DNA from: an uncultured virus (IMG/VR IMGVR_UViG_3300025840_005100)
Taxonomy: Duplodnaviria; Heunggongvirae; Uroviricota; Caudoviricetes
Length of the DNA stretch: 64,000 nt
Reading direction: 5' to 3' (one strand)
Virus record (IMG/VR): IMGVR_UViG_3300025840_005100
Part shown: piece by piece, positions 1 through 64,000 of the stretch
How the letters are laid out: each line of letters opens with the position of its first letter
Position numbering within the stretch: position 1 is the first letter of the stretch
Program-made: the position numbers and the translations under genes
Notes under the pieces: model-generated
The model's input: the letters and a program-made list of their open reading frames with translations, nothing else
Told to the model about the DNA's origin: nothing
Database searches by the model: none

Positions 1-1
1 A

Positions 2-64
2 TGGACTGAAGGAAGTAATCGAGAAAAGGGTTCATTCTTATTAGAAAAGGCATTTGTTGACTAA
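2..64 (+). CDS. 3' end of a CDS truncated by the window edge (…WTEGSNREKGSFLLEKAFVD*)
   Basis: Open frame from position 2 to TAA at 62-64, just before the next gene. Confidence 0.5.
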   Translation, partial: WTEGSNREKGSFLLEKAFVD

Positions 65-75
65 AAATAAAATTT

Positions 76-396
76 ATGAAACACGAAATAATAAGTAAGT
101 TAATGGAAATCCAATATCTCAAAGGTAGATTGGATGAACTTTACAAAGGATATGTTCCTAACAATTCTACAACAGATAATAGAATTGTAGATTCTCGTAT
201 TTCAAAATATGAAGATAAATTAAAAAAGATAGATGAAACTGCATACTATCTTTACTATATAGAAAGAGAAAATGTTCGGTTCTCAAAACAAAAATCAAAA
301 GAGAAAATCAAAAATTTGTTGGAAGAGGTATTACCAACTGTCTATAATGATACACTCAAAGAAAAGATTGAGAACCAACTAAACACTTACAAATAA
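76..396 (+). CDS. hypothetical protein (106 aa)
   Basis: ORF track; AT-rich initiation region; no recognisable motif. Confidence 0.7.
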   Translation: MKHEIISKLMEIQYLKGRLDELYKGYVPNNSTTDNRIVDSRISKYEDKLKKIDETAYYLYYIERENVRFSKQKSKEKIKNLLEEVLPTVYNDTLKEKIENQLNTYK

Positions 397-400
397 AAAA

Positions 401-417
401 GTTACAATTCCTTAACA
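401..417 (+). promoter_or_regulatory. possible OmpR/PhoB-family tandem box (GTTACA-N5-TTAACA, 11-bp period)
   Basis: Imperfect direct repeat with 11-bp period upstream of the TonB receptor/nuclease block. Confidence 0.3.
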
Positions 418-450
418 TTTTTTTTAGATATATACAATAGTTATTGAGAG

Positions 451-603
451 ATGAAAAAGGTTTATACTAATAATCTACAAAATATGATAAACAACGAACG
501 TTGTGATACGACACTTACCCAAGACCTTGGGGAATATTTTACCACAAACACATTTGGCGAAAATATTAAAATTTACTATGATTTCAGTAAGGAGGAATCG
601 TAG
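451..603 (+). CDS. small hypothetical protein (50 aa, MKKVYTNNLQ…DFSKEES)
   Basis: ATG 451 to TAG 603 read by hand; below the ORF-track cutoff; fills the gap before the TonB receptor. Confidence 0.45.
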   Translation: MKKVYTNNLQNMINNERCDTTLTQDLGEYFTTNTFGENIKIYYDFSKEES

Positions 604-645
604 TATGCAATTAGTTATGTTTAATTTAAAAATGGAAATTTAATT

Positions 646-3345
646 ATGAGAAAACTACTTTTAGTTGGGATGATGTTATTATCATCTTTGAGTGCTATGG
701 CACAGTTGAAAGGTAAGGTAGTTGAAGCGGGTTCCTCTGATGGTCTACCTGGTGCAACTGTAATTGTTAAAGGAACAACGACAGGAGCAACAACAGACAT
801 CGATGGAACTTTTTCTTTGGATGCAAGTGCAGGTGATACTTTGGTTATCACTTTCATTGGATTCCAAACTCAAGAGGTAACTGCAGCAGATGGAATTGTT
901 GTAGAACTTTTGGCTTCGGCAACTGAACTAGATGAAATCGTGGTTACTTCTGGAGTGATTGATGTGGCGAAAGTCAGAGAAACACCCGTTGCAGTAACAA
1001 CGATTGGAGCAACCGAGATTGCTTTAAAAGTGGGGAACCAAGAATTCCCTGAAATTATGAATAAGACACCTGGTGTCTACGCTACTAAACAAGGTGGTGG
1101 TTATGGTGATTCAAGAATCTCTTTAAGAGGTTTTGACCAAAGAAACACATCTTTCCTAATTAACGGACAACCTGTCAACGATATGGAAAATGGATGGGTG
1201 TACTGGTCAAATTGGGCTGGATTAACTGATGTTGCATCAGGTATTCAGATTCAAAGAGGACTTGGAGCATCAAGATTGGCTGTACCATCAGTAGGTGGAA
1301 CTGTATCAATCTTCACAAAAGCTGCAGAAAAAGAAGAAGGTGGCTCAATTGCACAAGTTGCAGGTAACGATGGATTCCTTAAAACCACAGTTGCTTACAA
1401 CACAGGTAAGAACGAAAATGGATGGGCAACATCTATTTTACTTTCTAAATGGCAAGGAGATGGTTATATTTACAACACTTCTGGTGCTGGAACAACTTAT
1501 TTCTTTGCATTAGGGTATTCACCAGAAGATTCAAATCACGCGGTGAACCTTTCTATTTTAGGAGCAGGTCAATGGCACCACCAAAGAGATGTTTGGGTAT
1601 CTATTAGAGATTACCAAAACTTTGGTGAAGATGGTATTGACAGAAGATGGAATTCCAATGGTGGTATTTTAAATGGTGAAGAGTATTCATTAAGAAGAAA
1701 CTTCTACAACAAACCACTTGCAACTCTTAACTGGGATTGGGATATTTCAGATAATGTAAAGTTAGCAACTTCACTTTATGGTTCAGCTGGTAGAGGTGGA
1801 GGAACAGGTCCTCGTGGGAACAACTATCGTAATTCTACTTTAGATGTTTTACCATTTAGAAAAGACCTTACAGAACACTACCTTGAAGGAGGTAGAGGAG
1901 CTAGAACTGCAGATGGATTCATTGATTTTGATGCATTAGTTGCTGAGAACAGAGCAAGTACTTCACCTTATACTGGTGGTATTGGAAACTTTGCAGGTGG
2001 ATTGATTGGTTCAAATGGATTCAGAGAAGATGGTGTAAACAGAGCATCACTTATCAGAAGAGCATCTATGAACTCTCATGACTGGGTTGGAGCAATTTCT
2101 AACTTAGAAATCAATAGTGGTAAATTCAAATACTCAATCGGTATCGATTTGAGAGATTACACAGGTTATCATTACAGAGTTCTTAATGATTTAATGGGAC
2201 TAGATGGGTACTACTCAACTGGTAACAAAAACTCAGGTGGTCAAATCATTGAAACTCTTGTAGAGGCATCTCCATTCCAAGATACTGGAATCAGAGGTCC
2301 TAAAATTGATTACTACAACATTGGTAAAGTTGGATGGCAAGGTGTTAATGGTTTAATCGAATACAATGATGATGAAAAACTAACTGCTGTATTACAAGCA
2401 GGTCTTTCTAATCAAGCATTCCAAAGAATCGATTACTTTGACCAACCATCAAACCCAACATCAGAAACAGCTAATGTAGGTGGTGGTTATATTAAAGGTG
2501 GTGCAAACTACAACTTTAATGAAAAATCAAATGTATTCTTCAATACAGGTTTCATTTCAAGACAACCTAACTTTGATGCAGTATTCCCTAACTATGCAAA
2601 CAACATTAATGATGATTTGCAAAACGAAGAAATTCGTTCAGTAGAATTAGGATATGGATACACTTCAAGAAAACTTGATTTGAATGTAAACCTTTACTCT
2701 ACAACTTGGGGTAACAGATTTGTTACAAGAAGTTTATCAAACCAACAAGGTGTTGATGGATTCGCTCAGTTTAGAGATATTGATGTAGTACACAATGGTA
2801 TCGAAGTTGAAGGTAAATTAAGAGCATCTCAAAGATTAACTCTTAAAGGTATGTTATCAATCGGTGATTGGAGATATACTAAAGATTTCGAAGCAGAATT
2901 ATTTGATGAAAACCAACAATCAATCGGTACTGGTACATTATATACCAAAGATGCAAAAGTTGGTGATGCTGCACAATTCGTAGCATATGGTGAAGTTGAT
3001 TATAGATTAGGTAAATTGAACTTAGATTTAGGATACAGATTCGTAGATGGATTGTATGCTGATTATTCAATTACTGATTCAGCTTTCACACAAGCAGATA
3101 ACGATGGAGCACTTGAACTTCCTTCTTATGGATTACTTGATTTAGGTGCAACTCTACAAATTGGAAAAGGATTATCTTTTAGAGCGAATGTTAACAACTT
3201 GTTAGATACTACATATATTGCAGAATCTAACTCTAACATTCACGCAACTTCAACTTCTACAACTTGGAATGGTATTGATGTTAGAAACTCAGTATGGTTC
3301 GGATTTGGAAGAACTTGGAATGCTTCTCTAAAGTACAGATTCTAA
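646..3345 (+). CDS. TonB-dependent outer-membrane receptor, Bacteroidota/flavobacterial type
   Basis: Signal peptide; carboxypeptidase-regulatory-like N-domain (LPGATVIVKGTTTGATTDIDGTFSL); LDEIVVT TonB box; plug (TPGVY…ISLRGF…LINGQPVND); barrel end VNNLLD…GRTWNASLKYRF with terminal Phe. Confidence 0.95.
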   Translation: MRKLLLVGMMLLSSLSAMAQLKGKVVEAGSSDGLPGATVIVKGTTTGATTDIDGTFSLDASAGDTLVITFIGFQTQEVTAADGIVVELLASATELDEIVVTSGVIDVAKVRETPVAVTTIGATEIALKVGNQEFPEIMNKTPGVYATKQGGGYGDSRISLRGFDQRNTSFLINGQPVNDMENGWVYWSNWAGLTDVASGIQIQRGLGASRLAVPSVGGTVSIFTKAAEKEEGGSIAQVAGNDGFLKTTVAYNTGKNENGWATSILLSKWQGDGYIYNTSGAGTTYFFALGYSPEDSNHAVNLSILGAGQWHHQRDVWVSIRDYQNFGEDGIDRRWNSNGGILNGEEYSLRRNFYNKPLATLNWDWDISDNVKLATSLYGSAGRGGGTGPRGNNYRNSTLDVLPFRKDLTEHYLEGGRGARTADGFIDFDALVAENRASTSPYTGGIGNFAGGLIGSNGFREDGVNRASLIRRASMNSHDWVGAISNLEINSGKFKYSIGIDLRDYTGYHYRVLNDLMGLDGYYSTGNKNSGGQIIETLVEASPFQDTGIRGPKIDYYNIGKVGWQGVNGLIEYNDDEKLTAVLQAGLSNQAFQRIDYFDQPSNPTSETANVGGGYIKGGANYNFNEKSNVFFNTGFISRQPNFDAVFPNYANNINDDLQNEEIRSVELGYGYTSRKLDLNVNLYSTTWGNRFVTRSLSNQQGVDGFAQFRDIDVVHNGIEVEGKLRASQRLTLKGMLSIGDWRYTKDFEAELFDENQQSIGTGTLYTKDAKVGDAAQFVAYGEVDYRLGKLNLDLGYRFVDGLYADYSITDSAFTQADNDGALELPSYGLLDLGATLQIGKGLSFRANVNNLLDTTYIAESNSNIHATSTSTTWNGIDVRNSVWFGFGRTWNASLKYRF

Positions 3346-3358
3346 AAATATAAAATTT

Positions 3359-3384
3359 AGGGGGAGGAAACTCCCCCTTTTTTT
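3359..3384 (+). terminator. rho-independent terminator
   Basis: AGGGGGAG-GAAA-CTCCCCCT hairpin followed by a T run. Confidence 0.9.
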
Positions 3385-3405
3385 ATTATAAACTCAACAA
3401 ATGTT

Positions 3406-3627
3406 ATGAACGAAAAACTCTACAAGTATGGTGTAATTTACTTCGGTACTACACTAATGATGTTATCTCCCTTTGTTATTGATTCTTGGGTAGGAAAGGT
3501 GGGAATGATGTTAGGACTAATCCTTATAACAGTCCAAACACAAAAAACAAAACAATACAACCTCTCTCTACTAAATGCAGTAGGATTTACAGGTTATTTA
3601 TACGCACTTATAACAAGTTTACTATGA
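3406..3627 (+). CDS. small 3-TM membrane protein (possibly half-PnuC/SemiSWEET-like)
   Basis: Three hydrophobic segments in 73 aa; TGA overlaps the ATG of the nuclease. Confidence 0.6.
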   Translation: MNEKLYKYGVIYFGTTLMMLSPFVIDSWVGKVGMMLGLILITVQTQKTKQYNLSLLNAVGFTGYLYALITSLL

Positions 3628-4463
3628 AAAAGTTATTTCAACCAATTTACTATGGATTAAAAATTTATTTATTTCCAATTCTACTATTTATTTTCCTTTT
3701 TGTAACTTGCAATACAGTTTTTGCAAACGATTGGGGTAAGACAGGACACCGAATCGTTGGTGAAATTGCAGAAAGACAACTAACTGATGAGGTTAAAGAA
3801 ATCGTATATGATATCTTAGATGGTGAATCTTTATCTTCGGTTTCAACATGGCCAGATGAAATGAGAAGTAATGTTAATTTTAAAGAATGGGATAAATGGC
3901 ATTATGTTAATTTACCTCTTGATAAAGAATATCCAGAAATTACACATGATGGTGATAATATAGTAAAAGCAATAGAAACAGCAACTGCTGTTCTTAAATC
4001 ACCTTTTGCAGATAAAGAAATGAAAAAGTTTTATCTGAAATACTTGGTACACTTAGTAGGTGATTTACACCAACCAATGCACACAGGTAGATACGAAGAT
4101 TATGGTGGTAGTAAGATTCCTCTAAAGTTTAAAGGTAGAAAAGGTAGTGAAACAAATACAAACCTCCATGTTCTATGGGATTCTAATCTTATTGATGATT
4201 TTAAGATGTCCTTTACAGAATGGTCAAATCACTTAGAAAATAAATTTAGAAAAAAAGAAATACAACAAAAGAATGTTTTAGATTGGACATTCGAATCTCA
4301 TTGGTATGCAAGAGATATTTACAAAAATACTCCCCCAAACTCATATTTATCTTATGATTATGTATATCAATATCAACCTATTTTAGAAAAAAGGTTGTAT
4401 CAGGCAGGTAAACGATTAGGTAACCTTTTAAACGAGATATTTGGGGATGAGCAAACTAATTAA
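3624..4463 (+). CDS. exported S1/P1 nuclease
   Basis: Start reassigned to ATG 3624 (ATGA overlap); hydrophobic leader then WGKTGH, WPDEMR, WHYVN, HLVGDLHQPMH, NLHVLWD motifs. Confidence 0.93.
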   Translation: MKKLFQPIYYGLKIYLFPILLFIFLFVTCNTVFANDWGKTGHRIVGEIAERQLTDEVKEIVYDILDGESLSSVSTWPDEMRSNVNFKEWDKWHYVNLPLDKEYPEITHDGDNIVKAIETATAVLKSPFADKEMKKFYLKYLVHLVGDLHQPMHTGRYEDYGGSKIPLKFKGRKGSETNTNLHVLWDSNLIDDFKMSFTEWSNHLENKFRKKEIQQKNVLDWTFESHWYARDIYKNTPPNSYLSYDYVYQYQPILEKRLYQAGKRLGNLLNEIFGDEQTN

Positions 4464-4980
4464 TTTATTTGGTGGACCGGGAATAGGAAAATCATCCATT
4501 GCTGCAGGAATCACCTACAAATTAAAAAAGAAACATATAAGTTGTAATAACCCATACGAGTTTCCAAAGAGATTGGCATGGGATAAAAATATACCAGCGA
4601 TATCAGACCAACTCTATGTATTCGCAAACCAACATAGAGGAATCGCAGAATGTTATGGTAAGGTAGATTATATAGTAATTGATTCACCAATTTTATTTTC
4701 TACTATTTATCATAGATATTATACAGAAGGATATCCTGCAGAATTTTATGGAGAACCTTTTCATAATTTTGTAATTGATTTACACAAAAAATATGATAGC
4801 ATTAATATTCTTTTAGAAAGAACTGAAGGAAACCATAATGAAAAAGAAAGATATCAAAATTTAGAAGAATCAATTGCAATCGATACTTTATGTAAACAAG
4901 TATTGGATGAAACAAATACTCCATATCATACTATAAAGGTAGGACCTAAAACAGTAAAAGATATATTAAAGTTATTATAG
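4447..4980 (+). CDS. P-loop kinase/ATP-binding protein, NadR/AAA_28-like
   Basis: INLFGGPGIGKS Walker A; IVIDSP; R-x-Q-x-x-EES lid typical of phage NadR-type kinases. Confidence 0.75.
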   Translation: MSKLINLFGGPGIGKSSIAAGITYKLKKKHISCNNPYEFPKRLAWDKNIPAISDQLYVFANQHRGIAECYGKVDYIVIDSPILFSTIYHRYYTEGYPAEFYGEPFHNFVIDLHKKYDSINILLERTEGNHNEKERYQNLEESIAIDTLCKQVLDETNTPYHTIKVGPKTVKDILKLL

Positions 4981-5390
4981 TGAATATTGTATCTGATTAT
5001 TTGAATACTATTAAAACAGAGTTATTACCAAGTAAAATCCACGGTATTGGTACATTTGCTTTTGAAAATATTTCAATAGGTACTAATGTTTTTCCACATT
5101 GGGAGGGTGACAGTGGATACTATGATGTAGATTTATATTTAATAAAAAATAGTTATTTTATAAATAAGATTTTAAGAAAATATTTCAAAATTGTAAATAA
5201 TACTGCTAGTGTTTACTTAATATCTAATTCTCATTTTTTATGTCCATGGAAGCATTTTGTAAATCATTCAGAAAATCCAAATATAGATATGTATGGTAAT
5301 TGTATAAATACTATAAATAAAGGAGATGAGATACTTAGAAACTACAAAGAAATTTCTTATTCAATTGAAAAAAATATTTATGTAATATGA
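4980..5390 (+). CDS. SET-domain protein (putative lysine methyltransferase)
   Basis: SKIHGIGTFA, FVNHSENPN and INKGDEILRNY SET motifs; GTG start. Confidence 0.85.
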   Translation: MNIVSDYLNTIKTELLPSKIHGIGTFAFENISIGTNVFPHWEGDSGYYDVDLYLIKNSYFINKILRKYFKIVNNTASVYLISNSHFLCPWKHFVNHSENPNIDMYGNCINTINKGDEILRNYKEISYSIEKNIYVI

Positions 5391-6403
5391 ATTTTATACA
5401 ATTACATTTTAGTGAATTTGAAGATGACCTTTCATTTTATTTAAGAAACTTTAAAAAACGTATTCAAGTTATTCCTTTTGGTGAATATGAAAATAATATT
5501 GAAGAAATCATTGTATCTATAAGAACTGAAAAAGAACTACTTCTAACATCTGACCATGAAATTTTTGATAATAAATCTGATTATTTATTAGACAGAATAA
5601 TTGATGAGATTTATGAAAATAAACAAAACGATGTTAGAATATCTATGGCAACATCATCAAAAATAAAATATGGACTACATCCTCTTGTAAATTTACTACA
5701 TTGGCAAGGTTTGGGGATTAGAGAAACTATTGAAAATGAAACTGAAAATGAATTCAAAATTTTTAATCAAGTTGACTACCCAATAGATTTATATAATGAT
5801 GATAGAGAATGTAAAGGAATACTTTCAGTTAGAAACCAAAGTTATATACGAGATTCTATTTTTAAAAAAATAGACAAATCAGAGTTTGAAGGAGTTCTAA
5901 GGTATAACAGATGGAGTTCTACTTATAACAATTATTACAAAAAAAGTATATTATATGATTATGATGGATATATAAATCCTGTTTCTACTGAACAACTTAG
6001 AAAAGAGTATTTTAATTCATATGTTTCTTTTGTAATGGAATCAACTTATGGTTCGATTGAATTAAAAGCTCCAAATCAGTTAACAGAAAAAACTGTATTA
6101 TCATTTTTAACTTGCACAATGCCAATTTTATTTGGTGGTAAATATTTTATTTCTGAATTAGAAAATATGGGATTCAAAGTTTTTAATAAAGAATTTGGTT
6201 TTAAGCATGGAGATTTACTTGATACTAACTCTATGGAAAAACAAAATCTTTTTATAGAAACAATAGATAATTATAATAAAATGAGTTTAGAAGATATTAA
6301 AAAGATGTATATGGATAATATACATCACATAAAAAGTAATTACGAAATAATTAGAACTTTCGTTTTGGGTGAATTTTTCAATTTTAAAAAAAATGTAATA
6401 TGA
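5387..6403 (+). CDS. putative glycosyltransferase (GT10-like TEKT family)
   Basis: SYVSFVMES…LTEKTVLSF…PILFG…GFKVF; related to the 60791 and 61901 genes. Confidence 0.5.
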   Translation: MNFIQLHFSEFEDDLSFYLRNFKKRIQVIPFGEYENNIEEIIVSIRTEKELLLTSDHEIFDNKSDYLLDRIIDEIYENKQNDVRISMATSSKIKYGLHPLVNLLHWQGLGIRETIENETENEFKIFNQVDYPIDLYNDDRECKGILSVRNQSYIRDSIFKKIDKSEFEGVLRYNRWSSTYNNYYKKSILYDYDGYINPVSTEQLRKEYFNSYVSFVMESTYGSIELKAPNQLTEKTVLSFLTCTMPILFGGKYFISELENMGFKVFNKEFGFKHGDLLDTNSMEKQNLFIETIDNYNKMSLEDIKKMYMDNIHHIKSNYEIIRTFVLGEFFNFKKNVI

Positions 6404-7305
6404 AATCATTTATATTTGTGGGAGATTCTCTCACTTGGGGCGAAGGCCTTGAATTATACGACAAAAAATTTAAAGATACTTTTATAGAACTAACTAATAA
6501 AGGAGACTTTAGATTTTTTGATTATGGGGATATATTATTTTCAGGATATGCTCCTTTACATAGAGAAAAGTATAGATATCCTAGTTTAGTATCAAGTTAC
6601 TTTGATACTGTATATTTTTCAAATGGAATATCTGAAAATAATATTGTATCAATAGATTATGTAATAAAACTTCATGAAAAATATGGTAGTGATAAGTTTG
6701 GTGATGTAATTATAAATTTATGTTCAACAAATCATGACGAACATATAACTTCAAAAGAAAAATTAAAAGATTTATTTGATGTTGAATTTAAATTATTTGA
6801 ACTCCAAAAGATTTTAGAATCTTGGTACAACTACTGTGGTGAATTTGGCGTTAACGATGAAATTGCAAAAGATGAGTCCAAGTTCAATAAACATTTTAGT
6901 AATACCATTTTAGACTTAGAATTGATTGAAAGATTTCAATCTTACTTTTTCCAACCTGAAAATTTTAGAAAGTTTTTAATACAAAATAGTTATGAATATC
7001 TTGAAGAAAAACTTAGCGAATTAGACAAACTTGGAATAAAGTATCATATTTTATTGCCTTGGACTTCACATGATTATGAAAATTATAATAAAGTAATTCA
7101 AAAATTTGATTTAGATTTGACTAATAATATAATACCTATATTTTACAAAGGAGCTGAATATCAGTCACTTGCTGAACTTTTGAATAAAAAAGAAATGTGG
7201 ATTAATTCTGATTTAGGGTGGAGTAATTGTTATTTTTTATCACAAGAGGGACATAAAATCGTATCAGAGTCTATTATAAAATATTTAGAAAATTTGGATA
7301 TGTAA
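6400..7305 (+). CDS. SGNH/GDSL-like protein
   Basis: FVGDSLTWGEG block I; C-terminal (YF)LSQEGH, where the catalytic His appears replaced. Confidence 0.65.
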   Translation: MKSFIFVGDSLTWGEGLELYDKKFKDTFIELTNKGDFRFFDYGDILFSGYAPLHREKYRYPSLVSSYFDTVYFSNGISENNIVSIDYVIKLHEKYGSDKFGDVIINLCSTNHDEHITSKEKLKDLFDVEFKLFELQKILESWYNYCGEFGVNDEIAKDESKFNKHFSNTILDLELIERFQSYFFQPENFRKFLIQNSYEYLEEKLSELDKLGIKYHILLPWTSHDYENYNKVIQKFDLDLTNNIIPIFYKGAEYQSLAELLNKKEMWINSDLGWSNCYFLSQEGHKIVSESIIKYLENLDM

Positions 7306-7324
7306 AATTATTTTCGTATCTTTA
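7293..7324 (+). promoter_or_regulatory. Bacteroidota sigma-A-type promoter
   Basis: TTTG-N20-TATCTTTA. Confidence 0.75.
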
Positions 7325-7339
7325 TAAAAAATTAAAATT

Positions 7340-7600
7340 ATGGCACAGATTATTGGAGCAGGTGGACAACCACTACAAACAGAAGAACAACCTTTAGATA
7401 TCACAAAAACAGAACCAGTTGGTTGTAAAAAATGTGGTAGTGAGATATTCATTCAAGGATTCTCATTTCGTAAAGTTCCACGATTACTTACAGGTAAACA
7501 AAAAGATGAAATGTTACCAGTAGAATTATTTCTATGTGGGGATTGTGGTGAAGTTTTAAATGAACTATTACCAAAAGGATTAAAATTAGAAGAAGAATAG
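7340..7600 (+). CDS. zinc-ribbon hypothetical protein
   Basis: CKKCG…CGDCG. Confidence 0.75.
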   Translation: MAQIIGAGGQPLQTEEQPLDITKTEPVGCKKCGSEIFIQGFSFRKVPRLLTGKQKDEMLPVELFLCGDCGEVLNELLPKGLKLEEE

Positions 7601-8050
7601 ATGGCAAAATCACTATTTGACCATATTAAGGCGATTACAACAGAACAAAATCCAAATTATTGGGAAACATTAGATGAGGGAGATAAAAAAACATGGTCTA
7701 ACTATATGATTCATAGATTCCTTTCTATGAATCCAGATTGGATTCAAGTACTTTCTGAAATACAACCATATACACAAACTTTAGAGCCTAAACAACTTTA
7801 CCTTGCTCTTATCGGGCTATTACCAAAAGGAAAATACTATTTAAAATATACCAAAGGTAAGAACGATACTAAATATGAAAGTTGGTTAATAGATTTATTA
7901 AAACAAGACTTTCAATGTTCAAAAAAAGAAGCAGAAGAATATACAGAAATTTTATACTCCACACGAGAAGGTAGAGAAAATATCAAATATATTTGTGAAA
8001 AATATGGAATTGAGTCCAAACAAATTACTAAACTAAAATTAAAGGTTTAA
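7601..8050 (+). CDS. putative clamp-loader small subunit (T4 gp62-like)
   Basis: LFDHIKAIT…YMIHRFLSM…LY..LI.LLPKGK.YLKY.K pattern resembles the gp62 family. Confidence 0.6.
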   Translation: MAKSLFDHIKAITTEQNPNYWETLDEGDKKTWSNYMIHRFLSMNPDWIQVLSEIQPYTQTLEPKQLYLALIGLLPKGKYYLKYTKGKNDTKYESWLIDLLKQDFQCSKKEAEEYTEILYSTREGRENIKYICEKYGIESKQITKLKLKV

Positions 8051-8053
8051 TTA

Positions 8054-8085
8054 TTTGGATTTCTCCTATTTTTTTCGTATCTTTG
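8054..8085 (+). promoter_or_regulatory. Bacteroidota sigma-A-type promoter
   Basis: TTTG-N20-TATCTTTG, perfect consensus. Confidence 0.85.
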
Positions 8086-8103
8086 TATAACAAAGAAAGA
8101 TAA

Positions 8104-8964
8104 ATGGCAAAAGTAAGTTACTCTCAATATGGTATGTATTCAACCTGTCAAGAACAGTACAAGTTGAACTACATTGATAAATTGGGAACATCATCGGCAA
8201 ACATTCACACAATTTTCGGTAGTGCGATGCACGAAACAATACAACACTTCTTAGATGTGATGTATAATGTTACCAAGAAACAAGCACTTCAACTCAACTT
8301 AGAGCAAATGTTATACAAACAACTTGTAGAACATTTTACCAAAGAATCTGAAAAGATGGAAGATGGTATGTATCCATGTACCAAAGAAGAATTAGGTGAG
8401 TTTTTTGAGGATGGTAAGAAAATTCTACAATATTTTACTAATAAGTTAGATAAACTTTACCACAAAAGTGGTTTCGAGTTGGTAGCAATCGAACAAATCC
8501 TAAATGCAGAAGTAAAACCTGGTGTAAACTTCATTGGTTTTATCGATATCTTACTTAAAGATAAAACAACTCAAGAGTACATTATCATTGACTTAAAAAC
8601 ATCAACAAGAGGTTGGAACAAATATCAGAAGGCTGATAAGATAAAAACCTCTCAGATGTTATTATACAAAAAGTTCTACTCAGAAAAATACGATATCCCA
8701 TTAGATAAAATCAAAGTAGAATATCAAATTTTAAAACGTAAAATATCAGAAGATTTTGAATACCCTATACCACGAATCTCAAAATTCGTTCCTGCAAATG
8801 GTAAACCCTCGGTAAACAATGCATGGAATGGATTCCTTAACTTTGTAAATGAAGTTTTTGATGAAGGTGGTAATTTTATTCAAAGAGAATATTTACCCAA
8901 CAAAGGTAAACAATGTGATTGGTGTGAATTTAAAACGAGAGGACTTTGTTCTGTATGGAAATAA
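8104..8964 (+). CDS. PD-(D/E)xK exonuclease, Cas4/RecB-like
   Basis: SYSQ…C, FGSAMHE, GFIDILL…IIDLKTS, QMLLY and C-terminal CDWCEF…C Fe-S cysteines. Confidence 0.9.
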   Translation: MAKVSYSQYGMYSTCQEQYKLNYIDKLGTSSANIHTIFGSAMHETIQHFLDVMYNVTKKQALQLNLEQMLYKQLVEHFTKESEKMEDGMYPCTKEELGEFFEDGKKILQYFTNKLDKLYHKSGFELVAIEQILNAEVKPGVNFIGFIDILLKDKTTQEYIIIDLKTSTRGWNKYQKADKIKTSQMLLYKKFYSEKYDIPLDKIKVEYQILKRKISEDFEYPIPRISKFVPANGKPSVNNAWNGFLNFVNEVFDEGGNFIQREYLPNKGKQCDWCEFKTRGLCSVWK

Positions 8965-8985
8965 TCTGTTTTTTATATTTGTATA

Positions 8986-8993
8986 TATTTATA
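8986..8993 (+). promoter_or_regulatory. TATTTATA promoter-like element
   Basis: Recurrent intergenic octamer. Confidence 0.5.
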
Positions 8994-9019
8994 TTAAAAT
9001 ATATTAAAAACGGAGAGTT

Positions 9020-9214
9020 ATGGCAGACACAAAACTGACAACAGTAAAAATCGTAAAAGATATTTACTCATCATTCAAAAGGATTTCGTTTGATTCCAAT
9101 ATCACACTACAAAAATTGGTAAATCGTTCAGTACACAAATACATTAATGAAGAAGATTTTAGAAACGAAATTAACACTTATGAAGAACTGCAAGTTAGTG
9201 GTTCACAATTTTAA
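9020..9214 (+). CDS. small ribbon-helix-helix-like protein
   Basis: LTTVKI strand followed by two predicted helices; 64 aa. Confidence 0.55.
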   Translation: MADTKLTTVKIVKDIYSSFKRISFDSNITLQKLVNRSVHKYINEEDFRNEINTYEELQVSGSQF

Positions 9215-9224
9215 ATCAGAATAA

Positions 9225-10604
9225 ATGGCGAAGAAAAAAATACTATTACTTTCAGATGACCTTCGAATGTCATCAGGTATTGCAACAGTATCAAAAGAAT
9301 TTGTATTCGGAACCTTTGATAAGTTCGATTGGGTACAATTAGGAGCAGCAGTTAATCATCCAGATAAAGGAAAAGAAATAGATTTGGGTGAAGATGCTCG
9401 TAAAATTAGTGGAGTAAAAGATGCTTCTCTTAAAGTGATTCCTTGGACTGGTTATGGAGATGCAAATATTCTTAGAGAACTAATCATGAGACACCAACCT
9501 GATGCAATTCTACACTTCACAGACCCAAGATATTGGAGATGGTTATATGAGATTGAAGCTGAAATTAGACAGAACATTCCAATCTTATTCTATCATATTT
9601 GGGATGACCTACCAGACCCTGATTACAATAGAGATTACTATGAATCTTGTGATTGGTTAGGTTGTATATCTAAACAAACTTATGGTATTGTAAAAAGAGT
9701 AGGCCAAATCAAATCTCCAACAATTAAAAACTTAGAAGATTGGCAAGTAGATTATGTTCCTCATGGTATCAATTCTGATTTATACAAACCAGTAGAAGTG
9801 CCCGAAGAATTTAGAAAATCGGTTCTTGGTGATAAAGATTACAAGTTCGTTCTGTTTTGGATGAATAGAAACATCAAACGTAAACAACCTTCAGATGTAA
9901 TTTGGGCATTCAAACAATTCAGAGATGGATTACCTGAAGAAGATAAAGATAAGGTATGTTTGATTATGCACACCGCACCAAAAGACCAAAATGGTACTGA
10001 CTTGATTGCAGTTGCAGAAAAGATTGCACCAGAATGTGATATCAAATTTTCAACGGATAGAATTTCACAACAACAACTAAACTATCTTTACAACTTATCA
10101 GATTGTACAATCAACATTGCTGGTAACGAAGGATTTGGTTTAGTAACTGCAGAATCAGTTATGGCTGGAACACCCATTATCGTAAATGTTACAGGTGGAA
10201 TGCAAGACCAATGTGGTTTTAAATTAGATGGTAAATACTTTACCGCAGATGATTATGCAGAGATTGGTTCTTTACACGAATGGAGAAAGTGGGAAGATAA
10301 AGTAACTCATGGTGAGTGGGTGAAACCAGTATGGTCAAGAGCACAAACTATGGTTGGTTCAATTCCTACTCCTTATATCATAGATGATAAAGTTGATGTA
10401 GTAGAAGTATCAGAATCAATCAGATATTGGTATGATATTCCAAAGGAAGAAAGAAAGAAACGTGCATTAGTTGGTAGAAAAGAATTCCAAGGAGAAATGG
10501 GATTAAATGCTAAGAATCAAAATAAATGTATGGCAGATGGTATCCTAAAAGGAATTGAAAATTGGAAACCAAAAGATAAGTTTAACGTTTACAAAATTAA
10601 ATAA
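9225..10604 (+). CDS. GT-B (GT4-like) glycosyltransferase
   Basis: KKILLLSDD…SGIA; VPHGI; NRNIKRK; EGFGLVTAESVMAGTPII. Confidence 0.9.
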   Translation: MAKKKILLLSDDLRMSSGIATVSKEFVFGTFDKFDWVQLGAAVNHPDKGKEIDLGEDARKISGVKDASLKVIPWTGYGDANILRELIMRHQPDAILHFTDPRYWRWLYEIEAEIRQNIPILFYHIWDDLPDPDYNRDYYESCDWLGCISKQTYGIVKRVGQIKSPTIKNLEDWQVDYVPHGINSDLYKPVEVPEEFRKSVLGDKDYKFVLFWMNRNIKRKQPSDVIWAFKQFRDGLPEEDKDKVCLIMHTAPKDQNGTDLIAVAEKIAPECDIKFSTDRISQQQLNYLYNLSDCTINIAGNEGFGLVTAESVMAGTPIIVNVTGGMQDQCGFKLDGKYFTADDYAEIGSLHEWRKWEDKVTHGEWVKPVWSRAQTMVGSIPTPYIIDDKVDVVEVSESIRYWYDIPKEERKKRALVGRKEFQGEMGLNAKNQNKCMADGILKGIENWKPKDKFNVYKIK

Positions 10605-10882
10605 TGAGTAAACCAATATTCGTAATCCGTTTCCCTGGTCATTGGAAATCTAAACAAATTCAAGTATCTCGTAAGGCGATTTATGATATGAAAGATTTGA
10701 ATGAGGATTATCATGTGTTGGTTCTACAAGATAATGAAATTGAAAGTACAAGATTCGAGTGTTTCAATTCCCCCCACGAACCAGAAAAATTAGAAGAAAT
10801 AACAAAACTTACAGAAATCTCAATCCAAAGATGTTTGAGAAATGAAGAAGATAACATAAAAAAAGAATTAGAAGATGAGTAA
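10604..10882 (+). CDS. hypothetical protein
   Basis: ORF translationally coupled to both neighbours. Confidence 0.65.
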   Translation: MSKPIFVIRFPGHWKSKQIQVSRKAIYDMKDLNEDYHVLVLQDNEIESTRFECFNSPHEPEKLEEITKLTEISIQRCLRNEEDNIKKELEDE

Positions 10883-12134
10883 ACCTTTATTAGTATTTCA
10901 GGCACCAGTTGCAACAAGAAGTGGGTATGGTGACCATTCAAGAGATATACTCAAATCACTATTTGAGTTAGATAGATACGATATAAAAATTGTACCAACA
11001 AGATGGGGTAATACTCCACAAGACCAATTAGACCCATCATCGGAATTTGGACAAAAGGTAATCCAAAATATAGCAACCCAAGTTGATAGACAACCTGATA
11101 TCTTTATTCAGATTTCAGTTGCAAATGAATTTAAAAGAGTTGGTAAATATAATATTGGAATTACCGCAGGAGTTGAAACAACAGTAGCACCTCAAGATTT
11201 TTTACAAGGTGGTAATCAGATGGATTTAATTATTACACCATCTCAGTTTACCAAAGATACTTTAGTAAAAACTGTTTACACTCAAGTTGATAAAAACACA
11301 CAACAAAAAACCGGAGAATTAAAATTAACAAAACCAGTTGAGGTTTTATTTGAAGGAGTAAATACAGAGATATTCAATGGTAAATCTTCTTCTTCTATTT
11401 TAGAAGGAGTTGATACAGATTTTAACTTCTTATTTGTAGGACATTGGTTGGCAGGAGATTTAGGACAAGATAGAAAAGATGTAGGAATGATGATTAAAAC
11501 ATTCTGTACAGTTTTCAAAGATTTACCAAAGAAACAACAACCTGGTCTTATTCTTAAAACTTCACAAGCAGGATTTTCGGTAATGGAAAGAGAAGGTATC
11601 TCTAAAAAGATACAAGAAGTAACCAATCAATTTGGTGATTCCTGTCCTCCAATTCATTTAGTATTTGGTGATTTATCAGAAAGTGAATTAAACTCTCTTT
11701 ACAACGATAAAAAAGTAAAGGCAATGTTGATGTTCACTAAGGGTGAAGGATATGGTAGACCACTTGCAGAATTTGCATCAACAGGTAAACCAATTATTGT
11801 TTCCAAATGGAGTGGACATACAGATTTCTTACCAGAAGAAAATACAGTTTACTTAGAAGGTGAGTTAAAAGAAGTACACCCATCAGCATCAAATAAATTT
11901 TTATTGAAAGAATCAAAATGGTTCACAGTAGATTATTCAAAAGCAGCTGGTAAAATCTATGATGTATTCAAAAATTATAAAACTTATTTGAAAAAATCAG
12001 AAGGATTAAAAACAAATATAGTTAAAAACTTTAACTTAACTAAACAAACTGAGGTTCTAAAAGGAATACTTGATAAGTATGTTAAAGTACAACAAAAAGT
12101 AGAATTAAAATTACCAGAAATTAAGAAGTTATAA
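10875..12134 (+). CDS. GT-B (GT4-like) glycosyltransferase
   Basis: TRSGYG; FLFVGHW…RKD; GEGYGRPLAEFASTGKPII. Confidence 0.9.
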   Translation: MSKPLLVFQAPVATRSGYGDHSRDILKSLFELDRYDIKIVPTRWGNTPQDQLDPSSEFGQKVIQNIATQVDRQPDIFIQISVANEFKRVGKYNIGITAGVETTVAPQDFLQGGNQMDLIITPSQFTKDTLVKTVYTQVDKNTQQKTGELKLTKPVEVLFEGVNTEIFNGKSSSSILEGVDTDFNFLFVGHWLAGDLGQDRKDVGMMIKTFCTVFKDLPKKQQPGLILKTSQAGFSVMEREGISKKIQEVTNQFGDSCPPIHLVFGDLSESELNSLYNDKKVKAMLMFTKGEGYGRPLAEFASTGKPIIVSKWSGHTDFLPEENTVYLEGELKEVHPSASNKFLLKESKWFTVDYSKAAGKIYDVFKNYKTYLKKSEGLKTNIVKNFNLTKQTEVLKGILDKYVKVQQKVELKLPEIKKL

Positions 12135-12658
12135 TGGCTTTTACAAGACAGTATAAAACATTTTTAAGACCTGAACGTAGAGTTCCTCGTTCTCAAATCA
12201 GACCGAGGAATATCTATCGTATCACAACGTATCGTGGTGGAGACCCATCTACTAAAAGTGGTGAAGATGCAAGATATATCTTTGTGATTGGTATTGTTGG
12301 TCATAAAGTTCATGCAATCAAACTAAACCCAATTAAACCTATTGATTTTACCAACTTTATCAACAAACTTAGAGATAAGAGAATTCCAATAGGTTCAGAC
12401 CAAGCATTAGAACTTTTACTCAAAAAGTTTTCTAAAGACGGAAATGCTCTTTTTGAATCATATATTAAAAATAATTCTAAAATATATTCTCGTTCCCTTT
12501 CAAATTACAGAACTTATATTTTGAATAGTATTATAAATGTATATGAGATTAGATTTGAAGAAGATTTTCTAAGAAGTTTATTTAAAGAAGGTTCTACCCA
12601 ATCTACAAGACAGCAGATTATAACAGATGAAATAAACGAAGATACAGATGACAATTAG
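12134..12658 (+). CDS. hypothetical basic protein
   Basis: Coupled ORF; Arg-rich N-terminus; no firm family. Confidence 0.7.
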   Translation: MAFTRQYKTFLRPERRVPRSQIRPRNIYRITTYRGGDPSTKSGEDARYIFVIGIVGHKVHAIKLNPIKPIDFTNFINKLRDKRIPIGSDQALELLLKKFSKDGNALFESYIKNNSKIYSRSLSNYRTYILNSIINVYEIRFEEDFLRSLFKEGSTQSTRQQIITDEINEDTDDN

Positions 12659-13268
12659 TTACGCAATAACAGTACACAACGAATTAGAAGAACTAACTAG
12701 GTTATTAGATTTTTTAAACAATAACATTAGAGAAGAAGATGAAATTATAGTTCAGTATGATGAAGATGGTGTAACCCAAGAAGTGGTAGAGTATTTAGAT
12801 ATAATGCGTAAAATGCATGAAATTGTTGTTGTGGAATTCCCTCTTAACAAAGATTTTGCATCTTACAAAAACAATCTTAAAAAACATTGTACAAAAGATT
12901 TCATATTCCAAATAGATGCAGATGAAATCCCAACTGAATATTTGGTGAGATGGTTACCTAAAGTTCTTGAAGATAACCCAGTTGATATTATCTTTGTACC
13001 AAGAGTAAACACAGTTGATGGATTAACTCAACAACACATAGATAAATGGAGATGGAATGTAAACGAAAAAGGTTGGGTAAATTGGCCTGATTACCAAACT
13101 CGTATTTACAAAAATACAGAAGATGTAACTTGGATGAATAAGGTACATGAAAAAATTACTGGTTATGATACATTCTCAAACTTCCCAGCGGAAGAACAAT
13201 GGTCATTGTATCATCCAAAGAAAATAGATAGACAAGAAAAACAAAATCAATTTTACGAAACAATATAA
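12648..13268 (+). CDS. GT2-family glycosyltransferase
   Basis: ISYAITVHNE; FIFQIDADE DxD motif; WPDYQTR; VHEKI. Confidence 0.9.
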   Translation: MTISYAITVHNELEELTRLLDFLNNNIREEDEIIVQYDEDGVTQEVVEYLDIMRKMHEIVVVEFPLNKDFASYKNNLKKHCTKDFIFQIDADEIPTEYLVRWLPKVLEDNPVDIIFVPRVNTVDGLTQQHIDKWRWNVNEKGWVNWPDYQTRIYKNTEDVTWMNKVHEKITGYDTFSNFPAEEQWSLYHPKKIDRQEKQNQFYETI

Positions 13269-13271
13269 GTT

Positions 13272-13577
13272 ATGGAAGGAAAATTTAGACCATTAGGAGA
13301 TAGAGTCCTAATCAAACCACATGAGAAAACAGAAAATAAAACTGCAAGTGGTATTATCTTAACAGAATCATCACAACAATCACAAAAAGTTTATGGTGAT
13401 GTGGTATCCATAGGAACTGGTATCTTTTCTCAGAGTGGAGATAGAATACCAATGACCGTAAAAGTTGGTGATGTGGTGATGTACGAAAAAGGACAAGGTA
13501 CAAACGAAATAGAAGTTGGTACTGAAAAATATTTACTATTTAATGAACACCAATTAATTGGTATAGTAAGTAAATAA
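13272..13577 (+). CDS. groES: co-chaperonin GroES
   Basis: RPLGDRVLIK…TASGIIL…VKVGDVV; no groEL in the window. Confidence 0.95.
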   Translation: MEGKFRPLGDRVLIKPHEKTENKTASGIILTESSQQSQKVYGDVVSIGTGIFSQSGDRIPMTVKVGDVVMYEKGQGTNEIEVGTEKYLLFNEHQLIGIVSK

Positions 13578-13783
13578 TGTTTGTAGAAACTAAAAAAAGA
13601 ACAATACTAAAAACTTTCAGTTGGAGAGTAGTAGCAATACTAAACTCCTTCTTAGTATTGACTGTTAATGTAACAGATAATAATTTTTTGAATGCACTTT
13701 ATATGAACATCACAGGTTTCATCGTGTATTATTTTTTTGAAAGAATTTGGAATAAAATAAAATATGGGAGAGTAACTGAATGA
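13577..13783 (+). CDS. DUF2061-like small membrane protein
   Basis: RTILKTFSWR…YYFFERIWNKI. Confidence 0.8.
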   Translation: MFVETKKRTILKTFSWRVVAILNSFLVLTVNVTDNNFLNALYMNITGFIVYYFFERIWNKIKYGRVTE

Positions 13784-14631
13784 AAATATTAGTAACAGGA
13801 GGTGCTGGTTTCATAGGAACCAACCTCATTAAAAGACTATTAAAAGAAGGTCATGAAGTGGTATCACTTGATGATTATGAAACTGGACTTCAAGAAAATG
13901 AAGTTGAGGGAGCAACATATATAATGGGTGATATTGAATCACTTGGATATTGGAAAGGTGATGGATTTGATTTATGTTATCACTTGGCAGCATTAAGTAG
14001 AATTCAACCATCATTCGAAAACCCAACAGAATGTTTTAGAGTAAATGCTCAAGGTTCACAAGTTGTAGCAGAATGGGCAAGATTAAATAATGTAAAAGTT
14101 GTTTATGCTGGTTCATCTTCAAGATGGCATGACCCATTCCAATCACCTTATGCTGCATTTAAACATATGGGTGAAGAAGTATTCAAACTATACAGACAAA
14201 CATATGGTTTAGATGCTGAGATTTGTAGATTTTATAATGTATATGGACCTGATGAAATCATCGAAGGTGATTGGGCAGCAGTAATTGGAATTTGGAGGAG
14301 ACAAGTTAGAGATGGTGAAAAAATTACCATTGTTGGTGATGGAGAACAAAGAAGAGATTTCACTCATGTAGTTGATATCGTAGATGCACTTTATAGAGTG
14401 GGTATGGGTTCTGAAAAACACGAAGATGCATGGGAACTTGGTTGTGGTGTAAATTATTCAATCAATGAAATGTATGAAATGTTCAAAGAAAAGTTTCCAC
14501 AGATAGAATCACTTTATTTACCAGACCAACCAGGTAATTACAGAAAAACTTTGAGAGAAAACGATGATACTCTTGAAAGATTAGGATGGGAACCAAAAGA
14601 TAGATTAAGAGATTATATCCAAAGTTTATGA
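13780..14631 (+). CDS. NAD-dependent nucleotide-sugar epimerase/dehydratase
   Basis: TGGAGFIG, YAAFK (YxxxK), RFYNVYGP, GDGEQRRDFTHV. Confidence 0.95.
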   Translation: MKILVTGGAGFIGTNLIKRLLKEGHEVVSLDDYETGLQENEVEGATYIMGDIESLGYWKGDGFDLCYHLAALSRIQPSFENPTECFRVNAQGSQVVAEWARLNNVKVVYAGSSSRWHDPFQSPYAAFKHMGEEVFKLYRQTYGLDAEICRFYNVYGPDEIIEGDWAAVIGIWRRQVRDGEKITIVGDGEQRRDFTHVVDIVDALYRVGMGSEKHEDAWELGCGVNYSINEMYEMFKEKFPQIESLYLPDQPGNYRKTLRENDDTLERLGWEPKDRLRDYIQSL

Positions 14632-15461
14632 TTGGAATAGTAGGACAAGGTTTTGTTGGTAATGCAGTTTATCAAAAGTTTAAGAACTATTATGATGTTC
14701 TTACCAATGATTTAGATGAAAATAAATCTACCGCAACATTAGAGAATTTAACTCAAATGTGTAGTACTATTTTCTTATGTTTACCAACTCCAATGAAATC
14801 AGATGGTAAATGTGATACTTCTATATTAGAAAAGGTTTTAGATACGATTGATTTACTTACAGATAATTTAGAAACGAAAAAAACAATAGTAATTAAATCT
14901 ACAATACCACCTGGTACTACTGAAAAATTTAATAAAAGATATGAATCATTGGATATTGTATTTAATCCAGAGTTTCTTACAGAAAGAAACGCGGTAGAAG
15001 ATTACAATAATCAGAATAGAATTATTTTAGGAGGACCAAGACCAAGTACTACTGAATTAAAACAAGTATTCTCAAAAGTATTTCCTAAGGCACATATTAT
15101 TAAGACTGATTCTACTCATGCAGAAATGGTTAAGTATCTTACTAATTCATTTCTAGCAACCAAAGTTTCTTTTGCAAATGAGATATATCAAATTTGTGAA
15201 GGTTTACATATAGATTATGATAAAGTAGTAGAATATGCAACCTATGATGAAAGATTGGGTAAATCACATTGGAACGTACCAGGCCATGATGGTGATTTTG
15301 GTTTTGGTGGACATTGTTTTCCAAAAGATTTATCAGCACTTTTAAGATTAGCAGAAGATTTGAATGTGGTTGATAATGTACTCAGTGCAGTAGAACAAAC
15401 TAATTACTCAGTTAGAAAGAATAGAGATTGGGAACAAATGAAAGGAAGAGCAGTATCATGA
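14628..15461 (+). CDS. UDP-glucose/GDP-mannose dehydrogenase family (short form)
   Basis: GQGFVG, LPTP, KSTIPPG, NPEFL, AEMVKY, GFGGHCFPKD. Confidence 0.92.
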   Translation: MIGIVGQGFVGNAVYQKFKNYYDVLTNDLDENKSTATLENLTQMCSTIFLCLPTPMKSDGKCDTSILEKVLDTIDLLTDNLETKKTIVIKSTIPPGTTEKFNKRYESLDIVFNPEFLTERNAVEDYNNQNRIILGGPRPSTTELKQVFSKVFPKAHIIKTDSTHAEMVKYLTNSFLATKVSFANEIYQICEGLHIDYDKVVEYATYDERLGKSHWNVPGHDGDFGFGGHCFPKDLSALLRLAEDLNVVDNVLSAVEQTNYSVRKNRDWEQMKGRAVS

Positions 15462-16267
15462 GTAAAATAGATGTAGCAATATCAACAATAACAAAATTCT
15501 ATCCAAAAGATATTGAACCTTGGGTAGAATCACTAAATCAAAGTGGATTTGATGGTAAACGAATGATGGTTGTTTATGATGTACCACAAGAAACTATTGA
15601 TTATCTTAAAGAAAATCATTTTGATATTTTTCAATCACAATTATCTCACCACCTTTTTAACCAAAGATTCAGAGATACTGCAATGATTTTAGAAAAATAT
15701 GAGTGTGATAGAATCATTTGGACTGACATTAGAGATGTGGTATTTCAATCAAACCCAACAACATGGTTAAATAAATACCAAGAAAAACCTATCATCGCCT
15801 GTTCAGAAGCAGTAAAACTTGGTGATGATGATTGGGCACAAGTTTGTGCTGGTACTTCATTCAAGTTAGAATGGAATTGGTTACAACACGAAGAATCTTA
15901 TTGTGCTGGTTCTATTTGTGGTGATAAAGATTATATCATTCCTTTGTTCCACAATATTTTTAGATGGGGAATTACTGGTGAGAATCCAACTCAAGCAGCA
16001 GACCAACCTGCGTATAATATCTTAATTAAACAACAACAATGGAAAGATAAAGTACAATTTGTAAAACAAGAAGAAGGTCTTGCAGTACAAATGGGAACTA
16101 CATTTATCAAAAAAGATTTCTTTGGTGATAAGTTAATGGAACCAACTCCTTTAGTAGAAGAAGATGGAACTGTTACAAATCAAAAAGGAGAACCATTTAC
16201 GATTGTTCATCAATACGATAGAAATCCACAATTAAAAGAAATTATACACAAAAAGTATAAAAGATAA
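15458..16267 (+). CDS. putative GT-A glycosyltransferase
   Basis: Start reassigned to ATG 15458; TDIRDVVFQSNP, DQPAYN and IVHQYDR motifs. Confidence 0.65.
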   Translation: MSKIDVAISTITKFYPKDIEPWVESLNQSGFDGKRMMVVYDVPQETIDYLKENHFDIFQSQLSHHLFNQRFRDTAMILEKYECDRIIWTDIRDVVFQSNPTTWLNKYQEKPIIACSEAVKLGDDDWAQVCAGTSFKLEWNWLQHEESYCAGSICGDKDYIIPLFHNIFRWGITGENPTQAADQPAYNILIKQQQWKDKVQFVKQEEGLAVQMGTTFIKKDFFGDKLMEPTPLVEEDGTVTNQKGEPFTIVHQYDRNPQLKEIIHKKYKR

Positions 16268-17046
16268 TGGATATTTATAGAGAACCAAATAAAACAGATA
16301 ATCCAATTGGATTTACTTACGATAAGTGGAAAGAAATAAGACACTTGGGTCAGTATGATAAAGAATACAATGACTTCCTAAAAGACAAAAGAGTCGTAGT
16401 TGTAGGACCAGCTCCCTCTTTAGAAGGTTTGGGAATGGGAAAGTTAATTGATAGTTATGATTTGGTAATTAGAGTAAATAAAGGATTTCCTGTTGAAGAA
16501 GGTCTTAGTAATGATATTGGAAATCGAGTAGATATTCACTATCATTGTTTATGTACAACTATGGAATGTGGAGGACCTGTTTTTTATAAAGAAATGAAAG
16601 ACCAAAATGTTTTTGTTTCATGTCCTTATCCTAAATACGTTGGTCCTTTTTATAACGATGTTGTTAGATTTGAGAATGACAATAAAAAATGGAATTTACC
16701 CTTTCATGTTATAGATACCGAATACTATCTAAATATCGCAGATTGGGTGGGAACACGACCAAATTCAGGTACACTTACCATTGTGGATTTACTTGCTTAT
16801 GATGTTAAAGAATTATACATCACAGGATTTACATGGTTTAGAGGTGGTTGGAGAAAGTCTTATAAAGATATGCAAGAAATATTTGGTGAAGAAAAAGGAA
16901 AAGAACTTGAAACAAAGTGGTTAAATGAAGAATTTAATGGAACTCATAAACAAAAACCACAAGAAGATTTGGTAAGAGAAATATATCTCAACGATGGTAG
17001 GGTTAAGATTGATGATATAATGAAACAAATTTTAGAAGTAGAATGA
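16267..17046 (+). CDS. GT29 sialyltransferase-like protein
   Basis: Sialylmotif-L-like VVVVGPAPSL…IDSYDLVIRVN…DIGNR; motif-S-like PNSG…LYITGF; VS-like H-x4-E. Confidence 0.75.
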   Translation: MDIYREPNKTDNPIGFTYDKWKEIRHLGQYDKEYNDFLKDKRVVVVGPAPSLEGLGMGKLIDSYDLVIRVNKGFPVEEGLSNDIGNRVDIHYHCLCTTMECGGPVFYKEMKDQNVFVSCPYPKYVGPFYNDVVRFENDNKKWNLPFHVIDTEYYLNIADWVGTRPNSGTLTIVDLLAYDVKELYITGFTWFRGGWRKSYKDMQEIFGEEKGKELETKWLNEEFNGTHKQKPQEDLVREIYLNDGRVKIDDIMKQILEVE

Positions 17047-17687
17047 TTATATACATTCCAATAAAAGAAAACTCACAAAGAGTACCTAATAAAAACTTTA
17101 GAGAGTTTAAGGGGAAACCACTTTGGGAACATACCATAGATAAATTAAAAGGTTATAGGGTAGTAGTTGATACCGATTCAGAAACTATTATTGAATCTTG
17201 TAAATTTAAAGAATGGGTTACCACTTATAAAAGGCCAAAAAAATTAAAAGGGGATAAAGTTTCAGTTGTAGATTTAATCAAAAACTACTTTGATAAAAAT
17301 CCAACTAAAGAAATAATAGTACAAATTCATGTAACATCACCTTTTTTTGATGTAAAACATTTAGAAGAAGTACAAAAACAAATTAGATTATATAATTACG
17401 ATTCAGTATTTTCGGTAGATGTGGTTCAAAATAGATTTTGGAGAGATGAAGAATATGGGTTAGTTCCTATTAACCACAATCCAATGAAGTTAGAACAAAC
17501 ACAAGATTTACCAAAATACTATATGGAAAATTCATATCTATATGCATTCAAACAATATGTTTTGGAATTTGGTAATCGTATAGGAAAAAATCCAACTACA
17601 ATACAAGTGGGATTTCCTAACAATTTAGATATAGATACAGAAGATGATTGGAATTTAATAAAAACCTTAGAACACTATGAGCGGTAA
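17043..17687 (+). CDS. neuA: acylneuraminate (CMP-ulosonic acid) cytidylyltransferase
   Basis: IPIKENSQRVPNKN…GKPL; TDS; TSPF; TQDLP; DIDTEDD. Confidence 0.9.
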   Translation: MIIYIPIKENSQRVPNKNFREFKGKPLWEHTIDKLKGYRVVVDTDSETIIESCKFKEWVTTYKRPKKLKGDKVSVVDLIKNYFDKNPTKEIIVQIHVTSPFFDVKHLEEVQKQIRLYNYDSVFSVDVVQNRFWRDEEYGLVPINHNPMKLEQTQDLPKYYMENSYLYAFKQYVLEFGNRIGKNPTTIQVGFPNNLDIDTEDDWNLIKTLEHYER

Positions 17688-18207
17688 ATCACCCCTATTT
17701 AACTTTTTACATTCAAAGAAGAATGAATCTTTAGAAATTTTAGAAATTGGAGTTGCACAATGTGGAACTGGTATCCAAATTCTAGAAAAATATCCTAACT
17801 TCAATTATACCGGTATTGATAAGTGGGAATTTGATAAAACACTTCAACATGAAGGCAATAAAATACGAAATTGGAATTCACAAGAAAAATGGGATGGTAT
17901 TTATCAAACAGTTTTGAATAATACTGAAAAGTTTGGTAATAGGTGTAATATTATAAGAGAATGTTCTCGTGAATTTTTACCTACTTATAATAAAAAATTT
18001 GATTTTATTCACATAGATGGTGACCATTCTGCAGAAGGAGTTTACCAAGATTTACTTCTTTGTAAAGGTCTACTTAAATCTAATGGAATTATGTGGATGG
18101 ATGATATAGAACTTTCTTCGGTAAAACAAGGAGTTAATAGGTTTTTAGAAGAACATACAAATTATAAATTAAAAGATAAATTTAAAGTATATATTACAGA
18201 TGAATGA
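17677..18207 (+). CDS. class I SAM-dependent methyltransferase (Methyltransf_24-like)
   Basis: ILEIGV; FDFIHIDGDHS; GIMWMDD. Confidence 0.88.
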   Translation: MSGKSPLFNFLHSKKNESLEILEIGVAQCGTGIQILEKYPNFNYTGIDKWEFDKTLQHEGNKIRNWNSQEKWDGIYQTVLNNTEKFGNRCNIIRECSREFLPTYNKKFDFIHIDGDHSAEGVYQDLLLCKGLLKSNGIMWMDDIELSSVKQGVNRFLEEHTNYKLKDKFKVYITDE

Positions 18208-18925
18208 TATAAAACACCTTAAAGGAATTGGTAAAGGTAAAAGAATATTTTTAGTTGGTAATGGTCCTTCTTTAAATGATATGAATTTAGACCTTTTGGA
18301 AAACGAAGATTCAATTGCAATGAATCGTATTGAATTAATTTATCCAAAAACAAAATGGAGACCTACTTATTATATTTTTTGTTCTTCTAATTGCGGAGAT
18401 AATAGATGGGGTAAAAAATGGTCTAAATCTATTATTAAAGCCTCCACAGAACCAAATACTCAACCACTAATATGGGATAGATTTAAATCTACTATTGAAA
18501 ACAAATCGGAGGATAAATTACCAGAAGATACAACATATCTAAAATCATTTTCAGAAAATCCTATTGGTAATGATAATTGTTTCTCAACTAATGCAGAAGA
18601 AAGATTGGATAAGAGTGGAACTTCTATGAATGTTGCTCTTCAACTTGCATACTATATGGAATATGATGAAGTTTATATTATTGGTTGTGATTCTAATTGG
18701 AAAACCGCAACCAATACACTTAATACAAAGGAGGGTGATATAAACCACTTCCATCCTGATTATCATGCTCATATTGGTGATGGTAATAGAGAATTTTGGA
18801 GAATGAATACCACACATAAAACTGCAAAAAAATTCTTTGATAAAAGAGGTACAAAGATTATGAACGCAGGAGTAAATTCTGCAATCGATGCATACGAAAA
18901 AATTGATTTTAAAAGTTTGTTTTAA
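18200..18925 (+). CDS. Maf/DUF115/GT42-like ulosonic-acid transferase
   Basis: FLVGNGPSL…MNRI; ALQLAYYM…IIGCD; NHF. Confidence 0.7.
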   Translation: MNDIKHLKGIGKGKRIFLVGNGPSLNDMNLDLLENEDSIAMNRIELIYPKTKWRPTYYIFCSSNCGDNRWGKKWSKSIIKASTEPNTQPLIWDRFKSTIENKSEDKLPEDTTYLKSFSENPIGNDNCFSTNAEERLDKSGTSMNVALQLAYYMEYDEVYIIGCDSNWKTATNTLNTKEGDINHFHPDYHAHIGDGNREFWRMNTTHKTAKKFFDKRGTKIMNAGVNSAIDAYEKIDFKSLF

Positions 18926-18933
18926 AAATAAAA

Positions 18934-19662
18934 ATGAAAATAGCGGTAATAATACCAGGATTAATAAGAACATTTAATAATAATAATGTAATTAAATCTT
19001 TTAATAGAACTTTTGAAGATTACGATATTGATGTTTACTCTTCGATATGGGATATAAGAGGTAAATATACACAAAATAAAAAATATAAATCAACTATAAA
19101 TTATCTTAGTGAAGAAAAAGTTACGGATAGTGATATAGATGTTTTAAAGAAATCATACAAAATAAAAGAAATAAAAGTTGATAGTTTTAAAGAGTGGTCA
19201 GATGAAAATGAAAATTTTTTAAAAGAGTACAATCATAAACACCCAAATTCAGGATATCAAATGACAAAAAACGGTATATTTTCTCAATATTATCAAATTT
19301 TAGAAAGTTTTAAAATGATACCTAATTTAGATTTATATGATGTAATAGTAAAAACTAGATATGATATTACATTTAATAAAATAGAATTTGATAAAATAAA
19401 TTTGGAAGAAAATACTTACTACACATTAGAAGTAACTAATGATATAAATGTACCAACTGATTTTGTATTTTTTGGCACCCCATCATTTATGAAAAAGTTT
19501 ATGGGTATTTATGAGTATATGAAAAATGTAGATGAGTTCAATCCAAATAATTTTCACAAAACACATCCTGTATATACTCCTGAAATATTTACTTTAAAAT
19601 TTTTACAAGATAATAACTATAACTTCAAAAATTTAAAATTAAACCCAAAAAGAATAAGATGA
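18934..19662 (+). CDS. hypothetical glycan-related protein (AT-rich)
   Basis: KIAVIIPGLIRTF…YDVIVKTRYD pattern typical of phage glycosylation loci. Confidence 0.55.
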   Translation: MKIAVIIPGLIRTFNNNNVIKSFNRTFEDYDIDVYSSIWDIRGKYTQNKKYKSTINYLSEEKVTDSDIDVLKKSYKIKEIKVDSFKEWSDENENFLKEYNHKHPNSGYQMTKNGIFSQYYQILESFKMIPNLDLYDVIVKTRYDITFNKIEFDKINLEENTYYTLEVTNDINVPTDFVFFGTPSFMKKFMGIYEYMKNVDEFNPNNFHKTHPVYTPEIFTLKFLQDNNYNFKNLKLNPKRIR

Positions 19663-20084
19663 AAAAACTATACACAGGTGGAACTTTTGATTTATTTCAT
19701 TATGGACATATTAATTTTCTAAGACAATGTTCTAAATTATGTGATAAAGTTATTGTTTCATTAAATACAGATGAGTTTATAGAACAATATAAAGGGAAGC
19801 CTCCTATCATGAATTATGAAGAAAGAGAAAAATCTTTGTTATCTTGTAAATATGTGGATGAAGTTATACCAAATTTATCAGGAGCAGACAGTAAACCAAC
19901 TATATCTTCAGTAAATCCAAATATTATTGCAATAGGTGATGATTGGGCAGGTGGAAATTATTATAAACAAATGGATTTTACTCAAGAATGGTTAGACGAA
20001 AGAGACATTTTATTAGTTTATCTTGCATATACTCAAGGAATATCAACAACAGAAATAAAAAATAGAATAAAAAATGAATTATAA
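19659..20084 (+). CDS. cytidylyltransferase-like protein (TagD/RfaE domain II family)
   Basis: GTFDLFHYGH; IAIGDDW; TQGISTT. Confidence 0.9.
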   Translation: MKKLYTGGTFDLFHYGHINFLRQCSKLCDKVIVSLNTDEFIEQYKGKPPIMNYEEREKSLLSCKYVDEVIPNLSGADSKPTISSVNPNIIAIGDDWAGGNYYKQMDFTQEWLDERDILLVYLAYTQGISTTEIKNRIKNEL

Positions 20085-20883
20085 AAAAACCCTCGATTTT
20101 ATTAAATCTAAAACTTCATTTTCACCTAAGATTGGAATTGTCTTAGGAAGTGGATTAGGTAGTGCAGTAAAAAATATTAAAATAGAAACATCTATACCAT
20201 ACGAAGAGATACCTGGTTTTTTAAAACCAACAATAAAAGGTCATAGTGGTAATTTAATTTTTGGATATATGAGTGGTAAGCCTGTTGTGGCTATGCAAGG
20301 AAGAAATCATTACTACGAAGGACATACAATGAAAGAGATTACCTATCCAATAATAATTATGAAAATGTTAGGGATTCATACTTTAATTACATCAAATGCT
20401 ACTGGTGGAATGAAAGAAGATATGGAGATAGGTGATATAATGTTTGTAAATGACCAAATAAATATGATGGGAGACAATCCACTATTGGGTGAAAATGATG
20501 ATACACTTGGTCCAAGATTTTTAGATGTAAGTAAAATATATGATAGAGCAATGATATCTCATGCAAAGAAGTTCTCATTTAATAATGATATAAAAGTACA
20601 TGAAGGTGTTTTAACCGCTTTATCAGGTCCTACATATGAAACTCCTGCAGAATATAAGTGGTTACGAATTATTGGAGCAGATGCCGTTGGTATGTCAACT
20701 ATACCTGAAATGTTAGTAGCAAAACACATGGGATTGAAATGTTTTGCAATGTCTTTAATTACAGATTTAGGTATAATTGGTAAAATTGTTGAAATATCTC
20801 ATGAGGAAGTTATAAAAGAAGCTTCTATTGCGGAACCAAAAATGATTTCAATTCTTGAAGATTTAGTTAAAAATTTTGCATGA
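20074..20883 (+). CDS. punA: purine-nucleoside phosphorylase (trimeric type)
   Basis: VLGSGLG; GRNHYYEG; TSNATGG; GPTYETPAE; GADAVGMSTIPE; HEEV. Confidence 0.93.
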   Translation: MNYKKTLDFIKSKTSFSPKIGIVLGSGLGSAVKNIKIETSIPYEEIPGFLKPTIKGHSGNLIFGYMSGKPVVAMQGRNHYYEGHTMKEITYPIIIMKMLGIHTLITSNATGGMKEDMEIGDIMFVNDQINMMGDNPLLGENDDTLGPRFLDVSKIYDRAMISHAKKFSFNNDIKVHEGVLTALSGPTYETPAEYKWLRIIGADAVGMSTIPEMLVAKHMGLKCFAMSLITDLGIIGKIVEISHEEVIKEASIAEPKMISILEDLVKNFA

Positions 20884-21257
20884 AAAAATTATTTTTAAAT
20901 TGGGATGTAATTGAAAATCTTGTTATAGATTTATCAAATAAAATAGACACTTCAAAATATAAAGGAATATTTGGAGTACCAAGGGGAGGATTAATACCTG
21001 CTGTTTTGTTATCACATAGAACTGAAATAAAAATGGTTGATTATATTGATGATACTGTTTTAGTAGTGGATGATATTGTAGATACTGGTGAAACTTTGAA
21101 AGATATTACAAATGATATTGTTTGCTTACATAAAAAATTTCATTCAAAAAAAGAACCAATGTTATATGGAAATCTTGTTGATAACGATATTTGGATTGTT
21201 TATCCATGGGAACTAGAAGATTCTAAAGAAAAAAGAGACAAAACATTTGGAAATTAA
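20880..21257 (+). CDS. type I phosphoribosyltransferase (xanthine/guanine PRT-like)
   Basis: GVPRGGLIPA; VVDDIVDTGET; WIVYPWE. Confidence 0.9.
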   Translation: MKKLFLNWDVIENLVIDLSNKIDTSKYKGIFGVPRGGLIPAVLLSHRTEIKMVDYIDDTVLVVDDIVDTGETLKDITNDIVCLHKKFHSKKEPMLYGNLVDNDIWIVYPWELEDSKEKRDKTFGN

Positions 21258-21277
21258 AAATATTTTTCTTATATTTG
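21246..21277 (+). promoter_or_regulatory. Bacteroidota sigma-A-type promoter (probably leaderless transcript)
   Basis: TTTG-N20-TATATTTG with the ATG only 4 nt downstream. Confidence 0.75.
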
Positions 21278-21281
21278 TACT

Positions 21282-21974
21282 ATGAAATTATTATGGCAAC
21301 AAATACCATCTACTGAGGTAACTAAAATTTATTGTAATTCTAATTGTGATGGTATCGTTTTAGACACAGAACATGGAGTTTTCAATAATGAAACTTTATT
21401 TACTCTTATCCAACTCATAAACACAAGTGGTAAGAAATCTTTTGTAAGAGTAACAGAACCAAACAAAACTTTCGTAAGAATGTTATTGGATAGTGGAGTA
21501 AGTGGATTGATATTCTCAACACTTGATGTTCTACAAATATCTGATATTAGAAATTGGTGCTTGTTTCCACCTTATGGAAAACGAGGTCAAGGTTTAGTTT
21601 CAGAAAACGATTGGGGTGATAAACCATTACAAGAAAATAAAGTGATACTTGTTGCCCAAATAGAAAATCACCATAGTATCAACCAACTTGATTTTATCAA
21701 AGGTTCAGACCTTTTTGATTATTATTTATTAGGACCTTACGATTTAACTGCAGATTTAGGGTGTGTTGGTGATTGGAATAATAAAAGTTATATACTTAAT
21801 ATAACAAAGTTTAATGAAACTATACCTCAAGAAAAACGAGGTGTTCATTTAGTTTCAAATATAGAAGAAGAATATAAACAAAAATTTAAAGATTATGGGT
21901 TCGTTGCAGTTGGAATGGATACCACTATTATTAAAAGAGAAATAAATAAATTAGAACAATTATGGCAGGATTAA
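21282..21974 (+). CDS. HpcH/HpaI-family class II pyruvate aldolase
   Basis: LDTEHG; LDSG; PPYGKRG; AQIE; GPYDL. Confidence 0.88.
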   Translation: MKLLWQQIPSTEVTKIYCNSNCDGIVLDTEHGVFNNETLFTLIQLINTSGKKSFVRVTEPNKTFVRMLLDSGVSGLIFSTLDVLQISDIRNWCLFPPYGKRGQGLVSENDWGDKPLQENKVILVAQIENHHSINQLDFIKGSDLFDYYLLGPYDLTADLGCVGDWNNKSYILNITKFNETIPQEKRGVHLVSNIEEEYKQKFKDYGFVAVGMDTTIIKREINKLEQLWQD

Positions 21975-22942
21975 ATTTCGAAAACATTGGTGATAAATTT
22001 TTAGAAGTAACCAATACAAAAGAATGGATTGAATTACAAGAAAAATTCAATGATTGTGTTGATATCTTTATATTAGGTCATGGTGGTAACTTAGGAGTTG
22101 CTGACCATGCAGCAGTTGATATCTCACGATTATCAAATGGAACAAAGAATGCACAGGCACCTGGTAGTGGTATTGTAGCAACATCTTTAATCAATGATTC
22201 ATCTTTTGATGATTGGATGGTACATTGGTTAAGACAAAGAACAGTATCAGCAACACAAGAACAATTAAACAAAACTTTGGTACTTGGTATTTCTTCAAGT
22301 GGTAAATCAGTAGATATTATCAAAGCATTAGAAGATGGACAATCAAGAGGAATGCAAGTAGCAATGATTACTTCTTATCCTATTCCTGCAAAAGTAGAAT
22401 CATTGACTGAAGTTGTATTGGGTGCTGAATATTATCACACTGCTGAAGTTCTTACTTTACTCTTAACTTATGAACTTACTCATGGTAGTGGAAAAGTTTG
22501 TCCTCCTATTTTCCAAAACTCACCTGAGGATTTAGAATTATTAAATAGACAAGGTGGTGCTGCGGCTACAAGAAAACATTCTTATCCTGATGAGTTGGTA
22601 AACATCGGTGTAGATTTCGATGGTGTGATTCATAAGAACTCAAAAGGTTATCACGATGGAACTGTTTATGATGAACCAGTAGATGGTGCAAGGGAAGCCC
22701 TACAAAAATTATCTGAAAAATATACTGTTATTCTTTATACTGCAAAAGCAAGAAAAGATAGAGGATTGGTAAATGGTAGAAGTGGAACACAATTGATTTG
22801 GGATTGGTTAAAAGAACACGATTTAAATCAGTATGTATCAAAAGTAACCGCAGAAAAACCAAGAGCAGTTGCATACATTGATGATAAAGGAATTAAGTTT
22901 GATAATTGGGATAACGTATTATCACAAATTGATTTAGATTGA
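21962..22942 (+). CDS. SIS-domain sugar-phosphate isomerase fused to a HAD phosphatase
   Basis: GHGGN…ADH, ISSSGKS (GmhA-like SIS); C-terminal VDFDGVIH…KP…YIDDK. Confidence 0.85.
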   Translation: MAGLNFENIGDKFLEVTNTKEWIELQEKFNDCVDIFILGHGGNLGVADHAAVDISRLSNGTKNAQAPGSGIVATSLINDSSFDDWMVHWLRQRTVSATQEQLNKTLVLGISSSGKSVDIIKALEDGQSRGMQVAMITSYPIPAKVESLTEVVLGAEYYHTAEVLTLLLTYELTHGSGKVCPPIFQNSPEDLELLNRQGGAAATRKHSYPDELVNIGVDFDGVIHKNSKGYHDGTVYDEPVDGAREALQKLSEKYTVILYTAKARKDRGLVNGRSGTQLIWDWLKEHDLNQYVSKVTAEKPRAVAYIDDKGIKFDNWDNVLSQIDLD

Positions 22943-23832
22943 AAATTGTAATATCAATATTTTGTTTACCTTATGAAATTGATGAGTTAGAAACTACACT
23001 CAATCAACTTCGTAGAGCATATTATTATTTGAGTGATAAAAATGAATGGTATTTGGATGTAACTATGTGTACATCTGATGATATGGTTAATTGGAAAAAA
23101 TCATCTTTACCAAAATCTTATTTTGAAGATAAACTTTTAAAACTAAGCTCACAATCAGATTGGTGTGTAAAATACTTTAGAAGTTCTTCCAAAATATTAG
23201 GTTGTGTTTCTCAAAGAAGAGCATCTATTTTACAACATAAAGACGCTGATTATTTTATTTGGTTAGATACTGATATTATATTTGAAGAAAGAACTCTTTC
23301 TTATTTAGAAAATACACTTCAACCTGTATTAGATATAACTCCTATGAATATTATAACACCAGAACTTGTTAGAATTTGGGATAATACTTGGGATTGTTTG
23401 GTAAACGAAAATTTTATAGATAAAAAAGTTGGATATCAAAAGTTAGCAGACCCATACAAAGATAGTGGTATCAAAGGAGATGTTGGTATAGAAAGAGTAG
23501 AAAATACTATATCCTCACAATCTCGATTTAAGTTTGCAGGAGGATGGTTCACTTGTATAAGTGGTAGGTTACTTAGAAGAATTGGAATACCTGAATCATT
23601 TGGACACTATGGATATGAAGATACATTTATAATGGTTGCTGCTGAAAAATTATTAAGAGAAGGAAAAGAAGATATCCAACAATTTAAACTTAAAAATGTA
23701 GTAGTTTGTGAAAATTATAAATACAGAAACAATTCACATTATTTAAATAACATATCTGTTTATGATAGAAGAAAACAATTTAAACAGATATCAGAATCCA
23801 ATTTTATGAAAGAATTGGAAAAAATAAATTAA
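22939..23832 (+). CDS. putative GT-A glycosyltransferase
   Basis: WLDTD DxD motif; GHYGYEDTF. Confidence 0.6.
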   Translation: MKIVISIFCLPYEIDELETTLNQLRRAYYYLSDKNEWYLDVTMCTSDDMVNWKKSSLPKSYFEDKLLKLSSQSDWCVKYFRSSSKILGCVSQRRASILQHKDADYFIWLDTDIIFEERTLSYLENTLQPVLDITPMNIITPELVRIWDNTWDCLVNENFIDKKVGYQKLADPYKDSGIKGDVGIERVENTISSQSRFKFAGGWFTCISGRLLRRIGIPESFGHYGYEDTFIMVAAEKLLREGKEDIQQFKLKNVVVCENYKYRNNSHYLNNISVYDRRKQFKQISESNFMKELEKIN

Positions 23833-23836
23833 CATT

Positions 23837-23861
23837 AAAACCCACGAAAGTGGGTTTTTTT
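23837..23861 (+). terminator. rho-independent terminator (possibly bidirectional)
   Basis: AAAACCCAC-GAAA-GTGGGTTTTTTT. Confidence 0.9.
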
Positions 23862-23875
23862 ATTAAACCTCATCA

Positions 23876-23883
23876 TATTTATA
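23876..23883 (+). promoter_or_regulatory. TATTTATA promoter-like element heading the exported-protein operon
   Basis: Octamer just after the terminator. Confidence 0.55.
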
Positions 23884-23985
23884 AAGGAATATGTTATAGA
23901 AACTTGTTACTTCATTAGTTTCAAAAATTAGTTTTATTTATCGGTTTCGCAAATAAGTTATGGTAATCTAAAAAAGGAGATTACT

Positions 23986-24486
23986 TTGAAAACTTTTGCA
24001 CAGAGAATCTTGTTAGGGTTGTCGTTGATGTTGTTACTTTCTTCATCTTCCTCAAACTTTGAACAAGATAATTTTATTTCAATCGGTGAGATAACCAACG
24101 AAATTCGAGTTGGACCTTTCGCGGGCAACCCTTCTATGGCCTACGGAGTTCGAAACATACTCGAAGAACTACTCTTAGACTTAGACTACGATTTATCGGA
24201 TAACGCAGAAAGAAAAATCAACGTAAGGTTGGTATTTTTCGATATAACTAATATTGGTAAATCCATAGGGGTTTATCACAACAAGGTTTCACAAACACAG
24301 ATTATAGCAATCGGTGAACTTCAAATTGGGAACAAAGTAAAGAAACGAACTACTAAAAAAGGTGTTAGTAAGGAAATCTCTACGTCTACTCTCGTGGTTG
24401 CATCAGATGGACAATTTAATCAACAAACCGCTTCGAACGCATTGAAGAAGGTTTTAGTAGAAATCGTGGAGGATTTACTTAAATGA
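23986..24486 (+). CDS. exported protein, possibly CsgG/LptE-like alpha-beta fold
   Basis: Signal peptide; TTG start with AGGAG SD; strand-helix pattern ending ALKKVLVEIVEDLL. Confidence 0.6.
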   Translation: MKTFAQRILLGLSLMLLLSSSSSNFEQDNFISIGEITNEIRVGPFAGNPSMAYGVRNILEELLLDLDYDLSDNAERKINVRLVFFDITNIGKSIGVYHNKVSQTQIIAIGELQIGNKVKKRTTKKGVSKEISTSTLVVASDGQFNQQTASNALKKVLVEIVEDLLK

Positions 24487-26135
24487 AAAAATTATTAACA
24501 TTATTATTCATATTCTTTGTAGGGAATATCTTTGCACAAGATATGAAATTAGACCATTCGTACATTAATCCAGCTGGCTTTGTAGTTGGTGATACGATTA
24601 CGGTGAAGTTTTACACATTGGATGAGAATTCAGCACTACCAACTTTGGTACAGTATGATTTCCAATGGAACAACAAACTATTAGAATTTATCGATTACAC
24701 TTGGAAAGTAACCGGTAATGGAACTAACTCAACTGCACAAACTGCATGGACTAGTTGGACAGGATATACATTCAATGGAGATACAGGATATGATGCATCA
24801 TATTTGACAACTCAATATGATTCATGGAATGCTGGTGGTGCTTCTTATTCATATGATGCAGATTGGAATGTGGGTAGAATCACAATTCAAGATGCAGTTG
24901 CAATTGAACACAATGATACCCATATTGAAGTTAGATTTTCAATCAAAAACATTAACTCAACTAACTATACAGATTACTCAGAAACTACAAAACTGAATTG
25001 GGCAAGAGCAGAAGATAACTCAACTGGTACTGTTTACGATGTAGATGGTATGACAATGTCGATTGATTTAGGAAATGTATCTGTACCAACTGATGGTGGA
25101 GTAACTATTAAAGTAGATGTACCACACTCAAATAAATCAGATATGGGATATTCTATTTACCACAATACTCAGTTAGATGAAACAAATGGATATCCAAAAG
25201 AAGGAGAACTACCTGAATTTAGTGGTAAATTTGATGCAAATGGAGAAGTGGTATTCAATAATTTATACCAAGATGAAGAATATTGGATTAGTATCTACGC
25301 TGATAAAGGAACAGACCAATGGTTAGATAATGTAATCACAGTAACAGATGTTTACAAAATCTTCCAATACTCATTAGATACTGATATCAATGGTGGTGGT
25401 AACTCTTGGGAATACTACATTCAAAGTATTTTGGCTGAAGTTACCAATGACCAAACAGTAGATTTTGATGACTCATATGAATTATTAGCACACATCAATG
25501 GTGTAACAACATCGGGCAACGTTACCTCTGATGCAAATGGTGCTTTTAACCTAAGTGGACTTTTAACTACATTTGGTGATGACAAAGCACCATTTAACCA
25601 TACTATAAAACCAACTGCTAATCAATCAGTATTCACTTTTGGACATGGTTTAAGAGGTGATGTTGATTTTTCACACTCTACAATACCAACATCGACTGAT
25701 TCAAAAGTTGGTGGTGCTAATACAACTGCTAAAACTTCTACTCAAGAAATTTTAATGAGTAGAGCGGTAGAACAAGCAAATTTGGATATTTCATCTCGTT
25801 TAGAAGGAGGAAAAGTATTAGTAGATATCTCAACTACAAAAGCAGGAATGGTTGGAGTACAATTCAACATTTCTTTTGATGATACAATGTTAGAGTTGGA
25901 TGATATTATCTACGATACAGGAAACGAAATGACAAACTTTGGTAACGTAAAAGGAAACAAAGTATCATTTGGTTCATTAGATTACAAAGGAGATGTTTCA
26001 GTTAAGACTGGTACACCTTACAAACTAATCTTTACCCCAAAACAACAACTGACAAACACAGCAGGTTTAGTTACATTCAAAATCACAGAAGGTGTGAAAC
26101 AAGATGGAACTAAAGTAAAACTGAATATACAATAA
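24483..26135 (+). CDS. exported protein with cohesin-like, dockerin-like and cohesin-like modules
   Basis: Signal peptide; VGDTITVKF…QYDFQWNNKLLEF; EVTNDQTVDFDDSYELL; GDVDFSHS; GVQFNISFDDTMLEL. Confidence 0.65.
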   Translation: MKKLLTLLFIFFVGNIFAQDMKLDHSYINPAGFVVGDTITVKFYTLDENSALPTLVQYDFQWNNKLLEFIDYTWKVTGNGTNSTAQTAWTSWTGYTFNGDTGYDASYLTTQYDSWNAGGASYSYDADWNVGRITIQDAVAIEHNDTHIEVRFSIKNINSTNYTDYSETTKLNWARAEDNSTGTVYDVDGMTMSIDLGNVSVPTDGGVTIKVDVPHSNKSDMGYSIYHNTQLDETNGYPKEGELPEFSGKFDANGEVVFNNLYQDEEYWISIYADKGTDQWLDNVITVTDVYKIFQYSLDTDINGGGNSWEYYIQSILAEVTNDQTVDFDDSYELLAHINGVTTSGNVTSDANGAFNLSGLLTTFGDDKAPFNHTIKPTANQSVFTFGHGLRGDVDFSHSTIPTSTDSKVGGANTTAKTSTQEILMSRAVEQANLDISSRLEGGKVLVDISTTKAGMVGVQFNISFDDTMLELDDIIYDTGNEMTNFGNVKGNKVSFGSLDYKGDVSVKTGTPYKLIFTPKQQLTNTAGLVTFKITEGVKQDGTKVKLNIQ

Positions 26136-26144
26136 GGAGAAAAA

Positions 26145-26513
26145 ATGAAAAACTTAAAATATACTTTATTACTGTTACTGATGTTTGGATGTACCAAAGA
26201 TATGGATTTCGTTGGACCAATGTCATTAGTACCAGAAAATCTAAAGATTGAAGAACCAGTAGGATTAAAATTAGAATCAATTTTTACTACTAACCAAGTT
26301 TCAATCAACGTAAAGTTACCCGAAGATGGAACTTATAGATTAAAAATTAGAAATATAGATAATACTCTTATTTCACAAGAAAGATTGAGTGCAAAGGAAG
26401 GTGATAACTTACTTTCCATTTATACAAAAAATTTAGGTAAATCTTCTTTTACAGTAGAATTAACAACAGATAATCATACTGTTTTAGGAAGAGCGGTTTT
26501 CGTTAATCAATAA
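26145..26513 (+). CDS. lipoprotein with a T9SS-CTD-like Ig domain
   Basis: LMFG-C lipobox; TTNQVSINVKL…YRLKIRNIDNTLI…GDN..SIYTKNL. Confidence 0.65.
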   Translation: MKNLKYTLLLLLMFGCTKDMDFVGPMSLVPENLKIEEPVGLKLESIFTTNQVSINVKLPEDGTYRLKIRNIDNTLISQERLSAKEGDNLLSIYTKNLGKSSFTVELTTDNHTVLGRAVFVNQ

Positions 26514-26524
26514 GGAAAGAAAAA

Positions 26525-27049
26525 ATGAAAAAAGTTTTATTGTTATTAGGATTTTTGTTAACACTATCGTGTGCAAATCCTTCGATGGAAAGAGGATTGG
26601 AATCTTTAAATGATTCTTTGGAACAATTAGAAATTGGTATTGATGCTTTGGGTATTCCTCAAATGATTGATGATTTAGATTCAATGAATGTGATGGTAGG
26701 TCAGTTAATCGTAGATGTTGAAGAATATTCTGCTCAAATGGAAGAATTTAATGCTAAGGTATTGGAGATTAAAGATAGATTAGAAGCTATGTTAATTACA
26801 GTACAAGGTGTTACTGAAGAAGTAGATGGGATGATTGTAACAACTGGTGGGTTGGCAACAACAGAACAAATGCAAAATTTACTTTCTCAAGTACAAGAAT
26901 TCCAACAAGGTGTTGATATCTTAGTTGCAATTGCAGACTATGATTACGATGGAGTTCAAAACGCATTAGATAAGTGTCCTGATACACCATTATCAGAAAT
27001 AAATAACGTTAATTCAGATGGGTGTTCCCCATCACAATTGGGAGATTAA
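26525..27049 (+). CDS. coiled-coil lipoprotein with thrombospondin type-3 Ca-binding repeat
   Basis: TLS-C lipobox; heptad region; DYDYDGVQNALDKCPDTP…DGC. Confidence 0.75.
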   Translation: MKKVLLLLGFLLTLSCANPSMERGLESLNDSLEQLEIGIDALGIPQMIDDLDSMNVMVGQLIVDVEEYSAQMEEFNAKVLEIKDRLEAMLITVQGVTEEVDGMIVTTGGLATTEQMQNLLSQVQEFQQGVDILVAIADYDYDGVQNALDKCPDTPLSEINNVNSDGCSPSQLGD

Positions 27050-27052
27050 AAA

Positions 27053-27367
27053 ATGAGTGAAGAACAACAAGGTGGGTTTTTCTCACAACTAAAAAACCAA
27101 GTTATCGCAGGAACAGGAGTAATCCTTACTGGTCTTGGTGGATTGTTTATGGATGAAGTAAAATCATTCATTGGTATCGCAGATGAAGAAGAAGGTGGTG
27201 CTAAAACTGAAGTGGTTCAAGAAAATAACCAATCACAATCAGTAAATGTAACTGGTCCTGAAATCATCATCAACATACCAGAACAAAAACCAGCAGAAAC
27301 AAGAACTATTATCAAAGAAGTTCCTGCAAAGAAGAAAAAAGAAAAAGAAGAGGAAATAGATTGGTAA
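27053..27367 (+). CDS. single-TM hypothetical protein
   Basis: VIAGTGVILTGLGGLF segment; charged tail. Confidence 0.7.
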   Translation: MSEEQQGGFFSQLKNQVIAGTGVILTGLGGLFMDEVKSFIGIADEEEGGAKTEVVQENNQSQSVNVTGPEIIINIPEQKPAETRTIIKEVPAKKKKEKEEEIDW

Positions 27368-27368
27368 T

Positions 27369-27698
27369 ATGAGTGAAGAACAAGAAAAAAAGTATCTACA
27401 CGAAGCCGATACAAATGGTGATGGTGTAGTATCTGAAGAAGAACACAAAATGTATCTTGAGTTTAAGAGAAAAGAACTCGATGACCAAGATGCAATGAGA
27501 GATGCACAAAGAAAGATGGCATGGTTTGCTATGTTTGGTATGTTACTTTACCCATTTGCGGTAGTACTTGCCGATTTAGTAGGTTTAGACCAAGCATCAC
27601 AAATTCTTGGTGATATGGCAGCAACCTACTTTGTATCAGTTGCAGCAATCGTAGCAGCATTCTTTGGAACACAAGCATATCAAAAAAACAAACAATAA
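27369..27698 (+). CDS. EF-hand, two-TM membrane protein
   Basis: DTNGDGVVSEEE canonical EF-hand loop; two hydrophobic helices. Confidence 0.75.
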   Translation: MSEEQEKKYLHEADTNGDGVVSEEEHKMYLEFKRKELDDQDAMRDAQRKMAWFAMFGMLLYPFAVVLADLVGLDQASQILGDMAATYFVSVAAIVAAFFGTQAYQKNKQ

Positions 27699-27705
27699 GT
27701 TAATA

Positions 27706-27726
27706 TAAAGGAGAAATAGATTATGG
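27706..27726 (+). repeat. 21-nt translation-initiation region identical to 41093-41113
   Basis: TAAAGGAGAAATAGATTATGG at both sites. Confidence 0.85.
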
Positions 27727-27917
27727 AAACGTTAAACACGATTTTTACAGAAAAGTTATCAGATTACAAAGTAGTTGATATTGTTTTAAAAACATGGATT
27801 GCTGGTTTGATGACATTAGTTGTTTTAGGTTTTGTATCACTTGGATGGGGAATTATATCCGGTGAAGCAGATATTCAAAACGCAACATTTGGTATCTTTG
27901 ATACGTTAGGAAGTTAA
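27723..27917 (+). CDS. small membrane protein
   Basis: One TM helix; strong SD. Confidence 0.7.
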   Translation: METLNTIFTEKLSDYKVVDIVLKTWIAGLMTLVVLGFVSLGWGIISGEADIQNATFGIFDTLGS

Positions 27918-27919
27918 TT

Positions 27920-28633
27920 ATGAAAAAAATATTATTGTTAGGTTTACTTCTGATGGGGGTAAACTCTTACGCACAAATAGGAGAAATTAAAGCAGAAGAA
28001 TATGTAGCAGAATTCGAGAAGAAAAAATCAATCGATGATGTTTCAGATTATTATGGTGATATGTTACCAGTAGCTTTACTCAACGTTGGTATCTCTGATG
28101 ATTTATATGAGATGTATCCAGAATTGAGAGATGGTAGAGTAGGTTTAGGTCTTACCAACATCGTAATAGAATACTTAGATTGGACAAATAGATTTGAGTT
28201 TGTAGAAGAAAAATCTGAGATTAAAGATAGAATGAAATCACAATGGGTTGCATCAAGAAAAGGTGTTTCAGAAAACCAAGTTTATGGAATGGGTAAAATC
28301 AAGTTAGCAGAATATTTTGTTACAATTGAAATATATGATTTCTCTGTTTCAGAGGATGAGGTTTTATCACTTAAAGATGGTTCTAAACAAACACAAACAA
28401 CTCGTTTAGGTTTACAAGTAAGGTTTACTAATGCAGAGAATGGTACATACTTCGTAGGTTCAGGTCTTGGTGATGCTAAGACCGTTAAAACCCAAGAGGG
28501 TTTGCTGGGATTAGATTTAGATGAAATCAAATTCAGACAATCAGCGATAGGGGTATCTACCAGAAAAGCATTGGAAACCGCTTCTGCACGAATCGTAGCT
28601 AGAATGATTCGTAAGGGTATATTTGAGAATTAG
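27920..28633 (+). CDS. CsgG/HfaB-family exported protein
   Basis: Signal peptide; GLGLTNIVIEYL..TNRFEFVE; GKIKLAEYFVT.EIYDF; LGLQVRFTNAENG. Confidence 0.8.
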   Translation: MKKILLLGLLLMGVNSYAQIGEIKAEEYVAEFEKKKSIDDVSDYYGDMLPVALLNVGISDDLYEMYPELRDGRVGLGLTNIVIEYLDWTNRFEFVEEKSEIKDRMKSQWVASRKGVSENQVYGMGKIKLAEYFVTIEIYDFSVSEDEVLSLKDGSKQTQTTRLGLQVRFTNAENGTYFVGSGLGDAKTVKTQEGLLGLDLDEIKFRQSAIGVSTRKALETASARIVARMIRKGIFEN

Positions 28634-28643
28634 GAGGTAGTTT

Positions 28644-30602
28644 GTGAAAAAACTACTCCTCATATTCTTCCTACTTATAGGTTCTCTAACTTATGGGCAA
28701 ACCACATTTACCCAAACTTTTGTGGATAGATGTACTGGTGAAACCCAAGTAGTGGTTGCAAACTTCGTAGGAGGTTCTGCAACTGTTGCTTTTTATAACA
28801 AAGTTAGAACCTTTACTTACCAAGAATTTACGAGTGGAGTACTTCATGCATGGTTATTAGAAACTTATGCTTGGTGGCAGGCATTATCACCTTGTTCGGA
28901 TGTAACTCAACAAACACAAACTGCAACACAACAAGCAACTCAAGCACAACAACAGGCCCAACAAGCTCAACAAGCAGCAACTAACGCATCTCAATCTGCA
29001 ACATCTGCTACAACTGCGGCAACAACTGCAAGTACCGCTGGAAGTACTGCTTCAGCAGCAACTCAAGCAACTCAAGGTACAACTGCAACAACTGGTACAA
29101 CACAAACTACAACAACAAACACAGGTTCAACTAATACGAATACTGGTTCTACAAATACAGGTTCTACTAACACAAGTACAAATAATACAAGTGGGGGAAC
29201 AACTAATGATACAACGAATAATACTGGCGGTACTACCAACGATGGTGGTACAACGAATACCGATTCTTCGTCAAGTAGTGGAGGAACAGAGACGGGTTCA
29301 ACGTCAGAAGGCTCTACAACAGATACAAGTTCAAACGAAACATCAGATACATCAACAGAAGGTTCATCGGAAACAACATCAGATAGTGGCGGAACTGAAG
29401 AAGGAGGTTCAACAGAAGGAGGAACTGAAGAAGGTGGAGAGGTAGAATCATCAGAAACCGAATCTACTGAAACAGAATCAACTGAAGAAACTTCAAGTGA
29501 AGAATCATCAGAAGAAACTTCGAGCGAAGAAAGTTCTGAAGAATCATCAGAAGAAAGTTCAGAGGAATCAAGTGAAGAAGAATCATCAGAAGAAAGCTCA
29601 GAAGAAGAATCAAGTGAAGAAGAATCATCAGAAGAATCGGAAGAAGAAAGTTCAGAAGAAGAATCAGAAGAGAGTGAGGAAGAATCTGAAGAGTCAGAAG
29701 AAGAAAGTGAAGAAGAAGAATCTGAAGAGGAATCTGAAGAAGAGGAAGAGGAATCTGAGGAAGAAAGTGAAGAAGAATCTGAAGAGGAATCTGAAGAAGA
29801 GGAAGAGAAGGAAGAAAAGAAATTCATGCCTATCCAACTCAAGGCAGATATGATGTCAATGCAAACTCCATTAGGACCTTATAATCAAGTTCTTAACATT
29901 GGTGCTTCTCGTTCTTCTATCTATGGTGATGTTGCTTATTCAGCAAACATGATGATATGGGATAACTTACAACAAGTTTCTTTTATGGGTGCTCGTTCAA
30001 AGGTAAAGATAGTAACACCTGATTATTCAATGATTAATCATGATACTCATAAACATTATAAAAAAGGTAAAGATGTAAGTGATGAGGACCCACAAACACC
30101 ACCAGTACCTTATGTTGCATATATCTCAGCAACTTCTATTGGATATTCTAATAACTATGGATACTCAACAATGATGTTATCACAATCCATGATGAAACCA
30201 TTCAAAAATGGATTGACAGTAGGTATGGGGATATCAGCAGGTACAACTTTTGTATCTTATCCAATTAAAGAAAACTTTATGGTATCTTATAATGTTCTTG
30301 CAACTAAATCATTCCAATTGGGAAGTAGAATAACTTACTCACCAGCATTGATTTGGACACAAACTCCATTTATGAGTACCGAAAGTGGAGTAAACTTTGA
30401 TTGGGAAAATCCAATGGGATTCCAATTTAAGAACGTATTAAAAGGAAGTGAAATAGATGGGATGGCAATCTTGGCAAACTCATTCACAGTACAACTAACA
30501 AAAAGATTTTCATTCAATGTAGGTTGGACAGCAATTAAATCAACTAACCCAATAGTACCTTTAATTAATTCATTTATGATAGGTTCTAAAATACCATTAT
30601 AA
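28644..30602 (+). CDS. exported protein with Thr/Gln- and Glu/Ser-rich stalk and beta-rich C-terminal domain
   Basis: Signal peptide; GGAGG SD with GTG start; low-complexity middle; amphipathic strands in the last ~260 aa. Confidence 0.8.
   Translation: MKKLLLIFFLLIGSLTYGQTTFTQTFVDRCTGETQVVVANFVGGSATVAFYNKVRTFTYQEFTSGVLHAWLLETYAWWQALSPCSDVTQQTQTATQQATQAQQQAQQAQQAATNASQSATSATTAATTASTAGSTASAATQATQGTTATTGTTQTTTTNTGSTNTNTGSTNTGSTNTSTNNTSGGTTNDTTNNTGGTTNDGGTTNTDSSSSSGGTETGSTSEGSTTDTSSNETSDTSTEGSSETTSDSGGTEEGGSTEGGTEEGGEVESSETESTETESTEETSSEESSEETSSEESSEESSEESSEESSEEESSEESSEEESSEEESSEESEEESSEEESEESEEESEESEEESEEEESEEESEEEEEESEEESEEESEEESEEEEEKEEKKFMPIQLKADMMSMQTPLGPYNQVLNIGASRSSIYGDVAYSANMMIWDNLQQVSFMGARSKVKIVTPDYSMINHDTHKHYKKGKDVSDEDPQTPPVPYVAYISATSIGYSNNYGYSTMMLSQSMMKPFKNGLTVGMGISAGTTFVSYPIKENFMVSYNVLATKSFQLGSRITYSPALIWTQTPFMSTESGVNFDWENPMGFQFKNVLKGSEIDGMAILANSFTVQLTKRFSFNVGWTAIKSTNPIVPLINSFMIGSKIPL
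29470..29815 (+). repeat. coding low-complexity repeat (SSEE/SEEE)n
   Basis: Repeated GAAGAATCA/GAAGAAAGT/GAATCTGAAGA units. Confidence 0.9.
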
Positions 30603-30610
30603 TTATTAGT

Positions 30611-33247
30611 ATGAAGAAACTGTTTACAATATTATTATTTTTACTTTCGTTTGTGGGATTCTCACAAAGTGGTGATGGATATGTAAATTATACATCCTAT
30701 AAAACGCACTATGGGGTTGGGTCTGATTCAGCTTATAATGGTGTAAATTATAGTGGATTAGCCGGTTCTGCAATCGAGTTAGAAGCAGTATTAGATGTAA
30801 ATCAACCAGGTACAACTTTAACACATCAAGGAGAAGTATTAGCTAATTCAAGTGAAGGATTTGCAGGAGGTAGACCTTCCAGATGGTCTAACGATTATTA
30901 TGCTGTTTACCACTATGGTTGGTTTCAGGCACAAGAAACAGGAACTTACTCATTCTCTCTACAATCGGATGATGGTAGTGGTTTATGGATAGATGGAGAC
31001 TTAAAACTATTTAGACCTTGTTGTGGTACATCCTATGTAGATGTTTCCTTAACATCAGGACAATGGTACTTCTTTGAAACAAAATGGCAAGAATATCAAG
31101 GTGGTGATTATATGCTTTTGAAGTACTCACCTCCAAGTAATGCTAATTTCTTTTATGTTGGTGACCAAACACAGTATCTTAAAGTAACTAATATAGAACC
31201 AACACCTACATTTGTAAATACAGTTGCAAATGATGGACAAAATGCAATAATATATAAATCATTTAAAATTAATGATTATGCTAATAACAATAATCAGAGT
31301 GAATATAATGACCATCCACAAAGTTCATCTGATTTTGATGATATGTTTGATTATGCTAATAAAAATACTACTACTTGGACACATTGGGGTAGAGATACAG
31401 CAACAAAAGCATTTACTTGGCCATGGTCTAATATTCTACCAAGACATGACAACACCAACTTTGGGTGGATAATAGAAGGTTACTTTGTACCCCCAACTTC
31501 AGGTACTTATAAATTCCAATTAAACTCAGATGATAGAAGTGATTTTTGGTTTGATGCAAATGATGATGGAACAATTACTAATACAGGTATAGGATTGGGT
31601 AATGGTAGTAGAGAAGTTGATGTAACAAACTTAACCGCAGGAGTATCATATAAGTTTAGAGTTAGATTTGAGCAAGGAGCAGGAGGTGCTAATTTATACC
31701 TTAAATGGAAATCCCCTGAAGATGTAGCTGCAGGAGCAGCATTTGCTTTCAATGGTAATAGTATATGGAGTATAGATGCAGATAATTATGTTGAACCTCT
31801 TCACTATGATGTAAATTATAAATTCAGAAATATAGATGAAACTAATTTTTCTGTTAATACTTATTACGAAGTATCATCAAGTGAAATTGCACAAAATTCT
31901 AACTCAAGTGCAATCACATTGGATGCAAATGGAGAAGCAACAATTTCTTCTCAAGTAGATGAAACCCTATATTCAGATGGAACTAAAAAGTTTAGAGCTA
32001 TACCAGATGAAGGAGGAATTGCAGCAGTACTTGGTTCAAATCAATATGGAACTGGTAATTTAAGATTCTACATTGATAAAAGAATGTTTGATGATGGATT
32101 TGATTTTGGAAGTATTACTTCGGTAGAAATACTTGATATTTATTCTGGCCCAACGGAATTTCAAAATACTGACCCATCTTCTATTTGGCAATTTTATAAA
32201 ATAGAAGGATTAACATTAACTCGTGATATTGTATCTCAATCTGAATATTATTTACCTAATGGATATGCACCAACGGGTATTTACGAGATGAACCCACAAA
32301 ACAATTACCAATATCCAGATTTTGTAGTAACTAATAATTGGGCAGTAGAAGATGCAACCTCTTTCAGAGAACAATATGTAGTATTTGATTCACCAACTAC
32401 AAGTGAATTAGAAACATTGGTAGATGATGTATTCACAGTAGCAGATGTTGCAATGGCATTTAATGAATTAGCAGGTGGTGGAATCAATGGTGGTTTCAAA
32501 GGTGATTTTGATTATAATGTTCAGTACGCAAATGCAGATGTAAGTAGAGATGGGGTATTTGATTTCAAAGATACACATATAATGTTAGATTTCTTAAACG
32601 GTGGAACTATGTTTGATGCATCTTATCTTGCAGCAGTAATGATGTTAACTGATTTAAGAGAGTATGAATTAATGACATCAACCAATTGGGGTGGAGCTGG
32701 GGGTACTCGTACACAATTCCCACTTGGATTAGTAACTGGTACAAAACAATATGATAAGAGTATTGCAGTACATTGGAAAGGTGATGTTAATATGTCTCAT
32801 TCTCATTTACCATCAAATATACAAGTTACAAGTATGGCAAAGAATAATATGACAATAAGTAATTCTTCAAAATCCATACAAAATCAGTTTGAAGTAGATT
32901 TAGATATTGAAAAGATTGGTGAAGAAATTGTGGTAACTCTAAAAGTACCAGAAAACACCAAGAACATAACTGGTTCTGAATTTAGAATAGGATACGATAG
33001 TAGTAGAGTAACATTCGATAGAATAGAAAATGGTTCAGATTTACAATCATTCTCAGCAAAAAGAAGTACTTACATAAAGTTGGGTTCAATATCATCAGAT
33101 GGTTCTCAGAATCTAAATGGTGGTACTGAATATAAAATATACTTTAAAGAAACTAATAATTTAACTTCATTCTTAGGTTTAGTTTCAGTATTAAAATCAG
33201 AGTTGGTTAAAAAGGATGGAACACAAATAGGAGTAATTGTAAAATGA
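30611..33247 (+). CDS. exported adhesin-like protein with two PA14 domains and dockerin/cohesin-like C-terminus
   Basis: GTYSFSLQSDDGSGLWIDG…WQEYQGG; GTYKFQLNSDDRS…FEQGAGG; ADVSRDGVFDFKD; GDVNMSHS; C-terminus paralogous to the 24483 gene. Confidence 0.82.
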   Translation: MKKLFTILLFLLSFVGFSQSGDGYVNYTSYKTHYGVGSDSAYNGVNYSGLAGSAIELEAVLDVNQPGTTLTHQGEVLANSSEGFAGGRPSRWSNDYYAVYHYGWFQAQETGTYSFSLQSDDGSGLWIDGDLKLFRPCCGTSYVDVSLTSGQWYFFETKWQEYQGGDYMLLKYSPPSNANFFYVGDQTQYLKVTNIEPTPTFVNTVANDGQNAIIYKSFKINDYANNNNQSEYNDHPQSSSDFDDMFDYANKNTTTWTHWGRDTATKAFTWPWSNILPRHDNTNFGWIIEGYFVPPTSGTYKFQLNSDDRSDFWFDANDDGTITNTGIGLGNGSREVDVTNLTAGVSYKFRVRFEQGAGGANLYLKWKSPEDVAAGAAFAFNGNSIWSIDADNYVEPLHYDVNYKFRNIDETNFSVNTYYEVSSSEIAQNSNSSAITLDANGEATISSQVDETLYSDGTKKFRAIPDEGGIAAVLGSNQYGTGNLRFYIDKRMFDDGFDFGSITSVEILDIYSGPTEFQNTDPSSIWQFYKIEGLTLTRDIVSQSEYYLPNGYAPTGIYEMNPQNNYQYPDFVVTNNWAVEDATSFREQYVVFDSPTTSELETLVDDVFTVADVAMAFNELAGGGINGGFKGDFDYNVQYANADVSRDGVFDFKDTHIMLDFLNGGTMFDASYLAAVMMLTDLREYELMTSTNWGGAGGTRTQFPLGLVTGTKQYDKSIAVHWKGDVNMSHSHLPSNIQVTSMAKNNMTISNSSKSIQNQFEVDLDIEKIGEEIVVTLKVPENTKNITGSEFRIGYDSSRVTFDRIENGSDLQSFSAKRSTYIKLGSISSDGSQNLNGGTEYKIYFKETNNLTSFLGLVSVLKSELVKKDGTQIGVIVK

Positions 33248-33609
33248 GCTATAAATTTCAAAAATGGTATTATTTCTGGCTATTCTTTTTGTTCTTAGCT
33301 TGTGAAAAAGATTTCATAGAAGATGATTTATTACCAGAAGTACCAAGAGAAGATATGGTATTTAAGGTAAAAGAAAGTACAGTAATAGATAATCAATTGA
33401 TATGGTTTGAAATAGATACAGAAGCAGACCATACATTTCTTATATTTGATACTGATTCAAATTCTACAATAGCAAAACAAACTATTTCACCTACTATTGG
33501 AATAAACAATTTTATATTATATACTAAGGCATTACCTACTAAAAAACTACAACTTCAGTTAATATTAGGTGGTGAGATTATAAAATCAACGTTTATAATC
33601 GTAGAATAA
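33244..33609 (+). CDS. lipoprotein with a T9SS-CTD-like domain, paralog of 26145
   Basis: FLA-C lipobox; GINNFILYTKAL vs GDNLLSIYTKNL. Confidence 0.65.
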   Translation: MSYKFQKWYYFWLFFLFLACEKDFIEDDLLPEVPREDMVFKVKESTVIDNQLIWFEIDTEADHTFLIFDTDSNSTIAKQTISPTIGINNFILYTKALPTKKLQLQLILGGEIIKSTFIIVE

Positions 33610-33620
33610 CATATTCATAA

Positions 33621-33628
33621 TATTTATA
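33621..33628 (+). promoter_or_regulatory. TATTTATA promoter-like element
   Basis: Octamer abutting the start of the PAP2 gene. Confidence 0.5.
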
Positions 33629-34284
33629 TGAGTATGTTTGTATTTACTCACGAAAATATCGGTAATATTAAAAATGCTGTTTACTCACCCGATGGGATGA
33701 AAGATAAACACGCAGAGAAAATTGAGTATTCTAAAACCAAAGGAATATTTAAAGATTTTAATTACGATAAATACAAAATACAAAAACCACCAAAAAACGC
33801 ATCAATCCAAGTTTATAACGAATTGATGTATCTAAGAGATTTACCAGATGATATGAATTATGTTAAAGAACATGATGAAATCGAACAGGTATTTGAAAAC
33901 ATTTGTAAAGAACACAATTTAACTTACCCAAAAGATTTGGTAAACGAACTAATCAAATCATCGGCAGGTATCATCTTAGATTTAAAGTGGAAAAACAACA
34001 GACCAAGACCTTACCAATTAGCAGAATACTATAACGAGAAAATTGGTGGAAATGTATTAGAATCTATGAAAACCCCTTCATTTCCATCTGGTCATTCTAC
34101 ACAAGGATTTTTGGTAGGTAAAGTACTACAAACAAAATTACCAATAACCACAGATGCATTTTTGGAAGCTGGTAAACGAATATCATATAGTAGAAACGTA
34201 GGAAGAGCACACTTTCCATCTGATTCAAAAATGGGAGAAGAGCTTGGTTCTGCATTATATCAATACATAAAGGAGAAACTATAA
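33628..34284 (+). CDS. PAP2/vanadium haloperoxidase-superfamily phosphatase
   Basis: KWKNNRPRP (KxxxxRxRP), SFPSGH, SRNVGRAHFPSD; the start may be ATG 33634. Confidence 0.9.
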   Translation: MSMFVFTHENIGNIKNAVYSPDGMKDKHAEKIEYSKTKGIFKDFNYDKYKIQKPPKNASIQVYNELMYLRDLPDDMNYVKEHDEIEQVFENICKEHNLTYPKDLVNELIKSSAGIILDLKWKNNRPRPYQLAEYYNEKIGGNVLESMKTPSFPSGHSTQGFLVGKVLQTKLPITTDAFLEAGKRISYSRNVGRAHFPSDSKMGEELGSALYQYIKEKL

Positions 34285-34285
34285 A

Positions 34286-35092
34286 ATGGCAGTAAAAATA
34301 GGAAACGCTTTTATTACAAAACTTGAAATGAATAACAATGGAAATGGATTTGAAGATTTCCAAGGTACAAATATGGCGGTAAGAAGTACTGATTTAACCC
34401 CAATCGTAGATACATTCACCACAGTAGAATCAACTACTTGGACTGCACCAACTGCGGTAACAAGAGTAGAATATCTTGTAGTTGCTGGTGGAGGTGGTGG
34501 GGGTACTGGGTATGACCAAGCCGGTGGTGCCGGTGGTGGTGCTGGTATGGTTTTAACTGGTGAACTAAATGTAACTCCTGGTCAATCCTATACCGTAACA
34601 GTAGGTGCTGGTGGAAATGGTGGACCTGATACAAGAACAAACACTCCTGGTTCCGCAGGAAATAATTCAGTATTTGGTTCAGTAACCGCTTTAGGTGGTG
34701 GGGCTGGTGCTGGTTCGAGACAAGGTGCTCCTGGTGGAGTTTCGAACTCTGGTGGTACTGCTCAAGTCGGTTCAACTACGGCACCTGGTGGTGGATATGG
34801 AACTGGTGGTGGAAATGATGGAGGAGGCGGTGGTGGTGCCACATCTGCTGGTGCAGTTGGTGGTCTCAATACTTTCCCTAATCCTGGTGGTGAAGGTCTA
34901 ACATCTAATATATCTGGAACTTCAGTAACTTATGGAGTTGGTGGAAGCGGTGGTTACGATGGTGGACCTTATAATGGTGCAAATGGAACCGCAAATAGAG
35001 GTAATGGTGGTGGGGGTGGTTCATCTCCCTCTTTTAATTCTGCAAGTGGTGGAAATGGTGGCAGTGGTATTGTAATAATAAAATATTATTAA
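34286..35092 (+). CDS. glycine-rich virion fibre/decoration-like protein
   Basis: VEYLVVAGGGGGG…YTVTVGAGG…GGNGGSGIVIIKY glycine-rich domain. Confidence 0.8.
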   Translation: MAVKIGNAFITKLEMNNNGNGFEDFQGTNMAVRSTDLTPIVDTFTTVESTTWTAPTAVTRVEYLVVAGGGGGGTGYDQAGGAGGGAGMVLTGELNVTPGQSYTVTVGAGGNGGPDTRTNTPGSAGNNSVFGSVTALGGGAGAGSRQGAPGGVSNSGGTAQVGSTTAPGGGYGTGGGNDGGGGGGATSAGAVGGLNTFPNPGGEGLTSNISGTSVTYGVGGSGGYDGGPYNGANGTANRGNGGGGGSSPSFNSASGGNGGSGIVIIKYY

Positions 35093-35143
35093 TTAGATTC
35101 TGATATAATATCAATATATCAAACATAAATTATAAGAAAAAAA

Positions 35144-36325
35144 ATGGCAGTAAAAATTCAAAATGCATATATAACTAGAATGTTATGTTCTGGTGATTGT
35201 GCTGACCAACAAGTAACTCGATTAATTGCAACTACACTTGAAATATCGGGTTCGGTTGGAAGTACATCATGTAGTCCACCCTCACCTCCACCTTCATCCC
35301 CACCACCATCTTGGTCACCATCTTCATTGGGAGCAACTGCTAATACTTTCACATATGATGATTTTATAGACGTTGGAATTAACGTTAGTTATGTTGTTTA
35401 CTTTAATAATAAACTACAAGCATTTTCAAATGGTGGTAATAATTATTTGTATGAATCTACTGATGGTGGTGATACATGGTCTTACAACTCAACTGCTGGA
35501 ACTGGATTATCATGTTGGTATGCAACTCCACCTCTGGTTGAATCAAATAGAATACTATGGTCAAATGGTGCTGGAAATGGTTCTAAATTATATCAATGGA
35601 CTGGTACTGGTACAGCAAGTGAAGTAAGTCTTTTAAACATAACAATATCAGCAAGTGGAATATTACGAGTAGTTAGAAAAATAGGAAGTTATTATTATCT
35701 ATCAATTACAGATAATAGTTATGATAAGGTATATAGAAGTACTTCCTTAACTGGTATGTGGACTGAGGTATATTCTGTATCTTCATCGTTCTCTGGAGTT
35801 ACTGATGTAGTTGAATACAATGGTGTTATAATGATTATTCATTCTAATGGTAGTGGTATCCGTACTACAAACGATTTTGTAACCCAAACCACTATGAGTG
35901 GTGATGCTGGTATGTCTATTGTGGGTGATGGAGATGGAAATTGGTTATTAGCGGGTAGTGGAACTGCAACTGATAATAAAGGTAGATACTCCGAAGATAA
36001 TGGAGCTACTTGGACTGAAACTACTGGTACTCTAAGACCTCCTAGTGAAACTACTGGAAATATAAATGTAAGAGAGGGAAGTTTGATAAAGGTTTATAAT
36101 AAATGGTTATGGCTTTCATCTAATTACAATAGTGGATATAATAGTCTTATATCAACAACAGACCCATTTGTTGCATCACCAACCACAGTTTTAGAGAAAA
36201 ACTTTGTTGGAGGTAGTCCTAAATCTGATTATGATGTAAATAGTATAAGTTTAATAGGTAATCGATGTTTTGTAGGCGGTAGAGAAGGTAATAACTATGG
36301 TGTACATATATTTGATATAACTTAG
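35144..36325 (+). CDS. BNR/Asp-box beta-propeller protein (putative receptor-binding/decoration protein)
   Basis: STDGGDTW and SEDNGATW Asp-boxes; Pro/Ser linker; N-terminus shared with the 34286 gene. Confidence 0.7.
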   Translation: MAVKIQNAYITRMLCSGDCADQQVTRLIATTLEISGSVGSTSCSPPSPPPSSPPPSWSPSSLGATANTFTYDDFIDVGINVSYVVYFNNKLQAFSNGGNNYLYESTDGGDTWSYNSTAGTGLSCWYATPPLVESNRILWSNGAGNGSKLYQWTGTGTASEVSLLNITISASGILRVVRKIGSYYYLSITDNSYDKVYRSTSLTGMWTEVYSVSSSFSGVTDVVEYNGVIMIIHSNGSGIRTTNDFVTQTTMSGDAGMSIVGDGDGNWLLAGSGTATDNKGRYSEDNGATWTETTGTLRPPSETTGNINVREGSLIKVYNKWLWLSSNYNSGYNSLISTTDPFVASPTTVLEKNFVGGSPKSDYDVNSISLIGNRCFVGGREGNNYGVHIFDIT

Positions 36326-36354
36326 AATTTAATACTTATACACAAATACTTTTA

Positions 36355-36362
36355 TATTTATA
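36355..36362 (+). promoter_or_regulatory. TATTTATA promoter-like element (TACTTATA also at 36333)
   Basis: Octamer 4 nt upstream of the ATG. Confidence 0.55.
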
Positions 36363-36366
36363 TAGT

Positions 36367-36732
36367 ATGGGATGGAGTAGTAAATACAAAAAGAGTATAG
36401 ATTGTAACAATCCCAAAGGTTTTTCACAAAAGGCACATTGTCAAGGTAGAAAGAAAAGAAACGAGAATTATATGAAATTATCAGAGTTTAGAGAAGAAGT
36501 AAGAAACGTTCTAAGAGAAAGAAGTATCAATGCTATTCGTAAAGCACAAGATAAGAATCTATCTGATATCGAAAAGGCACTTGAATTTTATAAAAAAAAT
36601 AAACATACAGACAAAAAAGAAGCATTTATAAAGGTTCTTAAAAAACTTGGTGATGAAAAGAAAAGATTATCAAGTGAACTTGATGCTAAAGTAAGTGGCA
36701 TGTATAGAAACGCAGAGTACAAAGGTGATTAA
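36367..36732 (+). CDS. putative internal head protein
   Basis: WSSKYKKSIDCNNPKGFSQKAHC module as seen in large phages; MKLSEF…VLRE segment. Confidence 0.6.
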   Translation: MGWSSKYKKSIDCNNPKGFSQKAHCQGRKKRNENYMKLSEFREEVRNVLRERSINAIRKAQDKNLSDIEKALEFYKKNKHTDKKEAFIKVLKKLGDEKKRLSSELDAKVSGMYRNAEYKGD

Positions 36733-37066
36733 ACTAAAAAACATATTAGAGGGATTTAATGTTCAACCAGGGCAGGTTGTAACATTTAAAGATATGCCTC
36801 CATTTAAAACTCCTCAACAACTTAAAGAGGAAGAAACTATAAAAGAAGATGACCATGAAGTTGGTATGGGATTATCATCCCTAAAATCATCTGTTCGTTC
36901 CGCTAAAATCATATATGATAATATCAAGAAACGTAACATTGAGGAATTAGATGGTTGGGTACAAGAAAAGATGACCTTAGCAGCTGATTATCTGAAGAAT
37001 GTTGCAGATTACATGGAAGATTTAGACGAATACGAACAAGATGGAACTACTAACTCAAAATCATAA
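36725..37066 (+). CDS. putative internal head protein
   Basis: Start reassigned to GTG 36725 (MIKLKNILE); DHEVGM…LDGWVQEKMTLAADYL module. Confidence 0.6.
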   Translation: MIKLKNILEGFNVQPGQVVTFKDMPPFKTPQQLKEEETIKEDDHEVGMGLSSLKSSVRSAKIIYDNIKKRNIEELDGWVQEKMTLAADYLKNVADYMEDLDEYEQDGTTNSKS

Positions 37067-37682
37067 TCATATCATGGAACTATTAGGGGCATTTCTTACA
37101 GGTGTAGTAGGGCCAATTCTCTATTTACTTATCAGTAAACACTTACAGAAACAAAAAGATTCTAAAAAAGATGTTGTAAAGGATACAATCAAAAACACAA
37201 TCATTGTAGAAGATGAACTTGAAGATATAAGAGAAGAATTCAATTCAGATAGAGCATGGATTTCTCAATTCCACAATGGTGGTAACTTTTATCCCACAGG
37301 TAAATCAATCCAAAAATTCTCAATCTTTTACGAAGTTGCAAAAAAAGGAGTTTCATCAATATCTCACACTTTCAATAATATCCCATGTTCTCTTTACCCA
37401 AAAGCTTTTGACCATATGTTGAATGATGAACAAAAAGGAATCTTTATACCAGATTATAATGACCCAACAATTGCTACTTATGGATTAAAAGGAGCAGCAG
37501 AATCAGTAGGAACAAAATCAGCATATGTAATTCCTCTTTTTACTTTAGATGAAAAATTCGTTGGTTCACTTGGTATTGATTTTGTGGCAAGAAAGAAAAA
37601 ACTGACTAAAACAGAATGGGAACATCTTCAAATTAGAGCAGGTAGAATTGCAGGATATTTATCTTCACATTTAGAATTATAA
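37041..37682 (+). CDS. single-TM protein with GAF-like domain (holin-T-like candidate)
   Basis: N-terminal TM; DRAWISQFHNG…GTKSAYVIPLF…FVGSLGIDF. Confidence 0.6.
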   Translation: MELLTQNHNHIMELLGAFLTGVVGPILYLLISKHLQKQKDSKKDVVKDTIKNTIIVEDELEDIREEFNSDRAWISQFHNGGNFYPTGKSIQKFSIFYEVAKKGVSSISHTFNNIPCSLYPKAFDHMLNDEQKGIFIPDYNDPTIATYGLKGAAESVGTKSAYVIPLFTLDEKFVGSLGIDFVARKKKLTKTEWEHLQIRAGRIAGYLSSHLEL

Positions 37683-37698
37683 AATAATTCACTTTTTT

Positions 37699-37746
37699 CT
37701 TGGATAATTCGATTTTTTTTCGTATATTTAACAAGTAAATGATTAA
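37699..37746 (+). promoter_or_regulatory. sigma-A-type promoter with downstream GTAAATGATT element
   Basis: CTTG-N20-TATATTTA then GTAAATGATTAA at 37735. Confidence 0.7.
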
Positions 37747-37748
37747 AT

Positions 37749-38114
37749 ATGACACGAAAAGAAATACAAAAAGTTACAGAAGAAGTTTACAACAAGGTTA
37801 TAGAAAAGTATGGTGAGTCTAAACACCACTTAACTCCTCCTTATGTTGCAATAGAAGATACTCCTTACTCTGATGAAGAAGTACCAAAAGACCTTTATGG
37901 TGAGTATTGTTCTATGTTAAACGAAATCACTTTATATTGGAAAAATATTCCTTCACTTGAGATGTTAGCAAGAACTTTAGTTCACGAATATCAACACTAT
38001 CTACAATCACCTTCTTGGATGAAACGATATTACAACATGGGTCATGATTATAACACACATCCATATGAAATAGATGCATTTAATGAAGAAGAAAAGTGGA
38101 TGGATGTAGTTTAA
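37749..38114 (+). CDS. zincin-like metallopeptidase domain protein
   Basis: TLVHEYQH…PYEIDA. Confidence 0.75.
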   Translation: MTRKEIQKVTEEVYNKVIEKYGESKHHLTPPYVAIEDTPYSDEEVPKDLYGEYCSMLNEITLYWKNIPSLEMLARTLVHEYQHYLQSPSWMKRYYNMGHDYNTHPYEIDAFNEEEKWMDVV

Positions 38115-38142
38115 ATTTTAATGTTTTTTCGTATATTTATAG

Positions 38143-38691
38143 GTGATGATTAAACTAAAAGATATGATAGCAAGAAGTTTATTTACAGAATCAAAGAAAC
38201 TCCGCGTGTTTGATTTTGACGATACCTTGGTAAAAACCACTTCGTTTATTTATGTTACCAACAATGGTAAAAAGAAAAAATTAACACCTGGTGAATACGC
38301 AGTGTATAATGAAAAACCAGGTGATGAATTTGATTTCTCTGATTTCTCAAAAGTTCAGAATCCAAATGAAATAAAAAAAATAACTAAAGTACTTCGAAGA
38401 GTAGTACAAAGTAGTGGTGGTGATGGAGTTCACATTCTTACTGCAAGAGCTGCATACCAACCTATCAGACAATACCTTAAAGATATTGGCATTAATATGA
38501 GTAAAATATATGTAACTGCATTAGCATCTAACAATCCAAAAGATAAAGCTGATTGGATTGAGGATAAGATTGATAATGAAGGTTACGATGATATTTACTT
38601 CGCCGATGATTCGAAAAAGAATGTAGATGCCACTAAACAAATGTTAAGAAGAAAAGATGTTAGATGGAGAGTTCAACACATAAAACATTGA
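38143..38691 (+). CDS. HAD-superfamily phosphatase (RNA-repair-type HAD-like)
   Basis: FDFDDTL, ILTAR, K, FADDS..N; N-terminal IKLKDMI…FTE leader; TATTTATA at 38134; the start may be ATG 38146. Confidence 0.8.
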   Translation: MMIKLKDMIARSLFTESKKLRVFDFDDTLVKTTSFIYVTNNGKKKKLTPGEYAVYNEKPGDEFDFSDFSKVQNPNEIKKITKVLRRVVQSSGGDGVHILTARAAYQPIRQYLKDIGINMSKIYVTALASNNPKDKADWIEDKIDNEGYDDIYFADDSKKNVDATKQMLRRKDVRWRVQHIKH

Positions 38692-38692
38692 T

Positions 38693-39427
38693 ATGATATT
38701 ATTTTTAGGAGACTCATTCACATGGGGTCAAGGATTATATTTTGAAAAATGGTATGAAGATGGTATTGGTGTTGATTTTATAAATAATCACTTGCCTCCT
38801 GATTATACACAAGAACTTATGTCATATGAAGATGATGAAATTAGAAAAAAATATCATTTTCCAAATTTAGTTTCAAGAGAATTAAATACACAATATGTAA
38901 CTAAATGGGGAAATGGTGGTTCTAATTATGATATAATCAATATGTTACAAAATGTAACATATCAAATGATACCGAATGGTATAGAATTGGTAGTTGTTCA
39001 ATTTACTGATTTTATGAGAGATTCTGAATATGTTATCGAATCTTTAGAAAAAAATATCGGTTCTAATGAAGATAATTTCGAATACATAATGATGGAACAA
39101 ATAAATAAAATTAATAATTTTTGTAACTATCCGAAATGGCATTATGGAGATTCTTTTCAAAAATTACCATGGATAGGTTTTTCATGGAGAGATGATATGG
39201 GTAGAGCTCTTAAAAAATATTATCCAGATAATTATATTCCTTTAAAATATAATGGTAATGAATATGAAGGATTTATACAATTATACGATGAAGATATTTT
39301 TTTACATAACTCAATACCAAATTGTAAAGATGAACACTTTAATAAAAAAGGTCATGAAATAATATCTAATTCTATTTTAGATAAAATTCAGTCATTAAAT
39401 ATTGAATTTAAAAAACCCAATTTCTAA
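38693..39427 (+). CDS. SGNH/GDSL-like protein
   Basis: FLGDSFTWGQG; GGSN; DEHFNKKGH. Confidence 0.75.
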   Translation: MILFLGDSFTWGQGLYFEKWYEDGIGVDFINNHLPPDYTQELMSYEDDEIRKKYHFPNLVSRELNTQYVTKWGNGGSNYDIINMLQNVTYQMIPNGIELVVVQFTDFMRDSEYVIESLEKNIGSNEDNFEYIMMEQINKINNFCNYPKWHYGDSFQKLPWIGFSWRDDMGRALKKYYPDNYIPLKYNGNEYEGFIQLYDEDIFLHNSIPNCKDEHFNKKGHEIISNSILDKIQSLNIEFKKPNF

Positions 39428-39438
39428 TATTTATTAGT

Positions 39439-39987
39439 ATGAGATATATACTAATTTTACTTGCACTTATTACCTTAAATTCTTGTGGTGTTTATAACTT
39501 AGAAACAAGATATAGACAACCAAAGATTCAATCAGTACTTGCAGTAACTTCTGAAGGAGATACAATCCAAGTATCAACTGATTACCTTACAAGAGAATTT
39601 AGATATAACTCACCTCAATACAATAATTGGAGATTTTATTGGGATAATTCTTGGTATTGGGGAAATGGTTGGTACAACTTATATGACCCATATTGGAGAT
39701 TAAGAGTTTACAGATACAATCCTTATAGAGTAAACCCAAGAATTAGAGTACCTCAGAGAGTAGAAGTACCACAAAGATATAGACCAAGACCGAATACTCC
39801 AAATAGAGTAGAGAGTGCAACTCCTCGTGGTTCTAACACACCAAGAGTTCAACCCAATCGTGGTAGAAGTAATCAACCTACAAGAACTCCTTCATACAAC
39901 AGACCAACAAGAACTCAAACTACTCCAAATGTTATTAGGAGAACAAACGTTGGCAGAGGAAATACCAAACAAACCATTAAACAATAG
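39439..39987 (+). CDS. lipoprotein with Trp/Tyr-rich and Arg/Pro-rich disordered tail
   Basis: LNS-C lipobox; composition. Confidence 0.75.
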   Translation: MRYILILLALITLNSCGVYNLETRYRQPKIQSVLAVTSEGDTIQVSTDYLTREFRYNSPQYNNWRFYWDNSWYWGNGWYNLYDPYWRLRVYRYNPYRVNPRIRVPQRVEVPQRYRPRPNTPNRVESATPRGSNTPRVQPNRGRSNQPTRTPSYNRPTRTQTTPNVIRRTNVGRGNTKQTIKQ

Positions 39988-39994
39988 TTCCTTA

Positions 39995-40002
39995 TATTTA
40001 TA
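39995..40002 (+). promoter_or_regulatory. TATTTATA promoter-like element
   Basis: Intergenic octamer. Confidence 0.55.
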
Positions 40003-40020
40003 TAGGTAAAAGGAATTATT

Positions 40021-41106
40021 ATGCCAAGTAAATCAAAAGCACAACAAAAATTCATGGGTATGGTTCATGCACTTAAAAAAGGTGAGATGGACCCAAAAGA
40101 TGCTTCTCCAGAATTGAAGAAAGCTGCTCAATCTATGAAAAAATCTGATGCTAAAGATTACGCATCAACTTCTCACAAAGGACTTCCAAGAAAAGTAAAA
40201 CAAGAAATTCTCAACAAACTTAAAGAATACGCCAACAAAATGGGTACAAACACCATGGGTGGAGATGATTACACTTCTAAGAAAAAAGGTGGTTTAAGAG
40301 ATTTTGATGGATATGATAATGTAGATTATAACAAAGATATGCCGATGGATGAAGGTATGTTCTCTACAATAGACCACATTAAACAAAACTCTAAAAGTGT
40401 AAGAGATTTTATCAAAAACGTATTATCTGATAAAGATTTCAGAGATATGAAAAATGATAAAGATTTTATCAAGTATCTTGGTTCTATTTATGAAGGAAAA
40501 CTACCAAACAATTGGATGCAAGGTAGAACTTCTGATTACCACACTTCACTTCGTGGTAAAAAAAGAGATTACGATGATACCAATTTCAAGAAAGATAATT
40601 CAGGTCAACCTGATTTAGAAGAAGATGGTATGAAAAAATCTAAAAAAAACTATGATGATTGGAAAAAGACTAACGAGGCAACCAAACCAGATTTCAATTC
40701 CAAAGGATATAAGGAAGCATCTAAGTTAGTTGCAAAACTTCGTTCATCTGTATTCAGAAAAATGAGTGATGATGATTTAGACCAATTTAGAATGGTTCTT
40801 GCACAAGCATTTGATTTGAAAGAATATGGTTCAAGACTTACAGAACCTTTCTTACTTCCAAAAGATGAAGATAAGTTAGATGGAACTCCTCCATCAAAAG
40901 ATGCAATCGATAGAGTAGATGAGGTAATGATTACTTTAACTCAAAACATAGCTAAGGATATCATCCCAATGAATACTTGGTCAAGATATGCATCTGATGG
41001 TAAAAAGAATGCTGAGTTTGTAAAAAATTTAATGAGAGATTTAACTCAAACACTAAATAAATTTTATAAATCCCACAATATTAACGTAAGGGTAAAGGAG
41101 AAATAG
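40021..41106 (+). CDS. putative processed internal head protein with DUF3008-like N-terminus
   Basis: MPSKSKAQQKFMGMV…ASTSHKGLP; modules separated by LKE/MDE/IYE/LEE/TNE. Confidence 0.6.
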   Translation: MPSKSKAQQKFMGMVHALKKGEMDPKDASPELKKAAQSMKKSDAKDYASTSHKGLPRKVKQEILNKLKEYANKMGTNTMGGDDYTSKKKGGLRDFDGYDNVDYNKDMPMDEGMFSTIDHIKQNSKSVRDFIKNVLSDKDFRDMKNDKDFIKYLGSIYEGKLPNNWMQGRTSDYHTSLRGKKRDYDDTNFKKDNSGQPDLEEDGMKKSKKNYDDWKKTNEATKPDFNSKGYKEASKLVAKLRSSVFRKMSDDDLDQFRMVLAQAFDLKEYGSRLTEPFLLPKDEDKLDGTPPSKDAIDRVDEVMITLTQNIAKDIIPMNTWSRYASDGKKNAEFVKNLMRDLTQTLNKFYKSHNINVRVKEK

Positions 41107-41109
41107 ATT

Positions 41110-41601
41110 ATGGCAATTGTACCAAAAGGAATTATCGTTCATTCAATGGCAGAATACTTAAAGATGCCAGAAGGCCCAATGAAGGCACATGACTTTTTAA
41201 AATCAGTAAAACTTTCAGTTCATGGTTTCATCCACCCAGATGGAACCTACGAAAAGATGGTGGAATCACCAGGTAAAGCTTTCCATGCTGGAAAATCAAA
41301 ATGGGGAGATTTGGAAAACCTAAACTCACACTTCTTGGGGTTTGAACTTCTTGTACCAGGAGAACACGATTTCGGTACATTTAGTAAAGCAATTGAAACA
41401 CCAGGAACTTATACTGAAGAACAATTCAAAACATCAGTAGAAACCGTTAAATGGTGGATGAAAGAATACAACATCCCTGCAGAAAATGTAGTAAGACATT
41501 CAGATTGTAGTGGTGATGATGTTCGTGGAGCAGGAAAAGGTAAAACAGACCCAGGTTCTGCTTTCGATTGGGATAGATTCAAAAAAGAATTAGTATCTTA
41601 A
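41110..41601 (+). CDS. N-acetylmuramoyl-L-alanine amidase (Amidase_2), probable endolysin
   Basis: IIVHS, SVHG, AFHAG, N..FLGFE, VRHSD, KTDPG..FDW. Confidence 0.9.
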   Translation: MAIVPKGIIVHSMAEYLKMPEGPMKAHDFLKSVKLSVHGFIHPDGTYEKMVESPGKAFHAGKSKWGDLENLNSHFLGFELLVPGEHDFGTFSKAIETPGTYTEEQFKTSVETVKWWMKEYNIPAENVVRHSDCSGDDVRGAGKGKTDPGSAFDWDRFKKELVS

Positions 41602-41724
41602 TGAAAAAGATTAAATGGTTTATCGATAGAATGGTTTGTTCATTCCTTCAATTTATTTCATATTTGTAAAATATATATATTTAATAGTACAAACAAGTTA
41701 CAGTAATATAAAAGGTTATACTTT

Positions 41725-41982
41725 ATGAATTATATAAGGAGAAAATGGATGGCGTTTAAAGACATTTTTAAAGACAACAACGATATCAACGAAAAATCAG
41801 TAGTTGGTTTCGCTTCCTTCGCAATCATGGCAATATTTGCTTTTGCAGATATTATAACTGGTTTCATAGGTAAAGATTTAGTGGTACAAGAATTTATTTA
41901 CAATTCTTTTGTTATCATTACTTTAGGTTCTTTTGGTATTGCTGAAGTTGGTAAAGTATTTGGTAAAAAGAACGAAGAATAA
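41725..41982 (+). CDS. two-TM membrane protein (holin-like candidate)
   Basis: Two hydrophobic helices and a basic C-terminus, next to the amidase. Confidence 0.6.
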   Translation: MNYIRRKWMAFKDIFKDNNDINEKSVVGFASFAIMAIFAFADIITGFIGKDLVVQEFIYNSFVIITLGSFGIAEVGKVFGKKNEE

Positions 41983-41996
41983 ATTAAAAAATAGTT

Positions 41997-42470
41997 ATGG
42001 TATATTGGTTTACTGGTCAACCTGCACATGGTAAGACCATTTTAGCAAAAAAATTACACAAGTTTCTACAAACAGAAAAACGTAATTGGCGAAAAGATGT
42101 GTTTCACCTCGATGGAGATGACCTTAGAGAACTCACCATTAACAAAGATTATTCAGAACAGGGTAGAATCAACAACATCCGAAATGCACAGATGATAGCT
42201 GAGTATTTACATACGAAAGGATGTGATGTTGTTGTTTCACTCGTTGCTCCATATCGTTGGTTAAGGGAAGAGTTTAAAGAAAGAATAGGTTTCGGAGATT
42301 TCCAAGAATTTTATGTACACACCACAGAACCTCGTGAGAGAGACCACTTTCATGTCAAAGATTACGAGGCACCTGAAGTTGAATTCATCGATATAGATAC
42401 TACAAAGGATTCACCAGACCAATCATTCTCAAAAATTATAAATCATCTTACGAAGTTAAATAAATTGTAG
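41997..42470 (+). CDS. cysC: adenylyl-sulfate kinase
   Basis: WFTGQPAHGKT; LDGDDLR; YSEQGR..N; SLVAPY; YEAP. Confidence 0.88.
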   Translation: MVYWFTGQPAHGKTILAKKLHKFLQTEKRNWRKDVFHLDGDDLRELTINKDYSEQGRINNIRNAQMIAEYLHTKGCDVVVSLVAPYRWLREEFKERIGFGDFQEFYVHTTEPRERDHFHVKDYEAPEVEFIDIDTTKDSPDQSFSKIINHLTKLNKL

Positions 42471-43060
42471 TGAAAATATTAGTAATATCTTCCCCAAGAG
42501 CAGGTTCAACTGTACTTACCGATGTTCTTGGTAAAATATTTAATTTAAAAAGATATCACGAACCATTTAATAAACATTGGGGAAGTCATTATAAAAAATC
42601 ATATGAATTTGATAAGAACTGTATAGTTAAAGTAATGTCATATGAAAAAGAGATGAATACTAACAAAACTTCAGTTGAATTTTTATGTGATTTTTCAAAT
42701 CAATTTGACCATGTTATTTTATTAGATAGATTAGATTATCAAAAGCAATTAGAAAGTTACGCTTTTATGAGACAAATTAGATATCATGGTAATTGGCAAT
42801 CCCCATATGTTTTCGATGATACAGTTGATTTATTGAGAGAAGATTATTATTTAACACTCCAAAAAGAAAATATAAAACTTATTTCAAAAAAAATTAAATC
42901 TGAAATATTATTTTATGAAAACATTTACTCAAATAATCGTGAAAAGATATTCCAAGAATTCAAAAAAGTAAATATAATATTACCGGATAATATTTTGAGT
43001 ACGTTACTTAATACAAATTATAAATTAAGAAGAGAATCAATAGACAAATCACTTATTTAA
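42470..43060 (+). CDS. sulfotransferase-like protein
   Basis: SSPRAGST PAPS-binding loop; HEPF; R…Q..S; FYE. Confidence 0.7.
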   Translation: MKILVISSPRAGSTVLTDVLGKIFNLKRYHEPFNKHWGSHYKKSYEFDKNCIVKVMSYEKEMNTNKTSVEFLCDFSNQFDHVILLDRLDYQKQLESYAFMRQIRYHGNWQSPYVFDDTVDLLREDYYLTLQKENIKLISKKIKSEILFYENIYSNNREKIFQEFKKVNIILPDNILSTLLNTNYKLRRESIDKSLI

Positions 43061-43070
43061 ATTTAATATA

Positions 43071-43607
43071 ATGAAAATATTAATAATATCTGAGCCTAGA
43101 ACTGGTTCTTATAATTTACTGAAATGGTTTATGTTGGATGATAGATTTACTGTTTTTAGAAATACTTTAAAATTAAATGAAAATAAAATAGAAAAATCAT
43201 ATGAATATAATTCAGAACATTTAATAGTATGTTCTTATCCAAATGGGGTAGATGACTATTTACCTGAATCATTATCTTTTTTTGATAAGATAGTTTGTTT
43301 GCATAGAGAAAACTTTCAAAAACAATTACAATCTTATATGAATGCCGTATCTGAGTTTAATTGGGATTCTGAATATTTTTATAAAGATATTCATATAAAA
43401 AAAGAAGAAATATTTATTAAAAAGATAAAAAATAAATTTAATTCGAATTATTTAAAAAATTATTTTTCAATTTCATATGAAGATTTGTATGAAAAAAATA
43501 ATATAAATAAATTATTAGATTACATTAAAATAGATAGTGAATATTTAGATAGATTTCCTTTTGGTAGGAAATATAGAGTTGATATGGTAAATGGAAAAAT
43601 AATTTAA
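43071..43607 (+). CDS. sulfotransferase-like protein
   Basis: SEPRTGS; REN…Q..S; SYEDL. Confidence 0.65.
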   Translation: MKILIISEPRTGSYNLLKWFMLDDRFTVFRNTLKLNENKIEKSYEYNSEHLIVCSYPNGVDDYLPESLSFFDKIVCLHRENFQKQLQSYMNAVSEFNWDSEYFYKDIHIKKEEIFIKKIKNKFNSNYLKNYFSISYEDLYEKNNINKLLDYIKIDSEYLDRFPFGRKYRVDMVNGKII

Positions 43608-43611
43608 TATA

Positions 43612-44013
43612 ATGGCAAATATAAAAGCAAAAGCAGATAAAGAAAGTTCATCATCGGATGTAAAGTATTCATTCTTCGCAGGAAGATGGCAACCACTACA
43701 CAAAGGACACCTTTGGTTAATCAATGAGAGATTAAAAGAAGGGTATAATGTTTGGTTAGGAATCAGAGATGTGAAACCAGATGAAAAGAATCCTTGGACA
43801 GCAGAAGAAATTTTAGAAATGGTAAAAGAAGGTGAGTTAAAAGAACTTATCGAAGCTGGTAAAGTTCTTCCAACTATTATACCTGATATTGAATCAATCA
43901 ATTATGGTCGTGGTGTTGGTTATGATATTATCGAGCATGTACCACCACAAGAAATCGGTGAAATCTCTGCAACCTCAATCAGAGAGCAGATGAAAAAAGA
44001 TGGTAAGTTATGA
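43612..44013 (+). CDS. HxGH nucleotidyltransferase (minimal ATP-sulfurylase candidate)
   Basis: GRWQPLHKGH; NP; YGRGVGY; ISATSIR. Confidence 0.75.
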   Translation: MANIKAKADKESSSSDVKYSFFAGRWQPLHKGHLWLINERLKEGYNVWLGIRDVKPDEKNPWTAEEILEMVKEGELKELIEAGKVLPTIIPDIESINYGRGVGYDIIEHVPPQEIGEISATSIREQMKKDGKL

Positions 44014-44477
44014 TAAAATATTATTCATCTTTTTTAGATAAATATGAATGTCATGAATTAATTAATTTATATAATAATTCTGATAATGATTATTGGGAAG
44101 ATACTATATATACTTTTTATAGTATAAATTTAAAAAAAATGAATATAACTTTATCTAAATTTAGTAATTTTCACTTTGAGAGATTTCGAGTACAAATGGT
44201 TGATGAAGGTGTAAATCAAGTTGAAAAATTCCACACCCACCAAGAACCCTTCTCAATCGTTGTATTTTTAAATGATGATTTTGACGGTGGTGAACTTATT
44301 TTTAGCGATAAAAATCATAATCCTAAAATAAGTTATACTCCAAAAGTGGGTGACATGATATATTTTACTGGAGACGAACCACATAGAGTTAATAATTGTA
44401 TCGGTAAACGATACACATTAGTTGGGTTTATTAATAACGACCCTTTAAATATTATGCAAAGAAATGGTATCATATAA
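44010..44477 (+). CDS. 2OG-Fe(II) oxygenase-like protein
   Basis: FLNDDFDGGEL; P..GD; H-R-V…RYTL; the HxD motif is atypical (HTH). Confidence 0.75.
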   Translation: MIKYYSSFLDKYECHELINLYNNSDNDYWEDTIYTFYSINLKKMNITLSKFSNFHFERFRVQMVDEGVNQVEKFHTHQEPFSIVVFLNDDFDGGELIFSDKNHNPKISYTPKVGDMIYFTGDEPHRVNNCIGKRYTLVGFINNDPLNIMQRNGII

Positions 44478-44682
44478 AAGACATATCTTAAAGACAATCT
44501 CATGGAGAGTAGTTGGTACATTGGATACCATGATACTCTCTTGGTTAATTACGGGTTCTTGGAAACTTGGATTGACAATAGGTGGGGTAGAAGTTCTAAC
44601 AAAAATGATATTATACTTCTTACACGAACGGGCTTGGTATAAATTTAGTAAATTTGGGTTAGATAAAAAACAAAAAAAATGA
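44464..44682 (+). CDS. DUF2061 membrane protein
   Basis: RHILKTISWRVVGTLDT…YFLHERAW. Confidence 0.88.
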   Translation: MVSYKRHILKTISWRVVGTLDTMILSWLITGSWKLGLTIGGVEVLTKMILYFLHERAWYKFSKFGLDKKQKK

Positions 44683-45524
44683 TAACAGACATTTATTGTT
44701 TTGGTAGTTCCTATACTGCTGGAGGTGGATATGAATTTGACTCTAATTGGTTTGAAGAAATAACATCTGAAAATATTAAATCGTGGAAAGAATATTTAGA
44801 TAATCAAACAGAAACTCCAAAAACTAATTGGAATTATTCATGGCCAGGTCAATTACAAAAGTTATTGAATAACGATATTAAAGTTCATAATCTTGCCAAA
44901 CAAGGATATGGAAATCAAAGAACATTAAGAAAAGTATATGAATTAATAAATTCTAAAGAATTTAAAAAAGAAACCTCATTATTATTATTTGAATTTACAT
45001 GGTTAGCACGAGATGAAATATATTCCAATCATTTAAAAAAATATTTGGTTCATAATTACTCGATAGAAGATGATAAATTTATAAAAGGATATCTTGCACA
45101 GTCACATCATTATGATGATTCTGAAATTTATCAATACTTGAATTCTGACAAAATTTGGAACACAGTAAATGACTACTATAAATTATTTTGGAACGGACAT
45201 GACCAAGATATTAAAATGACAAGAGAATTAGAGTATCTAATGGGATTTTTGGAAACAATAGAAATAAAATGGTATCAGGTAGAAAGTACAATTCAGTATA
45301 AACACATAACTCCCTCTAAAATAAACAGAGATTTTGAAATTAAATTTGATGGTGATAGGTCATTTTATAATTTTGCTCTTAATAATAATCTTACAATTGA
45401 ACAAGAAACGGATGGATTAGTAAAAGATACACATATTTCACTTAAAGGTAATAAAATAATATCTAAAATAATTTTTGATTTTTTAATTAAAAATAATATT
45501 ATACAAAAAAATACTATTTTTTAA
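44679..45524 (+). CDS. SGNH/GDSL-like protein
   Basis: FGSSYTAGGG; NLAKQGYGN; DTHISLKGN. Confidence 0.72.
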   Translation: MITDIYCFGSSYTAGGGYEFDSNWFEEITSENIKSWKEYLDNQTETPKTNWNYSWPGQLQKLLNNDIKVHNLAKQGYGNQRTLRKVYELINSKEFKKETSLLLFEFTWLARDEIYSNHLKKYLVHNYSIEDDKFIKGYLAQSHHYDDSEIYQYLNSDKIWNTVNDYYKLFWNGHDQDIKMTRELEYLMGFLETIEIKWYQVESTIQYKHITPSKINRDFEIKFDGDRSFYNFALNNNLTIEQETDGLVKDTHISLKGNKIISKIIFDFLIKNNIIQKNTIF

Positions 45525-45578
45525 GTAAACCCTATCAAAAAGTTTTCATACACTATACTTATATAAAAGAACATTAGT

Positions 45579-46148
45579 ATGGAAAATAACGAAAACGAAG
45601 AAAAGGTATTCCCTAACTTTGACCCAACCAAAGATTTATCACTCGCTGGTAAAAATAGAAGAATGAAACGAGGGTTGGGAGCTAAACCACTCTTAGAATC
45701 TGAAATTAAAGATGCACAAAAGAAAGCACGTTCTGCTATGGAGGCTGCAAGATTACTTGGTGTATCTTATAACACTTATAAAAAATACGCAAGAAAATAT
45801 GGTGTCTTTGAGGATTTAAAAAATCCTGATGGTGTTGGTATTAAAAAAGGATATAATCTTAAAAGAGGAAAGTATTCTTTAGATGATATTTTAAAAGGGA
45901 AGTATCCCGATTATCCTGTTTGGAAATTAAAACAGAGATTATTAAACAATGGGTATATGTTAGAAAAGTGTAATGAATGTGGATTTGAAGAAAAAAGAAT
46001 TACAGACGGAAAAGTTCCATTAGTTTTAGATTTCCAAGATGGTGATAAGAAAAATCATAATTACGAAAATCTAAGAATGTTATGTTTCAACTGTTCATTT
46101 TTAATTAATGGTAACCTAACAGGTCCTAAAAAAGAATATGAATATTAG
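45579..46148 (+). CDS. HTH plus degenerate HNH zinc-finger protein
   Basis: SAMEAARLLGVSYNTYKKYA HTH; CNECG…LDFQDGD..N…NLRMLCFNC; TACTTATA at 45556. Confidence 0.75.
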   Translation: MENNENEEKVFPNFDPTKDLSLAGKNRRMKRGLGAKPLLESEIKDAQKKARSAMEAARLLGVSYNTYKKYARKYGVFEDLKNPDGVGIKKGYNLKRGKYSLDDILKGKYPDYPVWKLKQRLLNNGYMLEKCNECGFEEKRITDGKVPLVLDFQDGDKKNHNYENLRMLCFNCSFLINGNLTGPKKEYEY

Positions 46149-46176
46149 GATAATTAAAATAATTTTTGTATATTTG
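46145..46176 (+). promoter_or_regulatory. sigma-A-type promoter
   Basis: TTAG-N20-TATATTTG. Confidence 0.65.
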
Positions 46177-46187
46177 TAAAAAAAATT

Positions 46188-46511
46188 ATGAGCTATATAA
46201 TAGGAAGTCCCTGTGTAAGTACTTGTGATACGGCATGTGTCGGTGTTTGTCCTGTTGACTGTATTCATGGTCCTATTGATAAAAAGGGTATGGGTTCTGA
46301 AGTTGAGGGAATGTCTGAAGAAGAACTTCAGGGTAAACAACTTTATATTAACCCCGAACAATGTATTTTGTGTGGTGCATGTGTACCTGAATGTCCTGTT
46401 GATGCTGTTTACGATTCGGAAGAAATGGCTATTGAAAAAGATGGAACTGATGAATATGTAAAAAAGAACTATGAATTTTTTGGATACAAATGGCCTGAAA
46501 ATAAATTTTAA
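46188..46511 (+). CDS. fdxA: dicluster ferredoxin (FdxA-like)
   Basis: CVSTCDTACVGVCPVDCIH…LYINPEQCILCGACVPECPVDA. Confidence 0.9.
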   Translation: MSYIIGSPCVSTCDTACVGVCPVDCIHGPIDKKGMGSEVEGMSEEELQGKQLYINPEQCILCGACVPECPVDAVYDSEEMAIEKDGTDEYVKKNYEFFGYKWPENKF

Positions 46512-46527
46512 AAAAATTGTATTAAAT

Positions 46528-46559
46528 TTTGGTTAATTCAAATATTTTTCGTATCTTTG
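46528..46559 (+). promoter_or_regulatory. sigma-A-type promoter
   Basis: TTTG-N20-TATCTTTG. Confidence 0.85.
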
Positions 46560-46600
46560 TTAAAACAAATACATATATATTAATATAAAAATTTAAAACT

Positions 46601-46810
46601 ATGAAGTATTTCGAAGTAACAGTCGAAGTGGAAGTTGCAACACTTAAAAATGGTAACCCAAAATTAAAGAAAGAAATCTACTTAGTAGACGCACAATCAG
46701 TAACAGAAGCAGAAGCAAGAGTTGTAAAAGATTTTGAAGATGCAAAAGTGAACATTGATTATAAAGTAAGTGGAGCAAAAGAAAGTAGAGTATTAAGAGT
46801 AATTGAGTAA
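46601..46810 (+). CDS. DUF4494-like protein (Bacteroidota family)
   Basis: KEIYLVDAQSVTEAEARV. Confidence 0.8.
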   Translation: MKYFEVTVEVEVATLKNGNPKLKKEIYLVDAQSVTEAEARVVKDFEDAKVNIDYKVSGAKESRVLRVIE

Positions 46811-47076
46811 TGGCAAAAGAACCTCAAATACAAGAAGAAGAAATCAAAACAAAAGTGGCTCAGAGAGTACCACCTGGAGACAGATGGGCGCCATTATCTA
46901 ATACTACCGTTGTATTAGACTCTCTAACGGATGTTCTTGAATTTATATACCAAGATACAGGTAAAACGCAGTTCTATATGGATGCACGAGAAGGGTTTGT
47001 GTATGTTGTAGATACTGAAGAAGTAGTAGTAGAACCAGAACCAACTAAAACATGGAGTTTATACGGTGAAGAGTAA
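46810..47076 (+). CDS. hypothetical protein
   Basis: Coupled ORF. Confidence 0.7.
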   Translation: MAKEPQIQEEEIKTKVAQRVPPGDRWAPLSNTTVVLDSLTDVLEFIYQDTGKTQFYMDAREGFVYVVDTEEVVVEPEPTKTWSLYGEE

Positions 47077-47222
47077 ATTAAGAAAATTATTTTTAAGTTT
47101 ATTATTAGTATATGCACAACTAGTTCCATCATCGGGTCTAATCCACAACTATAAATCAGTTGAAGAATTAGAAGATGATGATGAAATACAGATGTATATA
47201 TAAGGTTTTATGGATTACCCTA

Positions 47223-47230
47223 TATTTATA
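47223..47230 (+). promoter_or_regulatory. TATTTATA promoter-like element
   Basis: Intergenic octamer. Confidence 0.55.
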
Positions 47231-47271
47231 CAAGAACGTTCAATTCAATTATTAATTAATAAATAAAGATT

Positions 47272-47667
47272 ATGAAAACAGTTTTAATTATTTTAGCACT
47301 TCTAGCCATTGGGGCAGGAGTAGTTTACTTCCTTATCAAAAAAGGAAAAATCAAAGACGAAGATGGAGATTTTATTCCTGATGCAATCGAGGATAAAGTT
47401 GAGGACATCAAAAGCGATGTTAAAAAAACAGTTAACAAAGCTAAAACAAGAGTAAAGAAAGTTAAGGCAGAAATTGGTGATGTAGTAGCTGAGTTATCAG
47501 ATGTAGTATCTGCAATTCAAGGTAAACCTACAAAAACTAAACTTAACTCTCTTACAAAACAACAATTAGTTGATTCAGCAAAAGCTGACCATGGGGTAGA
47601 GTTAGACCCATCAGTAAAAAAATCTACTCTAGTTAATAAAGTTTACTCAATCTACAACAAAAAATAA
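47272..47667 (+). CDS. membrane-anchored coiled-coil hypothetical protein
   Basis: N-terminal TM; DEDGDFIPD; Lys-rich helices. Confidence 0.75.
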   Translation: MKTVLIILALLAIGAGVVYFLIKKGKIKDEDGDFIPDAIEDKVEDIKSDVKKTVNKAKTRVKKVKAEIGDVVAELSDVVSAIQGKPTKTKLNSLTKQQLVDSAKADHGVELDPSVKKSTLVNKVYSIYNKK

Positions 47668-47676
47668 GGAGTAACG

Positions 47677-48498
47677 TTGAGTTTAAAATCTTTAATTACC
47701 GAAGCAGTAGTTGTTGATTCTATGTTCGATATAGAACAAGAACTACTTTCTATAAAAGAATCAATCTTAGAACAGATGATGACCGAGGGTGTTGATGACC
47801 CTGGTATCTTAAAATGTGTTTTCATGGCAGGAGGACCTGGAAGTGGGAAATCATTCACTGCCATGGAAATCTTCGGTATTGATAAAAGATTAAAACAATC
47901 CTTTTCAGCAACTGGTCTTAAATCAGTAAACTCAGATTCAGCATTTGAATCTTTACTGAAGAAGAATGGAATAGACCCAAGAGATTTGGCAAGAATAGAA
48001 AAAGAAGAACCAGAACTTTGGGATAAAGTAACCAAAGACCCTGGTGGTATTCGTTCTCAAGCTAAACAACTTACACAAAAACAAAAAGCATTTTACGAAG
48101 CAGGTAGATTAGGAATGGTAATCGATGGTACTGGACATGAGTATGGAAAGATTGCTAAACTTAAAAAACACGCTGAGGAATTAGGTTACGATACTTACAT
48201 GGTATTCGTAAATACTTCACTTGAAGTAGCAAAGGAGAGAAACCTAAAAAGAGATAGAGTATTACCTGATGCATTACTTACCAAATCTTGGCAAGATGTA
48301 CAAAACAACTTGGGTAAGTTTCAGAACCTCTTTGGTGGTAATTTCAGAATAGTAGATAACACAGTTTATAAACCAATCACTAAAGATGTTCAAAAGGCAG
48401 TGAATCAATTCGTAAGAAAACCAATTTATAATAGAATTGGTAAAAAATGGATTGAAACTGCAAGAGCTCTTAAAAACGCAAACCTCATCAAAAAATAA
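47677..48498 (+). CDS. P-loop kinase (zeta-toxin/polynucleotide-kinase-like) with acidic leader
   Basis: AGGPGSGKS; VNSD; VIDGTG; VAKERN..RDR; TTG start with TAAGGAG SD. Confidence 0.8.
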   Translation: MSLKSLITEAVVVDSMFDIEQELLSIKESILEQMMTEGVDDPGILKCVFMAGGPGSGKSFTAMEIFGIDKRLKQSFSATGLKSVNSDSAFESLLKKNGIDPRDLARIEKEEPELWDKVTKDPGGIRSQAKQLTQKQKAFYEAGRLGMVIDGTGHEYGKIAKLKKHAEELGYDTYMVFVNTSLEVAKERNLKRDRVLPDALLTKSWQDVQNNLGKFQNLFGGNFRIVDNTVYKPITKDVQKAVNQFVRKPIYNRIGKKWIETARALKNANLIKK

Positions 48499-48638
48499 TG
48501 GCAAAAGGAATAACTCTTGGTAATTACTTTGTAAAACCCAAGAAAAAAAGAAAAGGTGTTCACGCGAAAACCAAACAATCTAAAAACAAAAATTCTAAAA
48601 CCTATACTAAACCATATAGAGGACAAGGCAGAACTTAA
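48498..48638 (+). CDS. small highly basic protein (46 aa)
   Basis: MAKGITLGNYFVKPKKKRKGVHAKTKQSKNKNSKTYTKPYRGQGRT, read by hand; TAATG overlap. Confidence 0.75.
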   Translation: MAKGITLGNYFVKPKKKRKGVHAKTKQSKNKNSKTYTKPYRGQGRT

Positions 48639-48698
48639 TTTTCGTTTTTTCTAATTACTTTATATTTAATTCCATATAACAAACTTTTTATTAAGGAT

Positions 48699-48860
48699 AT
48701 GGGAAAATTAACAGAAGAGTTAGGAAGAATCTTAAATCTACTTGAAGATGCAGTTGAAGAACAAGATTGGAAACTTGTTCAAAAAATGATTGATGACTTG
48801 GATAATGTTTATGAATCATTGGAAAAGCAAGAAAGTGGATTTGATTACGATTACGATTAG
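48699..48860 (+). CDS. small acidic helical protein (53 aa)
   Basis: MGKLTEELGR…GFDYDYD, read by hand; abuts the next ATG. Confidence 0.7.
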   Translation: MGKLTEELGRILNLLEDAVEEQDWKLVQKMIDDLDNVYESLEKQESGFDYDYD

Positions 48861-49247
48861 ATGATAATAAATACAGAAATAAAACAACCCAAACGAGTAG
48901 AAAAAAATTGGGGTTACGAACTATGGATTCACAATGATGAAGAATATTGTGGTAAATCTTTAGTATTCCCCAAAAAAGGTAGTTATTTCTCAATGCATTA
49001 CCACCTAATTAAAAAAGAAACTTGGTACATACAACAAGGTTCTTTTGAATTTAATTGGATTGATGTTGAAAATGGTAAACATGATTCAAGAATTATAAAA
49101 GAGGGAGATTCGGTACTTATAGAAAGAGGCCTCCCACATCAACTTATCGCTTTAGAAGATAATTCAATAGTGTTTGAGGTTAGTACCCAACACTTCGATG
49201 AAGATTCATATAGAATATACAAAAATACACCAAACGATTTATTATAA
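48861..49247 (+). CDS. cupin (mannose-6-phosphate/lyxose isomerase-like)
   Basis: VEKNWGYE; SMHYH..KKETW; PH; EVSTQHF..DSYR. Confidence 0.85.
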   Translation: MIINTEIKQPKRVEKNWGYELWIHNDEEYCGKSLVFPKKGSYFSMHYHLIKKETWYIQQGSFEFNWIDVENGKHDSRIIKEGDSVLIERGLPHQLIALEDNSIVFEVSTQHFDEDSYRIYKNTPNDLL

Positions 49248-49432
49248 TGAGTTATACACACTTACATCTACCAGAAGTAGATGATTTAAAACGAATCTTA
49301 ACAGAAACACCTGAAAAGATTAAGTATTATATGAAATATGGAGCCTTAATGGGTTCCAATGAATCAATGAATTATTTAAACGAAAAAATCGATGAGTACA
49401 ACACAAGTAAGAGAACTTCACAAAGAGTTTGA
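49247..49432 (+). CDS. hypothetical protein
   Basis: Coupled ORF. Confidence 0.6.
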   Translation: MSYTHLHLPEVDDLKRILTETPEKIKYYMKYGALMGSNESMNYLNEKIDEYNTSKRTSQRV

Positions 49433-49535
49433 CCCAAAGTACAAGAATCCAGAAATGAGATTACATCTTGAAGAGCAGGGGTGGACTTATATGGGTGAGA
49501 AAAATAACAAAACTTTATTTAAAATTGTTTACTAA
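49392..49535 (+). CDS. small hypothetical protein (47 aa)
   Basis: MSTTQVRELH…LFKIVY, read by hand; stop abuts the next ATG. Confidence 0.55.
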   Translation: MSTTQVRELHKEFDPKYKNPEMRLHLEEQGWTYMGEKNNKTLFKIVY

Positions 49536-50225
49536 ATGAGATTAGTTATATTTGGATGTTCACATAGTGTTTATTTTTCACACACACTTTCAGATAACTT
49601 TTTGGAAGGTTTTGACAAATTTATACCAAAAGGTAGAAGTGGAAATTCAAATGCAAAAATAATACATGATGTTTATGATTTTATAAATTCTAATGAATTT
49701 AATATAGATACAGATGTATTATCTATACAATATACATACACAAATAGATTTTGGAGTCCAAATATATTACCAAAAAGCGAATATTCATTTCACACCCTTG
49801 ACTATGGAGGACCTATTTTTAAAGAAAATCCTAGTTTTTTGAGAAATGATTTAAAAAAAATGTATGAGACTTATTTAACTTATTTTTGGGATTATAATTT
49901 ACACTTTGATTATTTAGTCCAAAAAATAGATTTGTTAAAATCATATTTAGATTCAAAAAATATAAAATATGTTTTTTATTCTTGGACTGATGGAGGTAAT
50001 ACAGATGAATGGAAGCAGGTTAGTGGTTTGACAAAGACAAAAGATGAAGATAAGTTATCATATGAAAATTTTGATAAATTGGGTTGTATAAAAATAGATG
50101 GTTTTAGATTTATAGAACCATGGGCAGTAAAAAATAATTTATTAGATGAAACACTTCATTTAACAGAAGAGGGTAACATATTATTTAGTAAATTTTTAAG
50201 AAAAATAATTAAAGAAAAATTTTGA
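49536..50225 (+). CDS. SGNH/GDSL-like protein
   Basis: IFGCSHS; GNSN; IQYT…R; LHLTEEGN. Confidence 0.68.
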   Translation: MRLVIFGCSHSVYFSHTLSDNFLEGFDKFIPKGRSGNSNAKIIHDVYDFINSNEFNIDTDVLSIQYTYTNRFWSPNILPKSEYSFHTLDYGGPIFKENPSFLRNDLKKMYETYLTYFWDYNLHFDYLVQKIDLLKSYLDSKNIKYVFYSWTDGGNTDEWKQVSGLTKTKDEDKLSYENFDKLGCIKIDGFRFIEPWAVKNNLLDETLHLTEEGNILFSKFLRKIIKEKF

Positions 50226-50267
50226 TATCTCATATTTTTTTCGTATATTTACAGAGTAAATGATTGA
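50221..50267 (+). promoter_or_regulatory. sigma-A-type promoter with GTAAATGATT element
   Basis: TTTG-N19-TATATTTA; GTAAATGATTGA at 50256. Confidence 0.7.
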
Positions 50268-50270
50268 GAT

Positions 50271-52370
50271 ATGAAAAACTACACAAATTCTTCTTATTGG
50301 CTTTCAGATTGGGATGATGATGACATCGTAGTAGATACTATGAACGATGTAGAGAAAAAATCCCATGACCTCTACAAATTGGCATCAGCCAAAAAAGCTA
50401 TCGCAAACTTCGTAAACATTGTAACTAATGATGATATCAAAGTTACGTTCAACACTCGTGGTAATTCCTATACTGATGGTAAATCGGTTGTGATTGGAGC
50501 CAACATAGTTGAACCTAAAGATTTTGATGTTGCAGTTGGTTTGGCACTTCACGAAGGTTCACACATTAAACTTTCTAATTTCGAATTATTAAGTGATATC
50601 TACAATTTAGTACCACAACACATTAAGGATGGTGCAATCAAAAAAGGTATTCACAATCCTATTTCTATAATCAAAGATTTGTGGAACTATGTTGAGGATA
50701 GAAGAATAGACCAGTTCGTATTCAACTCAGCACCTGGTTACAGAGATTATTATCGTTCAATGTACGATAAGTACTTCAATGATAAGTTAATCGATAAGGC
50801 ACTCTTATCTGATGAATACACTACTGAAGATGTAGATTCTTATATGTTCAGAATTATCAACCTACATAACAAGAATACTGACCTTTCTAAACTCAAAGGT
50901 TTAAGAGAGATTTATAAATTGGTAGGTTTAGGAAATATACTTAGATTAAAAGGTTCGGCTGATGCATTCTATGTTGCATTGGATATGTTCAAAGTAATCA
51001 TGAGTAATATCACTCCTTCAAAAGTAGATGATTGGAATGATTACGAATCTAAAACACAAACTCCTGGTGAGGGTGGTAGTGGTGATGGTGAATCAGATGA
51101 TACAAGAAATATGAATGATGATGAATTCCAAGACCTGATGGATGATATGGATTCCAACGGTGGTTCATCTCCAATGAGTGGTGATATGGATTCTCAACCA
51201 AGTGGTGGAGGTGGTATGGATATTCAGAACTTACCAGATAACATGACTGGTGGTACTCCTTCAAGTGGTAACTCTAAAAAAGATACTGATAAAGTACAAC
51301 TTACTGATAGACAGAAAGACCTTCTTAAAAAGAAGATTGAGAAACAGAAAAAGTTTATGGATGGTGATATCTCCAAAAAAACTGTTTCTAAGAAAAACCA
51401 AGAAACTATTGAGGCAATCCAAGAGAGTGGTTCGGAAGTAACTACTGTTGGACAAAACTACGAAAGTGGTTATGGTCATTACTCCAAAGGAATTGAATGT
51501 ATTGTAGTTAAGAAATTAACTAAATCACTTTTCGAAAACGAAGCATTCCCAATGACCCAAAACACTTATTGGAACTCAGATGAAGGACCTGTAAGAATGT
51601 ACTACCAATCTCAAGTTGATAGGGGTATTCAGTTAGGAACTATCCTTGGTAAGAAACTACAAGTGAGAGGTGAAGATAGAAGTACAGTTTTCAACAGACA
51701 GAAAGTTGGTAAGATTGATAAAAGAATGATTTCATCTTTAGGATTTGGTAACGAAAATGTTTTCCAATTTACAGAAATCGATTCTTACAAGAAAGCTAAC
51801 CTCCATGTTTCAGTAGATGCTAGTGGTTCGATGGGTGGTGAGAAGTGGGAACAAACAATGACTAATGTGGTTGCTCTTTGTAAGGCAGTTGATATGATTC
51901 AAAACCTATCAATTCAAGTAACATTCAGAACCACTTCAAATAATCTACCTTACATTGTAATGGCTTACGATTCAAGAGTAGATAAGTTTTCTAAAGTAAA
52001 ACAAATGTTTGGAGGGTTGTGTCCAGGTGGTACAACACCAGAGGGATTGTGTTTCGAAGCAATCATGAAGAACTTCTTACCTTCAAATACTGATATGGAT
52101 TCTTACTTCTTAAATCTTTCAGATGGAGAACCTTACTTCCACGGTCCAAGTTTCTACTACTCTGGTACAGAAGCAGCAAACCACACTAGAAAAATGGTGA
52201 AGATGTTGGAAGGAATGGGAATCAAAACTCTTTCTTATTTTGTGAAAAGCAGATATGATGGTGGTTCTGATTTATTCAAGAAGATGTATGGGAAAGGTGC
52301 TCAAGATATTGATGTTACTAACGTATCTCAAATCACAAAGACAATGAATAAATTATTTTTACAAAAATAA
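50271..52370 (+). CDS. vWA-domain protein with N-terminal HExxH domain (CobT-like partner of the MoxR ATPase)
   Basis: SYTDG; LHEGSH; NYVEDRRI; acidic/Gly linker; VDASGSM MIDAS, GGTTPE, LSDGEP. Confidence 0.88.
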   Translation: MKNYTNSSYWLSDWDDDDIVVDTMNDVEKKSHDLYKLASAKKAIANFVNIVTNDDIKVTFNTRGNSYTDGKSVVIGANIVEPKDFDVAVGLALHEGSHIKLSNFELLSDIYNLVPQHIKDGAIKKGIHNPISIIKDLWNYVEDRRIDQFVFNSAPGYRDYYRSMYDKYFNDKLIDKALLSDEYTTEDVDSYMFRIINLHNKNTDLSKLKGLREIYKLVGLGNILRLKGSADAFYVALDMFKVIMSNITPSKVDDWNDYESKTQTPGEGGSGDGESDDTRNMNDDEFQDLMDDMDSNGGSSPMSGDMDSQPSGGGGMDIQNLPDNMTGGTPSSGNSKKDTDKVQLTDRQKDLLKKKIEKQKKFMDGDISKKTVSKKNQETIEAIQESGSEVTTVGQNYESGYGHYSKGIECIVVKKLTKSLFENEAFPMTQNTYWNSDEGPVRMYYQSQVDRGIQLGTILGKKLQVRGEDRSTVFNRQKVGKIDKRMISSLGFGNENVFQFTEIDSYKKANLHVSVDASGSMGGEKWEQTMTNVVALCKAVDMIQNLSIQVTFRTTSNNLPYIVMAYDSRVDKFSKVKQMFGGLCPGGTTPEGLCFEAIMKNFLPSNTDMDSYFLNLSDGEPYFHGPSFYYSGTEAANHTRKMVKMLEGMGIKTLSYFVKSRYDGGSDLFKKMYGKGAQDIDVTNVSQITKTMNKLFLQK

Positions 52371-52381
52371 TGGTTAAAATA

Positions 52382-52429
52382 TTTGGATATATGGATTTTT
52401 TTTCTTATATTTACAAAGTAAATGATTGA
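52382..52429 (+). promoter_or_regulatory. sigma-A-type promoter with GTAAATGATT element
   Basis: TTTG-N20-TATATTTA; GTAAATGATTGA at 52418. Confidence 0.75.
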
Positions 52430-52456
52430 TAATATAACCCTTAAAACACAAAGATT

Positions 52457-53674
52457 ATGACTAAAGATTTTCAAATCGGTTTCGTTAAGAATGAAGTTTA
52501 CAAAGTAGAACAATTTGGTAACTCATTCAAGTTAATTGACACTCAAGGTACTAAAGTTGGTACAATGGGTGTAACCACTTCCACAAGGAAGGGAGCATTT
52601 AACGAGGGTAAAGCCCTCCAAGCGTATATCAACAAGAATGGTAAGAAAACCTTCAGAAAAGTTGATATAAATGTTTACAATTCGTTGGTAATTCCAATGA
52701 ATACTGATAATGGTGGTGTTCAGTTTGAAGATAATACTGACCATACCGCAATCAAAGATTTCATCCACAAAGGTTCAGTTCAATTAAGACCAACTGAATT
52801 AGTGATGACTGATTTGAAATGGAAATACTTAATCCGTTCTGCTGTAAGAGCTAAGAACATTATGATGACAGGACCCGCAGGTTGTGGTAAAACCATGGCT
52901 GCCAAGGCTCTTGTAAATTCATTAGATAGACCTGATTTCTACTTTAACTTGGGTGCAACTCAAGACCCAAGAGCAACTTTGATTGGTAACACTATGTTCG
53001 ATAAGAACAAAGGTACTTACTTCTCTGAATCATCTTTTGTTCAGGCAATCAAAACTCCAAACGCAGTTATCCTATTGGATGAGTTATCGAGAGCTCACCC
53101 TGATGCTTGGAACATCTTAATGACTGTTCTTGACCAAGGACAAAGATACTTGAGATTAGATGAGGCTGAAGGTTCACCAATTGTAAAAGTGGCTGATGGT
53201 GTAACATTCATAGCTACCGCAAACATTGGTAACGAATATACTTCAACTCGTGTTATTGACCGAGCTATTCTTGACCGATTTGTAACAATCGAAATGGATG
53301 TTCTCACAGATGAACAAGAGTTTGGATTACTAAAATATATGTATCCAGAAGTAAATCAAGATGACCTAAAGGCTATCGCAGAAATTGCTCACCACACAAG
53401 AACTCAAGCAATGAGTGAAAGTGGAAAGGTAACCTCAATGGTTTCCACACGAGCCTCTGTTGAGATGGCTGGATTGATTTACGATGGATTTGATTTATTC
53501 GAATCCGCTGAGATTTCAATCTTCCCATTCTTCTCACCTGATGGTGGTGTAGATTCAGAAAGAACTTACATCAAACAATTGGTTCAGAAGTATGTGAAAG
53601 ATGAAAGTGGTGAACCTCTATTCAACGAGGTTGACCAAGAAAAAGATTCGGAAGATGATATTCCGATGTTTTAA
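52457..53674 (+). CDS. MoxR-family AAA+ ATPase (CbbQ/NorQ/CobS-like)
   Basis: GPAGCGKT; ILLDELSR; IATAN; DRAILDRF; STR. Confidence 0.92.
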   Translation: MTKDFQIGFVKNEVYKVEQFGNSFKLIDTQGTKVGTMGVTTSTRKGAFNEGKALQAYINKNGKKTFRKVDINVYNSLVIPMNTDNGGVQFEDNTDHTAIKDFIHKGSVQLRPTELVMTDLKWKYLIRSAVRAKNIMMTGPAGCGKTMAAKALVNSLDRPDFYFNLGATQDPRATLIGNTMFDKNKGTYFSESSFVQAIKTPNAVILLDELSRAHPDAWNILMTVLDQGQRYLRLDEAEGSPIVKVADGVTFIATANIGNEYTSTRVIDRAILDRFVTIEMDVLTDEQEFGLLKYMYPEVNQDDLKAIAEIAHHTRTQAMSESGKVTSMVSTRASVEMAGLIYDGFDLFESAEISIFPFFSPDGGVDSERTYIKQLVQKYVKDESGEPLFNEVDQEKDSEDDIPMF

Positions 53675-53698
53675 GGTTAATCATTTACACTTGAAAAT

Positions 53699-53724
53699 GG
53701 GGTGGGGGAAACTTCACCCTTTTT
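53699..53724 (+). terminator. rho-independent terminator
   Basis: GGGGTGGGG-GAAA-CTTCACCCT followed by a T run. Confidence 0.85.
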
Positions 53725-53732
53725 CTTAAATT

Positions 53733-53957
53733 ATGGCAAAACACGAATTTACAGATGAAACAAGAGACCTCCTACCAATGTTGATGGGATGGTTTTGGAC
53801 AACTTTTCACGAACGAAAGTTTATGGATTTCGGATTAACTTCATCAGATTTTGATTTTATGTATTCTCTTTGGAAAAATGGTGTATGGGAATATGATGAT
53901 AAAATGAGAGATAGATTAAATGAAATTCGTGATATTTATCTTAAAATGAGAAAGTAA
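53733..53957 (+). CDS. hypothetical protein
   Basis: ORF track. Confidence 0.65.
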   Translation: MAKHEFTDETRDLLPMLMGWFWTTFHERKFMDFGLTSSDFDFMYSLWKNGVWEYDDKMRDRLNEIRDIYLKMRK

Positions 53958-54743
53958 ATGAGTTACGATTTTGAAATATCAAAACCTCTTAGTAAAAACG
54001 ATTTAAGACAAGTATCAAAACCTAGTTATGATGATTATTATTGGGAGTATCCTGATGATGAAAAATCATATATTGAAAATACTAAAAAATTCAAAAATGA
54101 TTATCTTATTTCTTATAAAAATAACCCAATACATTATAAAATAAATAATTTCGGATTCAGAACAAATGATGATTTTCATTATACTGATACTGCTAATATT
54201 TTTTTAGGATGTTCTCATACTTATGGAACTGGTCATCATTTAGAAAATACATGGGGATATAAAGTAAATCAAAAATTAAATAATGGTAAATTTTATAACC
54301 TCGGGCATGCTGGTAGTGGTTCAACAACCCATTTAAGACATTTTTTGGGATGGTATGATTATCCTAAAAAGGTAAATGCTGTTTTTCATTACATACCACC
54401 ACATATACAATCTAATAGATATGAAATTTTTCAAAATGGGGTTCCTGTTGTATTTGGATATGATGGTTCTGAAATGGGTGAAAAGCTTTATGGAGATTCA
54501 TTTAAAGACTCATATTCATGGGAAAGACAAAGTAATTTTAACTTTTTAAGGGATATGTCTACATTAAAATACTATTGCGAAAAAAATAATATACCATACA
54601 TTTTATGTGATGTCGAATTGTTCAGACCAAATGGACAAAAAGAAGGACATAGATGGGCTAGAGATTGTCAACATTTTTCTTTAGAGGACCATACATTAAT
54701 ATCAGAGTATATGATAGAAAAATATGAAAAACTATTTGGATAA
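53958..54743 (+). CDS. SGNH-like protein
   Basis: INNFGFR; FLGCSHTYGTG; NLGHAGSG; ARDCQH. Confidence 0.7.
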   Translation: MSYDFEISKPLSKNDLRQVSKPSYDDYYWEYPDDEKSYIENTKKFKNDYLISYKNNPIHYKINNFGFRTNDDFHYTDTANIFLGCSHTYGTGHHLENTWGYKVNQKLNNGKFYNLGHAGSGSTTHLRHFLGWYDYPKKVNAVFHYIPPHIQSNRYEIFQNGVPVVFGYDGSEMGEKLYGDSFKDSYSWERQSNFNFLRDMSTLKYYCEKNNIPYILCDVELFRPNGQKEGHRWARDCQHFSLEDHTLISEYMIEKYEKLFG

Positions 54744-54766
54744 TTCAAATATTTTTTGTATATTTG
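54735..54766 (+). promoter_or_regulatory. sigma-A-type promoter
   Basis: TTTG-N20-TATATTTG. Confidence 0.8.
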
Positions 54767-54785
54767 TTAATATAAAATTAAAGAT

Positions 54786-54995
54786 ATGAGTTTAAGAGAC
54801 ACAGTAAAAGAATGGATGAACGAAGGAAAAGAAATTAAAGTTAAAAGTCCTCTTTGTTCAAAAAGATTAGTTACCAAAAACCTTTCACAAATATTAGAGT
54901 TATTAGAATCTGATGCACCCATTATGGCATCAGAAAGAATCAAATTTCTAATTACAGATATTGAGAATGGTAAATTAGATGCAGGAAATTTATGA
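54786..54995 (+). CDS. hypothetical protein
   Basis: ORF directly after the promoter. Confidence 0.65.
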   Translation: MSLRDTVKEWMNEGKEIKVKSPLCSKRLVTKNLSQILELLESDAPIMASERIKFLITDIENGKLDAGNL

Positions 54996-55114
54996 ACTAC
55001 AACGATGGTTATTTAGTAGATAATTCTTGGAATTGTGGATGTGGTGCACTCAATGCCGCATATAGAGAAACTTGTGGTAAATGTGATAAACCTAAACCTA
55101 AAAAAGATGAATAA
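54992..55114 (+). CDS. RanBP2-type zinc-finger miniprotein (40 aa)
   Basis: WNCGCGALNAAYRETCGKCDKPKP, read by hand; ATGA overlap. Confidence 0.7.
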   Translation: MNYNDGYLVDNSWNCGCGALNAAYRETCGKCDKPKPKKDE

Positions 55115-55265
55115 AAGATTATTAGAAATTTTAGAAACTCTAAGAGAGGATTTTGAAATGTTACAAGATGGCTCTTGGGATTTAACTTATTCAGATGGTA
55201 CTGAAATACAGGCATCATTAGATAATATAGATGAAGCAATAGAAATCGTTACAAACAATGAGTAA
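55107..55265 (+). CDS. small acidic hypothetical protein
   Basis: Start reassigned to ATG 55107 (MNKRLLEILE). Confidence 0.6.
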   Translation: MNKRLLEILETLREDFEMLQDGSWDLTYSDGTEIQASLDNIDEAIEIVTNNE

Positions 55266-55386
55266 AAAAGAAGATTGGTTAGAAACTTTGGTAAAAAAAT
55301 ATTCCATACCAAAGGATGATAAGACAGAAAAAAGAGGAATATTAAACGAAACACAATTAAAAAATCTTAAAAATGGGAAGAACTAA
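55258..55386 (+). CDS. small hypothetical protein (42 aa)
   Basis: MSKKEDWLETLVKK…, read by hand; fills the gap. Confidence 0.5.
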   Translation: MSKKEDWLETLVKKYSIPKDDKTEKRGILNETQLKNLKNGKN

Positions 55387-55681
55387 AGATTTAATTGATG
55401 ACTTAAATCTAAGTCAAGAAGATATCGAAGCAGATTTGTTTAACAGATATCAAGATGAACTTGAGTATGAAGAGTGGTTACAAACCGAGGGATTTGTAGA
55501 GTATGTAAATGGTGAGATTGATAGTCATAGACCAAGATATTCAGAGGCAGACATCATGGGAGCAACTCGATATGCATCTGAACAAATTACCATAAACCCA
55601 AGTGAGGTTGGTAAGGAAGTTTATGATATGTTATTTTCAGAAAAAATTGAAGAATATTTAAGTTTACATAGAGATGTTTGA
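55373..55681 (+). CDS. acidic hypothetical protein
   Basis: ORF track. Confidence 0.7.
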   Translation: MGRTKDLIDDLNLSQEDIEADLFNRYQDELEYEEWLQTEGFVEYVNGEIDSHRPRYSEADIMGATRYASEQITINPSEVGKEVYDMLFSEKIEEYLSLHRDV

Positions 55682-56168
55682 TTACGAAGAATACATAGAA
55701 TCGATTCCTGATTTTCCAAAAGAAGGAATCTTATACAGAGATATCCAACCACTATTGGAAGATGATTTTGTATTTAGTAAAGCAATAAACGAATTGGGTT
55801 CAATTTATGACCAACCTGCATATTGGGTAGGTATTGAATCTCGTGGATTTTTACTTGCAGCCGCACTCTCAATGAAATTTGGTGGTGGTATCAAGTTAAT
55901 TAGAAAAGCTGGTAAATTACCAAATAAAAGATTATCCAAAAGAGCATACAATTTAGAATATGGTAAAGGATACTTAGAAATGGATATTGATAGAGAAATA
56001 GGTGATTGTGTTATTGTGGATGATGTATTCGCTACCGGTGGAACTATGGAAGCAGCAGAAAGATTATGTGAAGATGCAGGATTAGAAGTTATGGGTAAAC
56101 TTGCACTTATTGATATAGGAATTGTACAAGACCACGATGTAAATTGTTTAGTAACGTATAATGAGTAA
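55674..56168 (+). CDS. apt: adenine phosphoribosyltransferase
   Basis: IPDFPKEGILYRDI; GIESRGF; IRKAGKLP; YNLEYG; VDDVFATGGT. Confidence 0.93.
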   Translation: MFDYEEYIESIPDFPKEGILYRDIQPLLEDDFVFSKAINELGSIYDQPAYWVGIESRGFLLAAALSMKFGGGIKLIRKAGKLPNKRLSKRAYNLEYGKGYLEMDIDREIGDCVIVDDVFATGGTMEAAERLCEDAGLEVMGKLALIDIGIVQDHDVNCLVTYNE

Positions 56169-56541
56169 AAAACCTGATAATGTAGTAGATAATCCTGGTT
56201 TACTTCCTTATGGTAGTAATGTTGGTGCACCTGCAATCAAACAAGAAGATGTATCACTTTGGAAAAATGAAAAGGTAAATAAAACCAATCAGTATTTTCA
56301 TACAAGATACGAAGAGATAAAAGAAGAATACAGAAAACTCATAGAAGAGTTTGAATGGAATAAATTAGTTTACGAATCTAAATTTACATTCACACCAATC
56401 AAAGGACATACTTATCACTTATACCAAAAAGAACAAGGTGGTTTGTTTCTTTCTTTGATTGAACCAGAATTATGGAATCAAATCTTTGTTGGTTCTTTTA
56501 AGTTAGATTCAAATGATAAGTGGATTAAAGTAGATGGGTAA
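56161..56541 (+). CDS. DUF2452-like protein
   Basis: F.PIKGHTYHLY…FLSLIEP..W…GSFKL…W. Confidence 0.75.
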   Translation: MSKKPDNVVDNPGLLPYGSNVGAPAIKQEDVSLWKNEKVNKTNQYFHTRYEEIKEEYRKLIEEFEWNKLVYESKFTFTPIKGHTYHLYQKEQGGLFLSLIEPELWNQIFVGSFKLDSNDKWIKVDG

Positions 56542-57100
56542 AATAATATTAGTATCAGCCACACCTTTAGAACATGGTGGGTTGAAGGATATAAATGGTG
56601 CGCCAATTTTCCAAGTGGGAATTGGTAAAACTAATTCTGCAATGAACATGACCGAAATCATTCTCAAGGAGAAACCTGATTTGGTTGTAAACTTTGGTTC
56701 TTGTGGTAATCTTAAAAAGAACAAAGTTGGTGAAGTTATTGAGGTTGGTGAAGTTTACAATAATATAGATGTAAGACCCTTTGCAGAATATGGTTGTACA
56801 CCAGAAAAAAATATTTGTGAAATAAAACTTTCAGATAGTGGAATCAAATGTTTTTCCACAGACCAAATCTATGATAATACAAGAGTAGATTATGCTCACA
56901 AGTATTTGGAGATGATTCGAAATTGTGATATTGTAGATATGGAATGTTATTCACTTGCATACGTTTGTAAAAAATACGATGTTGGATTCAAATCTTACAA
57001 ATGGGTATCAGATGATGGTAACATAGATACTTGGGAACAGAACGCAGCAATTGGTTTCCAAAACTTTAAAGAACATTTTTTACAGACTTTCTTTGGATAA
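56534..57100 (+). CDS. MTA/SAH nucleosidase / nucleoside phosphorylase family
   Basis: GIGKTNSA; VNFGSCG; VDMECY; KWVSD. Confidence 0.85.
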   Translation: MGKIILVSATPLEHGGLKDINGAPIFQVGIGKTNSAMNMTEIILKEKPDLVVNFGSCGNLKKNKVGEVIEVGEVYNNIDVRPFAEYGCTPEKNICEIKLSDSGIKCFSTDQIYDNTRVDYAHKYLEMIRNCDIVDMECYSLAYVCKKYDVGFKSYKWVSDDGNIDTWEQNAAIGFQNFKEHFLQTFFG

Positions 57101-57123
57101 TATTAAAATTTTTAGTATCTTTG
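57092..57123 (+). promoter_or_regulatory. sigma-A-type promoter
   Basis: TTTG-N20-TATCTTTG. Confidence 0.85.
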
Positions 57124-57145
57124 TATAAACTTTAAAACTTAAATT

Positions 57146-57619
57146 ATGGCTTATAATCCTTATAGATGGTTTACCAAAGGAGTTGGTAGAAATAAAAAAC
57201 TACCATCTAAATCACCATTACTCCTTAAAATCAGAAATGGTGACTTTGAATATTCACCTTATTTTTTCGAAGCTCAAAGAGCTCAAGAAGATGCGGACAG
57301 AATATACAATAAAGTATATGAAGAAAGGTCTAAGTTTTCAAATGATATACCTTCAATAGAATCCGATGCAAGAGAAGCTTCTAAGATGAGAAGAATTGCA
57401 AAACAAAAGTTACTAGAAGCTGGCAATGAAGAAGAAAATAATAGATTACTTGATTTAAAGAAAGAACTATCTGAAGAATTTGGAAAGTGTCTTTGGGATA
57501 AGTGTTTAGAAAAACAAAGAGGAAAAGGTACTACTGAAGATATGTATTGGTGGTATAAGAAACAATGTAATTTAAGTTATACGAAATCCGAATTACAGAT
57601 AAGAGGAATTAAAGTATGA
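57146..57619 (+). CDS. hypothetical protein
   Basis: ORF directly after the promoter. Confidence 0.75.
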   Translation: MAYNPYRWFTKGVGRNKKLPSKSPLLLKIRNGDFEYSPYFFEAQRAQEDADRIYNKVYEERSKFSNDIPSIESDAREASKMRRIAKQKLLEAGNEEENNRLLDLKKELSEEFGKCLWDKCLEKQRGKGTTEDMYWWYKKQCNLSYTKSELQIRGIKV

Positions 57620-58515
57620 AAACCAAATTACATTTTTTTGGAACATCATATACAGAAGGAGGTGGATTCGAATTCCACTCAAATAAAAAACTAGAAAGTA
57701 TATACGGTGATTTAGGAGAAGAATTAACAAAATTTAATTTTAGTTTTCCTGGTCAATTATTAAAATTAATTGATAAAAATAAATTTGAAGTATATAATCA
57801 CGCAAAAAGCGGATTTGGAAATGATAGACTTTTTAGAGAATTTTATAAAGTATTAGACAATAAAAATTTTAATGTAAGAAATAATATTTTTTTCTTTGAA
57901 TTTTCTTGGTTAGGTAGGGAAGATTATTTTGTAAATAAATTAAATGATTATGTAATATGTAATTCTGATTATGATGTAAATGAAAATTTTATGTTTGATG
58001 AGAATAACATTACCGTTGACTATGATTATTCAACGGATGAACAATATAAAATTTACAAACAAATTTCAAAAACTTTCAGAAACTTTTTTAAGATAACAAA
58101 AAATAAATCATCAGAAACACAAACTATGTTTGGAAAAATAATGACATTTTTATCATTATTAGAATATCTGAATATTAGATATTATTTTACAGAATCCCCT
58201 CTACATTTGATACAGTTAGAAGAAAAAAGAAATTATAAAATATACCATGAGTTTTTTAGATTAATCAAAAAAGAAATTAACTTTAGCAATGATTATAATT
58301 TAAAAATATCATCTTATCAATTTATAAACTCGCAAAAACTAACTATTACTGATGAAACGGAAGGATTAATTGAAAATTCTCATTATGGATATATAGGAAA
58401 TAAACTAATTGCAAAATATATCTACAATAGATTAATAAAAGATGGAATATTTGGTGGTCACAAAAAAGAAATAGACCTTTCCCATAGAAAAATATCAGAT
58501 TTAAAATATTTATAA
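57616..58515 (+). CDS. SGNH/GDSL-like protein, paralog of 44679
   Basis: FGTSYTEGGGFEF; NHAKSGFGN; FEFSWLGR; LTI.DET.GL; SHYGYIGN. Confidence 0.72.
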   Translation: MKTKLHFFGTSYTEGGGFEFHSNKKLESIYGDLGEELTKFNFSFPGQLLKLIDKNKFEVYNHAKSGFGNDRLFREFYKVLDNKNFNVRNNIFFFEFSWLGREDYFVNKLNDYVICNSDYDVNENFMFDENNITVDYDYSTDEQYKIYKQISKTFRNFFKITKNKSSETQTMFGKIMTFLSLLEYLNIRYYFTESPLHLIQLEEKRNYKIYHEFFRLIKKEINFSNDYNLKISSYQFINSQKLTITDETEGLIENSHYGYIGNKLIAKYIYNRLIKDGIFGGHKKEIDLSHRKISDLKYL

Positions 58516-58519
58516 GAAT

Positions 58520-58699
58520 ATGAATAGAACTTTAGAAATGGTAATGAGAAAACTCTTGGCAGTTATCGATTCAATGAAAAAACCAGAACACATGCTTGCG
58601 GTTCGTAGGTACATTGATTTATATTACCAAATGTATGGCACCCAAAATAAAGGGTTAATAGAAATATATTTTAGAACAAGAAAAGAAAAATTCATTTAG
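58520..58699 (+). CDS. small hypothetical protein (59 aa)
   Basis: MNRTLEMVMR…KEKFI, read by hand. Confidence 0.6.
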   Translation: MNRTLEMVMRKLLAVIDSMKKPEHMLAVRRYIDLYYQMYGTQNKGLIEIYFRTRKEKFI

Positions 58700-58701
58700 T
58701 T

Positions 58702-58971
58702 ATGGAAATAATACAAAACCGATATGGTGTAGATAGAGTTTATGAAAAACTTGATTCTACACGAATTCGAGTAATGGGAGAATCTCTTATTGCAAGAGGT
58801 TCACAAGATGAAGATGGTAACCAAACAATGTTCGATTTTGAAGGAGGACCTTGTTTGAATGTTGGTGGTAAGATAAAATATATGGGTACAGATTTTAAAA
58901 TCTTATCTATTAAACCAGAAAACGTTAGAGAAGAAAATGTAGCATCAGTAGTATTGGAGGTAACATTATAG
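58702..58971 (+). CDS. hypothetical protein
   Basis: ORF track. Confidence 0.7.
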   Translation: MEIIQNRYGVDRVYEKLDSTRIRVMGESLIARGSQDEDGNQTMFDFEGGPCLNVGGKIKYMGTDFKILSIKPENVREENVASVVLEVTL

Positions 58972-59333
58972 TGAAACAAGAACGAGTATTTACTGTCCAT
59001 ATTGGGGAAACTGATATATTTGAGTGGACTCAAGGAATTGGTAAAGCTGTTCTCATGCCAATCTTACTCAAAGTTTGTGAAGAAGTAATTTACGATAACT
59101 TAGAAGAAAAGACCGCAGCAAAAATACAATTCTCACTAAAAGGTAAACCAAAGATTTACGATTTCGTGGTTAAGTTTGATGGTATAGAAGATACTCTTGA
59201 TAAAATAATGGGTTGGGCACTTGATGAAGAAGAATATGAAATGTGTCAAACTATAAAATATCTTCAAGATTACACTAATGATTTAAAAGAAACGTTACGA
59301 GAAAAAGATGAAAATATTAGTAATTGGAGATAG
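58971..59333 (+). CDS. hypothetical protein with UvrB/C-motif-like C-terminal hairpin
   Basis: ALDEEEYEMCQTIKYL. Confidence 0.6.
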   Translation: MKQERVFTVHIGETDIFEWTQGIGKAVLMPILLKVCEEVIYDNLEEKTAAKIQFSLKGKPKIYDFVVKFDGIEDTLDKIMGWALDEEEYEMCQTIKYLQDYTNDLKETLREKDENISNWR

Positions 59334-60048
59334 TTGTACAGATGTATTCATCTATGGTAGGTGTGAACGATTAAATCCAGAAGCACCTATACCTGTTTTT
59401 GAACCTACCAAAACAGTTACCAACCAAGGAATGGCAGGTAACGTTGTTGCAAACTTAAACAAACTTGGTGTACAAAAGGTAGAACTCATTACTAACTACG
59501 AACAAATCACTAAAACAAGATATGTTGAGTACAAATCCAATCAGATGTTACTCAGAGTTGATTCCAACGATAAAGTTACCAATTCCTTTGATATTAAAAA
59601 AGTAGATTTTGATTCATATGATGCAGTAATAGTTGCAGATTATGATAAAGGATTTCTCACCAACGATGATATAAAGAAAATTGGTGAAAAATCTAAACTT
59701 TCTTTTATTGATACCAAAAAAACTATTGATTTAGAAAACTTCAAAGGATTTACATTTGTTAAGATGAACGAAGTTGAATGGGAACGTTGTGAAAGATATG
59801 GTGCAAAATATGAAGATTGGAAAGAGAATCTGATTGTAACTATGTCCGAACGAGGATGTATGTTTAATGGAAGAAGATTTGAAGTAGATAATTCAGTTGA
59901 AGTTAGAGATTTAAGTGGAGCAGGTGATACTTGGATGGCATCTTTTTCATTCAAGTATGTGGAAACGAATGATGTAGATGAATCAATTGAACTTGCAAAT
60001 AAAAACGCAACAATAGTTGTACAAAAACGAGGTGTTACAACCATATGA
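59308..60048 (+). CDS. PfkB-family sugar kinase (RfaE/HldE heptose-kinase domain-like)
   Basis: VIGDSCTD…RLNPEAPIPV; GMAGNV..N; DYDKG; DLSGAGDT; VVQKRG. Confidence 0.88.
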   Translation: MKILVIGDSCTDVFIYGRCERLNPEAPIPVFEPTKTVTNQGMAGNVVANLNKLGVQKVELITNYEQITKTRYVEYKSNQMLLRVDSNDKVTNSFDIKKVDFDSYDAVIVADYDKGFLTNDDIKKIGEKSKLSFIDTKKTIDLENFKGFTFVKMNEVEWERCERYGAKYEDWKENLIVTMSERGCMFNGRRFEVDNSVEVRDLSGAGDTWMASFSFKYVETNDVDESIELANKNATIVVQKRGVTTI

Positions 60049-60794
60049 TAAATAAAAAACAAGAATGGGAAGATAATAAAAAACAAGGATTTCCTCGTGC
60101 AAAGATAGATAACTTTTTGGATGAGAAAACTTGTTTAAAGTTATACGAAGAATGTATATCAGCACCCAAAGGTGGATGGACAATCTTTACTCGTGCTGGT
60201 TCTCGTATGGAAGAATTCAATGATTTAATTCACTGTCCTACTGCACACCAAGTTACCTATGACTTAATGCATAGTGGTGAGATGTTATACGATTTAGAAC
60301 AAATGACTGGAATCACTGGCCTATTACCAGACCCACACTTAGTTGGTGCTGGTTTTTCTATTATGAGAAATGGTGCAGAACTTGGACCACACTATGATTT
60401 CAATTGGAACGATAGATTAAGATTACATAGAAAGTTAACTTCAATACTTTATCTTACACCAGATTGGAAAGATGAATGGGGTGGTGAGAACATAACTTGG
60501 ACTACAAACCCTGAATTAGATGATACTGCAGAAATAGTTGAATCAATCTCACCAAAGTTTAACAGATTCATTATATCACAAAACGTAAAACAAGGACCTG
60601 TTCATTCAGTTGGTAAAGTAAATTGTCCTGATAATGTTGAAGGTAGAACTTGTATTAGATTCTTTTATTATATATCCACGAGTGATATTGATAAAGATAA
60701 TCCACCACATAGAAGTATATATAAAACAAATGAATATAATCACCACAAACTTCATGAAGAAGATTGGGATGGAAAATTAGTTGGTGAAATATGA
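60045..60794 (+). CDS. 2OG-Fe(II) oxygenase
   Basis: PDPHLVGAG; HYDFN; ILYL..DW..EWGG; PKFNR; H-S-V…R. Confidence 0.88.
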   Translation: MINKKQEWEDNKKQGFPRAKIDNFLDEKTCLKLYEECISAPKGGWTIFTRAGSRMEEFNDLIHCPTAHQVTYDLMHSGEMLYDLEQMTGITGLLPDPHLVGAGFSIMRNGAELGPHYDFNWNDRLRLHRKLTSILYLTPDWKDEWGGENITWTTNPELDDTAEIVESISPKFNRFIISQNVKQGPVHSVGKVNCPDNVEGRTCIRFFYYISTSDIDKDNPPHRSIYKTNEYNHHKLHEEDWDGKLVGEI

Positions 60795-61897
60795 ATAAAG
60801 AATCTATACTTATAAATGTTATAAATAATACTTTAAGAATAGGCTCTCTTCATTGGAAAGGAGTTTCAAATCATATATCTCAGATTTCAAAAAATAAAAT
60901 ATATGATAATGAAAAAAGACTATACCATACATTAAGTCATTTAATAGATTTATTTCCTGAAGTGGATGGATATTATATTGACAACTATCATGAAGTTTTC
61001 AAATTATTTAAAGAATACGATAAAATTAAGTTACTTAAAAAAATATTCGATTCAAAGGGAATAGGTGACAAATTATATTTTTTAGATAATAATTTGAGTT
61101 ATTGTGATGATAGTTTAAATTTAAAAGGAGAGCCATATTTTCTTGGATTAAGTTACTTAAATAATAAAGTAATTGAAAATAGAAAGTTTGATAAAAAATT
61201 TCTATTTTTGAATAGATTAAGAAAAATGCACAGAGCTATTTTATATGAAAATTTTAAGAAAGAAAATGTACTAAATGATTTTATTTATTCATTTGACTCT
61301 CATGATGAATCATCTCCATGGTACAAACAAATATCAGCAAAATCTAATACTTTTAATGATAATGTATGGGAACATCACACTTATAATGTAATACCCGAGT
61401 ACACTACAACATTTTGTAATATAGTTACTGAAACAAATTTTGGATATGATGTAAGGAATTGGGAGTTTGAGGGTACTCCTGGTTGTATTTTTATAACTGA
61501 AAAAACGGAAAAGTGTTTTGCAGCTGGTCAGCCATTTATAATAGCGTCAAATAATGGATTTTTAAAAAAATTAAAAGAAATAGGATTCAAAACTTTCGAT
61601 AAATGGTGGGATGAAAGTTATGATGATGAATTTGATTCTAAAGAAAGATTGTCTAAAATTAATGACTTAGTTTTAGAAATAAATTCTTGGTCAATGCAAA
61701 AATGTGAACAAGTTTACCAAGAGATGATACCAATTCTTAAACATAACCAAGAATTAAATAACAAATGGTATTTTGTTAATTCAAAGGAAATTAAATACTT
61801 TCCTAACTTTAGTGGAGATTGGAATCAATATTCGGTAGAAATAAATGGAAACGAATCAACAAAAACAGAAATTTTAGGTAGAAAAATGAATTTCTAA
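60791..61897 (+). CDS. putative glycosyltransferase (GT10-like TEKT family)
   Basis: KKFLFLNR…HR; FCNIVTET; ITEKTEK..AAGQPFI; GFKTFDKWWDESYD. Confidence 0.55.
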   Translation: MNKESILINVINNTLRIGSLHWKGVSNHISQISKNKIYDNEKRLYHTLSHLIDLFPEVDGYYIDNYHEVFKLFKEYDKIKLLKKIFDSKGIGDKLYFLDNNLSYCDDSLNLKGEPYFLGLSYLNNKVIENRKFDKKFLFLNRLRKMHRAILYENFKKENVLNDFIYSFDSHDESSPWYKQISAKSNTFNDNVWEHHTYNVIPEYTTTFCNIVTETNFGYDVRNWEFEGTPGCIFITEKTEKCFAAGQPFIIASNNGFLKKLKEIGFKTFDKWWDESYDDEFDSKERLSKINDLVLEINSWSMQKCEQVYQEMIPILKHNQELNNKWYFVNSKEIKYFPNFSGDWNQYSVEINGNESTKTEILGRKMNF

Positions 61898-61900
61898 CAA

Positions 61901-62986
61901 ATGAATATAGAACTTTTAAATAACAAAGAAATATTAATCGGAGGGTTTCAGAGGACTGAATGGCAATATCCTTTAGTTGACTTTAGAAATTGCCCATTGT
62001 ACACAAAATCGGACAAATTCATAAAATATTTTTATAAAAAAATTATAGATTCTATTTATAAATTTGATTGTGATATCACACTACAAACTTTCCATGAAAT
62101 ATTACCAATATGGAATCAAAAAACATTAGATAGAGCCGTATTTGTTTCTGATATTTTTAAAGAAGAGGGATTGGGTAATAAATTGTATTTTAAAGATAAT
62201 TCATTAAATTTTACATTCAGAGAATCAATCAATCATATTTCATCTCCTTATTTACTTGGATTTAATTCTGACTTTAATTTAGAAATATCTCCAAGATATT
62301 TTGAAAAAAAGTTTTTATACTTGAATAGAAAAAACAGGACACATAGAGAACTATTTTTTTCTATGATTAAAAATACTAATATTATAAGTAATTCATATTA
62401 CTCATATAATTCAATATCATCTGATTTACCTGAACATAAAAAAATAGAATTTAAAGGAGAGATAGATGATAGTAATATTTGGATTAAAAAAGAACTTACA
62501 GAAAAAAATAATTGGGATTTTTTTGGTTATGGATATGGACTTATAGATGAATATTCAACATCTTTTTGTAATATAGTAACTGAAAGTCAATCAAATACAT
62601 ATTGGAATAGACTCCCTACAAATCAAATAATTATAACAGAAAAAACAGAAAAATGTTTTGTAGCAGGACAACCATTCGTTATAGTTGGTAATTTTGAATT
62701 TTTATCAACACTTAAAAAACTTGGTTTCAAAACATTTGATAAATGGTGGGATGAAAGTTATGATTTAGAGGTAGATGAATTAAAAAGATTTGAAAAAATA
62801 AAAAAAGTACTGTTAGATATATCCAGTTGGGACTATTCAAAATGTGAATCTGTTTATAAAGAAATGATACCAATTCTTAAACATAACCAAGAACTTAATA
62901 ATAAATGGAATTTGATAAATAGAAAAAGACAACCTAGGTTTCCACGATGTATTTCTACAATAAAAAAAATAGATTTTGAAATATGA
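61901..62986 (+). CDS. putative glycosyltransferase (GT10-like TEKT family), tandem paralog
   Basis: Same motifs as the 60791 gene. Confidence 0.55.
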   Translation: MNIELLNNKEILIGGFQRTEWQYPLVDFRNCPLYTKSDKFIKYFYKKIIDSIYKFDCDITLQTFHEILPIWNQKTLDRAVFVSDIFKEEGLGNKLYFKDNSLNFTFRESINHISSPYLLGFNSDFNLEISPRYFEKKFLYLNRKNRTHRELFFSMIKNTNIISNSYYSYNSISSDLPEHKKIEFKGEIDDSNIWIKKELTEKNNWDFFGYGYGLIDEYSTSFCNIVTESQSNTYWNRLPTNQIIITEKTEKCFVAGQPFVIVGNFEFLSTLKKLGFKTFDKWWDESYDLEVDELKRFEKIKKVLLDISSWDYSKCESVYKEMIPILKHNQELNNKWNLINRKRQPRFPRCISTIKKIDFEI

Positions 62987-63618
62987 ATTACGAAATAAAT
63001 GACCCATGGGATTGGGTAGATATCTTTGAGAACACAGTAAAACAATATGCTGGTTCTAAACACGCAATTGCTTGTGATTCAAACACAAACGCAATCAGAT
63101 TATTATTTGAGTATCTTAAAATTAAAAAGAAAGAAATTGAGATTCCATCTAAAACTTATGTATCAGTACCAAATCAAATTATCCTAAGTGGAAACAAACC
63201 AAAGTTTGTAGATAAACATTGGGATGGTATGTACGAATTGGGTGATACTAATATTGTAGATGCAGCAACTGCATTTCATCAAGGAATGTATAGTGAGTTT
63301 GAAGATTCTTACATGGTTCTTTCTTTTCACGCAAAGAAAATTGTAAACATTGGTAAAGGTGGAATGATTCTAACCAATGATGATAAGTTTGAGAAATGGG
63401 CAAGACCAATGATTTACGATGGTAGAAATAAAAGAACTCTATACAAAGAAGATGAATTCTCTTGTGTTGGTTGGCATATGTATATGACACCCGAAGATGC
63501 AAGGTTAGGTATGATGATACTCCATTCAGATAGAGTACAATTAAAAAACAAAACAGTTGGTGGTAGTTGGGCTTACAAAGACCTAACTGAACAGAAAATA
63601 TATAAGAAGTACAAATGA
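62983..63618 (+). CDS. DegT/DnrJ/EryC1/StrS sugar aminotransferase (short, lacks the small C-terminal domain)
   Basis: FE…YAGSKHAIA.DSNT.A; TYVSV; DAA; SFHAKK PLP lysine; GGMILT. Confidence 0.85.
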   Translation: MNYEINDPWDWVDIFENTVKQYAGSKHAIACDSNTNAIRLLFEYLKIKKKEIEIPSKTYVSVPNQIILSGNKPKFVDKHWDGMYELGDTNIVDAATAFHQGMYSEFEDSYMVLSFHAKKIVNIGKGGMILTNDDKFEKWARPMIYDGRNKRTLYKEDEFSCVGWHMYMTPEDARLGMMILHSDRVQLKNKTVGGSWAYKDLTEQKIYKKYK

Positions 63619-64000
63619 GAAAATACTTACCAACATTAGGAGAACTAATAGATAGATTATCTATTGTACAATTGAAAGAAGTGAAGATTCCTCAACACAA
63701 AGAGGAATATTCTAAAGAAATATCAGATATTGTACACGATATCAACGAAATTCTCAAAGAAAAGGATAAAGTAGATGGTGAATTCATAAGAGCAGTAATT
63801 GTACTCTCACAAATGAATGCACATATTTGGTATAATGAAGATAATGCAAGAAGTGGTGATGACCAAGGAAACCAATTGATGTTAACACATGGTTTAAATG
63901 GAATCAGAAACACTGCTAAAAACAAAATCCAAGAATTGGATGGTGGTAGAAAAGATTATAAGGTAGATTGTATCGCTTCAGAATTTAAAGATTGGAAAAT
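63615..64000 (+). CDS. DUF6165-like coiled-coil protein, truncated by the window end
   Basis: MRKYLPTLGELIDRLSIVQLK…N..IW..ED…N..R…K..I; open to the window end; ATGA overlap. Confidence 0.65.
   Translation, partial: MRKYLPTLGELIDRLSIVQLKEVKIPQHKEEYSKEISDIVHDINEILKEKDKVDGEFIRAVIVLSQMNAHIWYNEDNARSGDDQGNQLMLTHGLNGIRNTAKNKIQELDGGRKDYKVDCIASEFKDWK

Follow-up and report, generated by a model that had tools for sequence, protein, structure and literature searches.

A phage-borne receptor, nuclease and kinase cassette with a possible role in nucleic-acid salvage

The window analysed here, a stretch of 64,000 nucleotides that probably derives from a large uncultured phage (250-280 kb) of pelagic Flavobacteriia, carries at 646..4980 a cassette of four genes, every one of which is real, intact and under purifying selection. 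We propose, with about as much confidence as doubt, that this auxiliary cassette lets the infected cell import and salvage the breakdown products of extracellular nucleic acid. A scavenging role had been suggested in the initial annotation, and a genomic link between the receptor family and DdbC/DdbD-like DNA-uptake loci lends it partial support; on the other hand, the nuclease is probably periplasmic, the small membrane protein has no detectable kinship with PnuC or SemiSWEET, and the genes are only partly co-conserved.

Layout and components of the cassette

The predicted open reading frames were all found in place: the receptor gene, a strong terminator, and three overlapping genes that encode a small membrane protein (TM73), an S1/P1 nuclease and a kinase (KIN). 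The overlaps earlier read as translational coupling are real, the S1/P1 start overlapping the TM73 stop in an ATGA at 3624-3627 and the S1/P1 end (4463) overlapping the KIN start by 17-23 nt. In favor of a salvage function, the dN/dS values of the four genes (0.09-0.23) resemble those of core genes (0.08-0.11), and the nine metal-ligand positions of the nuclease, the TonB box of the receptor and the Walker A motif of the kinase are all conserved.

The first gene (646..3345, + strand) encodes an 899-aa TonB-dependent outer-membrane receptor with a signal peptide, a carboxypeptidase-regulatory-like N-terminal domain, a TonB box, a plug and a barrel (Pfam CarbopepD_reg_2, E 1.4e-17; Plug, 3.1e-12; TonB barrel, 9.7e-10). 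Judged by its 62-79% identity to cellular orthologues (best 79%, to genes of pelagic Flavobacteriia), the receptor is host-derived; its dN/dS is 0.17, and the TonB-box-like motif and C-terminal Phe are kept in 60 phage copies. The strong codon bias previously ascribed to this gene was seen in part: GC3 (0.217 vs a mean of 0.193) and ENC (34.7 vs a median of 36.1) are ordinary, but at Asn/Phe/Tyr/Ile the C-ending choice is high (0.52, mean 0.27), which places the gene at rank 6 of 81; the codon ATA is unused. At 3359..3385 (+ strand), 14 nt past the receptor stop codon, lies an intrinsic-terminator-like hairpin (3359-3378; GAAA loop on an 8-bp stem with 6 GC pairs) with a T-run behind it, so that the terminator proposed between the receptor and the other genes is indeed present; terminator-like sites number 14 in the 8.2-kb region, with 2.4 expected. 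A weak hint comes from RNA-library contigs, whose ends fit this terminator: those of the receptor gene stop at ~3304-3326 and another begins at 3395 or 3404. Contigs at least 95% alike occur in four RNA libraries, in which contig depth is no proof of transcription.

The receptor has been exchanged repeatedly, as seen in at least 12 phage/host label changes in its tree; its dS between the window and locus L002 is 0.14, compared to 0.65-1.23 in neighboring genes, as expected after recent exchange. This pattern, together with the abundance and strong conservation of the receptor in hosts, would also suit a remodelling of the cell surface, in which the phage copy supplants or dilutes the one that the host makes of this abundant receptor, possibly the adsorption site of the phage, and so blocks superinfection or keeps progeny from adsorbing to cells already infected, with the periplasmic nuclease as a possible second barrier. 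A 14-kb block of glycan-modifying genes in the window is in line with such remodelling, as is the receptor interference proposed for huge-phage outer-membrane proteins in the accessible part of a 2026 preprint (10.64898/2026.10.24.761521). However, purifying selection maintains the TonB box, the plug and the whole barrel, none of which a decoy would require, the receptor is an adsorption site only as a candidate role, and both the kinase and the link to ddb-like loci are left unexplained. We regard this scenario as improbable.

TM73 (3406..3627, + strand; 73 aa) is a membrane protein modeled by AlphaFold2 as three helices (pLDDT 92.6), and it belongs to a mostly viral family. The family is small (an exhaustive profile search returned 79 clusters), the dN/dS of the TM73 gene is 0.23, and G14, Q44, N52 and N57 are invariant across 29 diverse members; among 19 members there was no Pfam match at E<=10. 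The suggestion of a PnuC- or SemiSWEET-like transporter found no backing, as the hhalign probability for PnuC was 1.0% and the profile probability for SemiSWEET 0.3%, indicating no detectable relationship, and fold searches gave non-specific results. TM73 is without assignable function, which weighs against salvage.

The S1/P1-family nuclease (3624..4463, + strand; 279 aa; PF02265, E 1e-59) is best read from the ATG at 3624. A hydrophobic SPI-type signal peptide precedes Trp37, where the mature domain begins; the closest solved structure is 8qjl (E 2.3e-29), dN/dS is 0.12, and W37, H42, D78, H93, H143, D147, H153, H182 and D186 are invariant in 26 sequences. The description of an exported nuclease is thus upheld by both the signal peptide and the intact catalytic residues. 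As a comparison of N-termini revealed no conserved lipobox and the protein contains no secretion domain, this SPI-type signal makes a periplasmic rather than an extracellular location probable, in which case the enzyme would not itself digest external DNA or RNA as had been supposed.

KIN (4447..4980, + strand; 177 aa) is a P-loop kinase of the AAA_28 / NadR ribosylnicotinamide-kinase (RNK) type. Its homologues begin MSK..., so that the ATG at 4447 is the likely start; an alternative TTG at 4441 gives 179 aa. It matches AAA_28 at E 7.6e-11 (42.9 bits; cut-off 27), has the Walker A motif GGPGIGKS and a dN/dS of 0.09. The best solved-structure matches, over nearly the full length, are NadR RNK domains (8x7f, E 4.7e-6; 1lw7, 8.5e-6; 6gye, 0.012), in agreement with its original NadR-like label, and deoxyguanosine kinase gives a partial match of equal score.

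One possible explanation for these matches is NAD salvage: the module would import NAD-related compounds and rebuild NAD, for example against NAD-depleting defence systems, with KIN phosphorylating nicotinamide riboside and TM73 assisting it in the membrane. The NAD route of Haemophilus runs through NadN/e(P4), PnuC and NadR. NAD synthase lies immediately upstream of KIN in three loci (L037, L040, L041), a KIN homologue of Myxococcus phage Mx1 is located near a nicotinamide phosphoribosyltransferase, some JGI records call close KIN relatives nicotinamide riboside kinase, and in one genome (G062) a PnuC-like gene lies ~90 bp from S1/P1. Conversely, KIN (179 aa in its longer form) lacks an NMN adenylyltransferase domain, profile comparison shows no relationship of TM73 to PnuC, PnuC is already present in 60/61 host-group genomes, other KIN homologues adjoin DNA polymerase genes (one is labelled thymidylate kinase), and the partial deoxyguanosine kinase match scores as well. 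S1/P1 enzymes are not known to act on NAD. We give NAD salvage little credence.

Cellular orthologues of the receptor

Two genome listings, a sample independent of the 75 bacterial loci described below, were cross-matched by hand. In 21 of 41 receptor-bearing Flavobacteriaceae genomes, DUF5689 is found 3.9-10.4 kb downstream of the receptor on the same strand; in these genomes the cellular orthologue stands 4-10 kb upstream of a DNA-uptake locus (DdbC/DdbD-like) that includes EEP-type nucleases. Ten of the 75 bacterial loci display the order receptor, 4-TM protein, EEP_3 nuclease, DdbC-like, DdbD-like. These arrangements independently support a connection of the receptor family with nucleic-acid uptake. 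Salvage is also favored by an Endonuclease I gene that separates receptor and 4-TM gene in L141 and by Exo_endo_phos among the receptor's neighbors in L129. The receptor is not DdbC itself, being 23% identical to its DdbC-like neighbor.

Two loci, L099 and L111, have S1/P1 after the receptor, the second with a CNT nucleoside carrier alongside. Such native adjacency is rare (2/75 loci, both from one genus) and was absent from a 151-genome sample, which argues against salvage. In the receptor tree, the phage clade in which the genes run S1/P1-TM73-KIN groups as sister to the receptors of Arcticimaribacter, the genus with the native pair; Arcticimaribacter S1/P1 is 45-56% identical to the phage copies, and two other bacterial S1/P1 proteins 35-44%. 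These data suggest a paired transfer of receptor and S1/P1 with Arcticimaribacter.

Further observations weigh against salvage. DdbD-like, EEP_3 and Endonuclease I genes were found neither in the window nor in the 94 phage loci searched, and sugar genes flank the cellular receptor (PGI in ~20 loci, GH16 in 3, MurQ-like in 2). The invariable cellular partner of the receptor, an uncharacterised four-histidine 4-TM protein (23/75 loci) that the phages do not have, could hint that something else, for instance iron or haem, is the substrate; among the Atlas clusters, one is auto-named 'Cytochrome B'.

Distribution of the module in phages

A receptor relative is encoded in 437 of 440 matched IMG/VR stretches, and TM73, S1/P1 and KIN form a nested optional module between it and conserved replication genes. 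Clamp-loader subunit, zinc-ribbon protein and PD-(D/E)XK nuclease genes occur in 43, 41 and 33 of the related IMG/VR loci (n=92), respectively, and in 0/75 bacterial loci. Of the receptor contigs, 59 are distinct and extend 3 kb or more beyond the receptor; in this sample, enriched for S1/P1 by 19 loci fetched with that gene, 16 contain all three genes, 3 S1/P1 and KIN, 6 TM73 and KIN, 14 KIN only and 20 none; S1/P1 or TM73 without KIN was not observed (0/25). The receptor is a widespread core; of the other genes, the kinase is frequent, and neither S1/P1 nor TM73 is seen without it. The co-conservation looked for across related phages is partial, with S1/P1 in 19/59 contigs and none of the three genes in 20/59.

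The phage slot after the receptor also holds GT2, NadE, GTP cyclohydrolase I, radical SAM, thioredoxin and glutamine synthetase genes, forming a general metabolic-gene island in which adjacency could be positional. This, and the occurrence of KIN relatives in 79 phage records from unrelated hosts, counts against salvage, whereas phage L052, which has SNase and Endonuclease_NS, and L084, which has a phosphoribosyltransferase, count for it. An alternative scenario, which we consider rather unlikely, is that unlinked auxiliary genes share a hot spot: the receptor would keep an essential host importer (e.g. of an iron or haem compound) in place after host shut-off, much as cyanophage psbA sustains photosystem II, and S1/P1, TM73 and KIN would be separate nucleotide-metabolism genes in one variable island. 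The contigs in which the receptor stands alone, the unrelated metabolic genes in the slot, the terminator that sets the receptor apart, the four-histidine partner and the generality of KIN are all consistent with it, as are weak, partial NCBIfam matches to siderophore and haem-type receptors and the strongly optimal codon choice, which fits a highly expressed housekeeping importer. Yet in 17/19 contigs fewer than 700 nt separate the receptor stop from the S1/P1 start, paired transfer is suggested by the tree and the S1/P1 identities, the cellular orthologue adjoins ddb-like loci in the 21 genomes noted above, fold searches of the 4-TM partner were non-specific, and the receptor reached no cut-off in curated NCBIfam, including the siderophore, haem and B12 families.

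Proposed route and comparison with known systems

In the salvage route that we favor, the host-lineage receptor, expressed strongly from its own terminator-ended unit, would be inserted in the outer membrane and import oligonucleotides or nucleotides via the host TonB system, these being released by the host's own surface nucleases or present in lysis debris. The SPI-exported S1/P1 enzyme, with its intact domain and residues, would act in the periplasm like DdbB, presumably cutting single-stranded oligonucleotides or RNA to 5'-mononucleotides and taking off 3'-phosphates. Host phosphatases in the periplasm and nucleoside carriers in the inner membrane could then bring nucleosides into the cell, perhaps with the aid of TM73, and the NadR-RNK-like kinase may trap them by phosphorylation.

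As in PnuC-NadR systems, a small membrane-protein gene is translationally coupled to a NadR-RNK-like kinase gene; here, however, TM73 is not a PnuC judged by profile and KIN has no NadR adenylyltransferase domain. Cyanophage phosphate-acquisition genes (pstS, phoA) boost host nutrient uptake during infection, and the S1/P1-family 3'-nucleotidase/nucleases of trypanosomatids serve purine and phosphate salvage at the cell surface. Proteins and hosts differ from both, the window enzyme is probably periplasmic, and no sign of phosphate regulation was seen in the cassette.

Phage-encoded outer-membrane receptors of the 22-strand type are also described for Bacteroidota phages, in the 'SusC' of Mar_Mega_1 (PMC9723777) and in Lak phages (10.64898/2026.10.24.761521), where the accessible parts of these sources read them as auxiliary genes or envelope remodelling and link them to neither a nuclease nor a kinase. 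These megaphage receptors match the window receptor weakly and partially (19-31% of its length, 26-30% identity), whereas the latter has a specific cellular orthologue and relatives across the IMG/VR stretches counted above.

A close parallel is ddbABCDEF of Bacteroides thetaiotaomicron: in the available text of Sharan et al. 2025 (PMC12478041), this locus unites nucleases that are secreted, a transporter of the TonB-dependent class and an SPI nuclease of the periplasm. Its Riemerella anatipestifer relatives RA0C_RS04915/RS04920 are described, in the part available, as indispensable for taking up DNA (PMC8459023). In 21 of 41 genomes the window receptor's cellular orthologue adjoins DdbC/DdbD-like genes, and it can be aligned over its full length with the DdbC-like protein (23% identity), but the window receptor is a separate paralogue; the phage carries no DdbD (DUF5689), EEP_3 or Endonuclease I genes, it has an S1/P1-family nuclease instead, and it adds a kinase and a membrane protein of three helices. 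The cassette is also phage-borne, while the term phage has 0 occurrences in the available text of the ddb paper. Phage auxiliary genes and ddb-type DNA utilisation are both already known, and the main new evidence is the position of the receptor's cellular orthologue near a DdbC/DdbD-like locus in 21 of 41 genomes.

Products of the four-gene cassette

All four genes of the initial annotation were found as it described them. The receptor (646-3345, plus strand) matched the Plug domain PF07715 at 47.4 bits (cut-off 23.9) and the barrel domain PF00593 at 39.3 bits (cut-off 27). Its signal peptide (MRKLLL...AMAQ), TonB-box-like motif (L.EVVVTSGVIDVAK) and C-terminal Phe (...KYRF) were kept in 60 phage copies. 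Phages and bacteria alike also have shorter forms (824-836 aa) that lack the N-terminal domain. The receptor scored 90.2 bits against the SusC/RagA model TIGR04056 (cut-off 368.25), matching at the N-terminal 162 positions only, and no SusD-like gene adjoins it in the window. Scores in the siderophore, haem and B12 tests were 82.8 vs 223.5 (TIGR01783), 67.9 vs 323.75 (TIGR01786) and 41.2 vs 599.7 (TIGR01779), and three cellular orthologues likewise remained below the curated NCBIfam cut-offs for these classes. The "strongly biased codons" attributed to the gene held in part: GC3 and ENC are ordinary, but AAC, TTC, TAC and ATC are strongly favoured, the gene ranking 6th of 81 on an index of these four codons, with an ATA count of zero.

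The terminator proposed between the receptor and the other genes was confirmed as a GC-rich hairpin followed by a T-run at 3359-3385, after the receptor stop codon. In four RNA libraries, contigs span the receptor gene at a word depth of ~28-55, and another contig, with exactly the window's sequence, runs over 3395-5126 at a depth of ~6 in X1. The break between these contigs lies at the terminator, which is a weak hint only, as genes cannot be ranked by contig depth and some DNA may have been carried over. The RNA-library contigs also show an apparent skip of 319 nt (2978 to 3298), supported by only 24 flanking letters.

The three genes that follow overlap, in line with the coupling that had been reported: the stop codon of TM73, the three-helix membrane protein (3406-3627), overlaps the start of the S1/P1 nuclease gene (ATGA; 3624-4463), which in turn runs 17-23 nt into the start of the kinase gene KIN, placed at ATG 4447 because homologues point to it. 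The nuclease matched PF02265 at 202.9 bits over profile positions 1-257 of 258, and its best solved relative was 8qjl (E 2.3e-29), whose first mature residue aligned with Trp37. The nine zinc-ligand positions of the family, one of which is the Trp that begins the mature protein, are W37, H42, D78, H93, H143, D147, H153, H182 and D186; all were invariant in 26 sequences. The N-termini of the family are of the SPI type, the window's Cys29 is not conserved, and the nuclease domain forms the C-terminal end. By the SPI/SPII logic for nuclease location given in PMC12478041, the predicted enzyme should stay in the periplasm. No S1/P1 homologue was found in deposited phages; among 151 Flavobacteriaceae genomes, 94 encode one copy each.

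The description of KIN as a NadR-like kinase was borne out by its AAA_28 domain (42.9 bits vs a cut-off of 27; Walker A GGPGIGKS) and by structure matches. A profile built from 11 diverse homologues aligned over nearly its full length with NadR RNK domains (8x7f, E 4.7e-6, positions 3-161; 1lw7, 8.5e-6; 6gye, 0.012) and in part with deoxyguanosine kinase. KIN is not a whole NadR: its 179 aa hold the kinase domain only, and the NMN adenylyltransferase domain is absent. Relatives occur in 79 phage records, and KIN is a general phage gene.

TM73 had been proposed to be a mini-transporter of the PnuC or SemiSWEET type, and this assignment was not upheld. At the sequence level, hhalign gave a probability of 1.0% against 12 flavobacterial PnuC proteins and 0.3% against 9 SemiSWEETs; PF03083 and PF04193 were unmatched, and 19 family members gave no Pfam match, PF04973 included, at E<=10. 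Fold searches with the model (three helices, pLDDT 92.6) were non-specific: in the comparison with the triple-helix bundle of the SemiSWEET/PQ-loop fold, Foldseek gave E values of 6-9, TMq of 0.57-0.59 and rmsd of 7-21 A, and a VIA fold search was led by generic bundles at Z 9.4, with cystinosin at Z 6.9. The family comprises 79 clusters, nearly all of 50-100 aa, and its Atlas clusters are virus-dominated. P0266, a 235-aa metagenomic protein, joins a dihydrofolate reductase (PF00186, E 3.4e-49) to a C-terminal TM73-like part; it may be a genuine fusion, or else the gene call read through. Two single-protein scans for distant relatives yielded two loci (L168 and L169) and none, respectively. 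In these loci of a distant phage lineage (L168:4001-4613, L169:4001-5913), the TM73-like gene overlaps a gene for a HAD-type phosphatase, with weak Pfam matches, and KIN is not its neighbour; in L169 the phosphatase is followed by a putative DnaQ-like exonuclease (motif recognised by eye; no Pfam match) and a PPK2 kinase (E 2.3e-46). In a single Flavobacteriaceae genome (G062:C1:2425156-2426486), the S1/P1 gene and a second, PnuC-like gene are convergent and ~90 bp apart.

These results bear on the proposal that the cassette serves NAD or nicotinamide riboside salvage. The RNK matches are in its favour, as are a NAD synthase gene adjoining KIN in three phage loci (L037, L040, L041) and a KIN homologue near NAMPT in Mx1; the lack of an adenylyltransferase domain, the rejection of TM73 as PnuC by profile and two further phages in which KIN homologues adjoin DNA polymerase genes weigh against it, and we consider it improbable.

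The phage and the slot behind its receptor

The window's large ORFs all lie on one strand, its GC content is ~30% and tRNAs are absent. Among its PHROG and Pfam matches are many enzymes of glycan modification, as well as a T4-type clamp-loader subunit, a PD-(D/E)XK exonuclease and a tail-fibre-related protein. Close deposited phage relatives were not found by megablast of window 1-9000 or by tblastn with the window's 550-aa protein, and its 699-aa protein yielded two distant matches only. Because kindred IMG/VR contigs reach 252-276 kb, the source is probably an uncultured jumbo phage. Directly after KIN, a 136-aa ORF (4980-5390) matches the SET domain below threshold (E 4.5e-4, 21 bits vs a cut-off of 22.4) and recurs in 2 of 92 related loci only, both from one contig identical to the window. 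A 405-aa AAA+ protein (52457-53674) matching phrog_249 ("porphyrin biosynthesis", E 9.4e-28) has high optimal-codon use and may be a further auxiliary gene.

A block of ~14 kb (9225-23832) holds two glycosyltransferases (phrog_2170), a nucleotide-sugar epimerase, and UDP-glucose dehydrogenase-like, sialyltransferase-like and phosphoheptose-isomerase-like proteins, which suggests that the phage also remodels host surface polysaccharide. An outer-membrane receptor could likewise act in surface remodelling or superinfection exclusion; this would suit a phage with such a block of glycan genes, but would not explain the kinase encoded behind the receptor, and we think it improbable.

The constancy of the cassette was examined in 59 distinct receptor contigs, each with at least 3 kb downstream, a sample in which S1/P1 is over-represented, since that protein was the query that brought in 19 of the loci. 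S1/P1, TM73 and KIN were all present downstream of the receptor in 16 contigs, S1/P1 and KIN in 3, TM73 and KIN in 6, and KIN only in 14. Co-conservation was partial: S1/P1 or TM73 never occurred without KIN (0/25), and 20 of the 59 contigs had none of the three genes. The S1/P1 start was <700 nt from the receptor stop in 17 of 19 contigs, and two gene orders were seen, TM73-S1/P1-KIN and S1/P1-TM73-KIN. Elsewhere the slot holds other nucleotide- or NAD-related genes (SNase and Endonuclease_NS in L052, a phosphoribosyltransferase in L084), along with genes for GT2, GTP cyclohydrolase I, radical SAM enzymes and thioredoxin. All four cassette genes are under purifying selection, with median dN/dS values of 0.09-0.23 vs 0.08-0.11 for two core genes, figures that are rough, as dS is near saturation. 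That these are unlinked auxiliary genes collected in a hot spot is favoured by the empty contigs and the mixed content of the slot; the closeness of S1/P1 to the receptor stop, the signs of paired transfer with Arcticimaribacter and the ddb-like neighbours of the cellular orthologue speak against it, and we hold the hot-spot reading to be unlikely, while giving it some weight.

Cellular relatives of the receptor and their neighbours

Receptor relatives are encoded in 437 of 440 matched IMG/VR stretches (66-100% identity), in 586 of 608 matched stretches of GTDB genomes, and make up 7960 of 8000 candidates in a large protein collection. The best cellular receptors, 62-79% identical, belong to pelagic Flavobacteriaceae, Cryomorphaceae, Crocinitomicaceae and Cyclobacteriaceae, and include orthologues on a 2.6-Mb Polaribacter chromosome (74%) and in the single-cell genome MS024-3C (75%); a second tier lies at 41-46%. 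Phage replication genes are common to the fetched viral receptor loci, and phage backbone genes were found in 0 of 75 bacterial ones. Phage and bacterial receptors intermingle on a 125-row FastTree, with at least 12 label changes required; the receptor is a host gene moving between phage and host. Two short contigs binned into MAGs, L097 and L098, may be mis-binned phage fragments, in which case the tree may show some phage-to-host switches that never took place. The L097 receptor, which a Peptidase_M15_3 gene adjoins, is all but identical to its counterpart in viral contig L045 (branch lengths 0.005 and 0), and that of L098 clusters with phage receptors L077 and L081. Between the window's receptor gene (646-3345) and its closest relative (L002:514-3210) dS is 0.14, compared with 0.65-1.23 for neighbouring genes, which points to a recent exchange confined to the receptor or else to strong constraint on its codons.

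Phages with the order S1/P1-TM73-KIN form the sister clade of the Arcticimaribacter receptors, and the S1/P1 of Arcticimaribacter shares 45-56% identity with phage copies, compared with 35-44% for the Gaetbulibacter and Polaribacter enzymes. This sister position and the higher nuclease identity fit a joint movement of receptor and S1/P1, in either direction.

Downstream of the receptor, 23 of the 75 bacterial loci, from both identity tiers, carry a gene (4-TM; e.g. L103:10813-11253, L100:10754-11227) for an inner-membrane protein of ~145 aa with invariant H8, H54, H93 and H111 and the motifs EHP and SRIPW. It had no Pfam or NCBIfam match and no phage homologue at E<=1, and a relationship to TM73 was rejected (hhalign probability 0.4%). 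Its model is confident (pLDDT 93) and its fold matches are generic only; in the test of a di-haem reductase identity the best Foldseek E was 0.11, and VIA gave a generic top Z of 10.8, with CcmF at 10.2 and CcsBA at 9.9.

In 10 of the 75 loci the order is receptor, 4-TM, an EEP_3 nuclease on the opposite strand and a DdbC-like receptor, followed in 6 of those 10 by a DUF5689 DdbD-like gene. This arrangement, which resembles the DNA-utilisation locus ddb, was seen in Robiginitalea, whose receptors are 70-71% identical to the window's, as well as in Aurantibacter, Gaetbulibacter, Flagellimonas, Maribacter and several MAGs. In the independent sample of 151 Flavobacteriaceae genomes, 41 encode the receptor (E<=1e-120) and 139 DUF5689. 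Coordinates in the 41 were cross-matched by hand: DUF5689 lies 3.9-10.4 kb downstream of the receptor on the same strand in 21, the listed copy is on the receptor's contig but 35-900 kb away in 6, and in 14 it is on another contig, has no listed position or gave no match. No DdbD-like match (E<=1e-5) was found in the window or in 94 phage loci searched. The receptor itself is not a DdbC-like orthologue, being 23% identical to the DdbC-like protein of L141, a locus that also holds its true orthologue (64%).

Other neighbours include Endonuclease I between the receptor and 4-TM genes (L141), S1/P1 3' of the receptor (L099 and L111, the latter with an adjoining CNT nucleoside carrier), an HHH_3 protein (L102), RecA upstream in four loci and RecJ downstream and convergent in about nine. 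Inserts between receptor and 4-TM in L148 and L150 were rejected as nucleases, being ThrE-type exporters and another barrel protein. Counting against a nucleic-acid link, PGI, GH16 and MurQ-like genes likewise flank the cellular receptor; strict orthologues are kept in the small genomes G117 and G129, where DUF5689 was not found; and native receptor-S1/P1 adjacency is confined to one genus, none being seen in the 151-genome sample. The 1.5-Mb genome G117, in which DUF5689 was not found, also carries tandem receptor paralogues (G117:C7:19746-25223), 70% and 43% identical to the window's.

Proposed import and salvage of nucleic-acid breakdown products

The best reading, to which we give an even chance, is that the cassette is a phage-borne set for the import and salvage of nucleic-acid breakdown products, a minimal counterpart of a ddb or PUL-like locus, in which material would pass from the receptor at the outer membrane to S1/P1 in the periplasm and to the NadR-RNK-like kinase in the cytoplasm. 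A bolder version, which we put forward tentatively, is that the receptor is the missing oligonucleotide or nucleotide importer of marine Flavobacteriia, working beside the DdbC/DdbD machine; that jumbo flavophages repeatedly captured it with a periplasmic S1/P1 and a kinase as a portable, minimal "DNA-eating" kit; and that TM73, within this kit, is a carrier of the inner membrane or a tether for the kinase, of a new type reduced to three helices.

Dissolved DNA and RNA are major marine pools of organic phosphorus and nitrogen, and viral lysis makes much of them. If the bolder version is true, infected cells would feed on nucleic acid from earlier lysis, and viruses would thereby provide a direct short cut in the marine cycling of dissolved DNA and phosphorus; and if widespread large phages of bloom-associated Flavobacteriia bring their own importer, nuclease and kinase, infected cells would be active consumers of dissolved nucleic acid. 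Models of viral lysis, of nucleotide supply for phage replication and of nutrient recycling would then change, and a receptor family of pelagic Flavobacteriia, abundant but uncharacterised, would gain a function. The receptor is readily testable, as orthologues exist in the cultivable hosts Polaribacter, Gaetbulibacter and Maribacter and assays with labelled oligonucleotides are simple.

In the literature searched, no paper was found on a phage receptor-nuclease module or on the present combination. Receptors of broadly this type have been published for megaphages (PMC9723777 and preprint 10.64898/2026.10.24.761521). Experiments have linked DdbC/DdbD-type genes with DNA depletion in B. thetaiotaomicron (PMC12478041) and with natural transformation in Riemerella (PMC8459023). 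The ddb concept dates from 2025; the import-and-salvage reading, if true, would extend it beyond gut Bacteroides, into the ocean and to viruses.
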